Assembly (NCBI GenBank): GCA_030747695.1
Contig: JASLKG010000001.1
Coordinates: 59,361 to 123,360 of the forward strand
DNA length: 64,000 nt
Reading direction: 5' to 3'
Source: Candidatus Poseidoniaceae archaeon
Lineage (GTDB): Archaea; Thermoplasmatota; Poseidoniia; Poseidoniales; Poseidoniaceae
Made by a program: the position numbers and the translations under genes. Under the pieces are notes generated by a model. That model saw only the letters and a list, made by a program, of their open reading frames with translations, did no database searches and was not told the DNA's origin. Numbering within the stretch: position 1 is the stretch's first letter; every line of letters starts with the position of its first letter. This document shows, one piece after another, positions 1 through 64,000 of the stretch.

Positions 1-1
1 A

Positions 2-1516
2 TGGGTCTCCTTGCTGCCAATTCCAACATTCCCAGGAGGTAGGATTTTGATTTCAAGGATGGGAATGGCTGAAGCAAGATCAGGTTCTAGCCAAACAATG
101 TTGTTAATGGTAATTGCATTATTTGGTTTCCTCTTTGGTGCCTTTGACGGATTTACAATTTGGTTGCCAATTGTAATTATCTGTGTGGCAAATTTGCTAA
201 TGTATGGTTCAGATCCATCTCTGCCATTATTACTTGACGACAGCAAAGATTTGACCGAATCAGAACATCGAAAAATAAGCATAACACTTTTTTTAGCATT
301 CATGTTTGTACTTCCTGCTCAAATCCCATTTGATAATGTAGATAATTGGGATGATGATTTTAACTTTGAATTTTCAAATGAAGTAGTAGTAATGGAAGAC
401 TATTGGATAAACCAAACAATTAGTGTAAGCAACCCCTCACTAGTTGCACACAATTTCAATATAACATATATTGGCGACCACAATTCACATTCAGAAATAG
501 TCGACATAGATTGTCAAGATTATGTGGAAACTAGTAATAGTTGCCAAGGTTTAATTTTACCAAAAGAAGTATTGAAGTTCTCATACAATATAATGTGGAA
601 TATTAGTGAATATCCATCACACAGTTCTCAAATGTGGTTGATCAATGGCCAACCTCATATGACCCAAATAAAGCCAAATTTACCAATATATCCTATTGGA
701 GCTTGGCAGTTTAATGGAGATCTTTCAGATCCTTCATCATGTATAGAATTAGAGCATAACATACCAATTGAAAACATTTCACTCGGAGGTTTACCTCTGG
801 GTGCTATGTGGAAGTATTTAGATGAGGATAATGTTTGCATTGAAGCGCTTTCTGGAGATGACATGTCTTGGTTAAGTACAACCGCAATTGGATTTAATGG
901 GACCAATTTTTCTGTAGAATTAATGTTGCAAAATTTTATTGTAATTCCAGCAGATGGAATCTTGATAGATTCTAATCATTTACCGTTTCCTGAGTTGCAA
1001 ATCATAGCATTAAATCGAGAGGATAATTGTAGTGATGTCGGTGTCCCTTCCCCCCCTCTAAGGCAAGACGAAGGCGATTGGATATGGGATCTTTCTGTAA
1101 AGAGTACTGGCATGATGCCAACACTTGGAAATGAAACTTTATTGTTTAAAGCACCAAACCAATCAACAATTTCTCTTTGTATTAATCATTATAACCCCAT
1201 TGTCTACAATGTAATAGAAGGGCCATATATCTCATTATTTGAAAATGAAAACTATTCAAACACAAATTGGCTAGGGCATGTGAATTTCGATAAGGGATAT
1301 GTTGAGATAGAAAACCGAATGACTGAGAATATAACTCTAAGAATTGAATTTGGTGGAAATAGTGCAAATCAGTGGAATGTTTCAGGTAACCTAACCCTTG
1401 CAGCAGGATCAATAACAAGGATAGATGCAACGCCTCCTTCCACTGGGATTTCTAATTCATGGTTTGATCTTGATGATGATGAGATTGTATTGAATTTAGC
1501 AAATCATGAGGTTTAA
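2..1516 (+). CDS. 5'-truncated membrane protein, site-2 protease (M50)-like C-terminal TM region followed by a large acidic extracellular domain
   Basis: Frame is open from the window edge (WVSLLPIPTFPGGRIL), resembling the M50 NLLPxxPLDGG motif. Several hydrophobic helices follow, then an N/D/S-rich beta-type domain. HExxH is not visible because the N-terminus lies outside the window. Confidence 0.5.
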   Translation, partial: WVSLLPIPTFPGGRILISRMGMAEARSGSSQTMLLMVIALFGFLFGAFDGFTIWLPIVIICVANLLMYGSDPSLPLLLDDSKDLTESEHRKISITLFLAFMFVLPAQIPFDNVDNWDDDFNFEFSNEVVVMEDYWINQTISVSNPSLVAHNFNITYIGDHNSHSEIVDIDCQDYVETSNSCQGLILPKEVLKFSYNIMWNISEYPSHSSQMWLINGQPHMTQIKPNLPIYPIGAWQFNGDLSDPSSCIELEHNIPIENISLGGLPLGAMWKYLDEDNVCIEALSGDDMSWLSTTAIGFNGTNFSVELMLQNFIVIPADGILIDSNHLPFPELQIIALNREDNCSDVGVPSPPLRQDEGDWIWDLSVKSTGMMPTLGNETLLFKAPNQSTISLCINHYNPIVYNVIEGPYISLFENENYSNTNWLGHVNFDKGYVEIENRMTENITLRIEFGGNSANQWNVSGNLTLAAGSITRIDATPPSTGISNSWFDLDDDEIVLNLANHEV

Positions 1517-1518
1517 TT

Positions 1519-2412
1519 ATGCGCATAGGAGTTTTGGGCGCCGGTTCTATTGGAGGATTGATCGCTGCAAAATTGGTTCAGAAAGGGTACGAGGTACTCG
1601 TGCATTCAAGGGGCGAACATGGAGCGATGTTGGCTGCGAATGGAATGAAAATTAGGGGCCATTGGGAATATGAGATTAATCCTGATGATTGGATAGTAAG
1701 TTTGGAAGAAGTAGGACTAATTCCTGAGTTGAAAGGATGGTGTGATTTAGCAATAATCACCTGTAAATCTAAAGATACAAGAGAGATGTCGAAAGTTGCA
1801 TCATACGTATGCAATGGTCCTGTTCTCTCATTGCAAAACGGTCTTGGAAATATTGAGATTATAGAAGCCGAGGTGGGGCCTCATAAGGTGGCTGGAGGAA
1901 CTACTACTAATGCAGTATTCAAATCAAATACTGGTGAAATAACTTGGGCAGGGAATGGAGATTTGATTATAGGAGGTAGGTGTGGCAAACAATTCATTGA
2001 GATATTGGATAGTTTGAATGCAGAACACACAGAGGACCTGAATAAGGCTCTGTGGGAGAAGGTGTTACTGAATGTTGCAATTAATCCTCTAGCGGCAATA
2101 TGTGGAATAAATAATGGAGGACTTTTAGAAACAGAATTACTTAATCAAGCAGAATCTACAATGCTGGAAGCAGCAAATGTTGCTAGAATAGAAGGAGTTG
2201 ATCTACCTGATAATCAGATGCTTGTTGATAGATTACATTCAGTGATTCAGGCAACTGCAAGTAACCAGTGTTCAATGTTACAGGATATAAAATCAGGAAA
2301 AGAAACAGAAATTGAATTTTTATGTGGCGAAGTAGTGAAAAGAGGCGAAAAATATGGATTGCCAACTCCCCTAAATGCTATGCTACTTTCCCAAATAAAT
2401 GCACTTAGATAA
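1519..2412 (+). CDS. panE: 2-dehydropantoate 2-reductase (ketopantoate reductase)
   Basis: GAGSIG Rossmann motif, LQNGLG, WEKxxxNxxINPL, SMLQDxxxGKETEIE. Confidence 0.93.
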   Translation: MRIGVLGAGSIGGLIAAKLVQKGYEVLVHSRGEHGAMLAANGMKIRGHWEYEINPDDWIVSLEEVGLIPELKGWCDLAIITCKSKDTREMSKVASYVCNGPVLSLQNGLGNIEIIEAEVGPHKVAGGTTTNAVFKSNTGEITWAGNGDLIIGGRCGKQFIEILDSLNAEHTEDLNKALWEKVLLNVAINPLAAICGINNGGLLETELLNQAESTMLEAANVARIEGVDLPDNQMLVDRLHSVIQATASNQCSMLQDIKSGKETEIEFLCGEVVKRGEKYGLPTPLNAMLLSQINALR

Positions 2413-3985
2413 TGTCCTTATTGTAGTGTAGCCCTCGGTTTTCGGTTCTAGCTAAAGCATCATCAGTGATTAACGAGGCTATTAGAACTAGATTACGTAA
2501 TTCTACTAAATCACGCGTAGGTATGCTTTTTCTCCAAATTAATTCTACTTCATTTGAAAGAAGTAAAAGCATCCTCTTAGCACGATTCAATCTGTCAAAA
2601 CTACGTACAATCCCTACGTCATCAGTCATTGTTTTCTTCAATGTTTCTAAATCACGGACTAGAGGTGAATGTTCTTCCAAGATAGCCATTCCATCGGCTC
2701 TCCATTCGGGAATTATTGAATCGATAAGATTTGGATTTTCAACGAAATGCTTTGCCGCCCTATCAGCAAAAACAACAGCCTCAAGTAAACTGTTTGATGC
2801 AAGTCTGTTTGCACCGTGCATTCCAGTACAAGCAACTTCACCAATTGCATATAATCCAGGCATTGGTTTGTTTCCTGATGTTATTACTCTTCCAAACAAA
2901 TCTACCTCCAAACCCCCAACAGTGTAATGGGCTGCTGGTGCTACAGGGAGCGGGTCTTTGCCTAGAGAAAGATTATGCCTGTTTAACCTCTTTTCAATAG
3001 TTGGAAATTCATTATGTAATTTTGTTGAATCTAAATGATCAGTAACTAACCATACTTGGTTAGATCCATTTATTTTCATTGTTTGATCACAAGCGCGAGC
3101 AACAATATCCCTTGTTGCTAAACTACCATCGGGCGAATATTCATGGGTAAAAGAAAAGAACTCAGGCTCTTGGTCAGACGTTCTATATTTTTTTAGACCC
3201 TTGTCATCTAACAAGACTCCACCTTCTCCTCGTAAAGCCTCGGTAATCAAAAATGGGCGATCATCTGGAACCATTAGTGCTGTCGGATGAAATTGAATGA
3301 ATGCCATATCTTTGACATTGGCTCCTGCTCGATATGCCATCGCCATACCATCCCCACTTGCAACACTTGGGTTGGTCGTTTTTTCCCATAATTGGCCACA
3401 ACCACCTGTTGCAATAAGTACAGCATCAGCCGGAATTGCTTCCATTATTGAATCTGCTAGATCTAAGCACCAAATCCCCTTAATGCCTTCTTTAGGGTCT
3501 CCATGTACTGTTTGAATCAAATCTACTCCTAGAGTATTAGGTCGCATTGTTATGTTGTTATGATTGTTAACCGCCTCCGAAAGAGCCCTCTCAATCTCCT
3601 TTCCAGTGGCATCTTTAGCATGTAATATACGCCTTGCTGAATGCCCCCCTTCTTTTGCCAGATGAAAGTCATCCTCATTTTTTTCAAATTCAACGCCTCG
3701 TGAAAGTAAGTCTCTTATCCGGTCGCCAGCTTCTTCAACAACTATACGAACAACATTTTCATTGCATAAACCATCTCCACTTGAAATGGTATCTGAAATA
3801 TGCAAATCCATCCCTTTTCCATCAGTTTTGTCGAGTATTCCAGCAATTCCTCCTTGTGCCCAATTTGTGGAAGAATCAGTTGGACGTTGCTTTGTTACTA
3901 TTGTAACTTGATGCCCGCCATCGGCTATTTTTAGAGCAGCAAAAAGGCCAGCAATACCGCTTCCAACAATTACAACTTCAGGCAT
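2405..3985 (-). CDS. nadB: L-aspartate oxidase
   Basis: GSGIAGL FAD motif, STNWAQGGIA, EGGHSARRILH, FIQFHPT, LITEALRGEGG, GMHGANRLASNSLLE, ENRGLHY. Confidence 0.95.
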   Translation of the reverse strand: MPEVVIVGSGIAGLFAALKIADGGHQVTIVTKQRPTDSSTNWAQGGIAGILDKTDGKGMDLHISDTISSGDGLCNENVVRIVVEEAGDRIRDLLSRGVEFEKNEDDFHLAKEGGHSARRILHAKDATGKEIERALSEAVNNHNNITMRPNTLGVDLIQTVHGDPKEGIKGIWCLDLADSIMEAIPADAVLIATGGCGQLWEKTTNPSVASGDGMAMAYRAGANVKDMAFIQFHPTALMVPDDRPFLITEALRGEGGVLLDDKGLKKYRTSDQEPEFFSFTHEYSPDGSLATRDIVARACDQTMKINGSNQVWLVTDHLDSTKLHNEFPTIEKRLNRHNLSLGKDPLPVAPAAHYTVGGLEVDLFGRVITSGNKPMPGLYAIGEVACTGMHGANRLASNSLLEAVVFADRAAKHFVENPNLIDSIIPEWRADGMAILEEHSPLVRDLETLKKTMTDDVGIVRSFDRLNRAKRMLLLLSNEVELIWRKSIPTRDLVELRNLVLIASLITDDALARTENRGLHYNKDII

Positions 3986-4077
3986 CCCTAACGGTTTCTC
4001 GTGTAAGCACTATGATTCAAACATGCCCCCTATTTTGTTCCGACACTTACAAGGGGTTGGCTCAACCAAGGAGGTTT

Positions 4078-4860
4078 ATGGGCTTAAGGCGCAAGGTTGC
4101 AACCCTCATTGGAATGGCAATGATTGCAGTCACAATAGCTAATGTCGAATTTGGTGCTTTGATGGCTTTGGAACCGCCTCAAAAAATAATAATCACCAAA
4201 TTGGCAGACCCAGGTTGTAATTTAGAAGAAATACAATCAGATTTGGATTCAGGAATTTCATCTGATTGCGTTAGTCCACTTGGGACTTGGGAAGGCCCCG
4301 ATTTACTCTTTGTTGGTGAGGGGATCTTCATTCTGTTTGCAACAAAGCTAAGATGGCCTAGACGAGGAAAATGGGCAAAACGTGTTAGAAGAGGTGCTAT
4401 GGTTACTGGAATCTTATTGTGTGCAATTGCTGTTGCAGATAGGTACGAAAGTATGCCAGGTCCTACCAGTTCAGATATAGCTGAATTGTTACCCTTCCCA
4501 GCTCCAACAATCGCTGTGCAGATTGGGCTTTTCGCTGTGGGAGTCTTCTTGATTCGTGGACCAAAGTATATCTATGATGCATTTGAAGAAACTCCAGAGA
4601 AAGTAAGGGATAGAAATTATGTCCAAATGGATCAAGTATATTCCCAAGGAGGTAATTTAGGCCACCTTCAGAGGGATCGAAAAGTAAAATCACGTTATAC
4701 CACGATTGGAGATTTATGGAAAGGTCAAGGTTTGATGCAACACGAGGATTTATTTGAATCAGGACTTCGAGAGGAAGGGGGCATGAGAATTGCCCGCATG
4801 TGTCACCTTTGCAATGGCGCCGGATGCAATGCTTGTGGCAACACAGGCTCATTGGGATGA
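4078..4860 (+). CDS. hypothetical multi-pass membrane protein with C-terminal CxxCxGxGCxxCxxxG zinc-finger-like motif
   Basis: ATG 4078 follows AAGGAGG. About 4 hydrophobic segments; ends in CHLCNGAGCNACGNTG. Confidence 0.7.
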   Translation: MGLRRKVATLIGMAMIAVTIANVEFGALMALEPPQKIIITKLADPGCNLEEIQSDLDSGISSDCVSPLGTWEGPDLLFVGEGIFILFATKLRWPRRGKWAKRVRRGAMVTGILLCAIAVADRYESMPGPTSSDIAELLPFPAPTIAVQIGLFAVGVFLIRGPKYIYDAFEETPEKVRDRNYVQMDQVYSQGGNLGHLQRDRKVKSRYTTIGDLWKGQGLMQHEDLFESGLREEGGMRIARMCHLCNGAGCNACGNTGSLG

Positions 4861-4994
4861 AGTAATTTCGGAAATAATGCAAGTGTTCTGAAAACGCACT
4901 CTCGCGAGCGCGAGTAAAGGAACCTTCAAAACCCCCCGAGGTACGCTCCCACTTTAGGTTGGAGTCACAGTACTTCGATTGTGAGGGGAAAGGG

Positions 4995-7900
4995 ATGTAT
5001 CTAAAAGCATTGGAAGTTGAAAACTTCAAATCATTCAAGGGAGAAGCAGTAATTCCATTTGATAGGGGATTTACTGCAATCACAGGGCCAAACGGATCCG
5101 GCAAATCCAATTGTGGAGATGCAGTTCAGTTTGTATTAGGTGCAAGGTCTGCGAAGGTACTACGTGCTCAAAACTCTAAGGATTTAATCTTCAATGGAGG
5201 TAAATCAAACCGTCCAGCTAGGAATGCAAAAGTTACCCTTGTTTTTGCTAACCCTCAACTCAAAAACGGTAGAAGGAGATTACCAGTAGACACAGACGAA
5301 GTCAGAATGACTAGGGAAGTACGTTTAACGAAAGGAGGAAACATCGTTTCTTCATACCACCTCAACGGAGAAGAGAGTGGCCAGAAAGCATTCCATCGAA
5401 TATTAGGTAAGGCTAACGCAAGACCAGATGGCTACAATATTGTTCTACAAGGAGATGTAACTAGACTTTCTCAAATGACGGCAATGGAACGCCGTAGAGT
5501 TTTAGATTCTGTAGCAGGAGTTACTTCGTACGATGAGGAAATACGTAAAGCCGATCGACAGAGAAACCAAGTTGAAGAATACATTGATAGAATTTCATTG
5601 GTAGAAGATGAACAAAAGGCTCGTCTTAAAACATTAGAAAAAGAGAAGGCAGCAGCTGAGAGGGCAAAGGACGCAAAAGAAGAATTCGATAATGCGAATA
5701 TAATACTCCATCAAGCAAAGCATCAAAGCGCAAAGGCAGAATTGAAACATCATGCTGATGAAAGAACAAGATACCTTTCTGAAGCTGCTGAACTGGAAGC
5801 CTCAGTCAAAGAATCAGAAAAAGTACTTCTTGCACTTGATGACAAAGTTGGTGAGTTAGAAACTAGGATTGCTGAGGCTATGGGTGGAGATTCCGGTGGC
5901 TTGCTTGAACAAATTAGAGAACTACAAGTTTCAATAGCAGTAAATGGTGACAAGATAGAAGAGGCAAAGGATCTTCAAAATGATGATCAATTACTTTTGG
6001 ATGAACTGGAGCAAGAGATTACAAAAGCCAAAGAGGATTTACAGGAGCATGAAATCTCTCTTGTAGATGCGAAAAAAGCCCTTGAAGAATCGAAAGAAGC
6101 ATTGAAACAATGCGAAGCAGTGGAAAAAGAGATTCAAGATTCCTTGGAGAATTCTGGTGCTGCAAATGCTGCACTTTCGCGAGCCGCTTCAAAGGCAAAT
6201 GAAAAATTAGAACAATGCAGAGAAGCGGTTAATACTGCTAAGGTGGAAGCAGAAAAAATTGCAAATCAAGCAGAAATGATCGCTGAACAATTGTCAGCCG
6301 CCGAAGAAGAAGTAGACGATGCTCAACTTTCATATGATGATCTTGAATTACAAGGCGAAGAGTTAGGCAATATCAATCCAGATAGTGATCGTACAGCACT
6401 TGCAAATGAATTGAGGGCGGCCCAGAAAGCAGAGGAGAAACTGATAGATGAATCTGCAATAGTCCAAAAGCGCCTTCAAGAAGCAGAAAGATCACTTGTA
6501 AGTTCGAGAATGGAAATGGAAAAACGTTCTGGCAACAATGGCATGGCACCTGGTGCTGCTGCTGTAATGGCTGCAAGAGACCGTGGCGAGTTAAGTGGGA
6601 TCATTGGAACAATTAGTGAATTATGTGCTCCAATTGACCAATCACATGGCGATGCACTTGCAACTGCTGTGGGTGGGGCAATGAGTTCTATCGTTGTGGA
6701 AACCGATCAAGTTGCTGCAGAAGCTATGGCATTATTAAAATCCAAAAATGCAGGAAGGGCAACTTTCCTTCCTTTGAACAAGATGCAAACAAACCGTTCA
6801 AGCGGCAAAGCTGCAATGGTTGCAAGAAAACCAGGGGTTATCGGCTTTGCACATGAATTGTTGAACTACGATCCAAGAATAGAAGTTGCAGTAGCATATG
6901 CTTTGAGAAATACACTTGTTGTTGACAATCTCTCAACAGCACGTCGCTTGATGGGAGGTGTTAGACTTGTCACACTTGGAGGGGAAATCACTGAACCAGG
7001 AGGTGCAATGGTTGGTGGAAGTAAAGCGAGAATGAAGGTTGGCTTTGGCGGCAAAATCCAAGGTGCTAGTGCAGTTGAGAAACTTGTTGCTGAAGTAGAC
7101 AGATTGTCATTGATGGCAGAAACGGTTTCAGCAGCATTGCAAGAGGCTAGAACTAAGCAAAATGAGATCAGAGGTAAGATTAACTCCATAGCAGAAGATG
7201 ATAATTCTGTCAAATCAATGCAATGGAAGGCGGAATTAGAAGTCGCCTCTAAAACTCTTACCAAGGCAAAAGGTTCTACTGCTCAATTTGAAAAACGCCT
7301 TTCAGATCTTGAATCAGAACATAAAGGCAAAGTTGTTTTGTTAGAGGATGCAAAAAAGGAGTTAGTAGAAGCAGAATCACTCAGAGATAATGCCATATTA
7401 GAATTACAAGAAGCAAGCCCAGAGGGAATAAGAACACGCTTACTGGAAGCACAAACACTTCGTTTAAACGCAGAATCAGAATCTACTAGGTCACAGTTAG
7501 TAATCAACAGTGGAGCAGATAAGACTGGCTTGCTATCTGAAAGACTCGAATCACAAACAACTAGGGCCGATAACATCCAAGCTACAATGGCTGGCAGAGA
7601 GAAATCAGTCAAAGAGTGGAAAGAATCTATCGGCAATGAATCAATTGAATTAAAGATAAAGGAAGATGAAAGAGCTGTTTTACTAGATGCACATCAGGAT
7701 TTAGAAAATGAGAGAACCGAATTGGTTGATGAAAGAGCAGAATTGAGGGCAGCAGCCGCACAAAGAGCAACTTCAGCAATCAACTCAAGATCAATGGCTG
7801 AGGAAATCACCCGTTCACTTGCGATAAAGGAACAAGCACTTGCTGATTTATTAGTTGAAATGGCTGAGGCAGAAATTCCTGTTGCAGATGATTTGATAGA

Positions 7901-8879
7901 ATTGCCAACTGTTGGTGATGCAGAACGTAAAACTAGGGATTTGCAGAGGAAATTAGACAAGTTCGGTCCAGTAAATATGCTCGCAATTGAGCAATATGCT
8001 GCATGTAAAGAGAGATTAGATGAAATGAAATCAGATTTCAAGATATTACAACAACGTCGTAAGAAACTAGTAGATATTACAGACAAACTTGAGGGTCAAA
8101 GAAAATCGAGATTGGTAGCAACTCTAAAAGATGTCAATGCGAATTTCGAAATAGTGTATAAACGCCTTTCAGGTGGAGGAAGAGGTGAATTATTCCTTGA
8201 GAATCCAGATGAACCATTCAAAGGAGGGCTTGATATGTGGGCGCAACCTTATGGCAAGTCGAATAAATCAAGATTACAAGGATTATCTGGTGGGGAGAAA
8301 TCTATGGCATCACTTGCCTTGATCTTCGCAATACAAGATTATGATCCTAGTCCATTCTACTACTTTGATGAAGTCGATCAAAATCTAGATGTATCAAATT
8401 CAAAACTGATTGCGAATGAATGTAGGAATCGCAGCCAAGCGGCACAATTCATTATGGTTACACTACGCAAAGTTTCACTTGAACTAGCCGATCATCACAT
8501 AGGCATTACACATGGAGGAGATGGGTGCTCTCGTAGAATTGTTGATTTCGATAGAGAAAGAGCTATTGCACTTGGAGAAAAGGCAGAAAAGCAAGCAAGG
8601 AAAGCGCAAGAAAAGGTATCTTCAAGAATCGAAGAAGCAAGAATAAGCGATGAAAATATGCCTGAAGTCCCAGAACCCCTTGAAGCTCCAAAGAGCCTCG
8701 GAGGTTTGCTGCAGCACTTAGATGAAGAACACGAAGAATCTAGTGATGAAAGTAGTTTCTCGGCAATTGCAGATAGGGCAGAAGATTTGTCCGAAGAAAT
8801 AGCAGAACGTCAAGCCATAGTTAGTGAGTTACTAGAAGAGAGCGAACAGGTGGATGTAGAGGCTGAAAAGGAGGCTTGA
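4995..8879 (+). CDS. smc: chromosome segregation protein SMC
   Basis: MYLKALEVENFKSF start, Walker A GPNGSGKSN, Q-loop VLQGDV, hinge GRATFLPL and GGAMVGG, signature LSGGEKS, Walker B YYFDEVD, long coiled coils. Confidence 0.97.
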   Translation: MYLKALEVENFKSFKGEAVIPFDRGFTAITGPNGSGKSNCGDAVQFVLGARSAKVLRAQNSKDLIFNGGKSNRPARNAKVTLVFANPQLKNGRRRLPVDTDEVRMTREVRLTKGGNIVSSYHLNGEESGQKAFHRILGKANARPDGYNIVLQGDVTRLSQMTAMERRRVLDSVAGVTSYDEEIRKADRQRNQVEEYIDRISLVEDEQKARLKTLEKEKAAAERAKDAKEEFDNANIILHQAKHQSAKAELKHHADERTRYLSEAAELEASVKESEKVLLALDDKVGELETRIAEAMGGDSGGLLEQIRELQVSIAVNGDKIEEAKDLQNDDQLLLDELEQEITKAKEDLQEHEISLVDAKKALEESKEALKQCEAVEKEIQDSLENSGAANAALSRAASKANEKLEQCREAVNTAKVEAEKIANQAEMIAEQLSAAEEEVDDAQLSYDDLELQGEELGNINPDSDRTALANELRAAQKAEEKLIDESAIVQKRLQEAERSLVSSRMEMEKRSGNNGMAPGAAAVMAARDRGELSGIIGTISELCAPIDQSHGDALATAVGGAMSSIVVETDQVAAEAMALLKSKNAGRATFLPLNKMQTNRSSGKAAMVARKPGVIGFAHELLNYDPRIEVAVAYALRNTLVVDNLSTARRLMGGVRLVTLGGEITEPGGAMVGGSKARMKVGFGGKIQGASAVEKLVAEVDRLSLMAETVSAALQEARTKQNEIRGKINSIAEDDNSVKSMQWKAELEVASKTLTKAKGSTAQFEKRLSDLESEHKGKVVLLEDAKKELVEAESLRDNAILELQEASPEGIRTRLLEAQTLRLNAESESTRSQLVINSGADKTGLLSERLESQTTRADNIQATMAGREKSVKEWKESIGNESIELKIKEDERAVLLDAHQDLENERTELVDERAELRAAAAQRATSAINSRSMAEEITRSLAIKEQALADLLVEMAEAEIPVADDLIELPTVGDAERKTRDLQRKLDKFGPVNMLAIEQYAACKERLDEMKSDFKILQQRRKKLVDITDKLEGQRKSRLVATLKDVNANFEIVYKRLSGGGRGELFLENPDEPFKGGLDMWAQPYGKSNKSRLQGLSGGEKSMASLALIFAIQDYDPSPFYYFDEVDQNLDVSNSKLIANECRNRSQAAQFIMVTLRKVSLELADHHIGITHGGDGCSRRIVDFDRERAIALGEKAEKQARKAQEKVSSRIEEARISDENMPEVPEPLEAPKSLGGLLQHLDEEHEESSDESSFSAIADRAEDLSEEIAERQAIVSELLEESEQVDVEAEKEA

Positions 8880-10018
8880 ATATGCAGCAGGCCGTATTGG
8901 ATAATTGGTTTCTACGCCAGGACATCATGGACCAATTGATGGGACGAGATGAGGATGTTATGGAGGCTGAGCGTTATGCGAATAGAATTATCTCAATTGC
9001 ACAAGAAGATAGTGCTGAACACCAAGTATTAACTGATCCATTTGACCGTTCAGTTGCCTTGGTCCTTTCTTTGGTAAGGGAAGAAGGAATGGATCCGTGG
9101 AACATTGATCTTTCTGCTTTCCTCAAAATTTTTACCCAACGTGTACGTAAAGAATCAGATAAACTAGATTTACCTGCATGTGGTAGATTGATAAGAATGT
9201 CTTGGGAGGTACTGAATTCCCAAGCAGAGAACTTGTTTGATAGAGTTACTGCTATAGATTTTGATGATGAAATGGATTTCATGGATTTTGGTTGGGAGTC
9301 TGAATATGATGACGATGAATTCGTATTTACTACTACAGTCTTAGAAGGATCAGCAGATTCCGTATTACCTTCTTTGTTCGGAGAGAGATTACGTAGAGAT
9401 GAAGGCCGTCCTTCAACATTAGGAGAATTGTTGTCAGCACTGAAGGATGCTTGTGATGAAGCAGAAGTGTTGAAGGCAAAAGAAGAGAATCGTAAGTTAC
9501 ATGCTGAAGAATTAAAGAATATGCTAGCAAATGTTGGTTCGAGAATGCATAATGAGGATTTAGAAGCCGACATCGAACGCTGTTGGAATGCGATGCGTTC
9601 AGTCACTGAACTGAAAGGCGAGTCAAAGGTTCCTGTATCAGATGTAACTGAAGCATTGAATAAGAAATTAATCGAAATTTACGGAGAAGTACCAGAAGGA
9701 TATGTCCTAGAATCAAAAATAACATCTTTCGTCGCAGGATTATTCCTCACTCACAGAGGTTATGCTTCCGTAACACAAGATGGGCCCGAAGATCCAATAA
9801 TGCTAGAAGATAAATGGCCAAATACAGCGACATTTGGAGAAGTAAAGACTCTTGCAAAAGCTTTGATGGATGAAGATTCGAATGCTATTAAGGATGATGA
9901 AACAGAATCAATGAGGCATGCTGCCAGATTAGCAGAACGTGCTAGGTTGGCAGCGGAAGAAGAAGAATTGAATAGGCTTGCACAATCTGAGGATCCTGAG
10001 GATTGGTTAGTGGAGTAA
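8876..10018 (+). CDS. scpA: segregation and condensation protein A (kleisin)
   Basis: Overlaps the smc stop. Has the ScpA N-terminal motif MDPWNIDL and TLGELLSALK, and lies between smc and scpB. Start codon uncertain (TTG 8876 or ATG 8882). Confidence 0.85.
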   Translation: MNMQQAVLDNWFLRQDIMDQLMGRDEDVMEAERYANRIISIAQEDSAEHQVLTDPFDRSVALVLSLVREEGMDPWNIDLSAFLKIFTQRVRKESDKLDLPACGRLIRMSWEVLNSQAENLFDRVTAIDFDDEMDFMDFGWESEYDDDEFVFTTTVLEGSADSVLPSLFGERLRRDEGRPSTLGELLSALKDACDEAEVLKAKEENRKLHAEELKNMLANVGSRMHNEDLEADIERCWNAMRSVTELKGESKVPVSDVTEALNKKLIEIYGEVPEGYVLESKITSFVAGLFLTHRGYASVTQDGPEDPIMLEDKWPNTATFGEVKTLAKALMDEDSNAIKDDETESMRHAARLAERARLAAEEEELNRLAQSEDPEDWLVE

Positions 10019-10030
10019 GGAGTTGGTTAC

Positions 10031-10636
10031 ATGTCGGAAATACCATTGGAGACTTTACTCGAAGCGACACTGTTTAGTGCGGGCAAATCATTATCTTTAG
10101 ACGAGTTATCAGAGTCATTGGGATATGAAGTAGAAGAAATTTCAGAATCAATCTCAACGTTACAATCTACTTTGAAGCGTAGAAGAGGAGGAGGATTACA
10201 AATTGTTGAGATTGGCGGGCGATGGGCAATGGAAGTTAAACCATTGATTGCAGATTTAATGCCAAAGGAAACAAAATCCGAATTACCACAAAAATTGTTG
10301 AAGGCTGCATCACTAATTGCATACCATCAGCCTATGCCACAATCACGTTTGGTCGAACTACTTGGCCAAAGAGCATATGATCACATCAGAGAACTTGCTC
10401 AAGCAGGGCTTATTCAAAGAAGGAGAGATGGAAACACGCGTCGTTTGACAACAACTCGTAGATTTTCGGAAGTATTTGGATGCCCCCATACAGATCGCAA
10501 AAAAGTCAAAGCATGGTTTAGAGAAATGGTTCTATCTAGCGGTATAATGGACGGTATGGATGGTAAATTAGCTTTGAGGGATGAAACTGAAGAAGGCGGT
10601 GTACAAACAACTCTAGATATTAAGCAAGAAGAGTAA
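10031..10636 (+). CDS. scpB: segregation and condensation protein B
   Basis: LEATLFSAGKSL, IAYHQP, tandem wHTH, TTRRFSEVFG (cf. TTxxFLxYFG). Confidence 0.93.
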   Translation: MSEIPLETLLEATLFSAGKSLSLDELSESLGYEVEEISESISTLQSTLKRRRGGGLQIVEIGGRWAMEVKPLIADLMPKETKSELPQKLLKAASLIAYHQPMPQSRLVELLGQRAYDHIRELAQAGLIQRRRDGNTRRLTTTRRFSEVFGCPHTDRKKVKAWFREMVLSSGIMDGMDGKLALRDETEEGGVQTTLDIKQEE

Positions 10637-11935
10637 TTATTTCCTTAAATTATTCAGAGCGTCTTTTACTAATTGTTGAGTTATTGGCCCATTTTGGGAT
10701 TGTACCATCTTTGCAACAGCCTCTATTTCCCCGCCAATAGCTCCTGCGCTAACAGCCATATTTCGTGTATGAAGCTTCATATGGCCCGATTGTATTCCAT
10801 TCGTGGCCAAAGCACGCATTGCTCCTAAATTTTGCGCTAATCCCGCTGCAGCCATTACTCCACTTAATTCAACAGCGCTCTCTACTCCTAATATTGCAAG
10901 ATTTGCTTTGGCTGCTGGGTGAACTTTGGATGCACCTCCTACTATACCTACTGCGATTGGAGTTTCTAATTTGCCAACTAAATTACCAGCACTATCTTTC
11001 TTCCATGTGGTCATAGACGTGTATCTGCCGTTAGAATGACTCGCCCATGCATGACAACCTGCTTCAATTGCCCTCCAATCCTGGCCACAAGCTAAAGCAA
11101 TGGAACTAATTGCATTCATTATACCTTTATTGTGTGTAGCGGCACGATATGGGTCGTTTGCAGCAAAATTGTATGCTTCAATAATCGAATCAATAATCAA
11201 TTCTCCATTTGTGCCATCATCATTATCAGATAATTCTCCAGGTGTAAATGTGGCTTCGACTCGTGCCAAACGGTGTGCTGCTAAGTTGGAAAGGATCCTA
11301 AGGTTAACTCGGCCACCCGTAATTTCCTCCACTTTCCCACTAACCAATTCAGACATTGTGTTTACTGCATTAGCTCCCATTGCATCACGTGTATCAACTA
11401 TAATGTGTAAGATAAGCATCTTACCAGTACTCGTCTCTATGATTCTAGTTTCAATGTCCTTGCACCCTCCTCCGAGTTTAATCATAGTCGAGGAAGGCAA
11501 AGAGTTGCAAATTGCGATCAATTCATCTTTATGTTCATGAAGTAAATTCGAGGCAGTATCCATATCATCCAAATCCAAGATTTGCAATTGGCCAATCATG
11601 ATAGGTTTGTCGCAATTAGTCCTAAATCCACCCTTAATTAAGCAACGCTTAGCCATATTTGAAGAAGCAGCAATAATACTTGACTCTTCAACACAGAATG
11701 GCACTAAGTAATGCTTTTCGTCAATCATAAAATTTGTAGCGACGCCTACTGGTAGCGACATAGTTCCAATGACATTTTCAATCATACGATTAGCTGAGGC
11801 TTCATCTAATTCTCCATGTGCTTTTAGCGCCTCGACGTGCTCTGGAGATAAATTGGCTAATTCGGCTACGATGTTCCGTCTTTCCTCCACAGAGAGTTTG
11901 AAGAACCCTTTGAGCCGACTATTTTCCACTGACAT
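10637..11935 (-). CDS. mvaA: hydroxymethylglutaryl-CoA reductase, class II (bacterial/degradative type)
   Basis: ENVIG, DAMGAN, ILSNL, RAATHNKGIMN, GLAQNLGAMRAL, GIQSGHMKLH. Confidence 0.93.
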   Translation of the reverse strand: MSVENSRLKGFFKLSVEERRNIVAELANLSPEHVEALKAHGELDEASANRMIENVIGTMSLPVGVATNFMIDEKHYLVPFCVEESSIIAASSNMAKRCLIKGGFRTNCDKPIMIGQLQILDLDDMDTASNLLHEHKDELIAICNSLPSSTMIKLGGGCKDIETRIIETSTGKMLILHIIVDTRDAMGANAVNTMSELVSGKVEEITGGRVNLRILSNLAAHRLARVEATFTPGELSDNDDGTNGELIIDSIIEAYNFAANDPYRAATHNKGIMNAISSIALACGQDWRAIEAGCHAWASHSNGRYTSMTTWKKDSAGNLVGKLETPIAVGIVGGASKVHPAAKANLAILGVESAVELSGVMAAAGLAQNLGAMRALATNGIQSGHMKLHTRNMAVSAGAIGGEIEAVAKMVQSQNGPITQQLVKDALNNLRK

Positions 11936-11993
11936 AATCCGGCTCCTCTATCTGTGAGGGGGATGGTTATGCCTCATGAATAAATCGACTGAT

Positions 11994-12085
11994 TAACGCT
12001 TTATTAACGCGTTAGGAATTAGTTAACTAAGCGTTATCTGCGAAAATAAATCCCTTATGGGCAATCTTTCAACGTGTACTAACGC
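11994..12085. repeat. cluster of TAACGC/GCGTTA hexamers and two perfect palindromes in a divergent intergenic region
   Basis: TAACGC at 11994, 12005 and 12080; GCGTTA at 12009 and 12031. Palindromes TAACGCGTTA (12005-12014) and TTAGTTAACTAA (12019-12030). Confidence 0.75.
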
Positions 12086-12145
12086 ACCAATTTTGTATGT
12101 CAATTCACTGAAACATCATATACTGTTGAGGTCCCATTGCCTATC

Positions 12146-13693
12146 ATGGGTTTAGATGATCCAATTCTAGGAATACCAGCAATTAGAGATAATCCGTTTC
12201 AAGCAAGGCCCTTAGAATCCGGCCAATCTGATTTGTTAGTTGGCAGAGGTGAGATCTCTGGGCGTTGGATTCGATTCTTAAATCAGAAGAATGCACGAAT
12301 GGTTTTACTTGTTGGGGAAAGCGGTTCTGGACGGACTTCATTGATGAGGTGCGTATCAGAAGAATCAGGCAAACACGTGCACCTTGATATGTTTCCGAGT
12401 ACAAATCATGTACGTTCTATACTTGAAGAAATACATGTTTCTCTAGTAGATTTTGATATACCTTCTTCAAATCAAGAGTTAGTTGGAAGGTTGGTTAATG
12501 CGACAAACAATGCAGATGGCCCATTGGCATTGATATCACTTGATTTTTCAAGTGCTGATGGCAAGTTACTATCTGAAGTAACCTCTAGCCTAATCTCTGC
12601 ATTAGAACGTCTTGAAGCTTTAGTAGTGATTACTTTAACAACAGATCAAAGGGTCCAGTGGCCAGAGACATTAATACAGAAATTCGATCATCTTGAAGTA
12701 TTGCATCCCCTAAGTGGTGAAGAAGTTAAAGAATTATGTGAATCAAGAATGGCAACAGTATCCAGAACGGGATGGGTAGTGCCAGAAGATGTAATTGATC
12801 ATCTTCTTGAAAAGACAAGTGGGATGCCAATGAGGGTCATGAGAACAATGAGAGATATGGTTGACTATGAAAGAAGTAACCCCCGGGATGTAAAATTTGA
12901 AAACGACTCATCCAACATAATAGAAGAATCTCATGAAGAAGAAATTGTAGATACAATGGAGTCACAATCCAATGATGAGGAAACTGATAACGATAATCAA
13001 TTCGATTTCGATTTAGAGGTTCTTGAAAAGGAACCCCCTGGTATCACTGTTTCAAGTAATGAAATAAGGGTTAGAGGTCCTTTTGGAGGATTGGCTTCAA
13101 GAAATAGAACTTATGCTAGGAAGAATCCAAAACCAAATTTCACAAGTCATAATCAAGCAGAAGTTAGTGGCCCTCAGAATGAATTGTGGATGGCAGAAGG
13201 TAGTGAACCTGCTATTGTTCAACAAATTAGCGAAACATATGATGAACCCGTGTTCGTTCCTGAAGAAGTGGAGATTGATGAAGATCCAATCAAAGAAATC
13301 AATACTAATGAAGTTGAAGACTTCTTAAATCAGTTAAAGAAAGTAGCCTCATTGCCTCAGGGTATGACTTTAGCAGACTTACTTTCTGCAATGAGGAGGC
13401 CAATTATTGGTAATAAGTCAAGTAATGCATTGGACGTACAAACATTGAGGAATTTGTCTAAATCAGAAGCAGTAATTGTAGAAGTTTCTTCAGAGAGAGA
13501 GTTGTCACCCTCAGATAATAGATTACAAGATCGTTTAGGAATCAAAAGACCAAGAATGTCACAAATATGTAACCGCCTTTACCGAGCAGGAATCCTTTCA
13601 GTACAACAAAAAGGAAGAATTCGATTTTTCAAACTGACAAATGATGCTAAGGCGCAACTTGTAGCATGGGGAATGATGGAGGTGACAGTATGA
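12146..13693 (+). CDS. P-loop AAA+-like protein (degenerate Walker motifs) with acidic linker and C-terminal MarR/ArsR-like winged helix
   Basis: N-terminal NPFxxxPL..LLVGR, Walker A GESGSGRTS, Walker B region LISLDF. C-terminal LGIKRPRMSQICNRLYRAGILSVQQKGRIRFFKLT is wHTH-like. Confidence 0.75.
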   Translation: MGLDDPILGIPAIRDNPFQARPLESGQSDLLVGRGEISGRWIRFLNQKNARMVLLVGESGSGRTSLMRCVSEESGKHVHLDMFPSTNHVRSILEEIHVSLVDFDIPSSNQELVGRLVNATNNADGPLALISLDFSSADGKLLSEVTSSLISALERLEALVVITLTTDQRVQWPETLIQKFDHLEVLHPLSGEEVKELCESRMATVSRTGWVVPEDVIDHLLEKTSGMPMRVMRTMRDMVDYERSNPRDVKFENDSSNIIEESHEEEIVDTMESQSNDEETDNDNQFDFDLEVLEKEPPGITVSSNEIRVRGPFGGLASRNRTYARKNPKPNFTSHNQAEVSGPQNELWMAEGSEPAIVQQISETYDEPVFVPEEVEIDEDPIKEINTNEVEDFLNQLKKVASLPQGMTLADLLSAMRRPIIGNKSSNALDVQTLRNLSKSEAVIVEVSSERELSPSDNRLQDRLGIKRPRMSQICNRLYRAGILSVQQKGRIRFFKLTNDAKAQLVAWGMMEVTV

Positions 13694-14724
13694 GCTGGTC
13701 AGTTTCACATTCATGGCAATCTCCATCGATAATATCAACCATCTGTTCTGTTGGTGAAGATTTGTTGGTTGCTTATGGTTTAGAAGTTGAACTCCTTGAC
13801 TCAGAAGGAAGAACACGATGGAGAAAGTCATTACCATTCAAAATACATGCTGCAACATATGACAGTGGGAAAATTGGTATTTTGTGTGGGCATGGATTCC
13901 ATATTTTGAATGCATCAGATGGAAAGCAATTAGGTGAAGGAAGATCCACAGATGGTGGTTTTAGTGACATAATGAAGAGACCAGGTGGAGGGTGGATACT
14001 TTCCTGCAGAGAGGGTTATTTGCATATTTTCAATGGAGAAGGTCGAGGACTAAAAAGACTTGACAGCGGAGGCGTTAGAAGATTGGTTGGATGGTTCGAT
14101 AGAGAACATTTACTATGGCAAGATCAGGATGGTAAATTACGATGTGCAAGATTGGCCAATAATGACTCTCAGCGTTTGTTGGAAGATAGAATATGGTCAT
14201 GGGTTAGCCGTATGTCCGGCGGTAGAATCCTATTACAGTCAGCAGATGGAATGCTTTGGGAAGGAACCCCTCACCCATATGGGTGGGATGGTATTGAAAC
14301 AGTAGACACGCGTTCATTGGAACCTCTTGCTGCACATAGGGCTGGAGATGGATGGTGGGTTCTTTCCATAGAAGGAGAATTACATAACATGTCTAATGTC
14401 AACGATCAAGATGGAGATGTGGCAAATTCTAACTTAGGTGATATGTTAATTGGCCTTGCTGCTGATAAGATTGTTACTGCGAAACGAGATGGATTGGTGA
14501 GATTTTGGCAATCGCCAGAATTGGCAAACTTAAGACGTGTTGAAATTCAAATGAAAGTAGCTGAAGTTCAGATGGCAAGTGATTGGGAAGAAAGAAGACG
14601 AATCTTCCAAAGGGCGTGTGTTGCTGAAGATGAAGGACGTATTTCATTAGCGATTGAGCTATATGAATCATTAGGCCGCAGTTCAGATGTTAATCGATTA
14701 TTAGCGAAACAGAGAGGTGATTGA
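13690..14724 (+). CDS. hypothetical beta-propeller-like protein with C-terminal helical (TPR-like) segment
   Basis: ATGA overlap with the upstream stop, preceded by GGAGGTG. Repeated Trp/Gly beta-rich units (DGLVRFW, EGYLHIF); ends AIELYESLGRSSDVNRL. Confidence 0.6.
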   Translation: MSWSVSHSWQSPSIISTICSVGEDLLVAYGLEVELLDSEGRTRWRKSLPFKIHAATYDSGKIGILCGHGFHILNASDGKQLGEGRSTDGGFSDIMKRPGGGWILSCREGYLHIFNGEGRGLKRLDSGGVRRLVGWFDREHLLWQDQDGKLRCARLANNDSQRLLEDRIWSWVSRMSGGRILLQSADGMLWEGTPHPYGWDGIETVDTRSLEPLAAHRAGDGWWVLSIEGELHNMSNVNDQDGDVANSNLGDMLIGLAADKIVTAKRDGLVRFWQSPELANLRRVEIQMKVAEVQMASDWEERRRIFQRACVAEDEGRISLAIELYESLGRSSDVNRLLAKQRGD

Positions 14725-15022
14725 AATTCAATTAAGCGACAAGATATCTGAAGAAAAACTCATTCATTATATCGGTCTGACGAAGAAAGCGAGAGAAAAA
14801 GCCACTCCTATACACGAAGAGGGCACGACTGAAGCATCACAATTAGCAGTCATGTTACGTATGGCTGATGATTATGCAAATGATGCGATTCATTTTATGA
14901 ATAATGGTGATTTTGTTCGATCTTTTGGAGCAATAAATTATGCTCATGCATGGATTGATGCAGGTGTCAAATTACGTTTGTTAGATGGACACGGTGATGA
15001 TGTTTTGTTCACACTTCCTTAG
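14717..15022 (+). CDS. DUF357 family protein
   Basis: MADDYANDAIHF..GDFVRSFGAINYAHAWIDAG matches the archaeal DUF357 pattern. Confidence 0.85.
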   Translation: MIEIQLSDKISEEKLIHYIGLTKKAREKATPIHEEGTTEASQLAVMLRMADDYANDAIHFMNNGDFVRSFGAINYAHAWIDAGVKLRLLDGHGDDVLFTLP

Positions 15023-15027
15023 ATTGA

Positions 15028-15390
15028 TTATCCAACAAATTTGAGGTGTGATCTACCACTAACTTCAATCCATTCTAATCCTTCAACAGAGAGACGTTTT
15101 TTTAATTCAGTATCAACAGTCAATATAGGCCAATTATTATTTTTTGAAATATCAATCAATTGATCATCCGTGTGGTTGCCAGAATGTTTTGAAACATCAA
15201 TCAATTCTGCTTTTTGAATTAGCATATCTAATAACAGTCCTTTTCGATCTAGTGCTTCAAGCTCTTGTATTACCTTGGAGGTTGTTGCTAATTGATTGTA
15301 ACCACAAATTTGTATCAGTGATTGATCGATATTTATTCCAGCATCAATCACTGCGACCCAACCACAAGCATCGATCAGTACTTTCTTCAT
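15028..15390 (-). CDS. PIN-domain protein (Fcf1/Utp24-like)
   Basis: VLIDA, VIQEL, HTDDQL and LTVDTELKKR acidic PIN motifs. Conserved archaeal position after eIF2-gamma. Confidence 0.8.
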   Translation of the reverse strand: MKKVLIDACGWVAVIDAGINIDQSLIQICGYNQLATTSKVIQELEALDRKGLLLDMLIQKAELIDVSKHSGNHTDDQLIDISKNNNWPILTVDTELKKRLSVEGLEWIEVSGRSHLKFVG

Positions 15391-15395
15391 ATCGA

Positions 15396-16634
15396 TCACT
15401 CGATAGTACCATGTCCAATCAATCTCCAACGAGAGCCCACTCTACGAGATAATGAGATTCTTTGTGTAGAATCAGCACATATTGGTAGTTTGAGATTAAG
15501 TGTGGCTTTTCCCTTTCCTGTGGCAGAAACAGTACCTACACTTGTTGCAGTTGCAACATTAACCATCAGCATTTCTCCAGGTCTTAGTGGCATTATTGGC
15601 ATTGGTTCTTCTCCTTCTCCAGCAACCATATTTTCCAATAGATGAATTGAGATATTTACTTTGTCACGAACTTCAGGAAGATCACCAACTCTTGCAACGA
15701 CCTGGCCTGATAGATTATCAGAAGTAGTTACTGATGGATCAAGTGGAGTTGCCATGCCGCAAAGTCCACCTGCATGCATATTTTCAAGCGATAATCCTCC
15801 TCCTTGCATCGAGACTACCTTGGAATTTATTGGTTCATAGCGAACTTTGTTACCTTTCTGGATTTTCCTTCCTGGCCCAATTATGATGTCATCACCAATA
15901 TTGAATTCGCCTTCAATGATACTTCCTCCAATCACTCCTCCACGTAATTTGCTTGGGCGAGTACCCGGTTTGTTGATGTCAAAAGATCTAGCTACATGCA
16001 TTATTGCTCTCTTATCATCGGATCTATCCGGAGTCGGGATGGTATCTTCAATTGCATGTATAAGAATGTCTAAGTTCACATCATGATGAGCAGAAACAGG
16101 AATTATTGGTGCTTTTTCAGCAATTGTATCGTTAATGAAATTCTTTATTTCATTGTAAGATTCCAATGCTCTTTCTCTACTAACCAAATCTATTTTATTT
16201 TGGACAATCACTATATTTTCTATTCCCGCAATTTCCAAAGCCATCAAATGTTCTCTTGTTTGAGGTTGAGGGCATGTTTCGTTGGCAGCTACCATTAACA
16301 TAGCTCCATCCATAATTGATGCACCAGTAATCATAATTGCCATCAATGTCTCGTGACCAGGAGCATCTACAAATGAAATTACACGTTGTAGTTCCTTATC
16401 CTTATCTTTACCCCCATCAGGACGACGACCTGTAGCATAATATTCGCCATCTGAAGTTTTGTAAAAAGCAGTATCGGCATATCCTAGTTTTATTGAGATT
16501 CCACGCTTTCTTTCTTCAGAGTGAGTATCAGTCCACACACCTGAAAGGGCTTGAGTTAGAGTTGTTTTACCATGGTCAACGTGACCTACTAATCCAATAT
16601 TGACTTCGGGTTGAGCGGGAAGCGTTCTAACCAT
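15396..16634 (-). CDS. eif2g: translation initiation factor 2 gamma subunit
   Basis: QPEVNIGLVGHVDHGKTT, RGISIKLGYAD, DAPGHE, PQPQTREH, NKID, WRLIGHG. Confidence 0.97.
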   Translation of the reverse strand: MVRTLPAQPEVNIGLVGHVDHGKTTLTQALSGVWTDTHSEERKRGISIKLGYADTAFYKTSDGEYYATGRRPDGGKDKDKELQRVISFVDAPGHETLMAIMITGASIMDGAMLMVAANETCPQPQTREHLMALEIAGIENIVIVQNKIDLVSRERALESYNEIKNFINDTIAEKAPIIPVSAHHDVNLDILIHAIEDTIPTPDRSDDKRAIMHVARSFDINKPGTRPSKLRGGVIGGSIIEGEFNIGDDIIIGPGRKIQKGNKVRYEPINSKVVSMQGGGLSLENMHAGGLCGMATPLDPSVTTSDNLSGQVVARVGDLPEVRDKVNISIHLLENMVAGEGEEPMPIMPLRPGEMLMVNVATATSVGTVSATGKGKATLNLKLPICADSTQRISLSRRVGSRWRLIGHGTIE

Positions 16635-16674
16635 GCTCCCCATTCCTCCCAAGTAAAAGATCAGCCTCGCGGCT

Positions 16675-17157
16675 TCACTCAGTGCTCTCCTCTGAATCAC
16701 TTGCAAGAATATCTGCAAGACTCTTGTTAGCAGCTTCAATTACTTTCAGATTAATCTGCCTAGTATCTTGAGAAATTGTATTACCTCTGAAGAATCTACG
16801 TTTACGCATCCCATCAGGTTTGTATCTGAAACGCCTCTTTTCTCCACCTTTTGTTTTGTGAACTAAATCATGTCCTTTGAAACCAGTAGAAGCAGTTACT
16901 AGAACAGATTGTCTTGAGCCACCTTGTAAATCAGACCTCATTGGAGTTCCAGTTTTGTCAGACCCTCCAGTAATCTCAAGTTTATATCCAGCGAGAGTTT
17001 TGTCTCCTTCCCCTACAAAGATTCCATCAATCATATCACCAATCTTCTTTCCTAGAAATTGTGACATGTTATTTCCACTGATTGAAGTATTGTATGAATG
17101 ACCGCCATTTTTTGAATCAGTGTCATTTACCACTGCGATGAATGTAGTGTCAGCCAT
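16675..17157 (-). CDS. rps6e: 30S ribosomal protein S6e
   Basis: FLGKKIGD, YKLEITGGSDKTGTPMR, GMRKRR..RGNTIS, QINLKV. Confidence 0.95.
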   Translation of the reverse strand: MADTTFIAVVNDTDSKNGGHSYNTSISGNNMSQFLGKKIGDMIDGIFVGEGDKTLAGYKLEITGGSDKTGTPMRSDLQGGSRQSVLVTASTGFKGHDLVHKTKGGEKRRFRYKPDGMRKRRFFRGNTISQDTRQINLKVIEAANKSLADILASDSEESTE

Positions 17158-17229
17158 AGTATCAACCCTTAGAGCAAGTTGGCGACATAGGTCGGGTATA
17201 TAGGCCCACCGACTACCAAAATTGGCAAA

Positions 17230-18414
17230 TTATCGTCGCAGTCTTGCAGGAATAAGGGTTTCAAGACGTCTTGAAACATCACTAGGTAACATATGCGGCA
17301 TAGAAATGTGCTGTGTTCTTCCCCTTCCATCATCCAACTGATCAGTTCTTGTTTCAATGATCTGATTTTGCATCATACGTTTGATATGTTTCCAAATAGT
17401 CGTATGCCCTTTTGGAGATTGATTATATTCTTCACATACCACTTGGTAGAGCTTTGAAGCCTCACCACTTGTGACAAATTCTTGTCGTTTCAATCTTCTA
17501 CAAATTCCCAATAGAAGTAACATACAATGTACTGGAAGACCTTCAATATCCAAAGAGTCGACATTTGAGGGCAATGTAACAACAGTACTCTGTACATCTT
17601 CTGGAAGAATTTGGCTTCTTCCTGAAACTTCAGCTCTTTTTGCTGCACCTTCTATCAATTCAATTACTTGTCTTGCGTCACCAGAAGGTGCCGCTGCCTG
17701 AGATGCCAATTTGATAATTTCTTCAGTAAAAGATCCTTTCACTAAACCAATATCAGATCGTTGCATTGCAATTTCAAAAAGACCCGCTTCATCATATTTT
17801 TTCATACGTAAATGATTAGTCCTACCCATCCTAGAAATAACTGCATTTTCTAAGAGATCTAGAACTTGCTCTTGTGAAATCATGATTAGGGAAAGAGTTC
17901 CTCTGCGGGCAGTATCTTCGTCTATACGTAGCAATCTATAGATTAGATCGTCACCAGATTTACGTAATAGGTGATCGACTTCATCTAGAACTACAATTAA
18001 ATGAGAATTATCACTTGACATCATTCTTCTGAGCGATGTTAGCAGTTCACTAACCCCCAACCCTCTATCAGGATGACCGGGGTCTAAATCTTGGATAATC
18101 TTTTGAATCGCTCGAGATGAAGTTGAAGCATTTCTGCAGTTAACATGTACGCTACGTATGTTTCTCTTGTCTGAAAGATGTTTTACAATGTCTATGCAAA
18201 ATCGCTTTACTAATGCAGTTTTTCCAGAACCAACAGGACCTGTTACAACTGCACGACTTGCTCCATCTTTATGGCCTAAGCCGATGAACATCCCTGCAAG
18301 TTGTTTTTGATCATCATTCCTTCCAACTAATTCGTCGGGTATATAGTCAAAACCAAATATTTCTGGCTGTGAAAGAACCAATCCCGCACCAATGCGGTCT
18401 AAGTAAGAACTCAT
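17230..18414 (-). CDS. cdc6: Orc1/Cdc6 replication initiation protein
   Basis: DYIPDELVGR, Walker A GPVGSGKT, HVNCR, Walker B IVVLDEVD, GDAR sensor, C-terminal WH with GRGRT. Confidence 0.93.
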   Translation of the reverse strand: MSSYLDRIGAGLVLSQPEIFGFDYIPDELVGRNDDQKQLAGMFIGLGHKDGASRAVVTGPVGSGKTALVKRFCIDIVKHLSDKRNIRSVHVNCRNASTSSRAIQKIIQDLDPGHPDRGLGVSELLTSLRRMMSSDNSHLIVVLDEVDHLLRKSGDDLIYRLLRIDEDTARRGTLSLIMISQEQVLDLLENAVISRMGRTNHLRMKKYDEAGLFEIAMQRSDIGLVKGSFTEEIIKLASQAAAPSGDARQVIELIEGAAKRAEVSGRSQILPEDVQSTVVTLPSNVDSLDIEGLPVHCMLLLLGICRRLKRQEFVTSGEASKLYQVVCEEYNQSPKGHTTIWKHIKRMMQNQIIETRTDQLDDGRGRTQHISMPHMLPSDVSRRLETLIPARLRR

Positions 18415-18506
18415 ATCCCTAATTGGTCCTAGTCCACGGTTATTGAAGATAGGGGCTGAAAAATCTTAGTTACTTTAATACAATAATACCCAAAAAAGAA
18501 TTTAGG

Positions 18507-19610
18507 TCATGGTATTTCATCGAATTGATAGCCCGTTTCCCATTTCTTCTCACCTAACGAAACTTCTAATTCAAATGGTGTTACAAGTGGCTTGCCATAT
18601 TTCACGGCATCATCTATTGCAATTCTTGGACATGCAGTATTAACAAAAGCGTCAACTGGATAGAAATCAATTAATTCAGGACCTACATGTTCAAGAGCAA
18701 GTAAATATCCCTTTTTCCCATGTTTTTTCAACAAACGTTTCAGTTTAAGGGCAAGGCTTCTGCGCATTTGGCCCGGTTTTTCTCCAATTAAGATTGCAAA
18801 TGTATCAGCATCTTGAATCGACATAATCAATCCAAAACGTTGACGCAATATCCGTTCAATTCTTTCAAAACTCATTTCTGAGGCTTCATCTGTATAAGGA
18901 TCTAGCATAGCCAATGGCTTCCCTGTATGTAATACTAAACCGATTGGATGGAAGTCGCCGCTTCCAAGGAACATATAATGCCCGATTTCATCATCATCGC
19001 CAGAATAGTTGCATCCTAAAACTTGACCCGGGAATGTCAATCTAGCTCCTCCTACGGGTACTTCAACTTCAAATCCAGCATCTTCCAAATATTTCTTGTA
19101 TTCAAAGATGAGATGTAAATGTTGTATTGATCCAACTAAACCGAGTTTTGTGCCCTTTAGAGGAGATATGCGCCCTACAGCATCTTGAAACCGCTCTTGT
19201 GCTTCTTCCGTACTAAGTGCAATTTCACCTTCATCTAATCTTTCTTTAGCAATAGAGCGATGTTGCTCAAGTATTGGTAACACAGCAGTAATCTCCGGCC
19301 GCCCATCATATGTAACATCAATAAATTGAGTTGGCATTCCTGAATCAATATTCATCTGAGAATGACCCATATGCGCTACTAATTCAACACCCATCATTTT
19401 CATTTTGTCATGTACTAAATCACAAGCACCATAACATGGGTCTGCTGCAAGCACAACTTTAGCACTAGTCCCATCTTCAATTTCATCCATCATTTCCAAA
19501 GCTTGCATCTTCAAGCCTTCAGGAACCTGTAAAGCAATTAGCCGATGGTCATGAGATTTGATTCTCTTAATCAATTCTTCCAGTTGAAAATCATGCCGAT
19601 TTAAATCCAT
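18507..19610 (-). CDS. dph2: diphthamide biosynthesis enzyme Dph2 (2-(3-amino-3-carboxypropyl)histidine synthase)
   Basis: LQVPEGLK and the three Fe-S cysteine motifs CYGACD, GQVLGC and TACPRI; KPGQ. Confidence 0.93.
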   Translation of the reverse strand: MDLNRHDFQLEELIKRIKSHDHRLIALQVPEGLKMQALEMMDEIEDGTSAKVVLAADPCYGACDLVHDKMKMMGVELVAHMGHSQMNIDSGMPTQFIDVTYDGRPEITAVLPILEQHRSIAKERLDEGEIALSTEEAQERFQDAVGRISPLKGTKLGLVGSIQHLHLIFEYKKYLEDAGFEVEVPVGGARLTFPGQVLGCNYSGDDDEIGHYMFLGSGDFHPIGLVLHTGKPLAMLDPYTDEASEMSFERIERILRQRFGLIMSIQDADTFAILIGEKPGQMRRSLALKLKRLLKKHGKKGYLLALEHVGPELIDFYPVDAFVNTACPRIAIDDAVKYGKPLVTPFELEVSLGEKKWETGYQFDEIP

Positions 19611-19627
19611 TTAATCCCAACACTGAA

Positions 19628-20029
19628 TCAATCTTCTGCCAGGAAATCGACATACTCATCTGGATCAAGTAAATTTTCCATGTCGACTTCGTAAGGTCTT
19701 AGAATGATAATCCAACCTAGATCATATGGCGAATCATTAACTAATTCAGGATTAATTTCTACTTCGCCATTTACTTCAACAATTTCTCCCGAAAATGGAG
19801 ATGGAAATGTAAATTTCTCTTCTGCAGTCCATATCGAGAAGAAACTTTGGTCATCATCAACTTCTGTTTCTGCATGTGGTAATATGACTCTCAAAATTTC
19901 TCCTATGTCTGAACTAAGAAAATCGGATATACCGATTACCAATCTGTCTTCCTTTTCTTGGTACCAAAGATGGTCCCTCGAATATTTTCTATTATGCGCA
20001 ATCCCGAATTCCATGACTTCCTCTTCCAT
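19628..20029 (-). CDS. glycine cleavage system H-like protein lacking the lipoyl lysine
   Basis: KYSRDHLW, IGISDF, SPFSGEIVEVN, PELVNDSPYDLGWI. The canonical ESVK is replaced by WTAE. Confidence 0.85.
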   Translation of the reverse strand: MEEEVMEFGIAHNRKYSRDHLWYQEKEDRLVIGISDFLSSDIGEILRVILPHAETEVDDDQSFFSIWTAEEKFTFPSPFSGEIVEVNGEVEINPELVNDSPYDLGWIIILRPYEVDMENLLDPDEYVDFLAED

Positions 20030-20134
20030 GGCCAACCCTATGGCGCCGTTTAACAAGTGATATATGAACACAGTGTTTTTTTGAAAAATCATTTATCAGG
20101 TTGAATCATATGCTTAATCGCCTTCGCGTACCAC

Positions 20135-21307
20135 ATGCAGTTCGGAGAAACTGAAGAACAACAGATGATTCGAGAAATGGTTCGAGACTTTGCAGAAACG
20201 GTCCTACCTCCTACGATTGAAGAGCGTGATGAAAAGCAGATTCCGCCTGCTGCAGAATGGCAACAGTTCCTTGATTATGGCCTACAAGGAGTAACAATAC
20301 CCGAAGAATTTGGCGGTAATCCTGTCGATGATGTCTCGGAATCAATAATTGTAGAGGAATTAGCTAGAGTTGATCCTTCATTTGCAGTAATGTTCTGTGT
20401 TCATGTTGGTTTGTGTTCCAAAACAATATCGTTACATGGAAATGAAGATCAAAAGGCAAAATATCTTCCAAGGCTTGCTGCAGGCGAAGTAGGTGCATAT
20501 TCACTTTCAGAAGCTGGTGCCGGAACTGATGCTGCAGCAATGACTTGTAAAGCAAAACTATCAGATGATGGAACCCACTATATCTTGAATGGAGAAAAGA
20601 TGTGGGTTACAAATGGAGCACAAGCTCAAATCTATGTCCTATTTGCAAAAGACGTCGATCATCCGGATTACGGTGTAAAAAAGCATGGAGGTTCGACAGC
20701 TTTCATCGTAGAACAATCCTTTGAAGGCTTCACTGTTGGTAAGAAAGAAGACAAACTTGGAATTCGTTCATCAGATACATGTACTCTCATTCTTGAAAAT
20801 TGTAAAGTTCCTGTTGAAAATGTACTGAAAGGATCTGGAAAAGGATTTTCTATAGCAATGAATGCATTAGATAATTCTAGGATTGGAATTGCAGCTCAAG
20901 CATTAGGTATTGCACAAGGTGCATATGAGGCTGCTTTGAAGTATGCACATGAGCGTGAAGCATTTGGAAAACCAATTGCACATCACCAAATGATTACAAC
21001 CTATTTAGCTGATATGGCCACAAAAATCGATGCAGCTCGTTTATTGGTATACAAAGCATCTTGGGCCAAACAACAGCACTATGAGAATGCAGGACCTCGC
21101 CATACAAAGGAAGCAAGTATAGCAAAATTGTATGCTGGAGATACTGCAATGTGGGTATCAGAGCGAGCAGTACAAGTTCTCGGAGGTTATGGCTATACCA
21201 AAGAATTCCCAGTTGAAAGGTTCTTCAGAGATGCTAAGATTACACAAATCTATGAAGGAACTCAAGAAGTTCAGAGAATTGTTATTGCCCGTTCAATAAA
21301 ACCATGA
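20135..21307 (+). CDS. acyl-CoA dehydrogenase (short/branched-chain type)
   Basis: LSEAGAGTDA, NGEKMWVTN, KLGIRSSDT, RIGIAAQALG, QVLGGYGY, IYEGTQEVQR. Confidence 0.95.
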   Translation: MQFGETEEQQMIREMVRDFAETVLPPTIEERDEKQIPPAAEWQQFLDYGLQGVTIPEEFGGNPVDDVSESIIVEELARVDPSFAVMFCVHVGLCSKTISLHGNEDQKAKYLPRLAAGEVGAYSLSEAGAGTDAAAMTCKAKLSDDGTHYILNGEKMWVTNGAQAQIYVLFAKDVDHPDYGVKKHGGSTAFIVEQSFEGFTVGKKEDKLGIRSSDTCTLILENCKVPVENVLKGSGKGFSIAMNALDNSRIGIAAQALGIAQGAYEAALKYAHEREAFGKPIAHHQMITTYLADMATKIDAARLLVYKASWAKQQHYENAGPRHTKEASIAKLYAGDTAMWVSERAVQVLGGYGYTKEFPVERFFRDAKITQIYEGTQEVQRIVIARSIKP

Positions 21308-21350
21308 AACTCTTCAAAGGGTTCTTGAGTGAGATGTATAACGGCCAAAT

Positions 21351-22793
21351 GTGCGCATTAGTGTATTGTTTACGCTTATACTTTTGATAACTCAGTCTTT
21401 GGCTGGTTGCTTTGGAGATGAAGAAGCAGAGTCTGAAATCAAAATTTCAACACCATTAGATGGTTTGTTTAGTTCTACAACTTGGTATCATTATCCAGGC
21501 GCAGTCAATGCATCAAATGCTTCGATAGGATATCAAAATCTAACTGGTAATTCTACACCATATCCTGCAATCGGAACATATTATGGAATTGGAGATACAA
21601 CCTTTGAACCTACGATAGGGGTAACCTCTACGGGCGGAATTCATTTTTCATCGTATGGGGGAAGTGGTTCTGGTACAATGGTTTACACCTCTATGGATCA
21701 GGGTATGACATGGAACAATATGGGCCCATTCAATCCGATTTTACCAAGTATTGGACAAGTGCCATCTTCTAATGATCCTTACATTTACGTGGATAAGTGG
21801 ACGGATCGGATTGTGAAATTTGACATGCATGCATTGACTGCAATGTTTGTAGAATACTCAGATGATGATGGGCAGACTTGGTCGATTCCATTTTCTGCAG
21901 AAGGATACTACAGCCCACAAGATCATCAATCAATTGCTTCAACACTTGATGTTGAAGGTATAGGATTTCATGAAACAATCTATGTTTTCTGTATCAATAC
22001 TGGTTCTTCAGCGCTTGGGCCACAGTGCTCACGTAGTCTAGATGGCGCACATACTTGGGATATTCAGCGCCCAGGATACCCAATAGGAACTCCTCAATGT
22101 TCAGGATTACATGGGCATCTTGCAGGATCTAATGATGGGGCCATTTATCGTGGTAATCCTTCATGTGATGGTCCTGCAGTGTATCGAAGTACCGATGGCG
22201 GATATTCATGGACCGAGCATACAATTACTACTGAAGTTCAAATGCAACAAGGCTGGCATAGTCATGAAGTTGCTGTTGGTACAGACGAGGCAGGTAATCT
22301 ATTTGCCACTTGGATTAGTGTCGATGAAATGCCTTGGATGGCATATTCACGTGATCAAGGTGACACATGGTCAGAACCAATGATGGTCGCACCACCAGGA
22401 GTAAATGAAACGGGATTCCCTACAATTTTTGCTGGCGAAGAAGGCCGTGTTGTAGTTGGATACATTGGCGAAGGAGATGAAAATGGTGGGTGGTCCGGAT
22501 ATATGTCAGTGATGACTGATGCATTTGCCGATAATCCATTGATTACAACTGTTGCTGTAAATTCTCCAGAAGATCCTTTGGACACAACAGATGATTGTGG
22601 AAACGTGAGATGTGGTGGTTTTGGAGATTTCATTGATGTTGAGATTGATGATGAAGGTAGACCATGGATTGCTCTTGCTCACAATACTAATGGTGAGATT
22701 GGAATAGTTGGAACTTATGTGACTGGTCCTGCCCTTTACGGAGAACTTATGCAATTGCCTGAAATAACTCCAGGTGGACCAAGCACACTCTAA
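21351..22793 (+). CDS. lipoprotein with BNR/Asp-box repeats (sialidase-like beta-propeller)
   Basis: Signal peptide with LAGC lipobox. Five Asp-boxes: SMDQGMTW, SDDDGQTW, SLDGAHTW, STDGGYSW, SRDQGDTW. Confidence 0.8.
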   Translation: MRISVLFTLILLITQSLAGCFGDEEAESEIKISTPLDGLFSSTTWYHYPGAVNASNASIGYQNLTGNSTPYPAIGTYYGIGDTTFEPTIGVTSTGGIHFSSYGGSGSGTMVYTSMDQGMTWNNMGPFNPILPSIGQVPSSNDPYIYVDKWTDRIVKFDMHALTAMFVEYSDDDGQTWSIPFSAEGYYSPQDHQSIASTLDVEGIGFHETIYVFCINTGSSALGPQCSRSLDGAHTWDIQRPGYPIGTPQCSGLHGHLAGSNDGAIYRGNPSCDGPAVYRSTDGGYSWTEHTITTEVQMQQGWHSHEVAVGTDEAGNLFATWISVDEMPWMAYSRDQGDTWSEPMMVAPPGVNETGFPTIFAGEEGRVVVGYIGEGDENGGWSGYMSVMTDAFADNPLITTVAVNSPEDPLDTTDDCGNVRCGGFGDFIDVEIDDEGRPWIALAHNTNGEIGIVGTYVTGPALYGELMQLPEITPGGPSTL

Positions 22794-22797
22794 TGAT

Positions 22798-24282
22798 TTA
22801 GAAAATAACACTTGCTTCAAGGACAGGTCGTTTAAGGCTTGGTGAGAAATCAACAAGTGAAGCATTTACAGAAATCGTGTCTCCTTCGCGATGATTCATA
22901 ATCTCCTCATCAAGAGATGGAGGGATTTTAACTAATCCAGAATACGGCCCACCATCAATTAATCCAGTAATAGTTTGACCTCCTTTGTATTCTACAGAAC
23001 CAATTAGTGTCCGCTCCATTTTTTCTATTTTGACCATTACGGCATAGCTACCGTGTTGAGAATTTATGATCTCCTTCCTTTCTGAATATAGACGCGAATT
23101 TTCAAGATCAAGAATAATCCTTTCAAGTTCAGTATCTATATCTGAAGTCAGCACTAGTTCTTCTTCCTCTTGAATTACTGCCTCTTCTTCAGGTTCTTCT
23201 TCCTCTTGAATTACTGCCTCTTCTTCAGGTTCTTCTTCAGTAAGCTCAATTTGTTCTTTTAATGCTACAACGAATTCCTCATAAGAGATTGTGCCATCAT
23301 TGTTTTTGTCTGCACCTGATATCATTTGCTGAATTTGATCTTTAGTAACTAGCCCTGCCCCTATTGTGGGTAGGAAAATTCCTATTTCATCAACTGAAAT
23401 AGATCCATCACCATCCAAATCTAGCATATTAAATGCCATTCTATAGTTCTCTTCGGTTCTGAGATGGTCTCCCACTATCGAAAAGAAGTTCTCTAATTTA
23501 GGATCAGATACAGAGGTTATTACCTCATCTATCTCATTGAATACTTCCTCAACAGATGAATCAAAATTATCGATTTTATCATCAACTGCTTTTGCTATAT
23601 TTTCGGCTGCAGCCTTAACCTCGTCTTTTGCAGCCGAGATGGACTTAGTTGCATCTTTTGCCCTTATTATGGCTTCATCTTTTGCCTTCATTACAGCAGC
23701 TTCCCTTAGTTGTGATGCCGCATCAGCAGCAATACCTGCTCCTCCCAAGACTGCAGCAGTCCCTCCAACAACCGCACCCAATTTCAATGCCTTTGAGGCT
23801 AAATCAGATGATTTTAATCCGGAAATCTTTTGCAAATCAGTACCGCCAGAACCAACACCATATGTTTTTGCAAGAACGGAGATTTCATTCGAAGCAAGAT
23901 CTTCTAAAGGTTTACCATCTCTTACCTCTTTGATTACTCGTCCTAGTATTTGATTTGCTTCATTATTATGGATTTTTGCAGCAGTTTGTTGTAAACCATC
24001 TGAATTTTCCCAGCCCCATGTTCCATCGTTTTTTTGTTTCAAAACCATACCCCCATCTGCCTTATTGAATAAATTTTGATTTGATTGTGCAAATCCCATT
24101 ACACCCGATTGAGATATTCCTATTATGCCCATTATTGCTCCAATTGGAATCATGCAGCAACCCAAAAAATTCGTAACATCTGTACCAATACCGAAAATTA
24201 GAAACATTCCACTTATGACGCAAAATAAGCCAAGATCTTTCAGTGGTTTTCCTGGAAGTTTCTCAATATCACCTGTGCCCAC
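22798..24282 (-). CDS. membrane-anchored EF-hand protein
   Basis: Two N-terminal TM segments, Ala-rich coiled region, paired EF-hand loops DLDGDGSISVDE and DKNNDGTISYEE, Glu-rich repeat, C-terminal beta domain. Confidence 0.75.
   Translation of the reverse strand: MGTGDIEKLPGKPLKDLGLFCVISGMFLIFGIGTDVTNFLGCCMIPIGAIMGIIGISQSGVMGFAQSNQNLFNKADGGMVLKQKNDGTWGWENSDGLQQTAAKIHNNEANQILGRVIKEVRDGKPLEDLASNEISVLAKTYGVGSGGTDLQKISGLKSSDLASKALKLGAVVGGTAAVLGGAGIAADAASQLREAAVMKAKDEAIIRAKDATKSISAAKDEVKAAAENIAKAVDDKIDNFDSSVEEVFNEIDEVITSVSDPKLENFFSIVGDHLRTEENYRMAFNMLDLDGDGSISVDEIGIFLPTIGAGLVTKDQIQQMISGADKNNDGTISYEEFVVALKEQIELTEEEPEEEAVIQEEEEPEEEAVIQEEEELVLTSDIDTELERIILDLENSRLYSERKEIINSQHGSYAVMVKIEKMERTLIGSVEYKGGQTITGLIDGGPYSGLVKIPPSLDEEIMNHREGDTISVNASLVDFSPSLKRPVLEASVIF
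23158..23238. repeat. perfect 36-bp in-frame tandem repeat (2.25 copies)
   Basis: TTCTTCTTCCTCTTGAATTACTGCCTCTTCTTCAGG at 23158-23193 and 23194-23229, plus a 9-nt partial copy. Encodes PEEEAVIQEEEE twice. Confidence 0.9.
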
Positions 24283-24337
24283 GGTAACGCCCTCTTATTT
24301 GTTGGAAAAAATGATTGCTAATATACATGTGTGATAT

Positions 24338-25591
24338 TTATGGCCACTGCATTTTTGGCCATTCATTAGGGTCGCCATGCTGCCAAGGTATTGTGCATAG
24401 AACAGCCTCAATTTCCGATTCATGTTTTAAATTCCTTTCAATTTGTATTCTGTGCAACCATTCCTTTAATCTTCCAAGTTTATTTCCTGGTTCTAGATTA
24501 GTACGTTTCATTAGCCATTTGCCATCAATTATACATTTAACATTAACAGGATAATCCAAAGATTTTTCCATCATAGAAACATCCCCATTCTTTGATTTTA
24601 TTAATGATATATGGGTTTTAACTTCATCGCCAATAACTGTTCTATAGATTCTTAATTCATTATTAGAAGGGATGTTATCAATCAAAAATCTAAGATGCTT
24701 GGTACGTTTTATATCGTCATTAGACATCTTTAATTTCTTTAATGTAGATGTCAACTCCTTAATCGAATGCGATTGGAAAAGCAGTGCTAGTCTTACATGA
24801 GTATCACATGGGGTTTTGTCAATTTCTTCGAATGCATTAATGGGGAAACTGGTGCCAGTTAATGTGCCAAGGATTCCATCCCTATACATGCGAGAAAGTA
24901 CTGTAGATGCATTTTCTCCTGATATTATCTGACGTAATTCAGGCCAAATTCGTTCGGCTGAAGACATAAGTATCATCGATCTATTATCTATTAATGCAGC
25001 ACTTAGTGCTTCATTTGGGGGCCAAATACCCGAATTACCTCTATCCATAAACCGGTAAGCTCTAATCACTCTCAAACCATCCTCAGATAATCTATGCTGT
25101 GGATCTCCTACTGCACAAAGTAATCCTCTTTTCAAGTCTTCTTCGCCACCATACGGGTCATGTAGTAATTTTCTTGCACAATCATATGCCATGGAATTCA
25201 TGGTGAAATCTCTTCGCGATAAATCGATGGATAAACTATCTCCCCATTCGACTTCATCAGGCCTTCTTCCATCTCCATAACTGGACTCAGTTCGCAGTGT
25301 AGTTACTTGAAAATATGAATCTCCACTGCAGACGGTTACAGTTCCGAATTGTATTCCAGTAGGTATGGTATTCTCAAAAGATTCAACAATTTCTTCGGGT
25401 ACAGCAGTAGTACATATGTCAAAATCAGTTGGATTCTTCCCTAACAATGCGTCTCTGATAGCACCTCCAACAACCCATACTCCGTAACCTCCTGCTGCAA
25501 GAACATTAACTACATGCGCTAAATCATCATTGATTTCAATCAAATTACTTCGGGGGTTACCTGGAACATCTGCAAGTAAACCCTCTTCCAT
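24338..25591 (-). CDS. cca: class II tRNA nucleotidyltransferase (CCA-adding / poly(A) polymerase family)
   Basis: VGGAIRD..DFD, TLRTE..YGDGRRP loop, DLSRRDFTMN, EDGLRVIRAYRF, SAERIWPEL. Confidence 0.88.
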   Translation of the reverse strand: MEEGLLADVPGNPRSNLIEINDDLAHVVNVLAAGGYGVWVVGGAIRDALLGKNPTDFDICTTAVPEEIVESFENTIPTGIQFGTVTVCSGDSYFQVTTLRTESSYGDGRRPDEVEWGDSLSIDLSRRDFTMNSMAYDCARKLLHDPYGGEEDLKRGLLCAVGDPQHRLSEDGLRVIRAYRFMDRGNSGIWPPNEALSAALIDNRSMILMSSAERIWPELRQIISGENASTVLSRMYRDGILGTLTGTSFPINAFEEIDKTPCDTHVRLALLFQSHSIKELTSTLKKLKMSNDDIKRTKHLRFLIDNIPSNNELRIYRTVIGDEVKTHISLIKSKNGDVSMMEKSLDYPVNVKCIIDGKWLMKRTNLEPGNKLGRLKEWLHRIQIERNLKHESEIEAVLCTIPWQHGDPNEWPKMQWP

Positions 25592-25635
25592 GGTGCACGG
25601 GTGTTACATCATTTCCAAAGCATTATCGCATTATT

Positions 25636-26073
25636 ATGGTTCGAACATACATGGCTTGGGACTCCGAGGACGTACAATTGGTACCAATCTCTTGGCTAAA
25701 ACCTCATGAAGAAATAAATGTGAGGGGAAGAGATAAACTTCTCGACATGACAAAAAGATGGAAAGGTTACACTAAGCCCCTACTTGTAGATTCGGAAACA
25801 GGTACCATCTTGGATGGGCACCATCGCTATTCAATAGGCCTAGTATTGAATCTAAGGCGCCTTCCTGCCATATGTGTTAATTATCTTCAAGATGAAAATG
25901 TCTCAGTTTCATTATGGCCAGGTTCTGATCTCGAATCAATTACAAAGGACGATGTAATCAATATGGCACTCTCTGGAAAGGTATATCCTCCAAAAACAAG
26001 TAAACATGAATTGAAAAATTATCTTCCGCCAATACATGTTTTACTAGATATATTATTGAAAGAATCTGATTAA
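25636..26073 (+). CDS. ParB/Sulfiredoxin-domain protein (SerK/SbnI-like, minimal)
   Basis: LKPHEE, PLLVD, ILDGHHR, ITKDDVINMALSGKVYPPKTSKH. Confidence 0.75.
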   Translation: MVRTYMAWDSEDVQLVPISWLKPHEEINVRGRDKLLDMTKRWKGYTKPLLVDSETGTILDGHHRYSIGLVLNLRRLPAICVNYLQDENVSVSLWPGSDLESITKDDVINMALSGKVYPPKTSKHELKNYLPPIHVLLDILLKESD

Positions 26074-27818
26074 CGTTTTGAGTTCTTTATTGAATTCCAA
26101 ATTTTGTTACCTTTTCCAACGACTTTGATCTGATGTTCTGGGTTTGAAATAGGAGTGACACTTATTGTTTTCATGCCTCCATCCCTCGAAATAACAAATT
26201 TCATAGGCGCATCTATGTATCCATAAATTGCAGCACTCAACTCTTTTGATTTTGTGATTCTAAGTCCGTTTATTGCAACAATTTCATCACCAGTTTGTAT
26301 TGACTCTCTACATGGGGATCCTGCAAGGTGTGTTCTAACAATGACACGACCTGTACTATCTGTAGTATTAAGACCAACCCAAGCTCCTTTTTGCTCCTTT
26401 TCACGTTCGAGTTTTAGCCCAAGATTAGCCATAGCTGTTTCGACATCAGGAGTATTTCTTGTATTCACTAACTCATCCAGAGTTTTACCAAGTCGCCCTC
26501 CTCCTTTGGTGTTTGTGAGAGCCTTTCTTATGTCGAGATAAGTAATCCCTTCAGAACCAGATCCAATGCGATGGTTATGGTAAAGTTCCTTCATTACATC
26601 ATCCATTCCAGATTCGCCTTTTGAACGCTTTCTTAATTCAACATCTAGGCAAAAAATAGCCATTTCTCCTTCAAGATAATATGAGATTTGTACTTCTCTA
26701 CTGTAAGAATTAGGCCTGTAGAGGTGTATCCATGCATCATGACTACTTTCACTAAGAGATTCATGCAACATACCATTTCTGCTTGTGTGACGTTTCATTT
26801 TACGCATCCAATCTTTACGCCAATCTTCTTCAGACCATGCGCCAGATCTCAGACACAGTATGTCTCCAAGCCAACTAGTGCCTCCTTCAAACCACCATAG
26901 CAAATCAGTGTGTACTTCAGTTTGTAAATCATAATTGATGAAATTACGTGGTCTTAATTGTTTGACATTCCATTGGTGTAAGAATTCATGAGAGAATAGT
27001 GATATTAAATCACGCCATTCCTCTTCATTACCTTCCTGTAGGCATTTTCGAGGCATCATCGAAGTTTGACTTCTGAGATGTTCCAAACCACCTCTTCCTC
27101 TTTCAGTAAAGTGAAGTACAGTCAGGTATTCATCCCAATCAGGTAAGCCAAATAAGGCATAATGTTCTTCAATAACTAGAGTTGCTGATTTAATGAATCT
27201 ATCAATCGAATGTTTTGGAATTTCAACATTACCAGAATCCCAAACTTTCAGATGTTGTAACTTTCCTGCAACCTCCCAAGAAATCAAGTCATTCTCATTT
27301 GATTCGAATATACCATCTAAAAGTTCATCTCGACCATAAGCTTTCCAAGATTTACCTGAAGATGGTAGTTGAGTTACAGTTTTCCAATTTTTTGGAGTAA
27401 TGACATTAACATTGTGTGTTTTATCTAATCTTGTTAAATCAATTCCTTTAGATGGTAGCATCCAAGTGTATGGCGGCATTATGTGTACATGTGTATCACT
27501 TAGATGGTTAGCCCTGCATGTCATTTCAACAGCAAGTACTCTATAGGTGACCACTAACTTACTAAAGTCACTGATACCAATTAATCTTACTCCATCTACG
27601 CCGAAACGTTTTGTTTTTATTGGCACTCCATCAACAGTTGCCTCTAGGTCGGAAAGATGTTGCATTGGTTCTCTAATTAGATATGACCCGGGGATCCATC
27701 TTGGAAATTTCAACTCTAGTGAAGAAGATGTAAATGGTCCTTCAATCTCTATACTAACTTCAAGTCTGCGACTTGAAAAGTTTCGCGCATCAACTGAGAA
27801 CGTAAGTCCAGAATTCAT
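26070..27818 (-). CDS. M61 family glycyl aminopeptidase with PDZ domain
   Basis: PRWIPGSYLIRE, GGLEH, HEFLHQWNVK, LWWFEGGTS, SYYLEG; C-terminal PDZ (GDEIVAING). Confidence 0.92.
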   Translation of the reverse strand: MNSGLTFSVDARNFSSRRLEVSIEIEGPFTSSSLELKFPRWIPGSYLIREPMQHLSDLEATVDGVPIKTKRFGVDGVRLIGISDFSKLVVTYRVLAVEMTCRANHLSDTHVHIMPPYTWMLPSKGIDLTRLDKTHNVNVITPKNWKTVTQLPSSGKSWKAYGRDELLDGIFESNENDLISWEVAGKLQHLKVWDSGNVEIPKHSIDRFIKSATLVIEEHYALFGLPDWDEYLTVLHFTERGRGGLEHLRSQTSMMPRKCLQEGNEEEWRDLISLFSHEFLHQWNVKQLRPRNFINYDLQTEVHTDLLWWFEGGTSWLGDILCLRSGAWSEEDWRKDWMRKMKRHTSRNGMLHESLSESSHDAWIHLYRPNSYSREVQISYYLEGEMAIFCLDVELRKRSKGESGMDDVMKELYHNHRIGSGSEGITYLDIRKALTNTKGGGRLGKTLDELVNTRNTPDVETAMANLGLKLEREKEQKGAWVGLNTTDSTGRVIVRTHLAGSPCRESIQTGDEIVAINGLRITKSKELSAAIYGYIDAPMKFVISRDGGMKTISVTPISNPEHQIKVVGKGNKIWNSIKNSKR

Positions 27819-28777
27819 AGGCCCTCTCCTGTCAACTCACTGACGGAGGCTGATAGGTTGTTCGCTGCCATTTTTACTAGAACTGAATCATCTTCTGAAA
27901 TTATTGCTAAACGAGCCAAATCTACATCAGTCTGACCATCCATTTGCTCAATCAATTTTGAACGTGTCCTATTATCGATATCTTGGTTTTCAATGAGTGA
28001 CCATCTAAGGCTATTAGAATGGGGGTCCTTTCTATTTCGTAGCCATCTCAGTAATAGCGATGGTTGTATTTTAGAAATTAGTTCTATTCTTTCATCTAAA
28101 TCTAATACTTCTTTTCTGAGAGTATCTGCAATACTAGAACGCACTTTAGGGTTTGAATCATTACAAACTCTTTCCAATAGCGGCCCTCCTTTTTTTACAA
28201 TGAGGGCAGAAATAAGAGATCTTAGCGAAGGATCGCTAGATGTTAATCCTCTTTCCAAAGTTTTGTCGTCAAGTTCAATCATGTTCCGAGATGCTGATGC
28301 AATAGCTTCCCTTCGTACAGATGAATGGTTGTCAGATATCAGTTTTGAAATAAATCCAGAATCAGTTGAGTTTTCCGCTACAATAATTCGCACTGAGTGA
28401 TGTTCATCTCTTGACATAATATCGTGATATTCTGTATTTGTTTTTAATGCGTTTCCAGAAAAAGCCCTAGTGATATAATCTTCAGAATCAAGAAGTTCTA
28501 TTGCTAAATCACTGGCCTCTACTTGTTCCAATAGTTCTGCAGCCAAACGCGTTTTTCCCTTTTCAATTAAAACCCGCAGGTCATCTTCTTTTGAGGCCCA
28601 CTTTCTATATGCATCAATCGCTTTATTCTGGAACCAATTCTCTTCGTCATCAAGTAATTTACAAAATCCTTCCAGTGCTATTGGGTTATTCATCTCAAAC
28701 AGGTTACGTACAGCCTTTCTACGAATGCGCACATCTTTATGATGTAGTTTTTCAATTGCACTGAAAATATCTTTCAT
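27815..28777 (-). CDS. HEAT-repeat protein
   Basis: Repeated (L)xDxxxxVRxxA units: DVRIRRKAV, DEHHSVRIIVA, DNHSSVRREA, DSNPKVRSSIA, DDSVLVKMAA. Confidence 0.85.
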   Translation of the reverse strand: MKDIFSAIEKLHHKDVRIRRKAVRNLFEMNNPIALEGFCKLLDDEENWFQNKAIDAYRKWASKEDDLRVLIEKGKTRLAAELLEQVEASDLAIELLDSEDYITRAFSGNALKTNTEYHDIMSRDEHHSVRIIVAENSTDSGFISKLISDNHSSVRREAIASASRNMIELDDKTLERGLTSSDPSLRSLISALIVKKGGPLLERVCNDSNPKVRSSIADTLRKEVLDLDERIELISKIQPSLLLRWLRNRKDPHSNSLRWSLIENQDIDNRTRSKLIEQMDGQTDVDLARLAIISEDDSVLVKMAANNLSASVSELTGEGL

Positions 28778-28786
28778 AATTAGTCC

Positions 28787-29746
28787 TCAAGGAACAAAGT
28801 CATCATGGCTGGTTGAGAATTCGTTATCAAATCCACCTGGGTTTGCAAGTCTTGATTCAGACATCAATTGAACGACTGGCCAGAATCTCATGAACCATTC
28901 ACCTTCGTTAATCATTAGACGATACATAGGGTGCTGACTTGGGTCTTCAAATTCTTCTGGCGGTGGTAAACTATCGGGTAATTGTCTGAGTTCTGCAACC
29001 AAGTCGTACAACTTAAGGCGTTCATTTTTCTCTATTAGTGACATATCGCTCATCATTTCTACTAATTGTTCGACTAACTCCGCCATTTCTTCAGGAGAAG
29101 GTGTTTGTATTACAGAATCTTTGATATCAAGAGGGCCAAATACTACATTGCCCATCTCTGTACACAACATTTCGCCAGCTTGGTTTTCTATTTTCATCAA
29201 AATTTGGTTTTCTTTATTCCCAATAGGGGCTATTGCAAATCCACTGTCAGCCAATCCTCTTTCAATCCATTTTGGTAACTCTTCAATCTGGCCAGTAATC
29301 AAAACTCGATTCATTTCTGATATATCTTCAGAAAATTCTTCTGAAAGGAGCCTACATTCAATCGTTGGGTATCCTCGTAATCGGTTTGAAACGTGATTTA
29401 CGATTTCAATTGAAGGATCTAGTAGTATAACTCGGCCCTCTCCTCCAATAATATGTGCAATCAGAGCTGCAATATATCCGCCCTTTGCACCCACCACCAC
29501 AATTTGTTGTTTACTATCTAATTCTAAGTGATGAAGTAATGTTACAACCATATGTGGTGCTGAGATGGTCTTCACCCCTCCAAAAGAGGTCTCCAAAAAA
29601 ACAACTGGCCTATCATTGTAGAAAATGTTGTATTCATAATCTGTAAAATCACTAATACATACTGTAAGCAAAGCCTTTTCAACAGATTTTGAGATGCTCA
29701 GACCAGCGTTTTTCAATCTTCTAATTAGACCGCGCATCTCCTCCAT
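28787..29746 (-). CDS. protein-L-isoaspartate O-methyltransferase-like protein (divergent, C-terminally extended)
   Basis: TISAPHMV motif, altered SAM motif VVVGAKGGY, LPKWIERGLADSGFAIAPIG, VVFGPL; extra helical/acidic C-terminus of about 110 aa. Confidence 0.75.
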   Translation of the reverse strand: MEEMRGLIRRLKNAGLSISKSVEKALLTVCISDFTDYEYNIFYNDRPVVFLETSFGGVKTISAPHMVVTLLHHLELDSKQQIVVVGAKGGYIAALIAHIIGGEGRVILLDPSIEIVNHVSNRLRGYPTIECRLLSEEFSEDISEMNRVLITGQIEELPKWIERGLADSGFAIAPIGNKENQILMKIENQAGEMLCTEMGNVVFGPLDIKDSVIQTPSPEEMAELVEQLVEMMSDMSLIEKNERLKLYDLVAELRQLPDSLPPPEEFEDPSQHPMYRLMINEGEWFMRFWPVVQLMSESRLANPGGFDNEFSTSHDDFVP

Positions 29747-29857
29747 GAAACTACGCTGTTCTTCGCCATTTGTGAACCTTGTCTTTAATTTACATTTGAC
29801 GAATAAGTGTTATGATTATATGGCGCCTATTGCTAACACTATACGATAGCCGTGCAG

Positions 29858-30433
29858 ATGTCTCCATTTGAGTTCGTCACTATATTCTGCTCGCTGATTC
29901 TCGGTCTTACTCTCACGCATATTTTCGGAGCCGTATCTGATTTGTACGAGATTCGCAAACGTGTCAAGACTTATTGGCTCAACTCGCTTTGGGTCGTAAC
30001 TGTGATCATGTGGGCTATTTTCACTTGGTGGGGCCTGTGGAGCCTTTCCATTGATCTAATCGAATGGACATATGCTCAGTACTGGTTCCTTGTGATGAAC
30101 CTCTCTTCTATTTACTTCTTCACAACTCTAGTATTACCAAAAGCAACTGACGAGGGGATCATCGAGTTAGAGACTCACTACTATTCGGTTCACAAAGCAT
30201 TCTTCTCGATTGTTGCATTCTCTCTCTTCAGTTCAGCTGTGGTCAATTATACCTTATTTGGGGAGCCGATGATTGGTCCAATGACAATCATGCCTTCTAT
30301 TGTAGGATGTGCTGCGATAGGTGCGGTTTTCACAGATTCGAAATCATATCACAAATTCATTGGAGTCTTCATTTTTCTTATGTTTATTGCATTCCAACTC
30401 ACGGATAAGCTCGTGATTAGTTACGAACTATAA
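29858..30433 (+). CDS. hypothetical multi-pass membrane protein
   Basis: About 5-6 hydrophobic helices, Trp-rich (YWLNSLW, FTWWGLW). Start may be GTG 29852 or ATG 29858. Confidence 0.7.
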   Translation: MSPFEFVTIFCSLILGLTLTHIFGAVSDLYEIRKRVKTYWLNSLWVVTVIMWAIFTWWGLWSLSIDLIEWTYAQYWFLVMNLSSIYFFTTLVLPKATDEGIIELETHYYSVHKAFFSIVAFSLFSSAVVNYTLFGEPMIGPMTIMPSIVGCAAIGAVFTDSKSYHKFIGVFIFLMFIAFQLTDKLVISYEL

Positions 30434-30442
30434 AACAAAAAG

Positions 30443-31138
30443 TTACCTTCCTTTATTGGTTGTAATTAGGAGTGATAACATCAATCCAGCAACCCCTCCT
30501 GCAATTATTAGGGAGATATTTCCGGGCGTTATAGAAGAAAAAGCTACTGCGCCACCGACCATCAATGGCGGTGCAATCATCATAGTTCGCGTGACTATAA
30601 CAGCCTTATCTATAGAATTCTCAGGCATTACACTAATCGTCCGAGTTCTCTTCTGTAATCGTGAAGAAGGATAGTTCGCCTCTAGATGTTTGAGGACTTT
30701 CGTCCTTAGATCTAAATCACCTTTGGCAAATCTGAAAATAATTCTGATTTCATCAGCCTTTGTTAAAGCGTTTTCAATTATTGGTAGTGGATTTTTCATG
30801 TCTGTCAAAGAGACACATACACCAAAACCCTCTCCCCTTACATGTGAAAGTGCTCTCCAACCACCAATTCCTTGATTACAAGGTTCAAGGGCACTTCTCA
30901 GTGCAGATACATCTTCATCAACATCGTTCCTTCCCCTTTTTCTTCCCATTGCCAATATGGGAGTTAATACAATTGATGAAATTACAATTGTAAGCGCCCA
31001 GAGTATACCTGCATTGAGCAATGCATCCTCATCAAAAATAACAGATGCACCAACTGCTAACATAAAACCTGCATATAGCCCTAATACCACTGCAGCAGAA
31101 AGCCCGCGCCTAAACCCGACTCTCTCCTCCATGGACAT
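30443..31138 (-). CDS. hypothetical membrane protein
   Basis: Two N-terminal and two C-terminal TM segments around a soluble domain. Confidence 0.65.
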   Translation of the reverse strand: MSMEERVGFRRGLSAAVVLGLYAGFMLAVGASVIFDEDALLNAGILWALTIVISSIVLTPILAMGRKRGRNDVDEDVSALRSALEPCNQGIGGWRALSHVRGEGFGVCVSLTDMKNPLPIIENALTKADEIRIIFRFAKGDLDLRTKVLKHLEANYPSSRLQKRTRTISVMPENSIDKAVIVTRTMMIAPPLMVGGAVAFSSITPGNISLIIAGGVAGLMLSLLITTNKGR

Positions 31139-31192
31139 ACGGTGAACTAATAGTGCGAAAACATATCCCCTAAATCCATCTGGGGCAATGCA

Positions 31193-31960
31193 ATGCAGAG
31201 GAATGGACTCCCTGACCGTCGCCGTGAGAAAAAGATAGGCACATGGGTATACGGAATTAGTGGATTCATACTACTTTCAATGTTTATTGTACCGTTATAT
31301 TTGGATGAAGGAACTGTGCCAAAATTATCCGGTAAAGCAAATGCATTCGATTACGCAACACATGACTCCTGGGGGAATGTACAGGATGGTCCACAAGAAA
31401 CGCAATTTGGATCAGTAGGGCATAATCAAAGCGAATATGGGACTTTTGCATGGACTGATTTGGACCCATATGCTGCATTTATCTATGCGTTTGGCGACTT
31501 AAATTGCCACAACAAAGCAGAACGATCCTGGTCAATAAACGGTAACCAAATGCCAATGTGCGTAAGAGATGTTGGAATCTTCTTTGGTTTAGCTCTGGGA
31601 GGATATGTGTTTAGTAGAAGAGGCATAAATCGTTGGACTGTTAGAGATACCTTTTTGTCAATGTTTCCCGATGATCGTGTCGAATTCATTTACAAAAATG
31701 ATTACAGACTAAAATCTATGTTTGCATTACTTGCAATCTGTGCAGTGCCAATGGCTATTGATGGTTTTTCGCAAATGTTGCTAACTTCTTATGAATCAAA
31801 TGCTTTTATGAGATTGGTAACTGGAATCCCATTTGGTTTATTTATTGGAGCATATATAGGTGCTGGATTTAGTGCTAAGCCAAGTGGTTTTGACATGAAG
31901 GCAAGTAAGGTTGTGCTGCCTTTAGGTTGCAGTTTCACTATTGTTAGCGAAGAGGAGTAA
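31193..31960 (+). CDS. DUF2085 family membrane protein
   Basis: CHNKAERS....NQMPMCVRDVGIFFG, PMAIDGFSQ, RLVTG. Confidence 0.8.
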   Translation: MQRNGLPDRRREKKIGTWVYGISGFILLSMFIVPLYLDEGTVPKLSGKANAFDYATHDSWGNVQDGPQETQFGSVGHNQSEYGTFAWTDLDPYAAFIYAFGDLNCHNKAERSWSINGNQMPMCVRDVGIFFGLALGGYVFSRRGINRWTVRDTFLSMFPDDRVEFIYKNDYRLKSMFALLAICAVPMAIDGFSQMLLTSYESNAFMRLVTGIPFGLFIGAYIGAGFSAKPSGFDMKASKVVLPLGCSFTIVSEEE

Positions 31961-33313
31961 TCATTTTGGAGGCTCCATGGACCACCATATTAGTAATTCT
32001 TCCAAATTTTGTGGCACAGGACATTCAGCGTGTCCACTTGAAATCAAACTTAATCTTTCAATGACATGTTGAATCGCTTTTCTGATAGAAGGAGAAGGCT
32101 TCTTTTCATCATTGCCTACAAGAATCTCATTTAATGCAAATTTCCATTCTCGATTAGGATTTGCTCTACGCCAACTCGCCAAAGCAGTTCTTAACGGCCA
32201 CATTGCAAGACAAAGTCTCCCATAGCCAAGTCTACTTTTACGTAGTTTGAACATTTGTGCTTCTGCAAATGGCACATGACTTTGTTGTCGATGTATCCAT
32301 CTTTCCTGTTCTAACCATTTAACCATCCTTTGAGTATGTCTCTTTGTTACAGATCTAGCAGGCCCTAGTTGACCATGTAATTTTGGAACATCTGTAGTAT
32401 CAGTTAGGGAAAGAGTACCCAAAACTGCCCACGAAGCATGCGCTATAGGCCTTGAAGGAACATCAGATTCCCTCGCTCTCTTTTCATCCCATTCTTCCTC
32501 TGCCAGGTGCATCCAATGTGCAGGAGAATATCCATCTAACCAATCTTCTAATAATGAAATATGTTTTACAGGAGCTCCCGGTAATCTTTGTTGTGTTTGT
32601 ACGCCTGAAGTAAGCCTCTTCAGTAGATGCCTGTCCACTTCATCTAAATCTACATTGAGAGGTTCAGGTCGTCGATTGAAAAATTTCCTAACCGCCAATG
32701 AAAGTTCCTTTTCAAGTTCATCTAAACCACTTTCATTCAAAATCGGCCCAACTATGCATGATTTGTTAAATGGAGGAGGGGATTCTAACTCGCCAGACAA
32801 AATACCTGCAAAACCTGCACGAATCTTCGTTTGTATCTCCGTAGTTTCGAAATATTCTTGTTTTTGACCTGCCATCCTCAAAGTACCTGATTGTATCCTT
32901 TTCATTGCTTTGGCAGGGTCACAATCAATCCAAATAACAAGATCAGGTATCATTGCTGCAGAATTCATAGATGCAACTTGTTCGAGACCAAGTTCTCCAA
33001 CAACTCCTTGATAGACAAGAGAAGAATGTATGTTGCGATCAGAAATTACAAGATCACCATTTTGTAATTTCGGTTTAATCCAAGTATGAGAATGGTCTAT
33101 TCTATCAGCAGCAAAAAGACCAGCTTCTTGCAAAGGAGTATGGTCTCCTTTGCTTACAGCCTTCAAAGCTAGTTTACCCAATTCACTATGTCTCCTTGGT
33201 TCATGTGTGACATGAACATTAGGGAAAGGTAAGCGTTTGACTATTGAAGTCAGCAATCTGACAGCCTCGCCCTTGCCAGATCCGTCGCCTCCTTCGACGG
33301 TAATGAGGTACAT
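31961..33313 (-). CDS. tmk: thymidylate kinase with long C-terminal extension
   Basis: ITVEGGDGSGK, THEP, LFAADR, VISDR..SSLVYQG, PDLVIWID; about 230 extra C-terminal residues. Confidence 0.85.
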   Translation of the reverse strand: MYLITVEGGDGSGKGEAVRLLTSIVKRLPFPNVHVTHEPRRHSELGKLALKAVSKGDHTPLQEAGLFAADRIDHSHTWIKPKLQNGDLVISDRNIHSSLVYQGVVGELGLEQVASMNSAAMIPDLVIWIDCDPAKAMKRIQSGTLRMAGQKQEYFETTEIQTKIRAGFAGILSGELESPPPFNKSCIVGPILNESGLDELEKELSLAVRKFFNRRPEPLNVDLDEVDRHLLKRLTSGVQTQQRLPGAPVKHISLLEDWLDGYSPAHWMHLAEEEWDEKRARESDVPSRPIAHASWAVLGTLSLTDTTDVPKLHGQLGPARSVTKRHTQRMVKWLEQERWIHRQQSHVPFAEAQMFKLRKSRLGYGRLCLAMWPLRTALASWRRANPNREWKFALNEILVGNDEKKPSPSIRKAIQHVIERLSLISSGHAECPVPQNLEELLIWWSMEPPK

Positions 33314-33316
33314 GCT

Positions 33317-34177
33317 CTAATTATCCTCCTCTTCCCCTTGATCTGTAAATTCATCTTTGTTCATGACCAACAATATCATTCCTGTCAAAATTAATGCTGG
33401 TCCAAAGATAATCAATCCTCTGCTAAATAGTGCGACCCAACAAAGCTTTTGCGTTCTGCGATAATTCTTTGCACGCCTAATTTCAAATGATGCATGAGCT
33501 CCTACAAGTGCACAACCTATTGTGAACAAACCTTCCACTGTTGCAAGGGCAACAGCATTTTCCATAGACCAGCCACCTGATTTATTTCTAGTTTCTTCAT
33601 ATTCTGGTGGCACCTCTTCACCTATATTCATAGTAAAAACCATCTCAATTTTTTCCGTTGTGAAGTTTCTTATTACAGAAGTATAATTCGTTTTACTAAG
33701 CGTTATTTGATGATCCTTTACAGTAACACCATTCATTCCAAATCTTCCATCACTATTACTCTCCACAGATTGTATGAGTATTCCAGTTTCCAAATCTATT
33801 AATTCAATGTTGACGCCTTCTATGGCGTAACCATCACCATCAATGATTAACCCTCGTACATCTAAAACTTCATTTTCTTTCAACAAAGTAGAATTTAGTA
33901 AATCAGATGGATTTCCTTGCAAGATTAGAGTTCCAGAAACCATGCCCATTAGGGCACCAATCATTACCAGAACAGAAGCAAGTTTCCTACGTCTTTCACC
34001 ATCACTTATTTCTTCAGATTCTAATTCAATAAATTCAATTTCACGAGAAGGAGCAACAACTACAATTTCATCTTCAGCAGCCTTTTCTCTTCGACGCTTA
34101 TCCATTCTCGATTGGAATACCTTGTCACGAACACGTTCTCGCAACGCTGCAAGCCTGTTCGCCTTTTCTTCAGTCAT
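33317..34177 (-). CDS. membrane protein with carboxypeptidase-regulatory-like beta-sandwich domain
   Basis: Charged N-terminus, a TM segment, VRGLIIDGDGYAIEGVNI..SNSDGRF..LSKTNY pattern, two further TM segments. Confidence 0.65.
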   Translation of the reverse strand: MTEEKANRLAALRERVRDKVFQSRMDKRRREKAAEDEIVVVAPSREIEFIELESEEISDGERRRKLASVLVMIGALMGMVSGTLILQGNPSDLLNSTLLKENEVLDVRGLIIDGDGYAIEGVNIELIDLETGILIQSVESNSDGRFGMNGVTVKDHQITLSKTNYTSVIRNFTTEKIEMVFTMNIGEEVPPEYEETRNKSGGWSMENAVALATVEGLFTIGCALVGAHASFEIRRAKNYRRTQKLCWVALFSRGLIIFGPALILTGMILLVMNKDEFTDQGEEEDN

Positions 34178-34219
34178 GAAAAGCACTCCGCTATTTGTAC
34201 CCGAGGATGTGCGCGGATT

Positions 34220-35389
34220 TCACCCCTCCCCTTTATTATCCGCGAAAGAAGACCATACCACAATGGAACAAGCAATCATTGCAATGCCGAAAATAATTGA
34301 ACCAATAATTGAATTTCCTTTTACAATTTCATCATCATCTTCGTTTATTTCAACACCAGTTTCTTCAGTAGTATTGTCAATTATTGTTTCATTTTCAGAT
34401 ATAATTTCTTGAGTTCTAATACCAATCCACGCATTAGTTATCAATCCAGTTTCTACTAATTGACCAACTGTCTCTAAGGATTCGGCACTAACCTTGTCAT
34501 GTGTGTCATTGTGAGTGTGCCAGTGCCCTTCAAAAGCCTCAGAACCTTCACCATATTTTATGTCTATAATATCAATCGACGGTATTCCTTTAGCCATTGC
34601 CCAGATATGGTCATCATAAACAGTCTCAGTATCGTTTGAATCAAACGACTGATTGATGTTATGTCCACAACTATCCATATAATTAGCAACCTGAATTGTT
34701 CTATTCCATGCAGTTTGATTTCCTGGGTAGGAAGGAGAGATTGTTAGAAAAGCATCACCTACCATATCTACAAGTATGAATGATTCTATCGATTCAGCTT
34801 CTTCTTCAGTCAAATTTTGTGCCCATGATCTTGCTCCTAAGAACGAGGGAGTAACTCCTTGGTCTTCACCATCTGTGAAAAATAGTGTAACGCTATGTGA
34901 AAGGTTCATTGCTGGAATGTGTCTTGATAATTCTAATAATACCGCAACACCACTAGCTCCATCATTAGCGCCAAGTATTGGTTCATCTCTCATACTTTCA
35001 TTCGAATCCCTTTCGGCACGATCTCTAGTATCGTAATGTGCAGCCAAGTAAATTGAATTGTTGTATTCGTATGGGTTCCATGTGGCATAAAGATTTGTCA
35101 GTACCATCCCATCAGCATGGTGTGTACTTTCTGTTATTGACCAACCAGTCAAATTTTCTTTGATAGATTGTCTTAGAGCCTGGCTAGCAACTGAGCCAGG
35201 AGTTCTTGGTCCTAAAGAAGTTTGATAGTATACGCTTTCATTTGCAAGAGTTCCATTGAAACTAAGTTCATCTACAGTTGAACAGTCAGCCGAATCTATG
35301 ACAAATTCACTTGATGAATGCATGGAAGGGATTAGGCATGCTGATAGCAGTATAATGACTATACAACTCCCCCTCATGTATGATGCCAC
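34220..35389 (-). CDS. M28 family peptidase / glutaminyl cyclase-like, C-terminally membrane anchored
   Basis: AAHYDTR, GANDGASG, FTDGED, LVDMVG, DDH, WHTHNDT; signal peptide and C-terminal TM. Confidence 0.85.
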   Translation of the reverse strand: MASYMRGSCIVIILLSACLIPSMHSSSEFVIDSADCSTVDELSFNGTLANESVYYQTSLGPRTPGSVASQALRQSIKENLTGWSITESTHHADGMVLTNLYATWNPYEYNNSIYLAAHYDTRDRAERDSNESMRDEPILGANDGASGVAVLLELSRHIPAMNLSHSVTLFFTDGEDQGVTPSFLGARSWAQNLTEEEAESIESFILVDMVGDAFLTISPSYPGNQTAWNRTIQVANYMDSCGHNINQSFDSNDTETVYDDHIWAMAKGIPSIDIIDIKYGEGSEAFEGHWHTHNDTHDKVSAESLETVGQLVETGLITNAWIGIRTQEIISENETIIDNTTEETGVEINEDDDEIVKGNSIIGSIIFGIAMIACSIVVWSSFADNKGEG

Positions 35390-35465
35390 GTCTACTGACT
35401 CTTAAATACCTCATTTCAACTCGCTTATTTTGAACGCAGCACTGCGATTCATTGGGGACTAGAAA

Positions 35466-38400
35466 ATGTCTGAACCACGCTCTACTAAAGCATACGCAAT
35501 TGTTTTGATATTCTTGGTCTCTACATTGGCACCTTTTGTGAGTGCAGATGGCGATTCTCCACCCGGAGATGTAATAGAGAATTTCGAACCGGTATTTGGT
35601 GATATTAACCAGATGGTATATTCTGAAGCACACCCCTATATGGTTCCTGATTCAGATGAAAAGTTGTACAGCGCAACTCGTTTAATGAAGAATGCATGGG
35701 TTGACCAAGGAATGCCGGGAGTCGATGTTTCGACATCTCCTCAAGCCCTTTCTACAAGTGGCAGAGCTTGCACTCCATACAGCACTGGGGATTCTTTGAA
35801 TGTGCCAACTTCTGGAGGAAGTATTGATGTCACAGTAAAGAAAACCACTTCAACTGCTGCATTTATGGTGCAAGATGGAAGGACTTTATCATCAACCATA
35901 TTGAATAATTGGGCAAGTACTTGGGATCAAACAGTATATCCTACCCTAATGTCATATTTTGGAAAGGATTATTTTGATGGAAGAGGAATTGCCGCTCCAG
36001 ACGTAGACAATAATTGTCAGATTGAAGTTGTGATTTACGCTATTGATGGCGCATACAATACAGGAGGCTATTTCGCTCCGGGAATGTCATCATCCCGAGA
36101 AGCAATTTTTATCGATATTGACGATGCACCTCTTACTTGGTCGAAAGTAATACTTGCACATGAGTTGCAACATTTGTTACATAATGCTTTAGATCCTTAT
36201 GAGAATCTTTGGATTGATGAAGGAGCTGCAGATATGGCAGCATTCCTTTGTTTCGGAGGTTCTTCCACACTATACGGGCACGTCAATGCTTGGACTGAGG
36301 CTTCAGAAACATCTGTAAGATGGTGGAATCAAAGGATTGCAGATTATGGAGGTGGATTCATTTTCTTATTGTATCTTGCAGATCACTTGGGAGGAGGCCC
36401 TGCAATTAGAAAATTAGTGCAAGATTCGGCTACTGGAGGGGTAGCAATTGAGAATTTAGCTAGGAATCCAATAGATGCTAATCCAGGTGTAATCGGAAGA
36501 AATTATATTGATATTTTCACAAATTTCACAATTGCTTCGACATTGGACAGCGATCAGGGAATTTATGGATTATCAAATCTATACTTGACGCCTGTATGTG
36601 GTTCTAGTGATTTTTGTAGGATTCAACCTGCAGATACAAATTCAGATTGGATGGCGCCTTGGACTTCTACAGGGAATTCTATAGAAGGATGGGGTGTACG
36701 TGTTTTCAAATTCATACCGGGGGGGGCAGCACCAGCACCACTTACAATGAGATTCACAGGGGATCAAGTTGGCATGGATGGGGTAATTATGAGTAGAGCT
36801 TCTACAGATGGAACCTATACACGTTCTGATATCAATTTCAATGGAGCTGTAGGTACTGCCTTAGTTCCAGGCTTTGGAAATGTTACAGATGAAATTTGGG
36901 CGATTACATGGTTTGCATCAAATAAAGGCGATTGTGATTATACTTCTTGTGGAAGTTCTTACCCTCAAGGTATTATTGATGTTGAAGCAGCAAGGATTAC
37001 TTCACCAGCAGAGTTGACGATGAATGGAAGTACGAGTAGCGACAGAGATGGAGATTCTTTGACTGACACTATACAATTAGGCTTTGATGTTTTATCAAAT
37101 GCATTCTTTGAAGATTTAGATGTAACTATAGAAGCAAAAAACAGTTCAGGAGTGATTGTAGACACTATTCAATCAAGAGTACAGGCAGGGGGGGGTTCTC
37201 CTGTAACCACGCAATTTTGGTTCACTTCACCATCTTCAGAATTATATTCCTTTGATTTAACAATGAGAGATATGCTTGGTGATGTAATTGATTATGTACA
37301 ATCAAGTCCTATCTATCTTGATAACATGGCTCCTGTGGCCAATTCAAGTATCGACCCAGTAGAAGCCCAGACTTGGGACAATATTCAATTCATGGGTGAT
37401 GGATTCGATGCATGGGGATTATCATATGATAACAATACACTTCCTAATCTAGATTTACCAGTTGCTTACGCTTGGGATTATAATGATGGTAACACTTCAA
37501 GCCTCAAGAGCCCAGTAAGATCGTTTACAGACGTAGGCCAATACAATGTATCATTGAGAGTAAAAGATAGTGGAGGAACATGGTCCTTAACTGATATCAA
37601 GCAAATAAACATCACAGATTCTTCCGAACCAATCCCAGTGATAACTGTGGCTGGACAAATCATTGAAGATAATTATACAATCTTGACTGGGCAGAGAATA
37701 TTGTTTGATGCAAGCAGAACTTCTGACAATGTACCGATTTCACATCTAACTTTTACGTGGGATTGGGGCGATGGATCATTGGAAGGAGGTAAAGGATTAT
37801 CTCAAGCTAATCATTTGTGGGCTGACGGATTAACTTGGGAAACTAGTTACAATCTTACACTTTGGATTTCAGATGGTGTTAATACGGTTAGTAAAGTAAT
37901 TGAAATAATTGTAAGAAACCGTGCACCTGGTCAGATTTTTAATGATATGTTAACTATTGAAACATATACTCCACTAAGTTTGCCAGATGTCTTTGAAGAC
38001 GTAGATGGTGATGTAGTAAGTTGGACATGGGCCTTCGAAGAAGGTGTAAATCTTGAAGGCGGTATTTTGGATAGAACCGATTTATTTGTAGATTTATTAT
38101 CCAATGAACAAAATCCTATAGCTGCATGGAATAAAGAAGGTCTCAAAAATGTTAGTGTAACAGTAACTGATGATGATGGCAACGTTTCATCCACTCTAAT
38201 TCTTGTAAATGTATTGAATCAACATCCAGTTGCACAATTTACAGTTAGAGATAGCTCATCTGCTGGAAGTCCAAAAATTGATTTTAGATACGAAGATGGT
38301 GAAGTTGACGTTCCTTATACATATGATGGAAGGGAAAGTTATGATCCAGATGGAACCAGTGGTGACTCAAGCGTTTTAGAATTCCAATGGGAGTTCTCAG

Positions 38401-39650
38401 ATGGTATCCAGTCCAATAAGTCATTAGTTACTCACAACTTTACAGAACCCGGAGAGCATTGGGTAATTCTAACTGTAATTGATGAGAGTGGCCAAGTAAG
38501 TGAAGAGAGAAAGCTGACAATACGTATTAACAATCCCAAGCCAGTAATCCAAGTAAGGATATTAGATGCATGGTTAAATGGCGTGTTGATAAATTCTTCA
38601 ACACCAATGGCTGAAGGAACACAACCTTCTGGATGGTCTCATACCTTTGATGATGATGGCAACGTTGTAACTACAGTAGATCAGATGTTATTCTTTGATT
38701 CAGCAGGAACTAGAGATGGTGATAGAAAATACGAAGGTAGATTTGTTCCATTGGAATCAAATCATTCAGATTGGAACGGCATAGTTGAGTATTCTTGGGA
38801 TTTTGGTGATGCAACACCTATTTCACACGAATCAATGCCTTGGCATCACTATGAGAGGTCTGGAACATACAAGGTTACATTGACTGTAAGAGACTCTTAT
38901 TTGACTGGAGACGTAACAAGATCAACATTTACTATTATTGTCAATGAAGCCCCTGTAATTCATGAAATTATTTTGCCAGAGGAAATTAGAGTTGGCGAAT
39001 CTGTTGCTCTAAATGCTAACGTTACCGATTCGGAGGCACTTGCTGAATATGTTATTTGGCGAGACCTTGATGTAAATGATGGATTGTATACAGATCGTGA
39101 TGAGAGAGTTTCTTCTGAGATTACAGTTAGGTGGGAGTACGATATTGATTACGATTCAGATATGAATGGAATTGTAGATGACGATTGGGAAACACCTTCT
39201 GGAGCAGATGGAATAAGGATTGCAGGAAGTTGGGATGAAGTTGGATTAAGCACGCTACGCCTATCTGTTTGCGATGGTATGGGAGTCTGCTCAACACAAG
39301 ACTACGAAGTGACAATATTAGCCGAAAGCAAGGAGCCTCCTAGCTTGTCAGATTTCTCTTTACAAGATTGGAAGGACTGGTTAGTTGAAGCTGGTAGTGA
39401 ATCCTTTTTGGTTCTCGCATTGATTGTTGCAGTTTTGATATTAGGATGGGCAGTCATGAGAAGCCCAACTGAAGTCGAAGAGGAAGCTGAACAGGCAGCA
39501 CAAACTTACGACGTAGAAGAGGTGCAATCATTCGGAGGAGTATTAGGTTTAGATCAACATAAACCCCCTCCAGCTCCAAAGATACTTTCCAAGGAAGAAC
39601 GCCGTAGTGAGTCTTCTGGTTATGTAAGGCCTCTTCGTAGGCGTCGCTGA
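35466..39650 (+). CDS. large secreted zinc metallopeptidase (gluzincin, M30/M6-like) with multiple PKD domains and C-terminal membrane anchor
   Basis: Signal peptide; AHELQH...WIDEG; PKD motifs WDYNDG, WDWGDG, WEFSDG, WDFGDA; C-terminal TM and Arg-rich tail. Confidence 0.85.
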   Translation: MSEPRSTKAYAIVLIFLVSTLAPFVSADGDSPPGDVIENFEPVFGDINQMVYSEAHPYMVPDSDEKLYSATRLMKNAWVDQGMPGVDVSTSPQALSTSGRACTPYSTGDSLNVPTSGGSIDVTVKKTTSTAAFMVQDGRTLSSTILNNWASTWDQTVYPTLMSYFGKDYFDGRGIAAPDVDNNCQIEVVIYAIDGAYNTGGYFAPGMSSSREAIFIDIDDAPLTWSKVILAHELQHLLHNALDPYENLWIDEGAADMAAFLCFGGSSTLYGHVNAWTEASETSVRWWNQRIADYGGGFIFLLYLADHLGGGPAIRKLVQDSATGGVAIENLARNPIDANPGVIGRNYIDIFTNFTIASTLDSDQGIYGLSNLYLTPVCGSSDFCRIQPADTNSDWMAPWTSTGNSIEGWGVRVFKFIPGGAAPAPLTMRFTGDQVGMDGVIMSRASTDGTYTRSDINFNGAVGTALVPGFGNVTDEIWAITWFASNKGDCDYTSCGSSYPQGIIDVEAARITSPAELTMNGSTSSDRDGDSLTDTIQLGFDVLSNAFFEDLDVTIEAKNSSGVIVDTIQSRVQAGGGSPVTTQFWFTSPSSELYSFDLTMRDMLGDVIDYVQSSPIYLDNMAPVANSSIDPVEAQTWDNIQFMGDGFDAWGLSYDNNTLPNLDLPVAYAWDYNDGNTSSLKSPVRSFTDVGQYNVSLRVKDSGGTWSLTDIKQINITDSSEPIPVITVAGQIIEDNYTILTGQRILFDASRTSDNVPISHLTFTWDWGDGSLEGGKGLSQANHLWADGLTWETSYNLTLWISDGVNTVSKVIEIIVRNRAPGQIFNDMLTIETYTPLSLPDVFEDVDGDVVSWTWAFEEGVNLEGGILDRTDLFVDLLSNEQNPIAAWNKEGLKNVSVTVTDDDGNVSSTLILVNVLNQHPVAQFTVRDSSSAGSPKIDFRYEDGEVDVPYTYDGRESYDPDGTSGDSSVLEFQWEFSDGIQSNKSLVTHNFTEPGEHWVILTVIDESGQVSEERKLTIRINNPKPVIQVRILDAWLNGVLINSSTPMAEGTQPSGWSHTFDDDGNVVTTVDQMLFFDSAGTRDGDRKYEGRFVPLESNHSDWNGIVEYSWDFGDATPISHESMPWHHYERSGTYKVTLTVRDSYLTGDVTRSTFTIIVNEAPVIHEIILPEEIRVGESVALNANVTDSEALAEYVIWRDLDVNDGLYTDRDERVSSEITVRWEYDIDYDSDMNGIVDDDWETPSGADGIRIAGSWDEVGLSTLRLSVCDGMGVCSTQDYEVTILAESKEPPSLSDFSLQDWKDWLVEAGSESFLVLALIVAVLILGWAVMRSPTEVEEEAEQAAQTYDVEEVQSFGGVLGLDQHKPPPAPKILSKEERRSESSGYVRPLRRRR

Positions 39651-39703
39651 AGGCAAAGGAGATTAACCCTCGACTGTGAACCACCCCCGTAGGGGGTGTA
39701 TTA

Positions 39704-40774
39704 GTGAAGTGTAGGATTGCGATTCTGTTTTCAATAATTTTGCTGATGCCTCTAATCTCTCCTCAATTGGAAACAAGTTTTGCAGCAACAGCAGCCTCTG
39801 ATCCTTGTGAAGGCAATTTTAGTTTTCCTGAATGGAATGAAACAGTTGTCAGACAAGCAAAAGTCCCTGTTAATCAGGGGTTCTGGACAGAGTGGGATGA
39901 AGGAGAACCTCCAAGAAGGAACCAAGGAGGCAATGGTGGCGAAAACAACCAAGATTCTGATGATGGTGAAGAAAGTGATCTCCCCAATTCATTTGAGGAA
40001 TACGATGGTCCTGAAGAAGAATGGATGACATATTGGCATGATGATTATCTTAAGCCGATAGTTATCGATACTAGGTGGTCAATGCTTGTTGGAAATGATG
40101 CAGTAGGTGCTTTGAAAGTAAATTTAGATCATACTAAGAGAACCACTATCTGTGTAACAATTGAATCTACAGGTGAGACAGGAGATAGCAGTAATCCAAA
40201 AGCTGACATATATTTGCTAACAACTAACCAATGGGATCGATATAGTTCGTCATATGATGCGAGGCATGGCGCCTGGTGGGGCGAATGGAGTGATTCGGTT
40301 GATACTTCCGATGTTTCTCCTGAATGGAGATCCTTCGATTTGACTGGTTGGAGGTCATACCGAGATTCACACCAATATGAGAATACCGATCAAGTCTCAT
40401 TCTCAATTTCTTTGGATGGGCCTGAAGAATATAGTGGACTTTTCGGAGGAGATTCAATAGAATATTTCCACATAGTAGTTGACAATACAAATAATTCTCA
40501 TAATAATGATGCAATACCAGAATCGACAATCGCAGCAACTGTTTCTATTGTTTCAGAAGACAGAGGTACAATTCTTCCAGCTTGGTCGGTTTCACTGACC
40601 TGCATGTTGTTTATGTTTGGCACATTGGCCATACCTATGATCATGAATAAGAGATATATGTCTGCTGGATTGGATGTGACAATCTCTGATAACCAAGTAT
40701 CAACTAGCGGTTTAGTTCCATCATTAGAACAAAAATCGGATTCAGAATATAGGGATGAATCAGGACCTAGTTAG
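39704..40774 (+). CDS. hypothetical secreted acidic protein with C-terminal TM anchor
   Basis: Signal-like N-terminus, Trp/Asp-rich body, hydrophobic segment near the C-terminus. Confidence 0.65.
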   Translation: MKCRIAILFSIILLMPLISPQLETSFAATAASDPCEGNFSFPEWNETVVRQAKVPVNQGFWTEWDEGEPPRRNQGGNGGENNQDSDDGEESDLPNSFEEYDGPEEEWMTYWHDDYLKPIVIDTRWSMLVGNDAVGALKVNLDHTKRTTICVTIESTGETGDSSNPKADIYLLTTNQWDRYSSSYDARHGAWWGEWSDSVDTSDVSPEWRSFDLTGWRSYRDSHQYENTDQVSFSISLDGPEEYSGLFGGDSIEYFHIVVDNTNNSHNNDAIPESTIAATVSIVSEDRGTILPAWSVSLTCMLFMFGTLAIPMIMNKRYMSAGLDVTISDNQVSTSGLVPSLEQKSDSEYRDESGPS

Positions 40775-41565
40775 TACTCCAGTAGAGTCCAGGCATCGCG
40801 AAGGTCTCTAACATTTATCAAGCCCTTGTCTGCTAATTTGAAGTCATTTTGAAGTGTAGCATATACCATTGCTTGATCAAGTATTGGTGCATGTAATCTG
40901 ACCCAATCTCCTCCACTATTGAGCGTCATAAGGCTGTGCGAAAGTCCAGAATCTTTGAGTGTAAATGCTGCTTCAACAACTTGTAAAGCGTCAGAGTGTG
41001 AGTGAGCAGTTGAGCAAAATTTGACTATGTCGCCTTTCGACTCGTTATCTTGTACAAATTGTACAATCTCTTCACTATCTGGTGTATTGTTAATGTCATG
41101 TCTAGAAGCAATAATGCTACAACCATTCTTTTTTGCAGCATCGACAAGCTTCTTTCTCGCAGAATCCTTAATTGACAATTCTAAATCAATCCACGAAACG
41201 TTGGATTCAATAGCCTTAGATAGGACTTCTAAACGTTCTTTTTCAACTCCAGGGAAGAACCCTCCTTCGGATACAGATCTTACTGTGAAAACAACTGGAA
41301 GCGGCAGAGCCTCTTTTAGAGAAGCGATTGTTGCATCTATGTCAATTGCTGAGTAATCTTTTGTGTCCCAATCTTGTTCAGGTGCCATTGCAACAATTTC
41401 GCCTTCCTCCTCTTCTGTTATTGTAGGGTCGGGTCGAACTAAAAACATCCTGTCAAACCTAATTTCCACCATATCTGCACCAGCAAGGTTGGCACGGGCT
41501 GCTTCATCGGTCAATTCCTCAACGGTAATACCATCGAGTGAGACACATACTTTCGGGTCAGCCAT
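40771..41565 (-). CDS. aroD: type I 3-dehydroquinate dehydratase
   Basis: VCVSL, DMVEIRFD, FTVRSVSEGG, WIDLEL, ASRHD (catalytic His), DIVKF (Schiff-base Lys). Confidence 0.85.
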   Translation of the reverse strand: MADPKVCVSLDGITVEELTDEAARANLAGADMVEIRFDRMFLVRPDPTITEEEEGEIVAMAPEQDWDTKDYSAIDIDATIASLKEALPLPVVFTVRSVSEGGFFPGVEKERLEVLSKAIESNVSWIDLELSIKDSARKKLVDAAKKNGCSIIASRHDINNTPDSEEIVQFVQDNESKGDIVKFCSTAHSHSDALQVVEAAFTLKDSGLSHSLMTLNSGGDWVRLHAPILDQAMVYATLQNDFKLADKGLINVRDLRDAWTLLEY

Positions 41566-46667
<5,102 letters not shown>

Positions 46668-46742
46668 TTTCAATTTAGCGACGCCTTCAAACATGAATTG
46701 ATACTGTGGGCATTTGTTCGGACCCGGTTTGGAGGCATTGTC

Positions 46743-47999
46743 ATGGAAGAGAGTTCATTGATTTATGATTGGAACACTGTTGAATATGAGTTGAATCGTA
46801 ATCCAGCTAATCACCCCCATGGTGTTTGGTTTGATGATGAAACATTGCGCGATGGATTGCAAAGTCCAAGTGCCCGCAATCCATCAATAGAACAAAAAAT
46901 CGAACTACTAACTTTTATGGAAACTCTAGGTATCCAGAAAGTAGATCTTGGTTTACCAGGAGCAGGTCCTTTCCATTTGGAGCACATTGATGCTATGGTG
47001 TCTCACATTACTGAAAATAATTTTCAGATTAGACCTGGTGCTGCTGTACGTACATTGATGCATGATATTGAACCCTTGGTGAAACTTCAAGAAAAGCATG
47101 GTGTTCCTATACAAGCAAGTGCCTTTCTAGGTACAAGTCCAATTAGGCAATACACCGAAGGGTGGACAATGGAAAAACTTCTTTCAACAATGGAGAAGGC
47201 AGTGTCATATGCTGTGGAAAATGATGTACCGGTTATGTTTGTCACGGAAGATACAACACGTTCCAAACCAGAAGATGTTAAATTAATTTATCAAAGAGCT
47301 ATGGAATTAGGAGTAAGGAGACTTTGTGTTTGCGATACATGCGGCCATGTAACTCCAAATGGTGTAAAGAAATTATTACAATTTATTGACGAAGAAGTAA
47401 TCAAAGATGGTGGTTACAAGCGTAATGAAATCGAAGTAAATTGGCATGGACATCAAGACAGAGGACTTGGTGTAGCTAACAATATTGCTGCAGTTGAAGC
47501 CGGTGCCGATGTCATACATGGGACAGCATTAGGAGTTGGAGAAAGAGCAGGTAATGCGCCACTCGATCAGACATTGGTTAATTTGAAATTACTTGGAGTA
47601 ATTGATAATGATTTAACACAACTAGATGCTTATATGAAAAAGGCAAACGAATACATCGAAGTCCCACTTCCTAGAAATTATCCTGTCTTTGGAATGGATG
47701 CTTTTGAAACAGGTACTGGAGTCCATGCATCGGCTGTGATAAAAGCAATGCGTAAAGGTGACAATTGGTTGGCAGACAGAGTTTATTCTGGAGTTCCTGC
47801 AGGTGACTTTGGGTTAAAACAAGTAATTAGAATAGGGCATATGGCGGGTCGATCAAACATAATATGGTGGCTTGAACAAAATAATTACGAAGTCACAGAT
47901 GAGTTGGTTGCTCATTTGTTTGAAGTTGCAAAGAGTCAACGCCGAAATATGGAAGATAGTGAAGTACACAATTCTGTGAAATCTTTCCTTAATGCATGA
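46743..47999 (+). CDS. 2-isopropylmalate synthase/homocitrate synthase family (DRE-TIM) enzyme lacking the regulatory domain
   Basis: DETLRDGLQ, EDTTR, CDTCG, HGHQDRG, GVGERAGN, GVHA. Confidence 0.85.
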   Translation: MEESSLIYDWNTVEYELNRNPANHPHGVWFDDETLRDGLQSPSARNPSIEQKIELLTFMETLGIQKVDLGLPGAGPFHLEHIDAMVSHITENNFQIRPGAAVRTLMHDIEPLVKLQEKHGVPIQASAFLGTSPIRQYTEGWTMEKLLSTMEKAVSYAVENDVPVMFVTEDTTRSKPEDVKLIYQRAMELGVRRLCVCDTCGHVTPNGVKKLLQFIDEEVIKDGGYKRNEIEVNWHGHQDRGLGVANNIAAVEAGADVIHGTALGVGERAGNAPLDQTLVNLKLLGVIDNDLTQLDAYMKKANEYIEVPLPRNYPVFGMDAFETGTGVHASAVIKAMRKGDNWLADRVYSGVPAGDFGLKQVIRIGHMAGRSNIIWWLEQNNYEVTDELVAHLFEVAKSQRRNMEDSEVHNSVKSFLNA

Positions 48000-48001
48000 A
48001 C

Positions 48002-49300
48002 CTATGCGTCGGCTTCTTCTTGTTCTGTTTCTTCTGCATTTACTTCTCGCCATTCAGCGTCTACTGAACCGCCTTCCCATTCACCTTCAACATTGATTTC
48101 AACCATTTCGTGGTCATCTTCTCTCCATAATGGTTCACCCTGGCTACCGTTTACAATTAGCCTATTTCGGTGATCCATTTGTCCTTTTAGAAGCTTAATA
48201 TGCTTTGAAACTGGGAGGAAATGACCTACTGGCATTCCTGCAGTTACGAACGGATTTGTAGCTGTGCAAATCATCAATCCATCTTCAGGGGCTACTATGT
48301 CAACCATCAATCCAGGAGTTCCAGGATCTGAAATTGTAGCAACAACATCTCCTTCTTCCATTATGCTACCAGGGCTAACAAACATGTCAAGCAAACCTCC
48401 TTCTCCTGCTCTTAACCAAGTAGAACCTCCTGCATTTAATCGGAATCTTGGACGTGAAGGATTTCCAGGTATTACTTTCAGAGCCTTGAGAACATTTAGA
48501 CATCCATGTACGGCTGTTTTTACAGAGTATTGGTTTAACCAATCAGCCCCTCCTCCTTCATAAGTTACAGCAGCTATGCCTTTTTCATTTGCAATACGAC
48601 GCAAACTACCCTTCGGAGGTCTACTGTCTAGAATCAATTCAATTCCAAAGGCCTTTGCTAATAGGTTAGATTCAGGATGAGATAAATCACCTCGAATTTG
48701 CGGCATATTTGATCTTCCTTTGGCAGCACTATGTATGTCTATTATGATATCTGTTCCATCAATTAAATTTCTAGTAACATTATCAGCAACACGAGACGTA
48801 GTGTTGCCTTTTGGAGTTCCTGGAAACGCCCTATTCAAGTCACGCCCATCAGGAAAATATCTTGATTTCATTCTATATCCTGGTAGGTTAAGAACAGGAA
48901 CAATTCTAACAGTTCCTGCCATTGTACTAGGATCAAGAACTCCATCAGCACCAGTAAATGTTTGTGAGAGCAAGTTAGTACATGCACTTGGCCCAGTAAG
49001 TTCGTCTCCATGAGTGCCTCCAATTATTGTAACTACAGGGCCAGGCCTTTTCCCATGAAATACAGTAACTGGTATGGGCCAAGGATCTCCTAAATCAACG
49101 TCAAGCAAGGGCATGTGAATTGTACGCATTTCACCAACTTTAACACGCCTTCGAAAGAATCTAATGTCTCCCCATGATGTAGTTCTATCCCAATCAGGCC
49201 TTGCTTCAGACTCATGTTTTTCAAGAGCTTTTTTTATGGCTTTTCGACGAGTCTTGGGTAGTTCATGTGCGACTCTTATTCGTCGCTTCTTCCCGGCCAT
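48002..49300 (-). CDS. succinylglutamate desuccinylase/aspartoacylase (M14) family protein
   Basis: HGDE, DLNRAFPG, IDIHS, YEGGG; C-terminal barrel-sandwich hybrid domain. Confidence 0.88.
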   Translation of the reverse strand: MAGKKRRIRVAHELPKTRRKAIKKALEKHESEARPDWDRTTSWGDIRFFRRRVKVGEMRTIHMPLLDVDLGDPWPIPVTVFHGKRPGPVVTIIGGTHGDELTGPSACTNLLSQTFTGADGVLDPSTMAGTVRIVPVLNLPGYRMKSRYFPDGRDLNRAFPGTPKGNTTSRVADNVTRNLIDGTDIIIDIHSAAKGRSNMPQIRGDLSHPESNLLAKAFGIELILDSRPPKGSLRRIANEKGIAAVTYEGGGADWLNQYSVKTAVHGCLNVLKALKVIPGNPSRPRFRLNAGGSTWLRAGEGGLLDMFVSPGSIMEEGDVVATISDPGTPGLMVDIVAPEDGLMICTATNPFVTAGMPVGHFLPVSKHIKLLKGQMDHRNRLIVNGSQGEPLWREDDHEMVEINVEGEWEGGSVDAEWREVNAEETEQEEADA

Positions 49301-49376
49301 GTCGTGCCATACCGACTTCAATCATCAAGGTATGGCAACAGTAATAGAAATCAACCCCGTTGTACTGTGGTAGAAT

Positions 49377-49841
49377 ATGGGACATGGAGTGCAACGGAAA
49401 TACGCACCGTCTTCAATTTGTTTTGGATGTGGTCCAGCCAATCCAGATGGGCTAAAAATCGACTCATACAGAATAGAAAACGGCCTCGAGATGAGGTTTA
49501 CCCCCTCATCTGAACACCAGGCATTCCCTGGAATGATTAATGGAGGGATAATAGGCACATTATTGGATTGTCATGGTAATTGGGCAGCAGCGATTGCATT
49601 AATGGATCATAATAACTTAGAACAACCTCCATGCACAGTTACAGCATCTTATACTGTCAATTTGAGAAGGCCAACTCCCTTCGGCAAAGAATTACACATT
49701 GTTGCTCAGATAGAAGAAATGCAAAATGACAGAGTGAAGGTCTCTCTTTCGATGTCAGCTGGAGACAAGATTTGTGCAACTGGAAGCGGTCTTTTTGTCG
49801 AAGTCAAAGAAGGGCATCCTGCATATCATCGGTGGTCATAG
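49377..49841 (+). CDS. PaaI family (hotdog-fold) thioesterase
   Basis: CFGCGPANPDGL, HQAFPGMINGGIIGTLLD, VTASYTVNLRRPTP. Confidence 0.9.
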   Translation: MGHGVQRKYAPSSICFGCGPANPDGLKIDSYRIENGLEMRFTPSSEHQAFPGMINGGIIGTLLDCHGNWAAAIALMDHNNLEQPPCTVTASYTVNLRRPTPFGKELHIVAQIEEMQNDRVKVSLSMSAGDKICATGSGLFVEVKEGHPAYHRWS

Positions 49842-50372
49842 ATGGTAAAACCTTCAGATGAACAAATAGAGAAATTAAATGATTTAAGTTGCTTTGTTAT
49901 TGAAGTAATGACCTCTATGGGAATATGGAGTAAGGAACAACTCACTAGTCTGACTAAAATCGAATTAGGAGTATTGAGACGAAACGCAACTCAGCGTCAT
50001 GGTGTGACACGTTGGAAGAAGGGTATAAGCAAACCAAATAATATTGAAGATGTAGATATTATTGACATTCATCCTGAACTACTAACTCAAGAATGGACCC
50101 CATATGGTGCGTGGGTATTGCACCATGAATATATTCATGCATTGGGATATCTGGCTCATGATAGTACATTCAGAGATTTAGAAAAACTTTGGCCATCTAA
50201 AGAATCATCAATAATGGGATCTAAATTTACTGAAACTCTTCGAAAAAAGAAAGCAAAGTGGTTTTGGAAATGTCCTAAATGTTCTAAGGAATATCCTAGA
50301 CAGAAAAAGGGACTTGGCAAATATATGTGCAGACATTGTCGTGTTCCGTTGAAAGATATTCCAATAAAATGA
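49842..50372 (+). CDS. SprT-like zinc metalloprotease domain protein with C-terminal zinc ribbon
   Basis: VLHHEYIHALGYLAHDSTF (HExxH...H), then CPKC...CRHC. Confidence 0.75.
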   Translation: MVKPSDEQIEKLNDLSCFVIEVMTSMGIWSKEQLTSLTKIELGVLRRNATQRHGVTRWKKGISKPNNIEDVDIIDIHPELLTQEWTPYGAWVLHHEYIHALGYLAHDSTFRDLEKLWPSKESSIMGSKFTETLRKKKAKWFWKCPKCSKEYPRQKKGLGKYMCRHCRVPLKDIPIK

Positions 50373-50463
50373 ATATCTTTCAAAGGGTGTTGTCAAGCCA
50401 GCGCATTTCCATTACTCAAAGATGATAAAAGAAGTTAGATATGAATGAATCCGAGAAGACATT

Positions 50464-52482
50464 ATGCAGAGGGCAATAATAGCTGTATTTTTCTGCATAA
50501 TTATGTTGCCATATGCAAATGCTGCCATCAGTTCAGAAGACGGAGGTGGCGAACTTTGGTTTTCTTGCGATGATGCAAACACGTGTAGTTTAACAGAATT
50601 TCATACCGGAGAAACTAGTATTAGTGGTTCAGTAAATTCAGCAACACCATTTTCACCAGAGAGAGTTGTTATTGAGTTTGAAATGGCACCAGAGCAGAGT
50701 GAATTAGCATTATTGCCAGATGTCATTGATGAATTGCAAGTTGATCTTCGTTATCAGGACGATATAATTGGGCTTTCACGCCCAGATATTGTTGTATCAA
50801 TTATTATTGATGAGTCAAACACAATACTAGAGTTTGAAGGAGATAGCAACCCCACTGATGGCATTTCAGGGCCACATTATGTAGAAGACGAGCCTTTGAA
50901 TTTAGAAGGAGACCGATTACTTTGGCCCGGTGAGAGAATTAAGATCATACTGGAATTTGAGTTAGAAAGGCCAGGAACTTGGGAATTATTTCTCAGAGGT
51001 TCATCATTCTTGTTTCTAGATATCATTTGGTCTGAAGATATTCAGTCTAGAAATACTGATGAACCATCTTCTGACGCTTCACCTAAAGAGACTGATTTTG
51101 ATGAAAATCATTATGGAGCATTATTGGGTGACGATAGAGATTGTTGGAAATTTGAAATAGAGAATCACGAAGTTATGAGGGCAACATTCCTTTGGGAGGA
51201 CGTGCCTTCAGAAATAGAACAAAGTCATGGCCAACCTGATTTGATATTGCCAGATAGAAGATTAGCACCTTCGCCAGAATTGTTAGCTACACAAGAAGAA
51301 GGACAAACTAGGATGACATGGCAATGGCGTGCCCTTCCTACAGGTGAGCACACAATGTGTATTGGAGGAAGACTCAATGCCTTCCAACCGTATCAGTGGG
51401 CAGGAGTTACAGCATTCGAAAGTTCAGGTCCCTTGGATCCAAGTGGTTTCGATGGTTCAAAATATATTTGGCCAGAATTAGGAATGATTAGTGAAGATAC
51501 TAACTCTGAAGAATTACACGGCGCATCAGGAAGCATGATACTAGTATTATCACTGGCAATGATAATAGGAATATTGATAGAAATCCGTAAGGAATCAACA
51601 TCGAATAAAATCCGTTATGGAATAATAGCGCCTGGAATGTTGATTCTATTGTTGGGAGGAATAATCTCGCCCATGTGGATGATGGCAGGAGAATCAGTTT
51701 CAACTGATGATTATGGATTAGATGAGTTGATTGATGATCGGTTGGATCAATTGTGGCATGCATCTCATCCAGGTACACCTGCATCATCTAGAGCATTGCA
51801 TGTTGGTGCTACATTTGGAATGTTAGATGGAGAATATTTGCAAGTGAGATTGGTTACTGACTCAGCATTACAACTGGATGATGGAAGATGGCAATTACAT
51901 ATCCCTGCAATTAAGGAATTAGATATTGAGAGTTTGATATTTAACAAGGTTGCAGAAAATAATAATCAAGTCTCAACAGATAATTTATTGGATTCACATT
52001 CAAGGTCTTTCATATTGTTAAGTGCTCGATCACTTATTCTAGATTTGATGATGTTAGAGTCACTTTTGATAGTAGAGGATTTACCTCAGTCTAATGTTGT
52101 GAATCTAGATATAGAGATGACAACATCAGGAAGTATAGGGTTGGTAAAAGACCCTGCTTGGTCAACTAGGCCAGTCGATATACCAGAAGGAAGATGGAGA
52201 TTAATACAGAAAAATTTGTTCCCAAGTAGAATCATGATTTCGATGTGCGATTGTCAATTTGACGATTTGGAGATAAATATTGAACCCAAGCAAGAAATAG
52301 ATCACAATATGTTAGTCAATTCAGAGGGAATTAATCCAGTATCTTCACTTGTAGAATCTCAATACTTATGGATAATTGGTGGTATGGCATTTGTAACAAT
52401 AGGGGTAATTATTGAAAACAAGAGACGCAAAAAAGCTAGGGCTATATTGTCGAAAATTGCTTCTGAAAATCTGTGGGTATGA
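50464..52482 (+). CDS. hypothetical secreted/membrane protein
   Basis: Signal peptide, acidic extracellular domain, internal TM pair, C-terminal TM followed by basic residues. Confidence 0.7.
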   Translation: MQRAIIAVFFCIIMLPYANAAISSEDGGGELWFSCDDANTCSLTEFHTGETSISGSVNSATPFSPERVVIEFEMAPEQSELALLPDVIDELQVDLRYQDDIIGLSRPDIVVSIIIDESNTILEFEGDSNPTDGISGPHYVEDEPLNLEGDRLLWPGERIKIILEFELERPGTWELFLRGSSFLFLDIIWSEDIQSRNTDEPSSDASPKETDFDENHYGALLGDDRDCWKFEIENHEVMRATFLWEDVPSEIEQSHGQPDLILPDRRLAPSPELLATQEEGQTRMTWQWRALPTGEHTMCIGGRLNAFQPYQWAGVTAFESSGPLDPSGFDGSKYIWPELGMISEDTNSEELHGASGSMILVLSLAMIIGILIEIRKESTSNKIRYGIIAPGMLILLLGGIISPMWMMAGESVSTDDYGLDELIDDRLDQLWHASHPGTPASSRALHVGATFGMLDGEYLQVRLVTDSALQLDDGRWQLHIPAIKELDIESLIFNKVAENNNQVSTDNLLDSHSRSFILLSARSLILDLMMLESLLIVEDLPQSNVVNLDIEMTTSGSIGLVKDPAWSTRPVDIPEGRWRLIQKNLFPSRIMISMCDCQFDDLEINIEPKQEIDHNMLVNSEGINPVSSLVESQYLWIIGGMAFVTIGVIIENKRRKKARAILSKIASENLWV

Positions 52483-53142
52483 TTAGTCTGAAATAGATTC
52501 TAGGATTTTCTTGACATCATCGCCCATTTCGCCTGAGTCCAATGCTTTTGCGAGTTTATTCTTTTTAGCTTTGGATAGTTTGACCTTATCTGCAGCATTC
52601 AAAATCATATCTTTTTCTTCATCAGTAACTTTGCCATCTGCAAGTGCAGATTTTAGAGCACCGGCTAATGCAATATTTACAGCATCTTCATCACTAATTC
52701 CAAGAGCTTTTTGAAGTGATTTGAGTTCAGAGAATTCTTCCTCAGTTAACACGCCATCAGCAAATGCAGCTTCATATTCTTGCATCAAAAAGTCAGCATA
52801 TGCTTCTGAATTCAATAGTACATCACGGATTAGTCCATGGTTAATACTACCTTGTTGACCACTCATTTCTAATAGAACAATAGATTTTCGAACTTCTTTT
52901 ATTGCCATATCTTTTATTCCATGTGCAGCCCATACTAAACCAGCAACAGTGACACCAGCTGCAAACCATCGCATTACATCAGGATCTACTAAATCTCCAG
53001 GAGAGATTAATTGGAAAATACCAATTGCAGCCATCATAGAACCACATATGACTTCAAACCAGTCATTCAAATCTGGTTCATCATTGAATACAGAAAGTCT
53101 CTCTTCGACTAATGTATCATCGTCCACTGCATCGCCGCTCAT
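52483..53142 (-). CDS. membrane protein with TerB-like ADGxxxxxE repeats
   Basis: Two TM segments, then AFADGVLTEEE..ALGIS and ALADGKVTDEE. Confidence 0.6.
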   Translation of the reverse strand: MSGDAVDDDTLVEERLSVFNDEPDLNDWFEVICGSMMAAIGIFQLISPGDLVDPDVMRWFAAGVTVAGLVWAAHGIKDMAIKEVRKSIVLLEMSGQQGSINHGLIRDVLLNSEAYADFLMQEYEAAFADGVLTEEEFSELKSLQKALGISDEDAVNIALAGALKSALADGKVTDEEKDMILNAADKVKLSKAKKNKLAKALDSGEMGDDVKKILESISD

Positions 53143-53227
53143 GTTGCCTCACAGAAAGGTACACCCCTTGAGCATGTCGCTTGAATAAGCGCTGACCTTT
53201 TGGACTGTTGCCTCTCCACTTGATACC

Positions 53228-55741
53228 ATGGCTGGTGCTGAACGTCGACTCCGTGCGTTAGATTTACCAGTAAATGTTGTAGATTTTGTAGAGGATAAAT
53301 GGGGCATTAAAGAGTTACATCCTCCTCAAGCAGACGCAATGCCTTCAATAATATCTGGAAAGAATACAATGGTGTGCATTCCTACTGCCAGCGGTAAGAG
53401 TTTAGTTGCATTTTTGGGGATTGCAAGAAAATTATTGATAGATGAAATAGGTTCTAGAGCAATTTATATTGTTCCCCTAAAGGCCCTCGCCTCAGAAAAG
53501 AGAGATGAGTTGACGGAATTAGGTGATGCAATTGGGCTTAAAGTTGGTCTTGGAATTGGCGACTCACCTGGAGAATCTAGAAGGATAGATGATTGTGATA
53601 TATTGGTATGTACTAGTGAAAAGTTGGATTCATTAATGCGTTCAAAACCAGATCTTATTAGTAAAGTCTCAATAATTGTTGCTGATGAATTTCATTTATT
53701 AAACGACTCACATAGAGGGCCTACGATGGAAATAAACCTCACCAGATTACGCCATTTACGTCCAGATGCACAAATAATTACTCTTTCAGCAACTGTGGGA
53801 AATAGCCAGGATCTAGCGGATTGGCTAGATTCTGACTTAATATTGTCAGAATGGAGGCCGGTGAGTCTTGAATATTCAACATTGGCTGAATTAAATTTAG
53901 AGCCTCGAGCGATTCAGAAAAATGAATTAACATCGGATAGCTCACTTCTTAATCCTCCTAGAACTCTTGATGGTCCAAAAAGTCATGCAGCATGGGCAGT
54001 GTTACAAGATTCATATTCAGAAAAAGGTCAAGTTTTGATTTTTGTTTCCACTAGGAGGTCAGCACAATCAGAAGCAACAAAGTTAGGGAAAAGGATGTTT
54101 AAGTTGTTATCAAAAGCTTCGCCTGAGGAAATTGATAAACTGAATCAATTATCAGATAATCTTTCTAGAGTTTCGAATTCTTCTATGGGAGATTCCCTCT
54201 GTCAAGCAATAAAAGGTGGAGTTGCATTTCACCATGCAGGTTTACAATATCAACAGAGGAAAATTATTGAGCAGGCTTTCAAGGATGGATTAATTCACTG
54301 TCTATGTGCTACTCCTACACTAGCTTCAGGAGTTAATTTACCAGCAAGAAGAGTGTTGGTAAGGGATCTGAAGAGATTTGATGATGGTATGAGTCGGTAT
54401 CTTTCTGTAATGGAAGTTAGACAAATGCTAGGTAGAGCCGGACGTCCACGTTATGATACCAAGGGTGAAGCATGGCTATACTGCAAAGGATCAGACCGCC
54501 TTGATTTGGCAGATCAAATTTCTGAACGATATATTCACGGACCTATTGAAGATATAAATTCCAAATTAGCATCAGAACCAGCTATGAGGTTTCATCTTCT
54601 TTCTTCAATAGCAACGGGTGGATTGATTACTAGGTCCTCAATTGGTGATTTCTTCGATTCAACATTTCTAGGCAAAACACAAACATCTTCATATTTACAA
54701 GAGACAATCGATAGAATGTTACGATGGTTAGTTGATAAAAGATTTATTCGCAGAAAAATTGTTGGAGATGCCGAAAAAGAAACATGGGATGATGAAACGC
54801 CTGATTGGGTACAAGTTGCAAAGGCAACATCTGGGGTTGTAATGACATCTGGCCGGAAAAAAACTGAGCCCAGTGAAGTAACCTTTGGCTTTCATCGTGC
54901 TTCAGAAATTAGTTACACATATGAGGAATTATATGAGGCAAGTAATACTGAATATGAGTCAACACCAATGGGTGAAAGAATCTCACAATTGTACATAGAC
55001 CCACTTTCTGCTGATGTGATGATTCAAGGCCTACGTAGGGCTGTGAGGCGTTTTGTGAGAAAAGATTTACCTGTAACAGAGTTTGGTTTGTGCCATTTGA
55101 TTTCTGCTACACCGGACTTCATACCATTTTGGGCTAAATCATCAGAACTAGCCTTTGGGAGTCCATTAAGACAAAAATCAGCATTAGTTGATGATGAATT
55201 GTTGATTGAATCACCAATTGATGAAAGGGCGCTTGGATTAGTAAAAAGCGCATGGTGTACTGAACTTTGGTACAATGAAATAGAATTGCGTGAAATTGAG
55301 AAACAAATCGGAGTAACTCCTGGAGACATCCATTCAAGAGTAGATTTGATGTCTTGGTTGTTACTTGCAGCTAGAGAAGTATTGTTACGCGATGATGTTT
55401 TTGCAGACGAACATTTGGTACATGTAGCAAATTTGGCAGCAATGATTGATGTAGTTAGATTGAGAGTAAGATCAGGATGTAAAGAAGATTTACTTCAATT
55501 GGTCCAAGTACGAAATATTGGAAGATCACGGGCAAGGGAATTATCAAAAATGGGAATTAGGACTCCTGCTGATTTGTTAAAAATGACAAATAGAGACTTG
55601 GACAAATTAAAATCTAAACGAGGCTGGGGCCCCAAACTGGTTGAGAGAATTATGGAATCGGTTTCTAAGTTGAGTAATTCTAATCAAGATAAACCAAAAC
55701 GTTCTGATGATGAACCATTAGAAGGCGAGCGCCAGCATTGA
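53228..55741 (+). CDS. hel308: Ski2-like SF2 DNA helicase Hel308/Hjm
   Basis: PTASGKS, PLKALASEK, DEFH, SATVGN, FHHAGL, GVNLPA, QMLGRAGRP; C-terminal HhH domain. Confidence 0.93.
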   Translation: MAGAERRLRALDLPVNVVDFVEDKWGIKELHPPQADAMPSIISGKNTMVCIPTASGKSLVAFLGIARKLLIDEIGSRAIYIVPLKALASEKRDELTELGDAIGLKVGLGIGDSPGESRRIDDCDILVCTSEKLDSLMRSKPDLISKVSIIVADEFHLLNDSHRGPTMEINLTRLRHLRPDAQIITLSATVGNSQDLADWLDSDLILSEWRPVSLEYSTLAELNLEPRAIQKNELTSDSSLLNPPRTLDGPKSHAAWAVLQDSYSEKGQVLIFVSTRRSAQSEATKLGKRMFKLLSKASPEEIDKLNQLSDNLSRVSNSSMGDSLCQAIKGGVAFHHAGLQYQQRKIIEQAFKDGLIHCLCATPTLASGVNLPARRVLVRDLKRFDDGMSRYLSVMEVRQMLGRAGRPRYDTKGEAWLYCKGSDRLDLADQISERYIHGPIEDINSKLASEPAMRFHLLSSIATGGLITRSSIGDFFDSTFLGKTQTSSYLQETIDRMLRWLVDKRFIRRKIVGDAEKETWDDETPDWVQVAKATSGVVMTSGRKKTEPSEVTFGFHRASEISYTYEELYEASNTEYESTPMGERISQLYIDPLSADVMIQGLRRAVRRFVRKDLPVTEFGLCHLISATPDFIPFWAKSSELAFGSPLRQKSALVDDELLIESPIDERALGLVKSAWCTELWYNEIELREIEKQIGVTPGDIHSRVDLMSWLLLAAREVLLRDDVFADEHLVHVANLAAMIDVVRLRVRSGCKEDLLQLVQVRNIGRSRARELSKMGIRTPADLLKMTNRDLDKLKSKRGWGPKLVERIMESVSKLSNSNQDKPKRSDDEPLEGERQH

Positions 55742-55760
55742 AGTGTGATATCCTCTCCAG

Positions 55761-56252
55761 ATGGTTGTGAGCCAACCTCAATTTCCATGTGTCCGAGTGA
55801 AATTTCCTGAGGCATTGACGGATTCTAGATCAGTTGTAATGCGATGGATTGATGTGCGAGAAGATGCATCATGGGTCCTGGTATGTGGTGACTCATTAGC
55901 AAGCGAAGTTCATGGATGGGTCGCATTAACAGTAATGAATCGTAATCATAAGCGTGACAAAATGAAATCAAATTCTAGAGATGCTGAATTTATGAGATTA
56001 ATTTCAGGTACACATCATGTTTCCGCAAGTTTCAAACGCGCCGGATTAATCAATGGAGATACTGAAGGTTGGATTATACACCTTGATGGAGATATGAATT
56101 CAGATTTCGATTCACATGTAGATAAAATGGGTTTTACTAAGATAGAAGTAAGGCCTTCAATTGAATTGTTTTCAGCAGAAAGAATGGGTATTGAAAATGG
56201 TTCTAGTGAGGATGTGGCAATTGGCCATATACATTTAGCGGATTTGAGATAA
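55761..56252 (+). CDS. cgi121: KEOPS complex subunit Cgi121-like
   Basis: SRDAEFMRLISGTHHVSASFKRAG resembles the Cgi121 core (E.lly.SG..QI..A....G). Adjacency to hel308 is common in archaea. Confidence 0.6.
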   Translation: MVVSQPQFPCVRVKFPEALTDSRSVVMRWIDVREDASWVLVCGDSLASEVHGWVALTVMNRNHKRDKMKSNSRDAEFMRLISGTHHVSASFKRAGLINGDTEGWIIHLDGDMNSDFDSHVDKMGFTKIEVRPSIELFSAERMGIENGSSEDVAIGHIHLADLR

Positions 56253-56292
56253 TCCGGGAATAGTTGAAAGAGCACCTACGTAACCGCATAGC

Positions 56293-57735
56293 ATGGTCGT
56301 GGCTTCGCCGAGTATTTCTACTACTAATTTAGAGACCGGAAGGCTTCTCGATAAAGACAAAATAACCAAGTCATTGGATATTGCAACATCATTGGGAGCA
56401 GATTATGCAGAAATACGTTTAGTAAGTGAAACTACAAACATAGCATCACTGAAAGATGGCCATCTTGAGAAGGCAATACCTGGTCAGGAAATAGGTGCAA
56501 CTTTGAGGATATTGGCAGATGGTGCTTGGGGAGTACATTCGACAAGTGATATTTCATCAATAGTTTCTCAAATTGAACCAACATTAAGACTAGCCAAGGC
56601 AGTTGCAAACCGTAGGGTTAAGAATCAACTTAGAGTTGAATTAGCCGATGTACCAATAATTCAAGATGAGATTCACTGGCTTGGGAAAAAGGATGTAAGA
56701 GATACAGATCTAGATACCAGAATAGAAATGATGACTGCAATAGATTCAGAGGCTAGGGATGACTCAAAAATAGTTTCAACAATGACAGGTTGGAGTGATG
56801 AGCATATACATACTGAACTGCTTACAAGTGAGGGCATGGATCGAGTATGGTCATTTCAACGATCCTTGATTAATGGAATGGTAACTGCAAGAGATGGCGA
56901 TGGAGTCGTATCTTACAGAATGAGGCACGGCGGAGAAGGTGGATTAGAAATTATCGAGAAATGTGATTTGGGACAAATGGGTATTCAAGCCAGAGAGTCC
57001 GCATTGAGATTGCTTAATGCAGAAAGGGTACCTTCTGGGAAAATGCCATTAGTTGCTGATAGAGATTTAACAGGGGTGTATATCCATGAAGCACTAGGGC
57101 ATCCTTGTGAAGCAGACCTTGTTCAGGCTGGTGATTCTTGTTTAGAAGGAAAATTAGGTCAAAAAATAGGTTCAGATATTTGTACAGTTGTAGATGATCC
57201 TACAATGAGGGGCGGATATGGATGCTATCCTATTGACGATGAGGGTGTTGATACCAGGCCGAAAAATTTGATAATAAACGGAGTATTGAATGAGTATCTA
57301 AATCATCGTGAGACTGCTCAAAGGTTTGATTTGGAACCCAACGGTGGAGCAAGAGCTCAAGATGGGCTCCATCATCCATTAGTTCGTATGTCGAATACAG
57401 TTATCCAAGGTGGAAATCACAAAGATTTGGATGAACTGATTGAAGATATACAATTTGGAATTTATGCATGCGGAAGTCGTGGTGGCCAAGTTGATACTGG
57501 AAGAGGTTCATTTCAATTTGCTGCTCAGGAGGCATGGTTGATTGAAAATGGAAATTTAACAAGACCAGTAAAAGATGTTAGTATTTCTGGAATGACTTTA
57601 CAGATTCTCAAAGATGTTGATGGACTAACACGTGATGCTAAACTAGGTTCACCTGGATTTTGTGGCAAAGGTCAGACTGTACCTGTTGGAGACGGTGGGC
57701 CATTGATGAGAATAAAGACAGCTTTGGTGGGATGA
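56293..57735 (+). CDS. tldD: TldD metalloprotease
   Basis: ADYAEIR, HEALGHPCEAD, DDEGV, RMSNT, CGKGQTVPVGDGGP. Confidence 0.93.
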   Translation: MVVASPSISTTNLETGRLLDKDKITKSLDIATSLGADYAEIRLVSETTNIASLKDGHLEKAIPGQEIGATLRILADGAWGVHSTSDISSIVSQIEPTLRLAKAVANRRVKNQLRVELADVPIIQDEIHWLGKKDVRDTDLDTRIEMMTAIDSEARDDSKIVSTMTGWSDEHIHTELLTSEGMDRVWSFQRSLINGMVTARDGDGVVSYRMRHGGEGGLEIIEKCDLGQMGIQARESALRLLNAERVPSGKMPLVADRDLTGVYIHEALGHPCEADLVQAGDSCLEGKLGQKIGSDICTVVDDPTMRGGYGCYPIDDEGVDTRPKNLIINGVLNEYLNHRETAQRFDLEPNGGARAQDGLHHPLVRMSNTVIQGGNHKDLDELIEDIQFGIYACGSRGGQVDTGRGSFQFAAQEAWLIENGNLTRPVKDVSISGMTLQILKDVDGLTRDAKLGSPGFCGKGQTVPVGDGGPLMRIKTALVG

Positions 57736-59138
57736 CCATGATTCCTGATGATGCAGTTGAAAGACTACTAGATTCCGCACAAAAAATCGGAAATAGTTGT
57801 GAAACTTTAGGAATCGAACAATGGGAAGTGTTTGCTACACAAGGATATGGACATTCTCTCGATTTCGAAGCTGGAAAGATTTCGATGGCATCAGGCGGAG
57901 GAGATGGTGGTTTCGGCCTTCGTGTAGTTGAAGAGGGGAGGTATGGTTATGCCCACCTCGTGGATCCATCAGGAGCAGATAGAGCTGTGCATGAAGCAAT
58001 TAGTATTGCAAGAAAATCTCCTGCAATCTCTGGGTTTGAATTACCAGCTAATCAAGAAACAAGTAAGGTAGGCGGTATGCTTGACAAACAAATCTTGAAT
58101 CTTGGACCTGAGGATTTACTAGAACAAGGAGACATAGTGCTCGAAAAAGTTGTGGAATTAGATAAACGTGCAATTGCAGTAGGAGGTGGAATTGGGATTG
58201 GTGCGTCTGCAGGCGCAATTGTTACGAGTAGTGGAATTGAAGATGGCGGGATACAAACTTCTCATGGAATTGGAATTCATGTTTCGATTGATGAAGATGA
58301 CGAACTTACATCCTCATATGAGGGTGATTCGTCTCGTAAATTGATTAAAGATATTACCAAGTCAGTTGAAAAAGCAGTTCATTGGTCACAAGTGACTAGG
58401 AATAAGATACCAGGCGGTGAGACTTCAGATTGTCCTGTTTTGCTGACTTCAGATGCTTTTTCACCCCTTTTCTCAATGGTGGCGCCACCAGCATTGTCTG
58501 GAGAAAGAATGGCGCGCAACGAGTCCTTTTGGTCAGGAAAAATGGGTGAGATTGTGATTGCAGATCACCTTTCTCTGAAAAATGATGGACGAATGGAAGG
58601 AGGTTCTTCCTCTGGTTCGAGAGACGGTGAGGGCATTCCTACTCAAACTAGAAATTTAGTAGAAAACGGACGTTTGTTAGGAGAAAATTGGTCTACTAGG
58701 GATGCAGCAAAAATGGTTGCAGAGGGCCGTGTAGATAAAGCAAAGAGCACAGGATCAGCTAGTCGTTCAGGCCACACATCACCTCCTATTTGTGGATGCT
58801 CAGATTTGAGCTTACTTTCTAGAAATAATCAACATAGTCGTGATAGATTGATTGAAGAAATGAATGATGGTTACATAATTCATAGCGTAATGGGCGCCCA
58901 TACAGCTAATCCTACTAGTGGTGATTTTTCTGTTACGACGTCTACAATCTTGCGTGTCGAGTCAGGTGAATTAGTTGGTGCATTATCACAGGCAGGATTT
59001 TCTGGAAATATGGCAAAAGCATTAGCAGGTCGAGTCGTTCTTGGTAATACAATTTCAAAAAAGGGATCTTATACCTCAGGGACCATGCATGTGCCTGATG
59101 TATTGATGTTTGATGAACTTCGTGTAAATCCTGCTTAA
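57732..59138 (+). CDS. pmbA: TldE/PmbA protein
   Basis: ATGA overlap with tldD; DGEGIPT, STGSASR, GAHTANPTSGDFS; no HExxH. Confidence 0.88.
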   Translation: MTMIPDDAVERLLDSAQKIGNSCETLGIEQWEVFATQGYGHSLDFEAGKISMASGGGDGGFGLRVVEEGRYGYAHLVDPSGADRAVHEAISIARKSPAISGFELPANQETSKVGGMLDKQILNLGPEDLLEQGDIVLEKVVELDKRAIAVGGGIGIGASAGAIVTSSGIEDGGIQTSHGIGIHVSIDEDDELTSSYEGDSSRKLIKDITKSVEKAVHWSQVTRNKIPGGETSDCPVLLTSDAFSPLFSMVAPPALSGERMARNESFWSGKMGEIVIADHLSLKNDGRMEGGSSSGSRDGEGIPTQTRNLVENGRLLGENWSTRDAAKMVAEGRVDKAKSTGSASRSGHTSPPICGCSDLSLLSRNNQHSRDRLIEEMNDGYIIHSVMGAHTANPTSGDFSVTTSTILRVESGELVGALSQAGFSGNMAKALAGRVVLGNTISKKGSYTSGTMHVPDVLMFDELRVNPA

Positions 59139-59300
59139 TCGAACAAAAAGGGATCAATATTTAGCCGGTGAGTTCAAAGACTGCCGCCAAAAACCTCTTG
59201 CTCCACGGAGGTGAGAGGGAGTGTCAATACTGAACCAAACCGCACGAGAGCCCGACCACCCGTCCTATGACGGGTTAGATAAAGAAAACAACCTGTCGAG
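59139..59300 (+). promoter_or_regulatory. GC-richer intergenic region with stem-loops (possible structured 5' leader of the RPA operon)
   Basis: ACCCGTC-CTAT-GACGGGT (59258-59275) and an imperfect hairpin CCTCT..CTC-CACG-GAG..AGAGG (59194-59218). Confidence 0.4.
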
Positions 59301-61010
59301 GTGGAAACCTTGACTGCTGAATATGAAATGCATGTTCAGGAAGTAATCAAACAAGTTCCTGAAGCAGACCCAATAAAAGTCGCCGAAGCTTTTGCGCGTT
59401 ATGAGACGGATTTCCTTATTCCACCAGCAGATGCAATGAGATCAGTCCTGAGACGTTTCCAAGGCGAAACTGGAATAAAATCAGATTCACCAAAGACGAA
59501 TGAATCAAAACAAAAACAACTTCAACCTGTAAAAAAGGTAGAAAAATTGTCGGAATTATCTGGCGATGATAAGAATGTCGAGATTCAAGTAGAAGTTATT
59601 ACACACAATCCTAGTAAAACAATGGTTAGAGGTGAAGAAAAAGTTGTACCTTACGGTTTGCTTGAAGATCAGCCATGGTCTAATGGATCCGATAGGACAC
59701 GCTGGCAGTACAAAGATTGGGGAAATAGCCCCAATTTGAATCCTGGATCAATAGTAAGACTTGAGGGTGCTTCAGTTAATGAGTATCAAGGAAGGATGAG
59801 TCTAAACATAAACCAATCTACTAGAATTGTAGTGATAGAGGAAGGCGAAAGAACAGTAAATACCCCAGGAGAACCGGTTGAAATTAATCAAATTAAATCA
59901 GATGGCACTGTTACAGTGGTCGGACGGTTGTTAGCTAGTAGGAATGATGTCATACATCGTAAAGATGGTAGTGGAACAATTGATGTTGTAAGGGGGCGGA
60001 TAGCTGATGATTCTGGTGCAATTGGTTTCCTTTCGTGGGAACCATTTGAACATGAGGTGGGTTCCTTATTAAAAATTGAAAATGCTAACATTAGAACCTT
60101 TAGAAATACTCCTGAGATAAATATAGGAACAGGAACTAGAATCGAAATTTATCATGATACTAATTTTTCAAGCACCGATGAATTGTCAGCACAAGCAGTA
60201 TCAAAAATAGAAGATCTGAAAGATGGCTCAAGAGATGTAGAAATCATCGTTGAAGTACAAAAGATGACAAAGAGAGTATTTACGAATAAAGATGGAGATG
60301 AACAATCAGTTTGGTCATGCGAAATTGCAGATCCAACTGGTAGGTGCCGTTCTACTATGTGGTCTGAACCTCCAAATGATTTTGATAAATTACCAATCGT
60401 GATAAGGTTGAATTCTGTTAGGGTAAGAGCATGGCAAGGAATTCCTGATATCACAATCGACGACTCATCTCAAATTGAAATATTAGCCGCAGCACCTTGG
60501 GGAGATGAAATTGATTTAGAAAATAATCTAGTTGAAGTAGAATTGTTCAAATTAGCAGAAGGACCTAGCAGGGTTGGAGTTGTTACCTCGGGAAATATTG
60601 TGTCGGTGAGGGAAGATTGTGGTCTCATCAAAAGATGTACTGAATGTCGAAGAGTCTTACGAGATGGCGAATGTGCTACACATGGCGAACAAGAAGGCGA
60701 TACAGATGTTAGATTACGACTCGTCATAGATGATGGCATAGGTACGATGTCGTTGTTAGTAAATAAAGAGGCTTCATGTACACTCCTAGATATGTCTCAA
60801 TCTGATATGAGTGACACATGTGAAGAAAATGGACAAATGTCCTTTGTACAAGAAATTAGAGAAAAACTCCTCGGAAGAAAAGTTGTTGCAAGTGGTCGTT
60901 CAATAATAGATGAACAGGGAGGAATGATTTTGTCAGATTCCGTAAAAATTGTTGAGATTGATTCTGCTTTGGAAGCTACCGAACTGAGAGCAAAATGGGA
61001 GGTGGCCTGA
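59301..61010 (+). CDS. rpa: replication protein A large subunit (multiple OB folds plus zinc finger)
   Basis: Repeated OB folds (RIADDSG, EIADPTG, VIDDGIG) and a CTEC...CATH zinc-finger motif. Confidence 0.88.
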   Translation: METLTAEYEMHVQEVIKQVPEADPIKVAEAFARYETDFLIPPADAMRSVLRRFQGETGIKSDSPKTNESKQKQLQPVKKVEKLSELSGDDKNVEIQVEVITHNPSKTMVRGEEKVVPYGLLEDQPWSNGSDRTRWQYKDWGNSPNLNPGSIVRLEGASVNEYQGRMSLNINQSTRIVVIEEGERTVNTPGEPVEINQIKSDGTVTVVGRLLASRNDVIHRKDGSGTIDVVRGRIADDSGAIGFLSWEPFEHEVGSLLKIENANIRTFRNTPEINIGTGTRIEIYHDTNFSSTDELSAQAVSKIEDLKDGSRDVEIIVEVQKMTKRVFTNKDGDEQSVWSCEIADPTGRCRSTMWSEPPNDFDKLPIVIRLNSVRVRAWQGIPDITIDDSSQIEILAAAPWGDEIDLENNLVEVELFKLAEGPSRVGVVTSGNIVSVREDCGLIKRCTECRRVLRDGECATHGEQEGDTDVRLRLVIDDGIGTMSLLVNKEASCTLLDMSQSDMSDTCEENGQMSFVQEIREKLLGRKVVASGRSIIDEQGGMILSDSVKIVEIDSALEATELRAKWEVA

Positions 61011-61943
61011 TTGCAATCATCTAGAAGGGCTAAAAGGCAACCAGCATGGCATATGCTTGCCTCAGAATTCGGAGATTCTACTCTACATCAACAAGGGTCA
61101 GGTGAATTCGACCCACTCTTCATCGTTACTAAGTTGGGCGCTAAAGTAAACAGATTATTGGTAGCAGGGATGATTGAAAGTTTAGAACCTAGAGAAACTC
61201 AAAGCGGTTCAACACTTTGGCAAGGCCGACTTAGGGATCCTTCGGGAATTAATTTTTTCTCGGTTGGCGACTATGCTTCAGAATCCATGCGTGAATTGAC
61301 TTTACAACTTTCTTCAAGGTTAGAAGACGGAGAAAATATAATGTTAATGATGACAGCAAAGGCAAGGTTCTTCCAAAACGAAGAAGGTTCTATATTTACC
61401 AGTTTGAGGCCTGAAGAAGCATGTGTAATCAGTAGATCTACCTACAGAATGTGGCTTGTAGAAGCAGCAAAAGGTATGTTGAATCGAATCGATGCATTGG
61501 AGAATTCCCATTCTTTAGATAATAATGAAAAATCGTTCACAGAAGGAGGAATTCCATCAAATTTGATTGAAGGGTTATTACTTGCTACCCCACATTATGG
61601 TGAAATTGACCTTGAAACATATAGGTTGAATATTATGCAAACATTAGATATCGCTGAAGACAAATTACCAACACAAATAAACTTGCCAAACAAAGATTTG
61701 AACCAAGAAACCTTGACATCAAAGACTGATGAAGAAGAATCGGATGACGCCGATCTTAAGAGTTTGATATTGGATTTCATCGATCGCTTGGATAAGGGTG
61801 AAGGTGTTGATTTTGATACATTGTTATCTAACGCTGCCGCAAGAGGTCATGATAGAGATTTGGCTGAAGCTGCCCTTGATGAATTATCAGAAGAAGGTAG
61901 TGTACATGAGCCTCGCTTTGGATGGTTCAAGAAGTCCGAGTAA
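61011..61943 (+). CDS. RPA32-like / RPA-associated OB-fold protein with C-terminal winged helix
   Basis: KRQPAW...TKLGAKVNRLLVAG, RLRDPSG, SLRPE; C-terminal L.EEGSVHEPRFGWFK wHTH. Abuts rpa. Confidence 0.8.
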   Translation: MQSSRRAKRQPAWHMLASEFGDSTLHQQGSGEFDPLFIVTKLGAKVNRLLVAGMIESLEPRETQSGSTLWQGRLRDPSGINFFSVGDYASESMRELTLQLSSRLEDGENIMLMMTAKARFFQNEEGSIFTSLRPEEACVISRSTYRMWLVEAAKGMLNRIDALENSHSLDNNEKSFTEGGIPSNLIEGLLLATPHYGEIDLETYRLNIMQTLDIAEDKLPTQINLPNKDLNQETLTSKTDEEESDDADLKSLILDFIDRLDKGEGVDFDTLLSNAAARGHDRDLAEAALDELSEEGSVHEPRFGWFKKSE

Positions 61944-62004
61944 CTAGTTTAACTTGCAACAGGTTCAAGACTTGCTCGCGTCCTCGTCTATGTACGGTGA
62001 GGTT

Positions 62005-62358
62005 ATGGTAGGACATGATTTTTTTATTCGGCCGGCATCTGGAACTACTAGTTCAGATTGGGTTAGACTTTCTAATGCAGATATTAATGTATCAATAACA
62101 AGGAGAGTTACTAGGACTGTTTTGCACGGTGGAGAAGGTGATGATTTAGTTGATGAAGGTGCTGAGTCGGCTGTTTATGTTGTCAAAGGCGAGATGGAAC
62201 TTGAGGACTATAAGAAAGTCCTCAAGATGTTTAGGTCTGGACAACCATACATCCATGACCCCTTTGAAGAAAGAGATGTGAAAACAGTATTTAGTCGCCT
62301 AGAATACGATGGATCTGAGAATTTGTATGAATTTGAATTCATTGAAGATATAAGATGA
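62005..62358 (+). CDS. small hypothetical protein (possible phage tail-tube-initiator-like fold)
   Basis: ATG 62005 follows GGTGAGG. RRVTRTVLHGGEGDDLVDEG...YVVKG pattern. 10-bp gap to the next gene. Confidence 0.6.
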   Translation: MVGHDFFIRPASGTTSSDWVRLSNADINVSITRRVTRTVLHGGEGDDLVDEGAESAVYVVKGEMELEDYKKVLKMFRSGQPYIHDPFEERDVKTVFSRLEYDGSENLYEFEFIEDIR

Positions 62359-62368
62359 GGTGTAAATA

Positions 62369-62941
62369 GTGCGCTCACTTGACGAATCTAGAGAAATACT
62401 CTACGTCATCAGGACGCTAGATGTGTTAATGGGTTCTGGAGTTGGACTTGAGGCTGCAATATTTTCGATTTCACAGGGCGGATATGGAGTAATTTCAAAA
62501 GATTTTGAAAAAATGATGTCTGCAATAAACAAAGGCAACAAACTAGAATCAGAATTAAGATCATTACTTAGAAAAGCAGAATCAGATGGTTACAAGAGAG
62601 TAATCAATACAATGCTAAACAATGTAACGCAAAATACAGACATTATTCAGACTCTTAGGAAACAAGGGGAACGGATGGAAGAAGAGAGATCTCAGAATGT
62701 TAAGGAATATATTGAGGAACTGGGAGGAGTCCCAGAAACATTGCTATCAATCGGAATGATAGGGCCAATAATTCTCTCAATAGGAGGTATTTTCCCTCAA
62801 TTGATGGAAGGCGCAGAGGAGATTTTTGGAAGTTTTGACCAAGGTACAGTAATGACAGTTGTAAATGCAGGATTAGTTTTGACATTAGCTGGAATGGCAT
62901 TGACTGGGATAAAAGCCCATACAAAGGACCCGGGGTTGTGA
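62369..62941 (+). CDS. type II secretion system F family (TadB/TadC/FlaJ-like) membrane platform protein
   Basis: LMGSGVGLEAAI...YGVISKDF T2SSF pattern; two C-terminal TM segments. Confidence 0.8.
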   Translation: MRSLDESREILYVIRTLDVLMGSGVGLEAAIFSISQGGYGVISKDFEKMMSAINKGNKLESELRSLLRKAESDGYKRVINTMLNNVTQNTDIIQTLRKQGERMEEERSQNVKEYIEELGGVPETLLSIGMIGPIILSIGGIFPQLMEGAEEIFGSFDQGTVMTVVNAGLVLTLAGMALTGIKAHTKDPGL

Positions 62942-62945
62942 TTAG

Positions 62946-63674
62946 ATGATTTTCAGTATTCTTGAAATGTTTCGTCATTCTCCACTATTATTATTTTTGA
63001 CAACTATAGGTGTTGCTTTTGCAATTGGAGGAGTTCCTCCGATGATTGAAAGAAGTAGAAGAAGAAGTATAGAGAACGATTTACCAGCACTTTTAGAAGC
63101 TCTATCAGATTCATTAGGAGCTGGATTGGGATTACAACAAGCAATGATGGCAGAAGCAGATAGAAATACAGGTGCACTAGGTCGTTTGCTAAGAGAAACT
63201 CTTGCAGAAAGTCATGCATCTTCATTCGAGTCAGCCTTAGCGAATTTTGCTGCAAAAACTAGATCTTCACAAGTTCAACGTGTGATGAATTTGATTACTA
63301 CTGCATTGGAACAAGACGCCCCTCTGCAGGATATTCTTGCAAACATGTCCAGAGATTACGAGAGATTGAATGATTTGATGAATCGTAGAGAATCTGATTT
63401 GTCTGGACGTTCCATACTGATAATCATGTTTGTATCGGTAGGATTGCCATTCCTTATTGCATTCATAGTCGGTTTGTTCGCTCCAAGATCAGATGGTTTT
63501 CAACTTGAATCTTTCAATCATTCATTTACATTGTTTTTTGGGGCAGCAAGCTTTGTAGCAATTTCAGTAGGCGGTCGTATGCTGGGAAGAATGAGAGATG
63601 CTTTGTGGTGGGCCCCTTTATGGATGTCCATTTCAATGATGATTTATCATGTAGGAATTAGAGTAATTGGATAG
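62946..63674 (+). CDS. type II secretion system F family (TadB/TadC-like) membrane platform protein
   Basis: IENDLPALLEALSDSLGAGLGLQQAM, GALG, AL..FA..T.S; TM segments at both ends. Confidence 0.85.
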   Translation: MIFSILEMFRHSPLLLFLTTIGVAFAIGGVPPMIERSRRRSIENDLPALLEALSDSLGAGLGLQQAMMAEADRNTGALGRLLRETLAESHASSFESALANFAAKTRSSQVQRVMNLITTALEQDAPLQDILANMSRDYERLNDLMNRRESDLSGRSILIIMFVSVGLPFLIAFIVGLFAPRSDGFQLESFNHSFTLFFGAASFVAISVGGRMLGRMRDALWWAPLWMSISMMIYHVGIRVIG

Positions 63675-63683
63675 GTGTAAGAA

Positions 63684-64000
63684 ATGAGTGAAAAAATATT
63701 GGATCAGTATGGCAGAGTTACAATTTACATGGAACCAACACATCCATCTCCAATATATCATGTGGATGGATCTGTTGATCCTAATCCTTATGGAAATCTA
63801 GCAGTGTTGTTAGAAGATGATAACCTAGAAGAAGTGATGTATAACGGTGGTGCGCAGTGTGTAAAGGTTGCACATAGAGACCATGGTATGTGTAGAACTA
63901 ATGTTTGGGTTGATGATAATCAGGGACTAGAAATCTCAAAGAATATTGCAGCATTTACGGCAGTACCTCTTGGAGATGGCCCAGGGCTTGTACCCATTTT
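63684..64000 (+). CDS. 3'-truncated type II/IV secretion ATPase (TadA/VirB11/FlaI family)
   Basis: Not in the ORF track. Hand translation MSEKILDQYGRVTIY...PYGNLAVLLEDDNLEEVMYNG...HRDHGMCRTN matches the GYGxLxxLLxDxxIEEIMxNG N-terminal motif. Walker motifs lie beyond the window. Confidence 0.8.
   Translation, partial: MSEKILDQYGRVTIYMEPTHPSPIYHVDGSVDPNPYGNLAVLLEDDNLEEVMYNGGAQCVKVAHRDHGMCRTNVWVDDNQGLEISKNIAAFTAVPLGDGPGLVPI

Follow-up and report, generated by a model that had tools for sequence, protein, structure and literature searches.

What does an AAA+ protein that lacks residues for ATP hydrolysis do when its gene lies head to head with that of HMG-CoA reductase (HMGR)? The question is raised by a 64,000-nucleotide stretch of the genome of a Candidatus Poseidoniaceae archaeon (the window), in which three co-directional, overlapping genes (12146-15022) follow a divergent HMGR gene. 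Marine Group II archaea abound in the surface ocean but remain uncultured, and to our knowledge almost nothing is known of their gene regulation. From the DNA sequence, an original prediction had described the three genes as a module of a degenerate AAA+ winged-helix protein, a beta-propeller and a DUF357 protein, with a possible role in either chromosome organization or HMGR regulation. No publication was found on the first protein (ORF1), the upstream sequence boxes or the trio of genes; the family may figure as a core 'hypothetical' in supplementary tables of Marine Group II pangenome papers. The features of the locus are collected in Table 1.

Table 1. Features of the HMGR/ORF1 locus (coordinates are those of the window)
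Feature	Position	Strand	Description
HMGR	10637-11935	-	PF00368, 2.4e-102; divergent from ORF1, putative regulated target
HMGR/ORF1 intergenic control region	11936-12145		the original prediction began at 11936, the HMGR end
Putative TATA/BRE-like element, HMGR promoter	11979-11991	-	1-2 bp from first box; read from sequence
Box array	11993-12085		five RTTAACGC boxes phased ~11 bp
Individual boxes	11993-11999 (+), 12004-12010 (+), 12009-12015 (-), 12031-12037 (-), 12079-12085 (+)		
Degenerate box copies	12023-12029, 12069-12075		two copies
Promoter-like element GAAACATCATATAC	12110-12123	+	~27 nt before ATG 12146; conserved in family f1, related form in f2
ORF1	12146-13693 (open frame from 12137)	+	515 aa; AAA+, acidic disordered linker, winged helix
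ORF1 AAA+ domain	12146-12880	+	residues 1-245, confident in predicted model
ORF1 Walker A	12314-12340	+	GESGSGRTS, residues 57-65
ORF1 Walker B	12530-12547	+	LISLDF, residues 129-134; without Glu
ORF1 acidic disordered linker	12881-13432	+	residues ~249-430; short conserved motifs GxFGGLxxRNR and LW
ORF1 ArsR-like winged helix	13433-13690	+	residues 430-513, confident in predicted model
ORF2	13690-14724 (ATG of ATGA overlap)	+	344 aa; beta-propeller residues 1-275, conserved three-helix C-terminus 276-344
ORF3	14717-15022	+	101 aa, DUF357; GTG start

Organization of the locus

The start of ORF1 is most likely the ATG at 12146, because homologue alignments begin there; an upstream alternative lies at 12137. 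Both of the gene overlaps noted in the original prediction are confirmed: ORF1 and ORF2 share an ATGA at 13690-13693 with a Shine-Dalgarno-like GGAGGTGA ahead of it, and the GTG of ORF3 at 14717 overlaps the ORF2 stop codon (TGA, 14722-14724) within 14717-14724. No terminator-like site was found within 11800-15500, where 2.1 are expected from shuffles, and 10000-20000 gave no Rfam match at E<=0.1. As had been proposed, a separate propeller gene lies immediately downstream of ORF1: the predicted model of ORF2 (pLDDT 90.8) comprises 27 strands forming a propeller plus three C-terminal helices. Its Foldseek matches are generic BamB/WD40 propellers (E ~1e-12), and it has no Pfam or NCBIfam family match. 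The third gene was rightly named, since ORF3 scores 68.2 bits with DUF357 (PF04010; cut-off 29.4, E 6e-19, 72 of 73 profile positions covered). The PDB relatives, 2pmr and 2oo2, are not named for a function.

The notion of a three-gene module is weakened. In 20/20 loci, DUF357 does come after ORF1 or ORF2. ORF2 is present in all genomes of families f1 (74/74) and f5 (2/2) but in 21/74 of f2, and it was found in 0/52 genomes from seven Thalassarchaeaceae genera, where ORF1 and DUF357 stay adjacent. DUF357 itself is a pan-archaeal core gene, found in other gene contexts in the sister lineage and counted among anvi'o's 76 archaeal common (single-copy) genes in the methods of PMC12680538. Because the propeller was not found in those genera and DUF357 is a core gene elsewhere, ORF1-ORF2-DUF357 is not an obligate module. 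Fusions of ORF1 to a propeller were not found, the long homologues P0254 (1012 aa) and P0245 (816 aa) having longer linkers only, and a search of longer proteins for ORF2 returned nothing, which is weak evidence against fusion. Co-loss of the ORF1 linker motifs with ORF2 gave no signal: GxFGGLxxRNR and LW are retained in genomes without ORF2, and a further linker motif, FDLDLD, follows family f1 rather than ORF2 presence. ORF2 may be a lineage-restricted accessory or sensor partner that contacts ORF1, and DUF357 a housekeeping gene co-transcribed with it.

In each of 20 loci from 20 genera, HMGR and ORF1 are divergent immediate neighbors. The smc-scpA-scpB genes lie one gene away in 18/20, adjacency to scpAB being broken in 2/20; 3/20 have the downstream block in inverted orientation, and cdc6 is 3-5 kb from ORF1 in 20/20, with an upstream gap of 92 bp in the window. 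Of the neighbors named in the original prediction, Pfam confirmed SMC (PF02463, PF06470), ScpB (PF04079) and Cdc6 (PF09079, PF22703), while the 'ScpA' ORF (8876-10018) had no Pfam hit and owes its label to position only. Since the whole 15-kb region is syntenic across the order, adjacency discriminates weakly, and this weighs against reading the HMGR gene as the target of ORF1.

Fold and origin of ORF1

The proposed architecture of an AAA+ domain followed by a winged helix held up in structure comparison, in which the fold of ORF1 is nearest to archaeal Orc1/Cdc6. The top VIA match to the predicted model is 2qby_B (Z 16.4, 306 residues aligned, 13-514), 1w5s also scores highly (Z 15.4), and Foldseek returns 2qby_A at 1.6e-7. 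These top matches are to DNA-bound Orc1/Cdc6 proteins and extend over the AAA+ domain as well as the winged helix; MuB and TnsC, which were solved as filaments on DNA, are also near the AAA+ fold. In the model, two helices also separate beta2 from beta3, the position of the initiator-specific motif.

The likeness to Orc1/Cdc6 is at the level of the fold, namely the AAA+ base, the lid and the C-terminal winged helix. ORF1 differs in its degenerate catalytic motifs, in its ArsR-like winged helix and in lacking the Cdc6-specific domains, as neither Cdc6_C (PF09079) nor Cdc6_lid (PF22703) is among its 15 Pfam hits at E<=1. When the ORF1 C-terminal profile was compared with the PDB, the matches were DNA-binding domains of the ArsR/BigR/HlyU type (3pqj, 2.8e-5), with 2qby_A at 0.3. 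The match to NCBIfam BigR (NF040642; 1e-5) reaches 25.5 bits against a cut-off of 155 and is a domain-level likeness only; HTH_metalloreg scores 20.6 bits against 55. The N-terminal Pfam matches are likewise under their cut-offs: AAA_22 at 22.2 bits (27), nSTAND1 at 19.9 (27.1), NACHT at 12.9 (26.7), and AAA_16. The suggested kinship with STAND regulators is therefore not sustained, the nSTAND1 match being sub-threshold and sensor repeats neither fused to ORF1 nor present within it. ORF1 appears to represent a DNA-binding family for which neither Pfam nor NCBIfam offers a model.

By sequence, ORF1 originates from archaeal ExeA-like AAA_22+wHTH proteins. Alignment by hhalign to one of these, P0327, gives 98.7% probability (E 1.7e-16, 218 columns), whereas the genome's own Cdc6 gives 49% over 40 columns only and nothing significant beyond the P-loop; the ORF1 profile matches ExeA-like proteins at E 1e-15 to 1e-11. 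Examples of the latter (P0327, P0331, P0360, P0369, P0384 and P0388) are compact proteins of ~350-390 aa that combine AAA_22/Arch_ATPase with a C-terminal wHTH. As in ORF1, an NPF...VGR motif at their N-terminus is followed in turn by the AAA+ core, the lid and the C-terminal winged helix. They retain GxGKT, hhhhDE, the arginine finger and the sensor-2 G.PR, whereas ORF1 lacks the Glu, usually lacks the Lys, and has gained length (515-1012 aa across its family) with an acidic disordered insert of 150-750 aa between lid and wHTH. The JGI label of two members of the ExeA-like cluster is 'type II secretory pathway predicted ATPase ExeA', to which one adds '/predicted transcriptional regulator'. 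No characterization of this outgroup family was found in the literature searched.

ORF1 was found in 154/155 Poseidoniales genomes searched and in 0/45 from the remainder of the class, and it is single-copy in its own genome. In sister lineages, matches to an N-domain profile stop at or shortly past the P-loop (best E 5.6e-4).

Degeneracy of the catalytic motifs

The degenerate Walker motifs were confirmed in ORF1 and recur throughout its family. Among 120 listed homologue clusters, the Walker A position is Arg in 98, Lys in 14 and unmatched in 8 (Arg ~88%, Lys ~12%), so that Arg prevails at this position without being universal. In 21 sequences from 21 genera, G57, G62, S65 and D133 are invariant, and the arginine-finger position, read by eye, is R in 6/21. 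The residue following D133 is never E or D in the sequences matched by pattern (112/120 and 52/66). Orthologues with intact GKT and DE motifs did not appear: the Walker-B Glu is never present and Lys only in ~12%. The domain has kept the glycines of the P-loop along with the Ser/Thr and the Asp of Walker B. It has lost the catalytic Glu and, in most members, the Lys of Walker A (to Arg) and the arginine finger as well. Assuming the GSGRTS P-loop behaves so, ORF1 most likely would bind nucleotide or phosphate without hydrolysis, and its AAA+ domain could then serve as a static oligomerization module.

A phased array of RTTAACGC boxes

Within the window, 5 of the 19 TAACGC hits fall inside the 92 bp of the array. 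The array is the only TAACGC cluster (at least 3 per 150 bp) in its own 1.79-Mb genome, and the closed 1.6-Mb genome G066 likewise has a single such cluster, the orthologous one, with six boxes. All HMGR/ORF1 intergenic regions compared contain boxes (21/21), and in the 20 fetched loci there are 129 boxes in 6,013 bp of intergenic DNA versus 210 in 344,672 bp of flanks (21.5 vs 0.61 boxes/kb). Tandem boxes occur in 88/101 Poseidoniales genomes; a hand count of the 150 listed tandem hits places ~130 immediately upstream of ORF1 and 13 at other sites, with 7 undecidable. Two additional tandem occurrences in the genome under study were taken as chance: one (C4:176085) is intragenic with GTAACGC boxes, and the other (C6:105189) was not seen in the four same-genus genomes with tandem hits. 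Neighboring boxes on the same strand are 9-12 bp apart in 44/58 pairs, with a mode of 11 bp (25 pairs). They form two groups around the ORF1 promoter and occur in both orientations, most being direct repeats, and their core is near-invariant across the order. Among class relatives without ORF1, 0/5 have boxes within 450 bp upstream of HMGR.

As for the promoters, an element similar to the one putatively assigned to HMGR occurs in other family f1 loci, and from the position of the promoter-like element on the opposite strand the ORF1 mRNA is probably leaderless. A bacterial sigma-70 promoter scan of the region is not meaningful, as the host is archaeal.

Possible roles of ORF1 and the array

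The reading that we favor, at a probability of about one half, is that a non-hydrolyzing, oligomeric ORF1 binds the array and controls both HMGR and its own operon. ORF1 is a candidate binder of the boxes on the strength of adjacency, co-distribution and joint conservation. As a Poseidoniales-specific, single-copy, sequence-specific DNA-binding protein of Orc1/Cdc6-like build, it would recognize RTTAACGC through its ArsR-like winged helix, whose recognition helix is near-invariant across the order. Because the boxes are phased by about one helical turn, several ORF1 molecules could assemble on one face of the DNA into a higher-order complex. This complex would set transcription of HMGR, and with it the mevalonate and isoprenoid lipid supply, as well as that of the ORF1-ORF2-DUF357 operon. 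The proposal that the divergent HMGR gene is regulated from this locus gains support, if indirect, from the presence between the two genes of a conserved array that is unique in the genome. The Sulfolobales protein Orc1-2, a non-initiator Orc1/Cdc6 described as a transcription regulator (PMC6061795, PMC9738581), offers a precedent for an ORC-type regulator such as ORF1.

Several observations count against HMGR regulation. Most of the boxes are direct repeats, whereas ArsR-type domains usually act as dimers on palindromes. The gap between array and putative HMGR promoter differs between the two families, abutting in f1 and ~50-60 bp in f2. A single genomic target is also unusual for a regulator conserved in every genome of an order. 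Phased short boxes are familiar from iteron-type nucleoprotein systems such as DnaA with DnaA boxes and ParR with parC. As in these, short boxes recur on both strands at intervals of about one helical turn, beside the gene of the presumed binder. ORF1 belongs to a different protein family from DnaA and ParR, and its binding and oligomerization are putative.

In a second reading, the array is a chromosomal landmark and ORF1 its binder, perhaps acting with SMC-ScpAB in a centromere-like or SMC-loading complex analogous to ParR-parC, ParB-parS or SegB that organizes or segregates the chromosome; any transcriptional effect on HMGR and ORF1 would then amount to secondary autoregulation. We regard this as unlikely. 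It would account for the single cluster in each of the two whole genomes, for 11-bp phasing in two groups around the ORF1 promoter, which resembles plasmid parC iterons, and for the housekeeping-like distribution of ORF1; the proximity of smc-scpA-scpB in most loci and an AAA+ fold nearest to DNA-bound Orc1/Cdc6, MuB and TnsC also fit. However, it is the HMGR linkage and not that of scpAB which persists in every locus, the operon has no ParA/SegA-type partner and the array is short (~90-130 bp). The role in chromosome organization that had been put forward is neither supported nor excluded.

Alternatively, the boxes may be the operator of an unlinked HMGR regulator. ORF1 would then be a signaling or scaffolding NTPase-like protein that forms a split STAND-type sensor with the propeller, and the target of its winged helix would be other DNA or a protein. 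The sub-threshold nSTAND1 and AAA_16 matches, the propeller gene with its overlapping start codon and the indirect nature of the tie between ORF1 and the boxes speak for this possibility. It is nevertheless doubtful, as boxes accompany ORF1 in 21/21 loci and are present in 0/5 relatives without it, ORF1 is the sole gene of a sequence-specific DNA-binding type flanking the array, the propeller is dispensable, and box core and recognition helix are both near-invariant order-wide.

Very unlikely is a replication origin or origin-proximal site with ORF1 as a degenerate initiator-like or accessory factor beside Cdc6, 5 kb away: the Orc1/Cdc6-like fold with its C-terminal winged helix, the two beta2-beta3 helices, the constant proximity of cdc6 with its own short upstream gap and the genome-unique repeat array would suit it, but ORF1 is not Orc1/Cdc6 by sequence, intergenic DNA (GC 0.30-0.55) has no conserved AT-rich unwinding stretch beside the boxes, and cumulative GC skew, which in G066 is too flat to decide, shows a monotonic rise across the locus on contig C1 (241 kb), with turning points elsewhere on other contigs; these skew data argue against an origin.

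Implications for Marine Group II archaea

A broader, though improbable, possibility is that the array and an ATPase-dead, ORC-like binder form a landmark complex specific to Marine Group II, whether centromere-like, SMC-loading or origin-accessory, with HMGR effects as a side function. Such a complex, with a scaffold of the ExeA/ORC type, would be the archaeal equivalent of ParB-parS or DnaA-box systems, and a centromere or origin at this site would open up the chromosome biology of the lineage.

Three things emerge from the analysis: an apparent DNA-binding family that is order-wide and single-copy and lacks a model in both Pfam and NCBIfam, a candidate operator precisely defined as RTTAACGC boxes phased by 11 bp, and a candidate control point for HMGR, the entry enzyme to isoprenoid membrane lipids. 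ORF1 would also be a natural case of an initiator-clade AAA+ protein that has retained its P-loop without the residues for hydrolysis, and as such it may bear on how AAA+ domains turn into static assembly modules.

Organization of the locus

Three genes were considered, encoding a protein with an AAA+ domain, an acidic linker and a winged helix (ORF1), a beta-propeller protein (ORF2) and a DUF357 protein (ORF3). As proposed in the original prediction, they are overlapping co-directional genes, and their coordinates and both overlaps were verified. The ORF1 stop and the ORF2 start share an ATGA at 13690-13693, with a GGAGGTGA motif preceding the ORF2 ATG, and the GTG start of ORF3 overlaps the ORF2 stop (14722-14724). 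Terminator-like sites were absent from 11800-15500. The most likely ORF1 start is ATG 12146, because the alignment of homologues begins there; the 210 bases at 11936-12145 would therefore be non-coding and constitute an intergenic control region between ORF1 and the HMG-CoA reductase gene (HMGR).

The identities proposed for the neighbors SMC, ScpB, HMG-CoA reductase and Cdc6 also held, with ScpA named by its position. The latter reading frame drew no Pfam hit at E<=0.1 and may encode a very divergent kleisin.

Features of the locus, in window positions
Feature	Position	Orientation or placement	Basis
SMC	4959-8879		PF02463/PF06470
Presumed ScpA/kleisin	8876-10018	Between SMC and ScpB	Position only
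ScpB			PF04079
HMG-CoA reductase	10637-11935	Strand opposite ORF1	PF00368
ORF1	12137/12146-13693	Co-directional with ORF2, ORF3	ORF reading
ORF2	13690-14724	Co-directional with ORF1, ORF3	ATG start within ATGA overlap
ORF3	14717-15022	Co-directional with ORF1, ORF2	GTG start
PIN_9 protein, aIF2-gamma, S6e, Cdc6, Dph2		Downstream of ORF1-ORF3, convergent	

Distribution and synteny

ORF1 is a single-copy gene in the genome of the window (contigs C1-C9) and is found throughout the order Poseidoniales (Marine Group II, MGII), with hits in all 89 genomes of family f1 and in 65 of the 66 of family f2. Elsewhere in the class it was not detected (f3, 0/43 genomes; f4, 0/2), and in five of these outgroup genomes the profile of its N-domain gave weak matches only, ending at the P-loop or shortly after. 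ORF2 was detected in 74/74 genomes of f1, 2/2 of f5 and 21/74 of f2, and in none of 52 genomes of seven small-genome genera, including G066, a closed Thalassarchaeaceae genome.

Synteny was compared at 20 loci, each from a different genus. At every locus HMGR is divergent from and adjacent to ORF1, and DUF357 follows ORF1 or ORF2; ORF2 lies between ORF1 and DUF357 in 14, and scpAB adjoins HMGR in 18. The PIN-aIF2gamma-S6e-Cdc6 block is inverted at three loci (L041, L046 and L049, from genera g10, g15 and g18), which places Cdc6 directly after DUF357 and co-directional with it; the breakpoints leave the HMGR-ORF1-ORF2-DUF357 unit intact. G066 carries a 3-kb insertion between DUF357 and the PIN gene.

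The idea of a three-gene module is thus weakened. The genes are linked at those 14 loci, but given the distribution of ORF2 and the universality of DUF357 they do not form an obligate module. Rather, the trio consists of a lineage-specific core gene (ORF1), a dispensable lineage-specific partner candidate (ORF2) and a universal housekeeping gene (DUF357).

The AAA+ domain of ORF1

The degeneracy first noted in the Walker motifs of ORF1 is family-wide. Among 21 sequences from 21 genera, G57, G62, S65 and the Walker B Asp (D133) are invariant, the Walker A Lys position is occupied by Arg in 19 and Lys in two, and D133 is followed by F, Y, T, A, V, L or H but never by E or D. Among the 120 homologue clusters listed, Walker A carries R in 98 and K in 14, with eight unmatched, and an acidic residue follows the Walker B Asp at none of 112 matched sites. 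The corresponding figures for 66 representatives are 55 R, seven K and four unmatched in Walker A, and no E or D after any of the 52 matched Walker B motifs. With Arg predominant and the Glu missing from every matched site, the family is therefore not one of orthologues with intact GKT and DE motifs. When the alignment of the 21 sequences was read by eye, the arginine-finger position was R in six, and the sensor-2 G.PR was retained chiefly in family f2. ExeA-like outgroup proteins, in contrast, retain GKT, DE, the finger and G.PR. Overall, binding residues are conserved, hydrolysis residues drift, and K and R exchange freely; this pattern of conservation suggests that the domain may hold nucleotide or phosphate without turnover.

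Fold and descent of ORF1

All Pfam matches to ORF1 fall below threshold (AAA_16, 1.5e-4; AAA_22, 1.9e-4; nSTAND1, 6e-4), as do the NCBIfam matches to TIGR03015 (ExeA-like; 3.5e-4, residues 49-233) and a BigR/ArsR wHTH (1e-5, residues 434-507). An AlphaFold model built from an alignment of 37 sequences is consistent with the AAA+ plus winged-helix architecture proposed at the outset, with a confident AAA+ base and lid at 1-245 (block pLDDT about 90), a disordered acidic stretch at ~249-430 and a confident winged helix at 430-513. In an exhaustive VIA search the best structural match was 2qby_B, an archaeal Orc1/Cdc6 on origin DNA (Z 16.4, 306 aligned residues spanning both domains), followed by Drosophila Cdc6, Aeropyrum ORC2, MuB and TnsC; Foldseek agreed, with 2qby_A at 1.6e-7. 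By structure, the model thus resembles Orc1/Cdc6 and, more broadly, the group of initiators, loaders and STAND proteins.

The N-domain profile, built from the 21 sequences and searched against 1.84 billion representatives, recovered 66 family members at E<=1e-30. Beneath them, at 1e-15 to 1e-11, are archaeal proteins of 350-390 aa that combine AAA_22, ATPase_2 or AAA_16 with a C-terminal HTH_5, HTH_24 or Penicillinase_R domain, leaving aside very long multi-AAA proteins that match solely around the P-loop. Two of these proteins have cluster members that JGI names 'type II secretory pathway predicted ATPase ExeA', in one case followed by '/predicted transcriptional regulator'; one protein comes from an Asgard MAG. 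By hhalign, ORF1 matches the ExeA-like protein P0327 with 98.7% probability (E 1.7e-16, 218 columns); against Cdc6 from its own genome the probability is 49% and the alignment is confined to 40 columns at the P-loop. For the C-terminal domain, the profile matched ArsR, BigR and HlyU structures (3pqj, 2.8e-5) and gave no match of note to the winged helix of Cdc6 (2qby_A, 0.3). By descent ORF1 thus belongs, as a derived member, to an ExeA-like AAA+/wHTH lineage, with an architecture like that of Orc1/Cdc6, and it is rejected as an Orc1/Cdc6 paralogue. True Cdc6/Orc1 genes are present twice in the genome, as the window copy and a second copy on contig C5.

The disordered acidic linker (window ~12881-13432) varies from ~150 to ~750 aa across lineages. 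Within it, GxFGGLxxRNR and LW motifs are kept at all 19 loci with a readable linker, independent of the presence of the propeller, and look like docking motifs for some partner. In G066 (C1; L044 8014-10084), ORF1 is interrupted: its frame stops after 445 aa, and the sequence for the winged helix resumes ~500 bp on in another frame. A frameshift, a fault of assembly or a genuine split would account for this.

The propeller and DUF357 proteins

The separately encoded propeller expected beside ORF1 is borne out by the ORF2 model (pLDDT 90.8), in which a 27-strand propeller at residues 4-274 is followed by one long and two short helices (276-341). Its structural matches are generic propellers (BamB, WD40; 10-17% identity), and the C-terminal helical hairpin is the most conserved part. 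Neither homologues outside MGII-type sequences nor a fused ORF1-propeller form were found.

The relatives of ORF3 with solved structures, 2pmr and 2oo2, are not functionally named. DUF357 belongs to the 76 archaeal common (single-copy) genes of anvi'o (PMC12680538). Matches were obtained in four named control genomes, each of them archaeal. In three MGIII genomes (G005, G031 and G001; L054, L055 and L056) it stands apart from all neighbors of the window locus, in each case at most ~1.7 kb from a contig end, and in G001 it adjoins the gene for the exonuclease VII large subunit.

A phased box array upstream of ORF1

The follow-up also brought a new observation. The HMGR-ORF1 intergenic region contains five TAACGC cores in 92 bp (11994-12085), and among the 345 copies in the 1.79-Mb genome this is the sole place with at least three per 150 bp. 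In G066 (1.6 Mb, from the other family) the sole such cluster, of six copies, lies directly upstream of ORF1. Counting boxes with at most one mismatch to TTAACGC and AACG intact, all 21 orthologous intergenic regions have 3-9 each (134 in total; consensus RTTAACGCnTt). Across the 20 fetched loci the density is 21.5/kb in the intergenic regions (129 in 6,013 bp) and 0.61/kb in the remainder (210 in 344,672 bp). No boxes occur in the 450 bp upstream of HMGR in five of five class relatives that have no ORF1.

A tandem TAACGC-N4-7-TAACGC pattern occurs in 88/101 Poseidoniales genomes; by hand comparison, ~130 of the 150 matches listed are within ~300 bp upstream of ORF1, 13 are elsewhere and seven are unplaceable. 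Four genomes of the window's genus have the pattern, with no match outside the ORF1 locus among those listed. Apart from the array itself, the window's genome has a single array-like site, C6:105189-105206. It comprises two perfect GTTAACGCTT boxes, spaced by 11 bp, where convergent genes meet, and is probably due to chance.

Same-strand boxes are spaced by 9-12 bp in 44/58 pairs (mode 11 bp, 25 pairs) and by 22 bp in five, and opposed boxes form overlapping TTAACGCGTTAA-type dyads or stand one turn further apart. Relative to the ORF1 start, the main group usually spans ~-230 to -115 and one or two further boxes fall at ~-100 to -62. These proximal boxes sit just upstream of a TATA-like element, conserved ~27 nt ahead of the ATG, whose position would give a leaderless ORF1 mRNA. 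At f1 loci the putative HMGR TATA/BRE directly adjoins the first box.

Proposed role

Most simply, ORF1 would bind the boxes through its near-invariant winged helix, in which R468, R470, S472, Q473 and N476 are invariant among 37 sequences. The AAA+ domain would then assemble box-bound ORF1 into a phased oligomer controlling both divergent promoters, those of HMGR and ORF1. We give this role a probability of about 0.5. A precedent may be found in Orc1-2 of the Sulfolobales, reports of which indicate that an ORC-type protein can act as a transcription regulator (PMC6061795, PMC9738581).

The case for binding is made up of adjacency, co-distribution and joint conservation, and it is improbable that the boxes belong instead to a factor unlinked to the locus. 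The original prediction offered two roles, regulation of HMGR and chromosome organization. The box array lends the former indirect support; a centromere-like or SMC-loading function fits both the uniqueness of the array in the genome and the universality of ORF1, though we consider it unlikely. A replication origin is very doubtful, since the cumulative GC skew, while strongly polarized in the window's genome, climbs straight through the locus and the boxes come without a conserved AT-rich stretch.

The cumulative skew of that genome is monotonic on most of C1-C9 and turns on C4, C5 and C9; that of G066 is almost flat. The second Cdc6/Orc1 homologue (C5:211486-212334; L058 1267-2508, minus strand) is 27% identical to the window Cdc6. 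Upstream of it, an unusually long gap of 400 bp (L058 2509-2915) contains two inverted repeats, one of 20 nt (153 nt apart) and one of 16 nt that is A/T-rich; this is a candidate origin region, and the C5 skew turns ~28 kb away.

The observation as a whole is confirmed and its interpretation partly supported: the degenerate AAA+/wHTH architecture stands, and the three-gene module is weakened. No description of the ORF1 protein, the boxes or the trio was found in the literature searched; pangenome studies of MGII may include the ORF1 family among their core hypothetical proteins. In its revised form, the finding is an undescribed AAA+/wHTH protein that spans the order and is predicted to be hydrolysis-dead, together with a unique phased operator-like array beside HMG-CoA reductase. 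Its main value is that ORF1 and the boxes offer a sharply testable candidate protein-DNA pair in MGII, an uncultured and abundant lineage.
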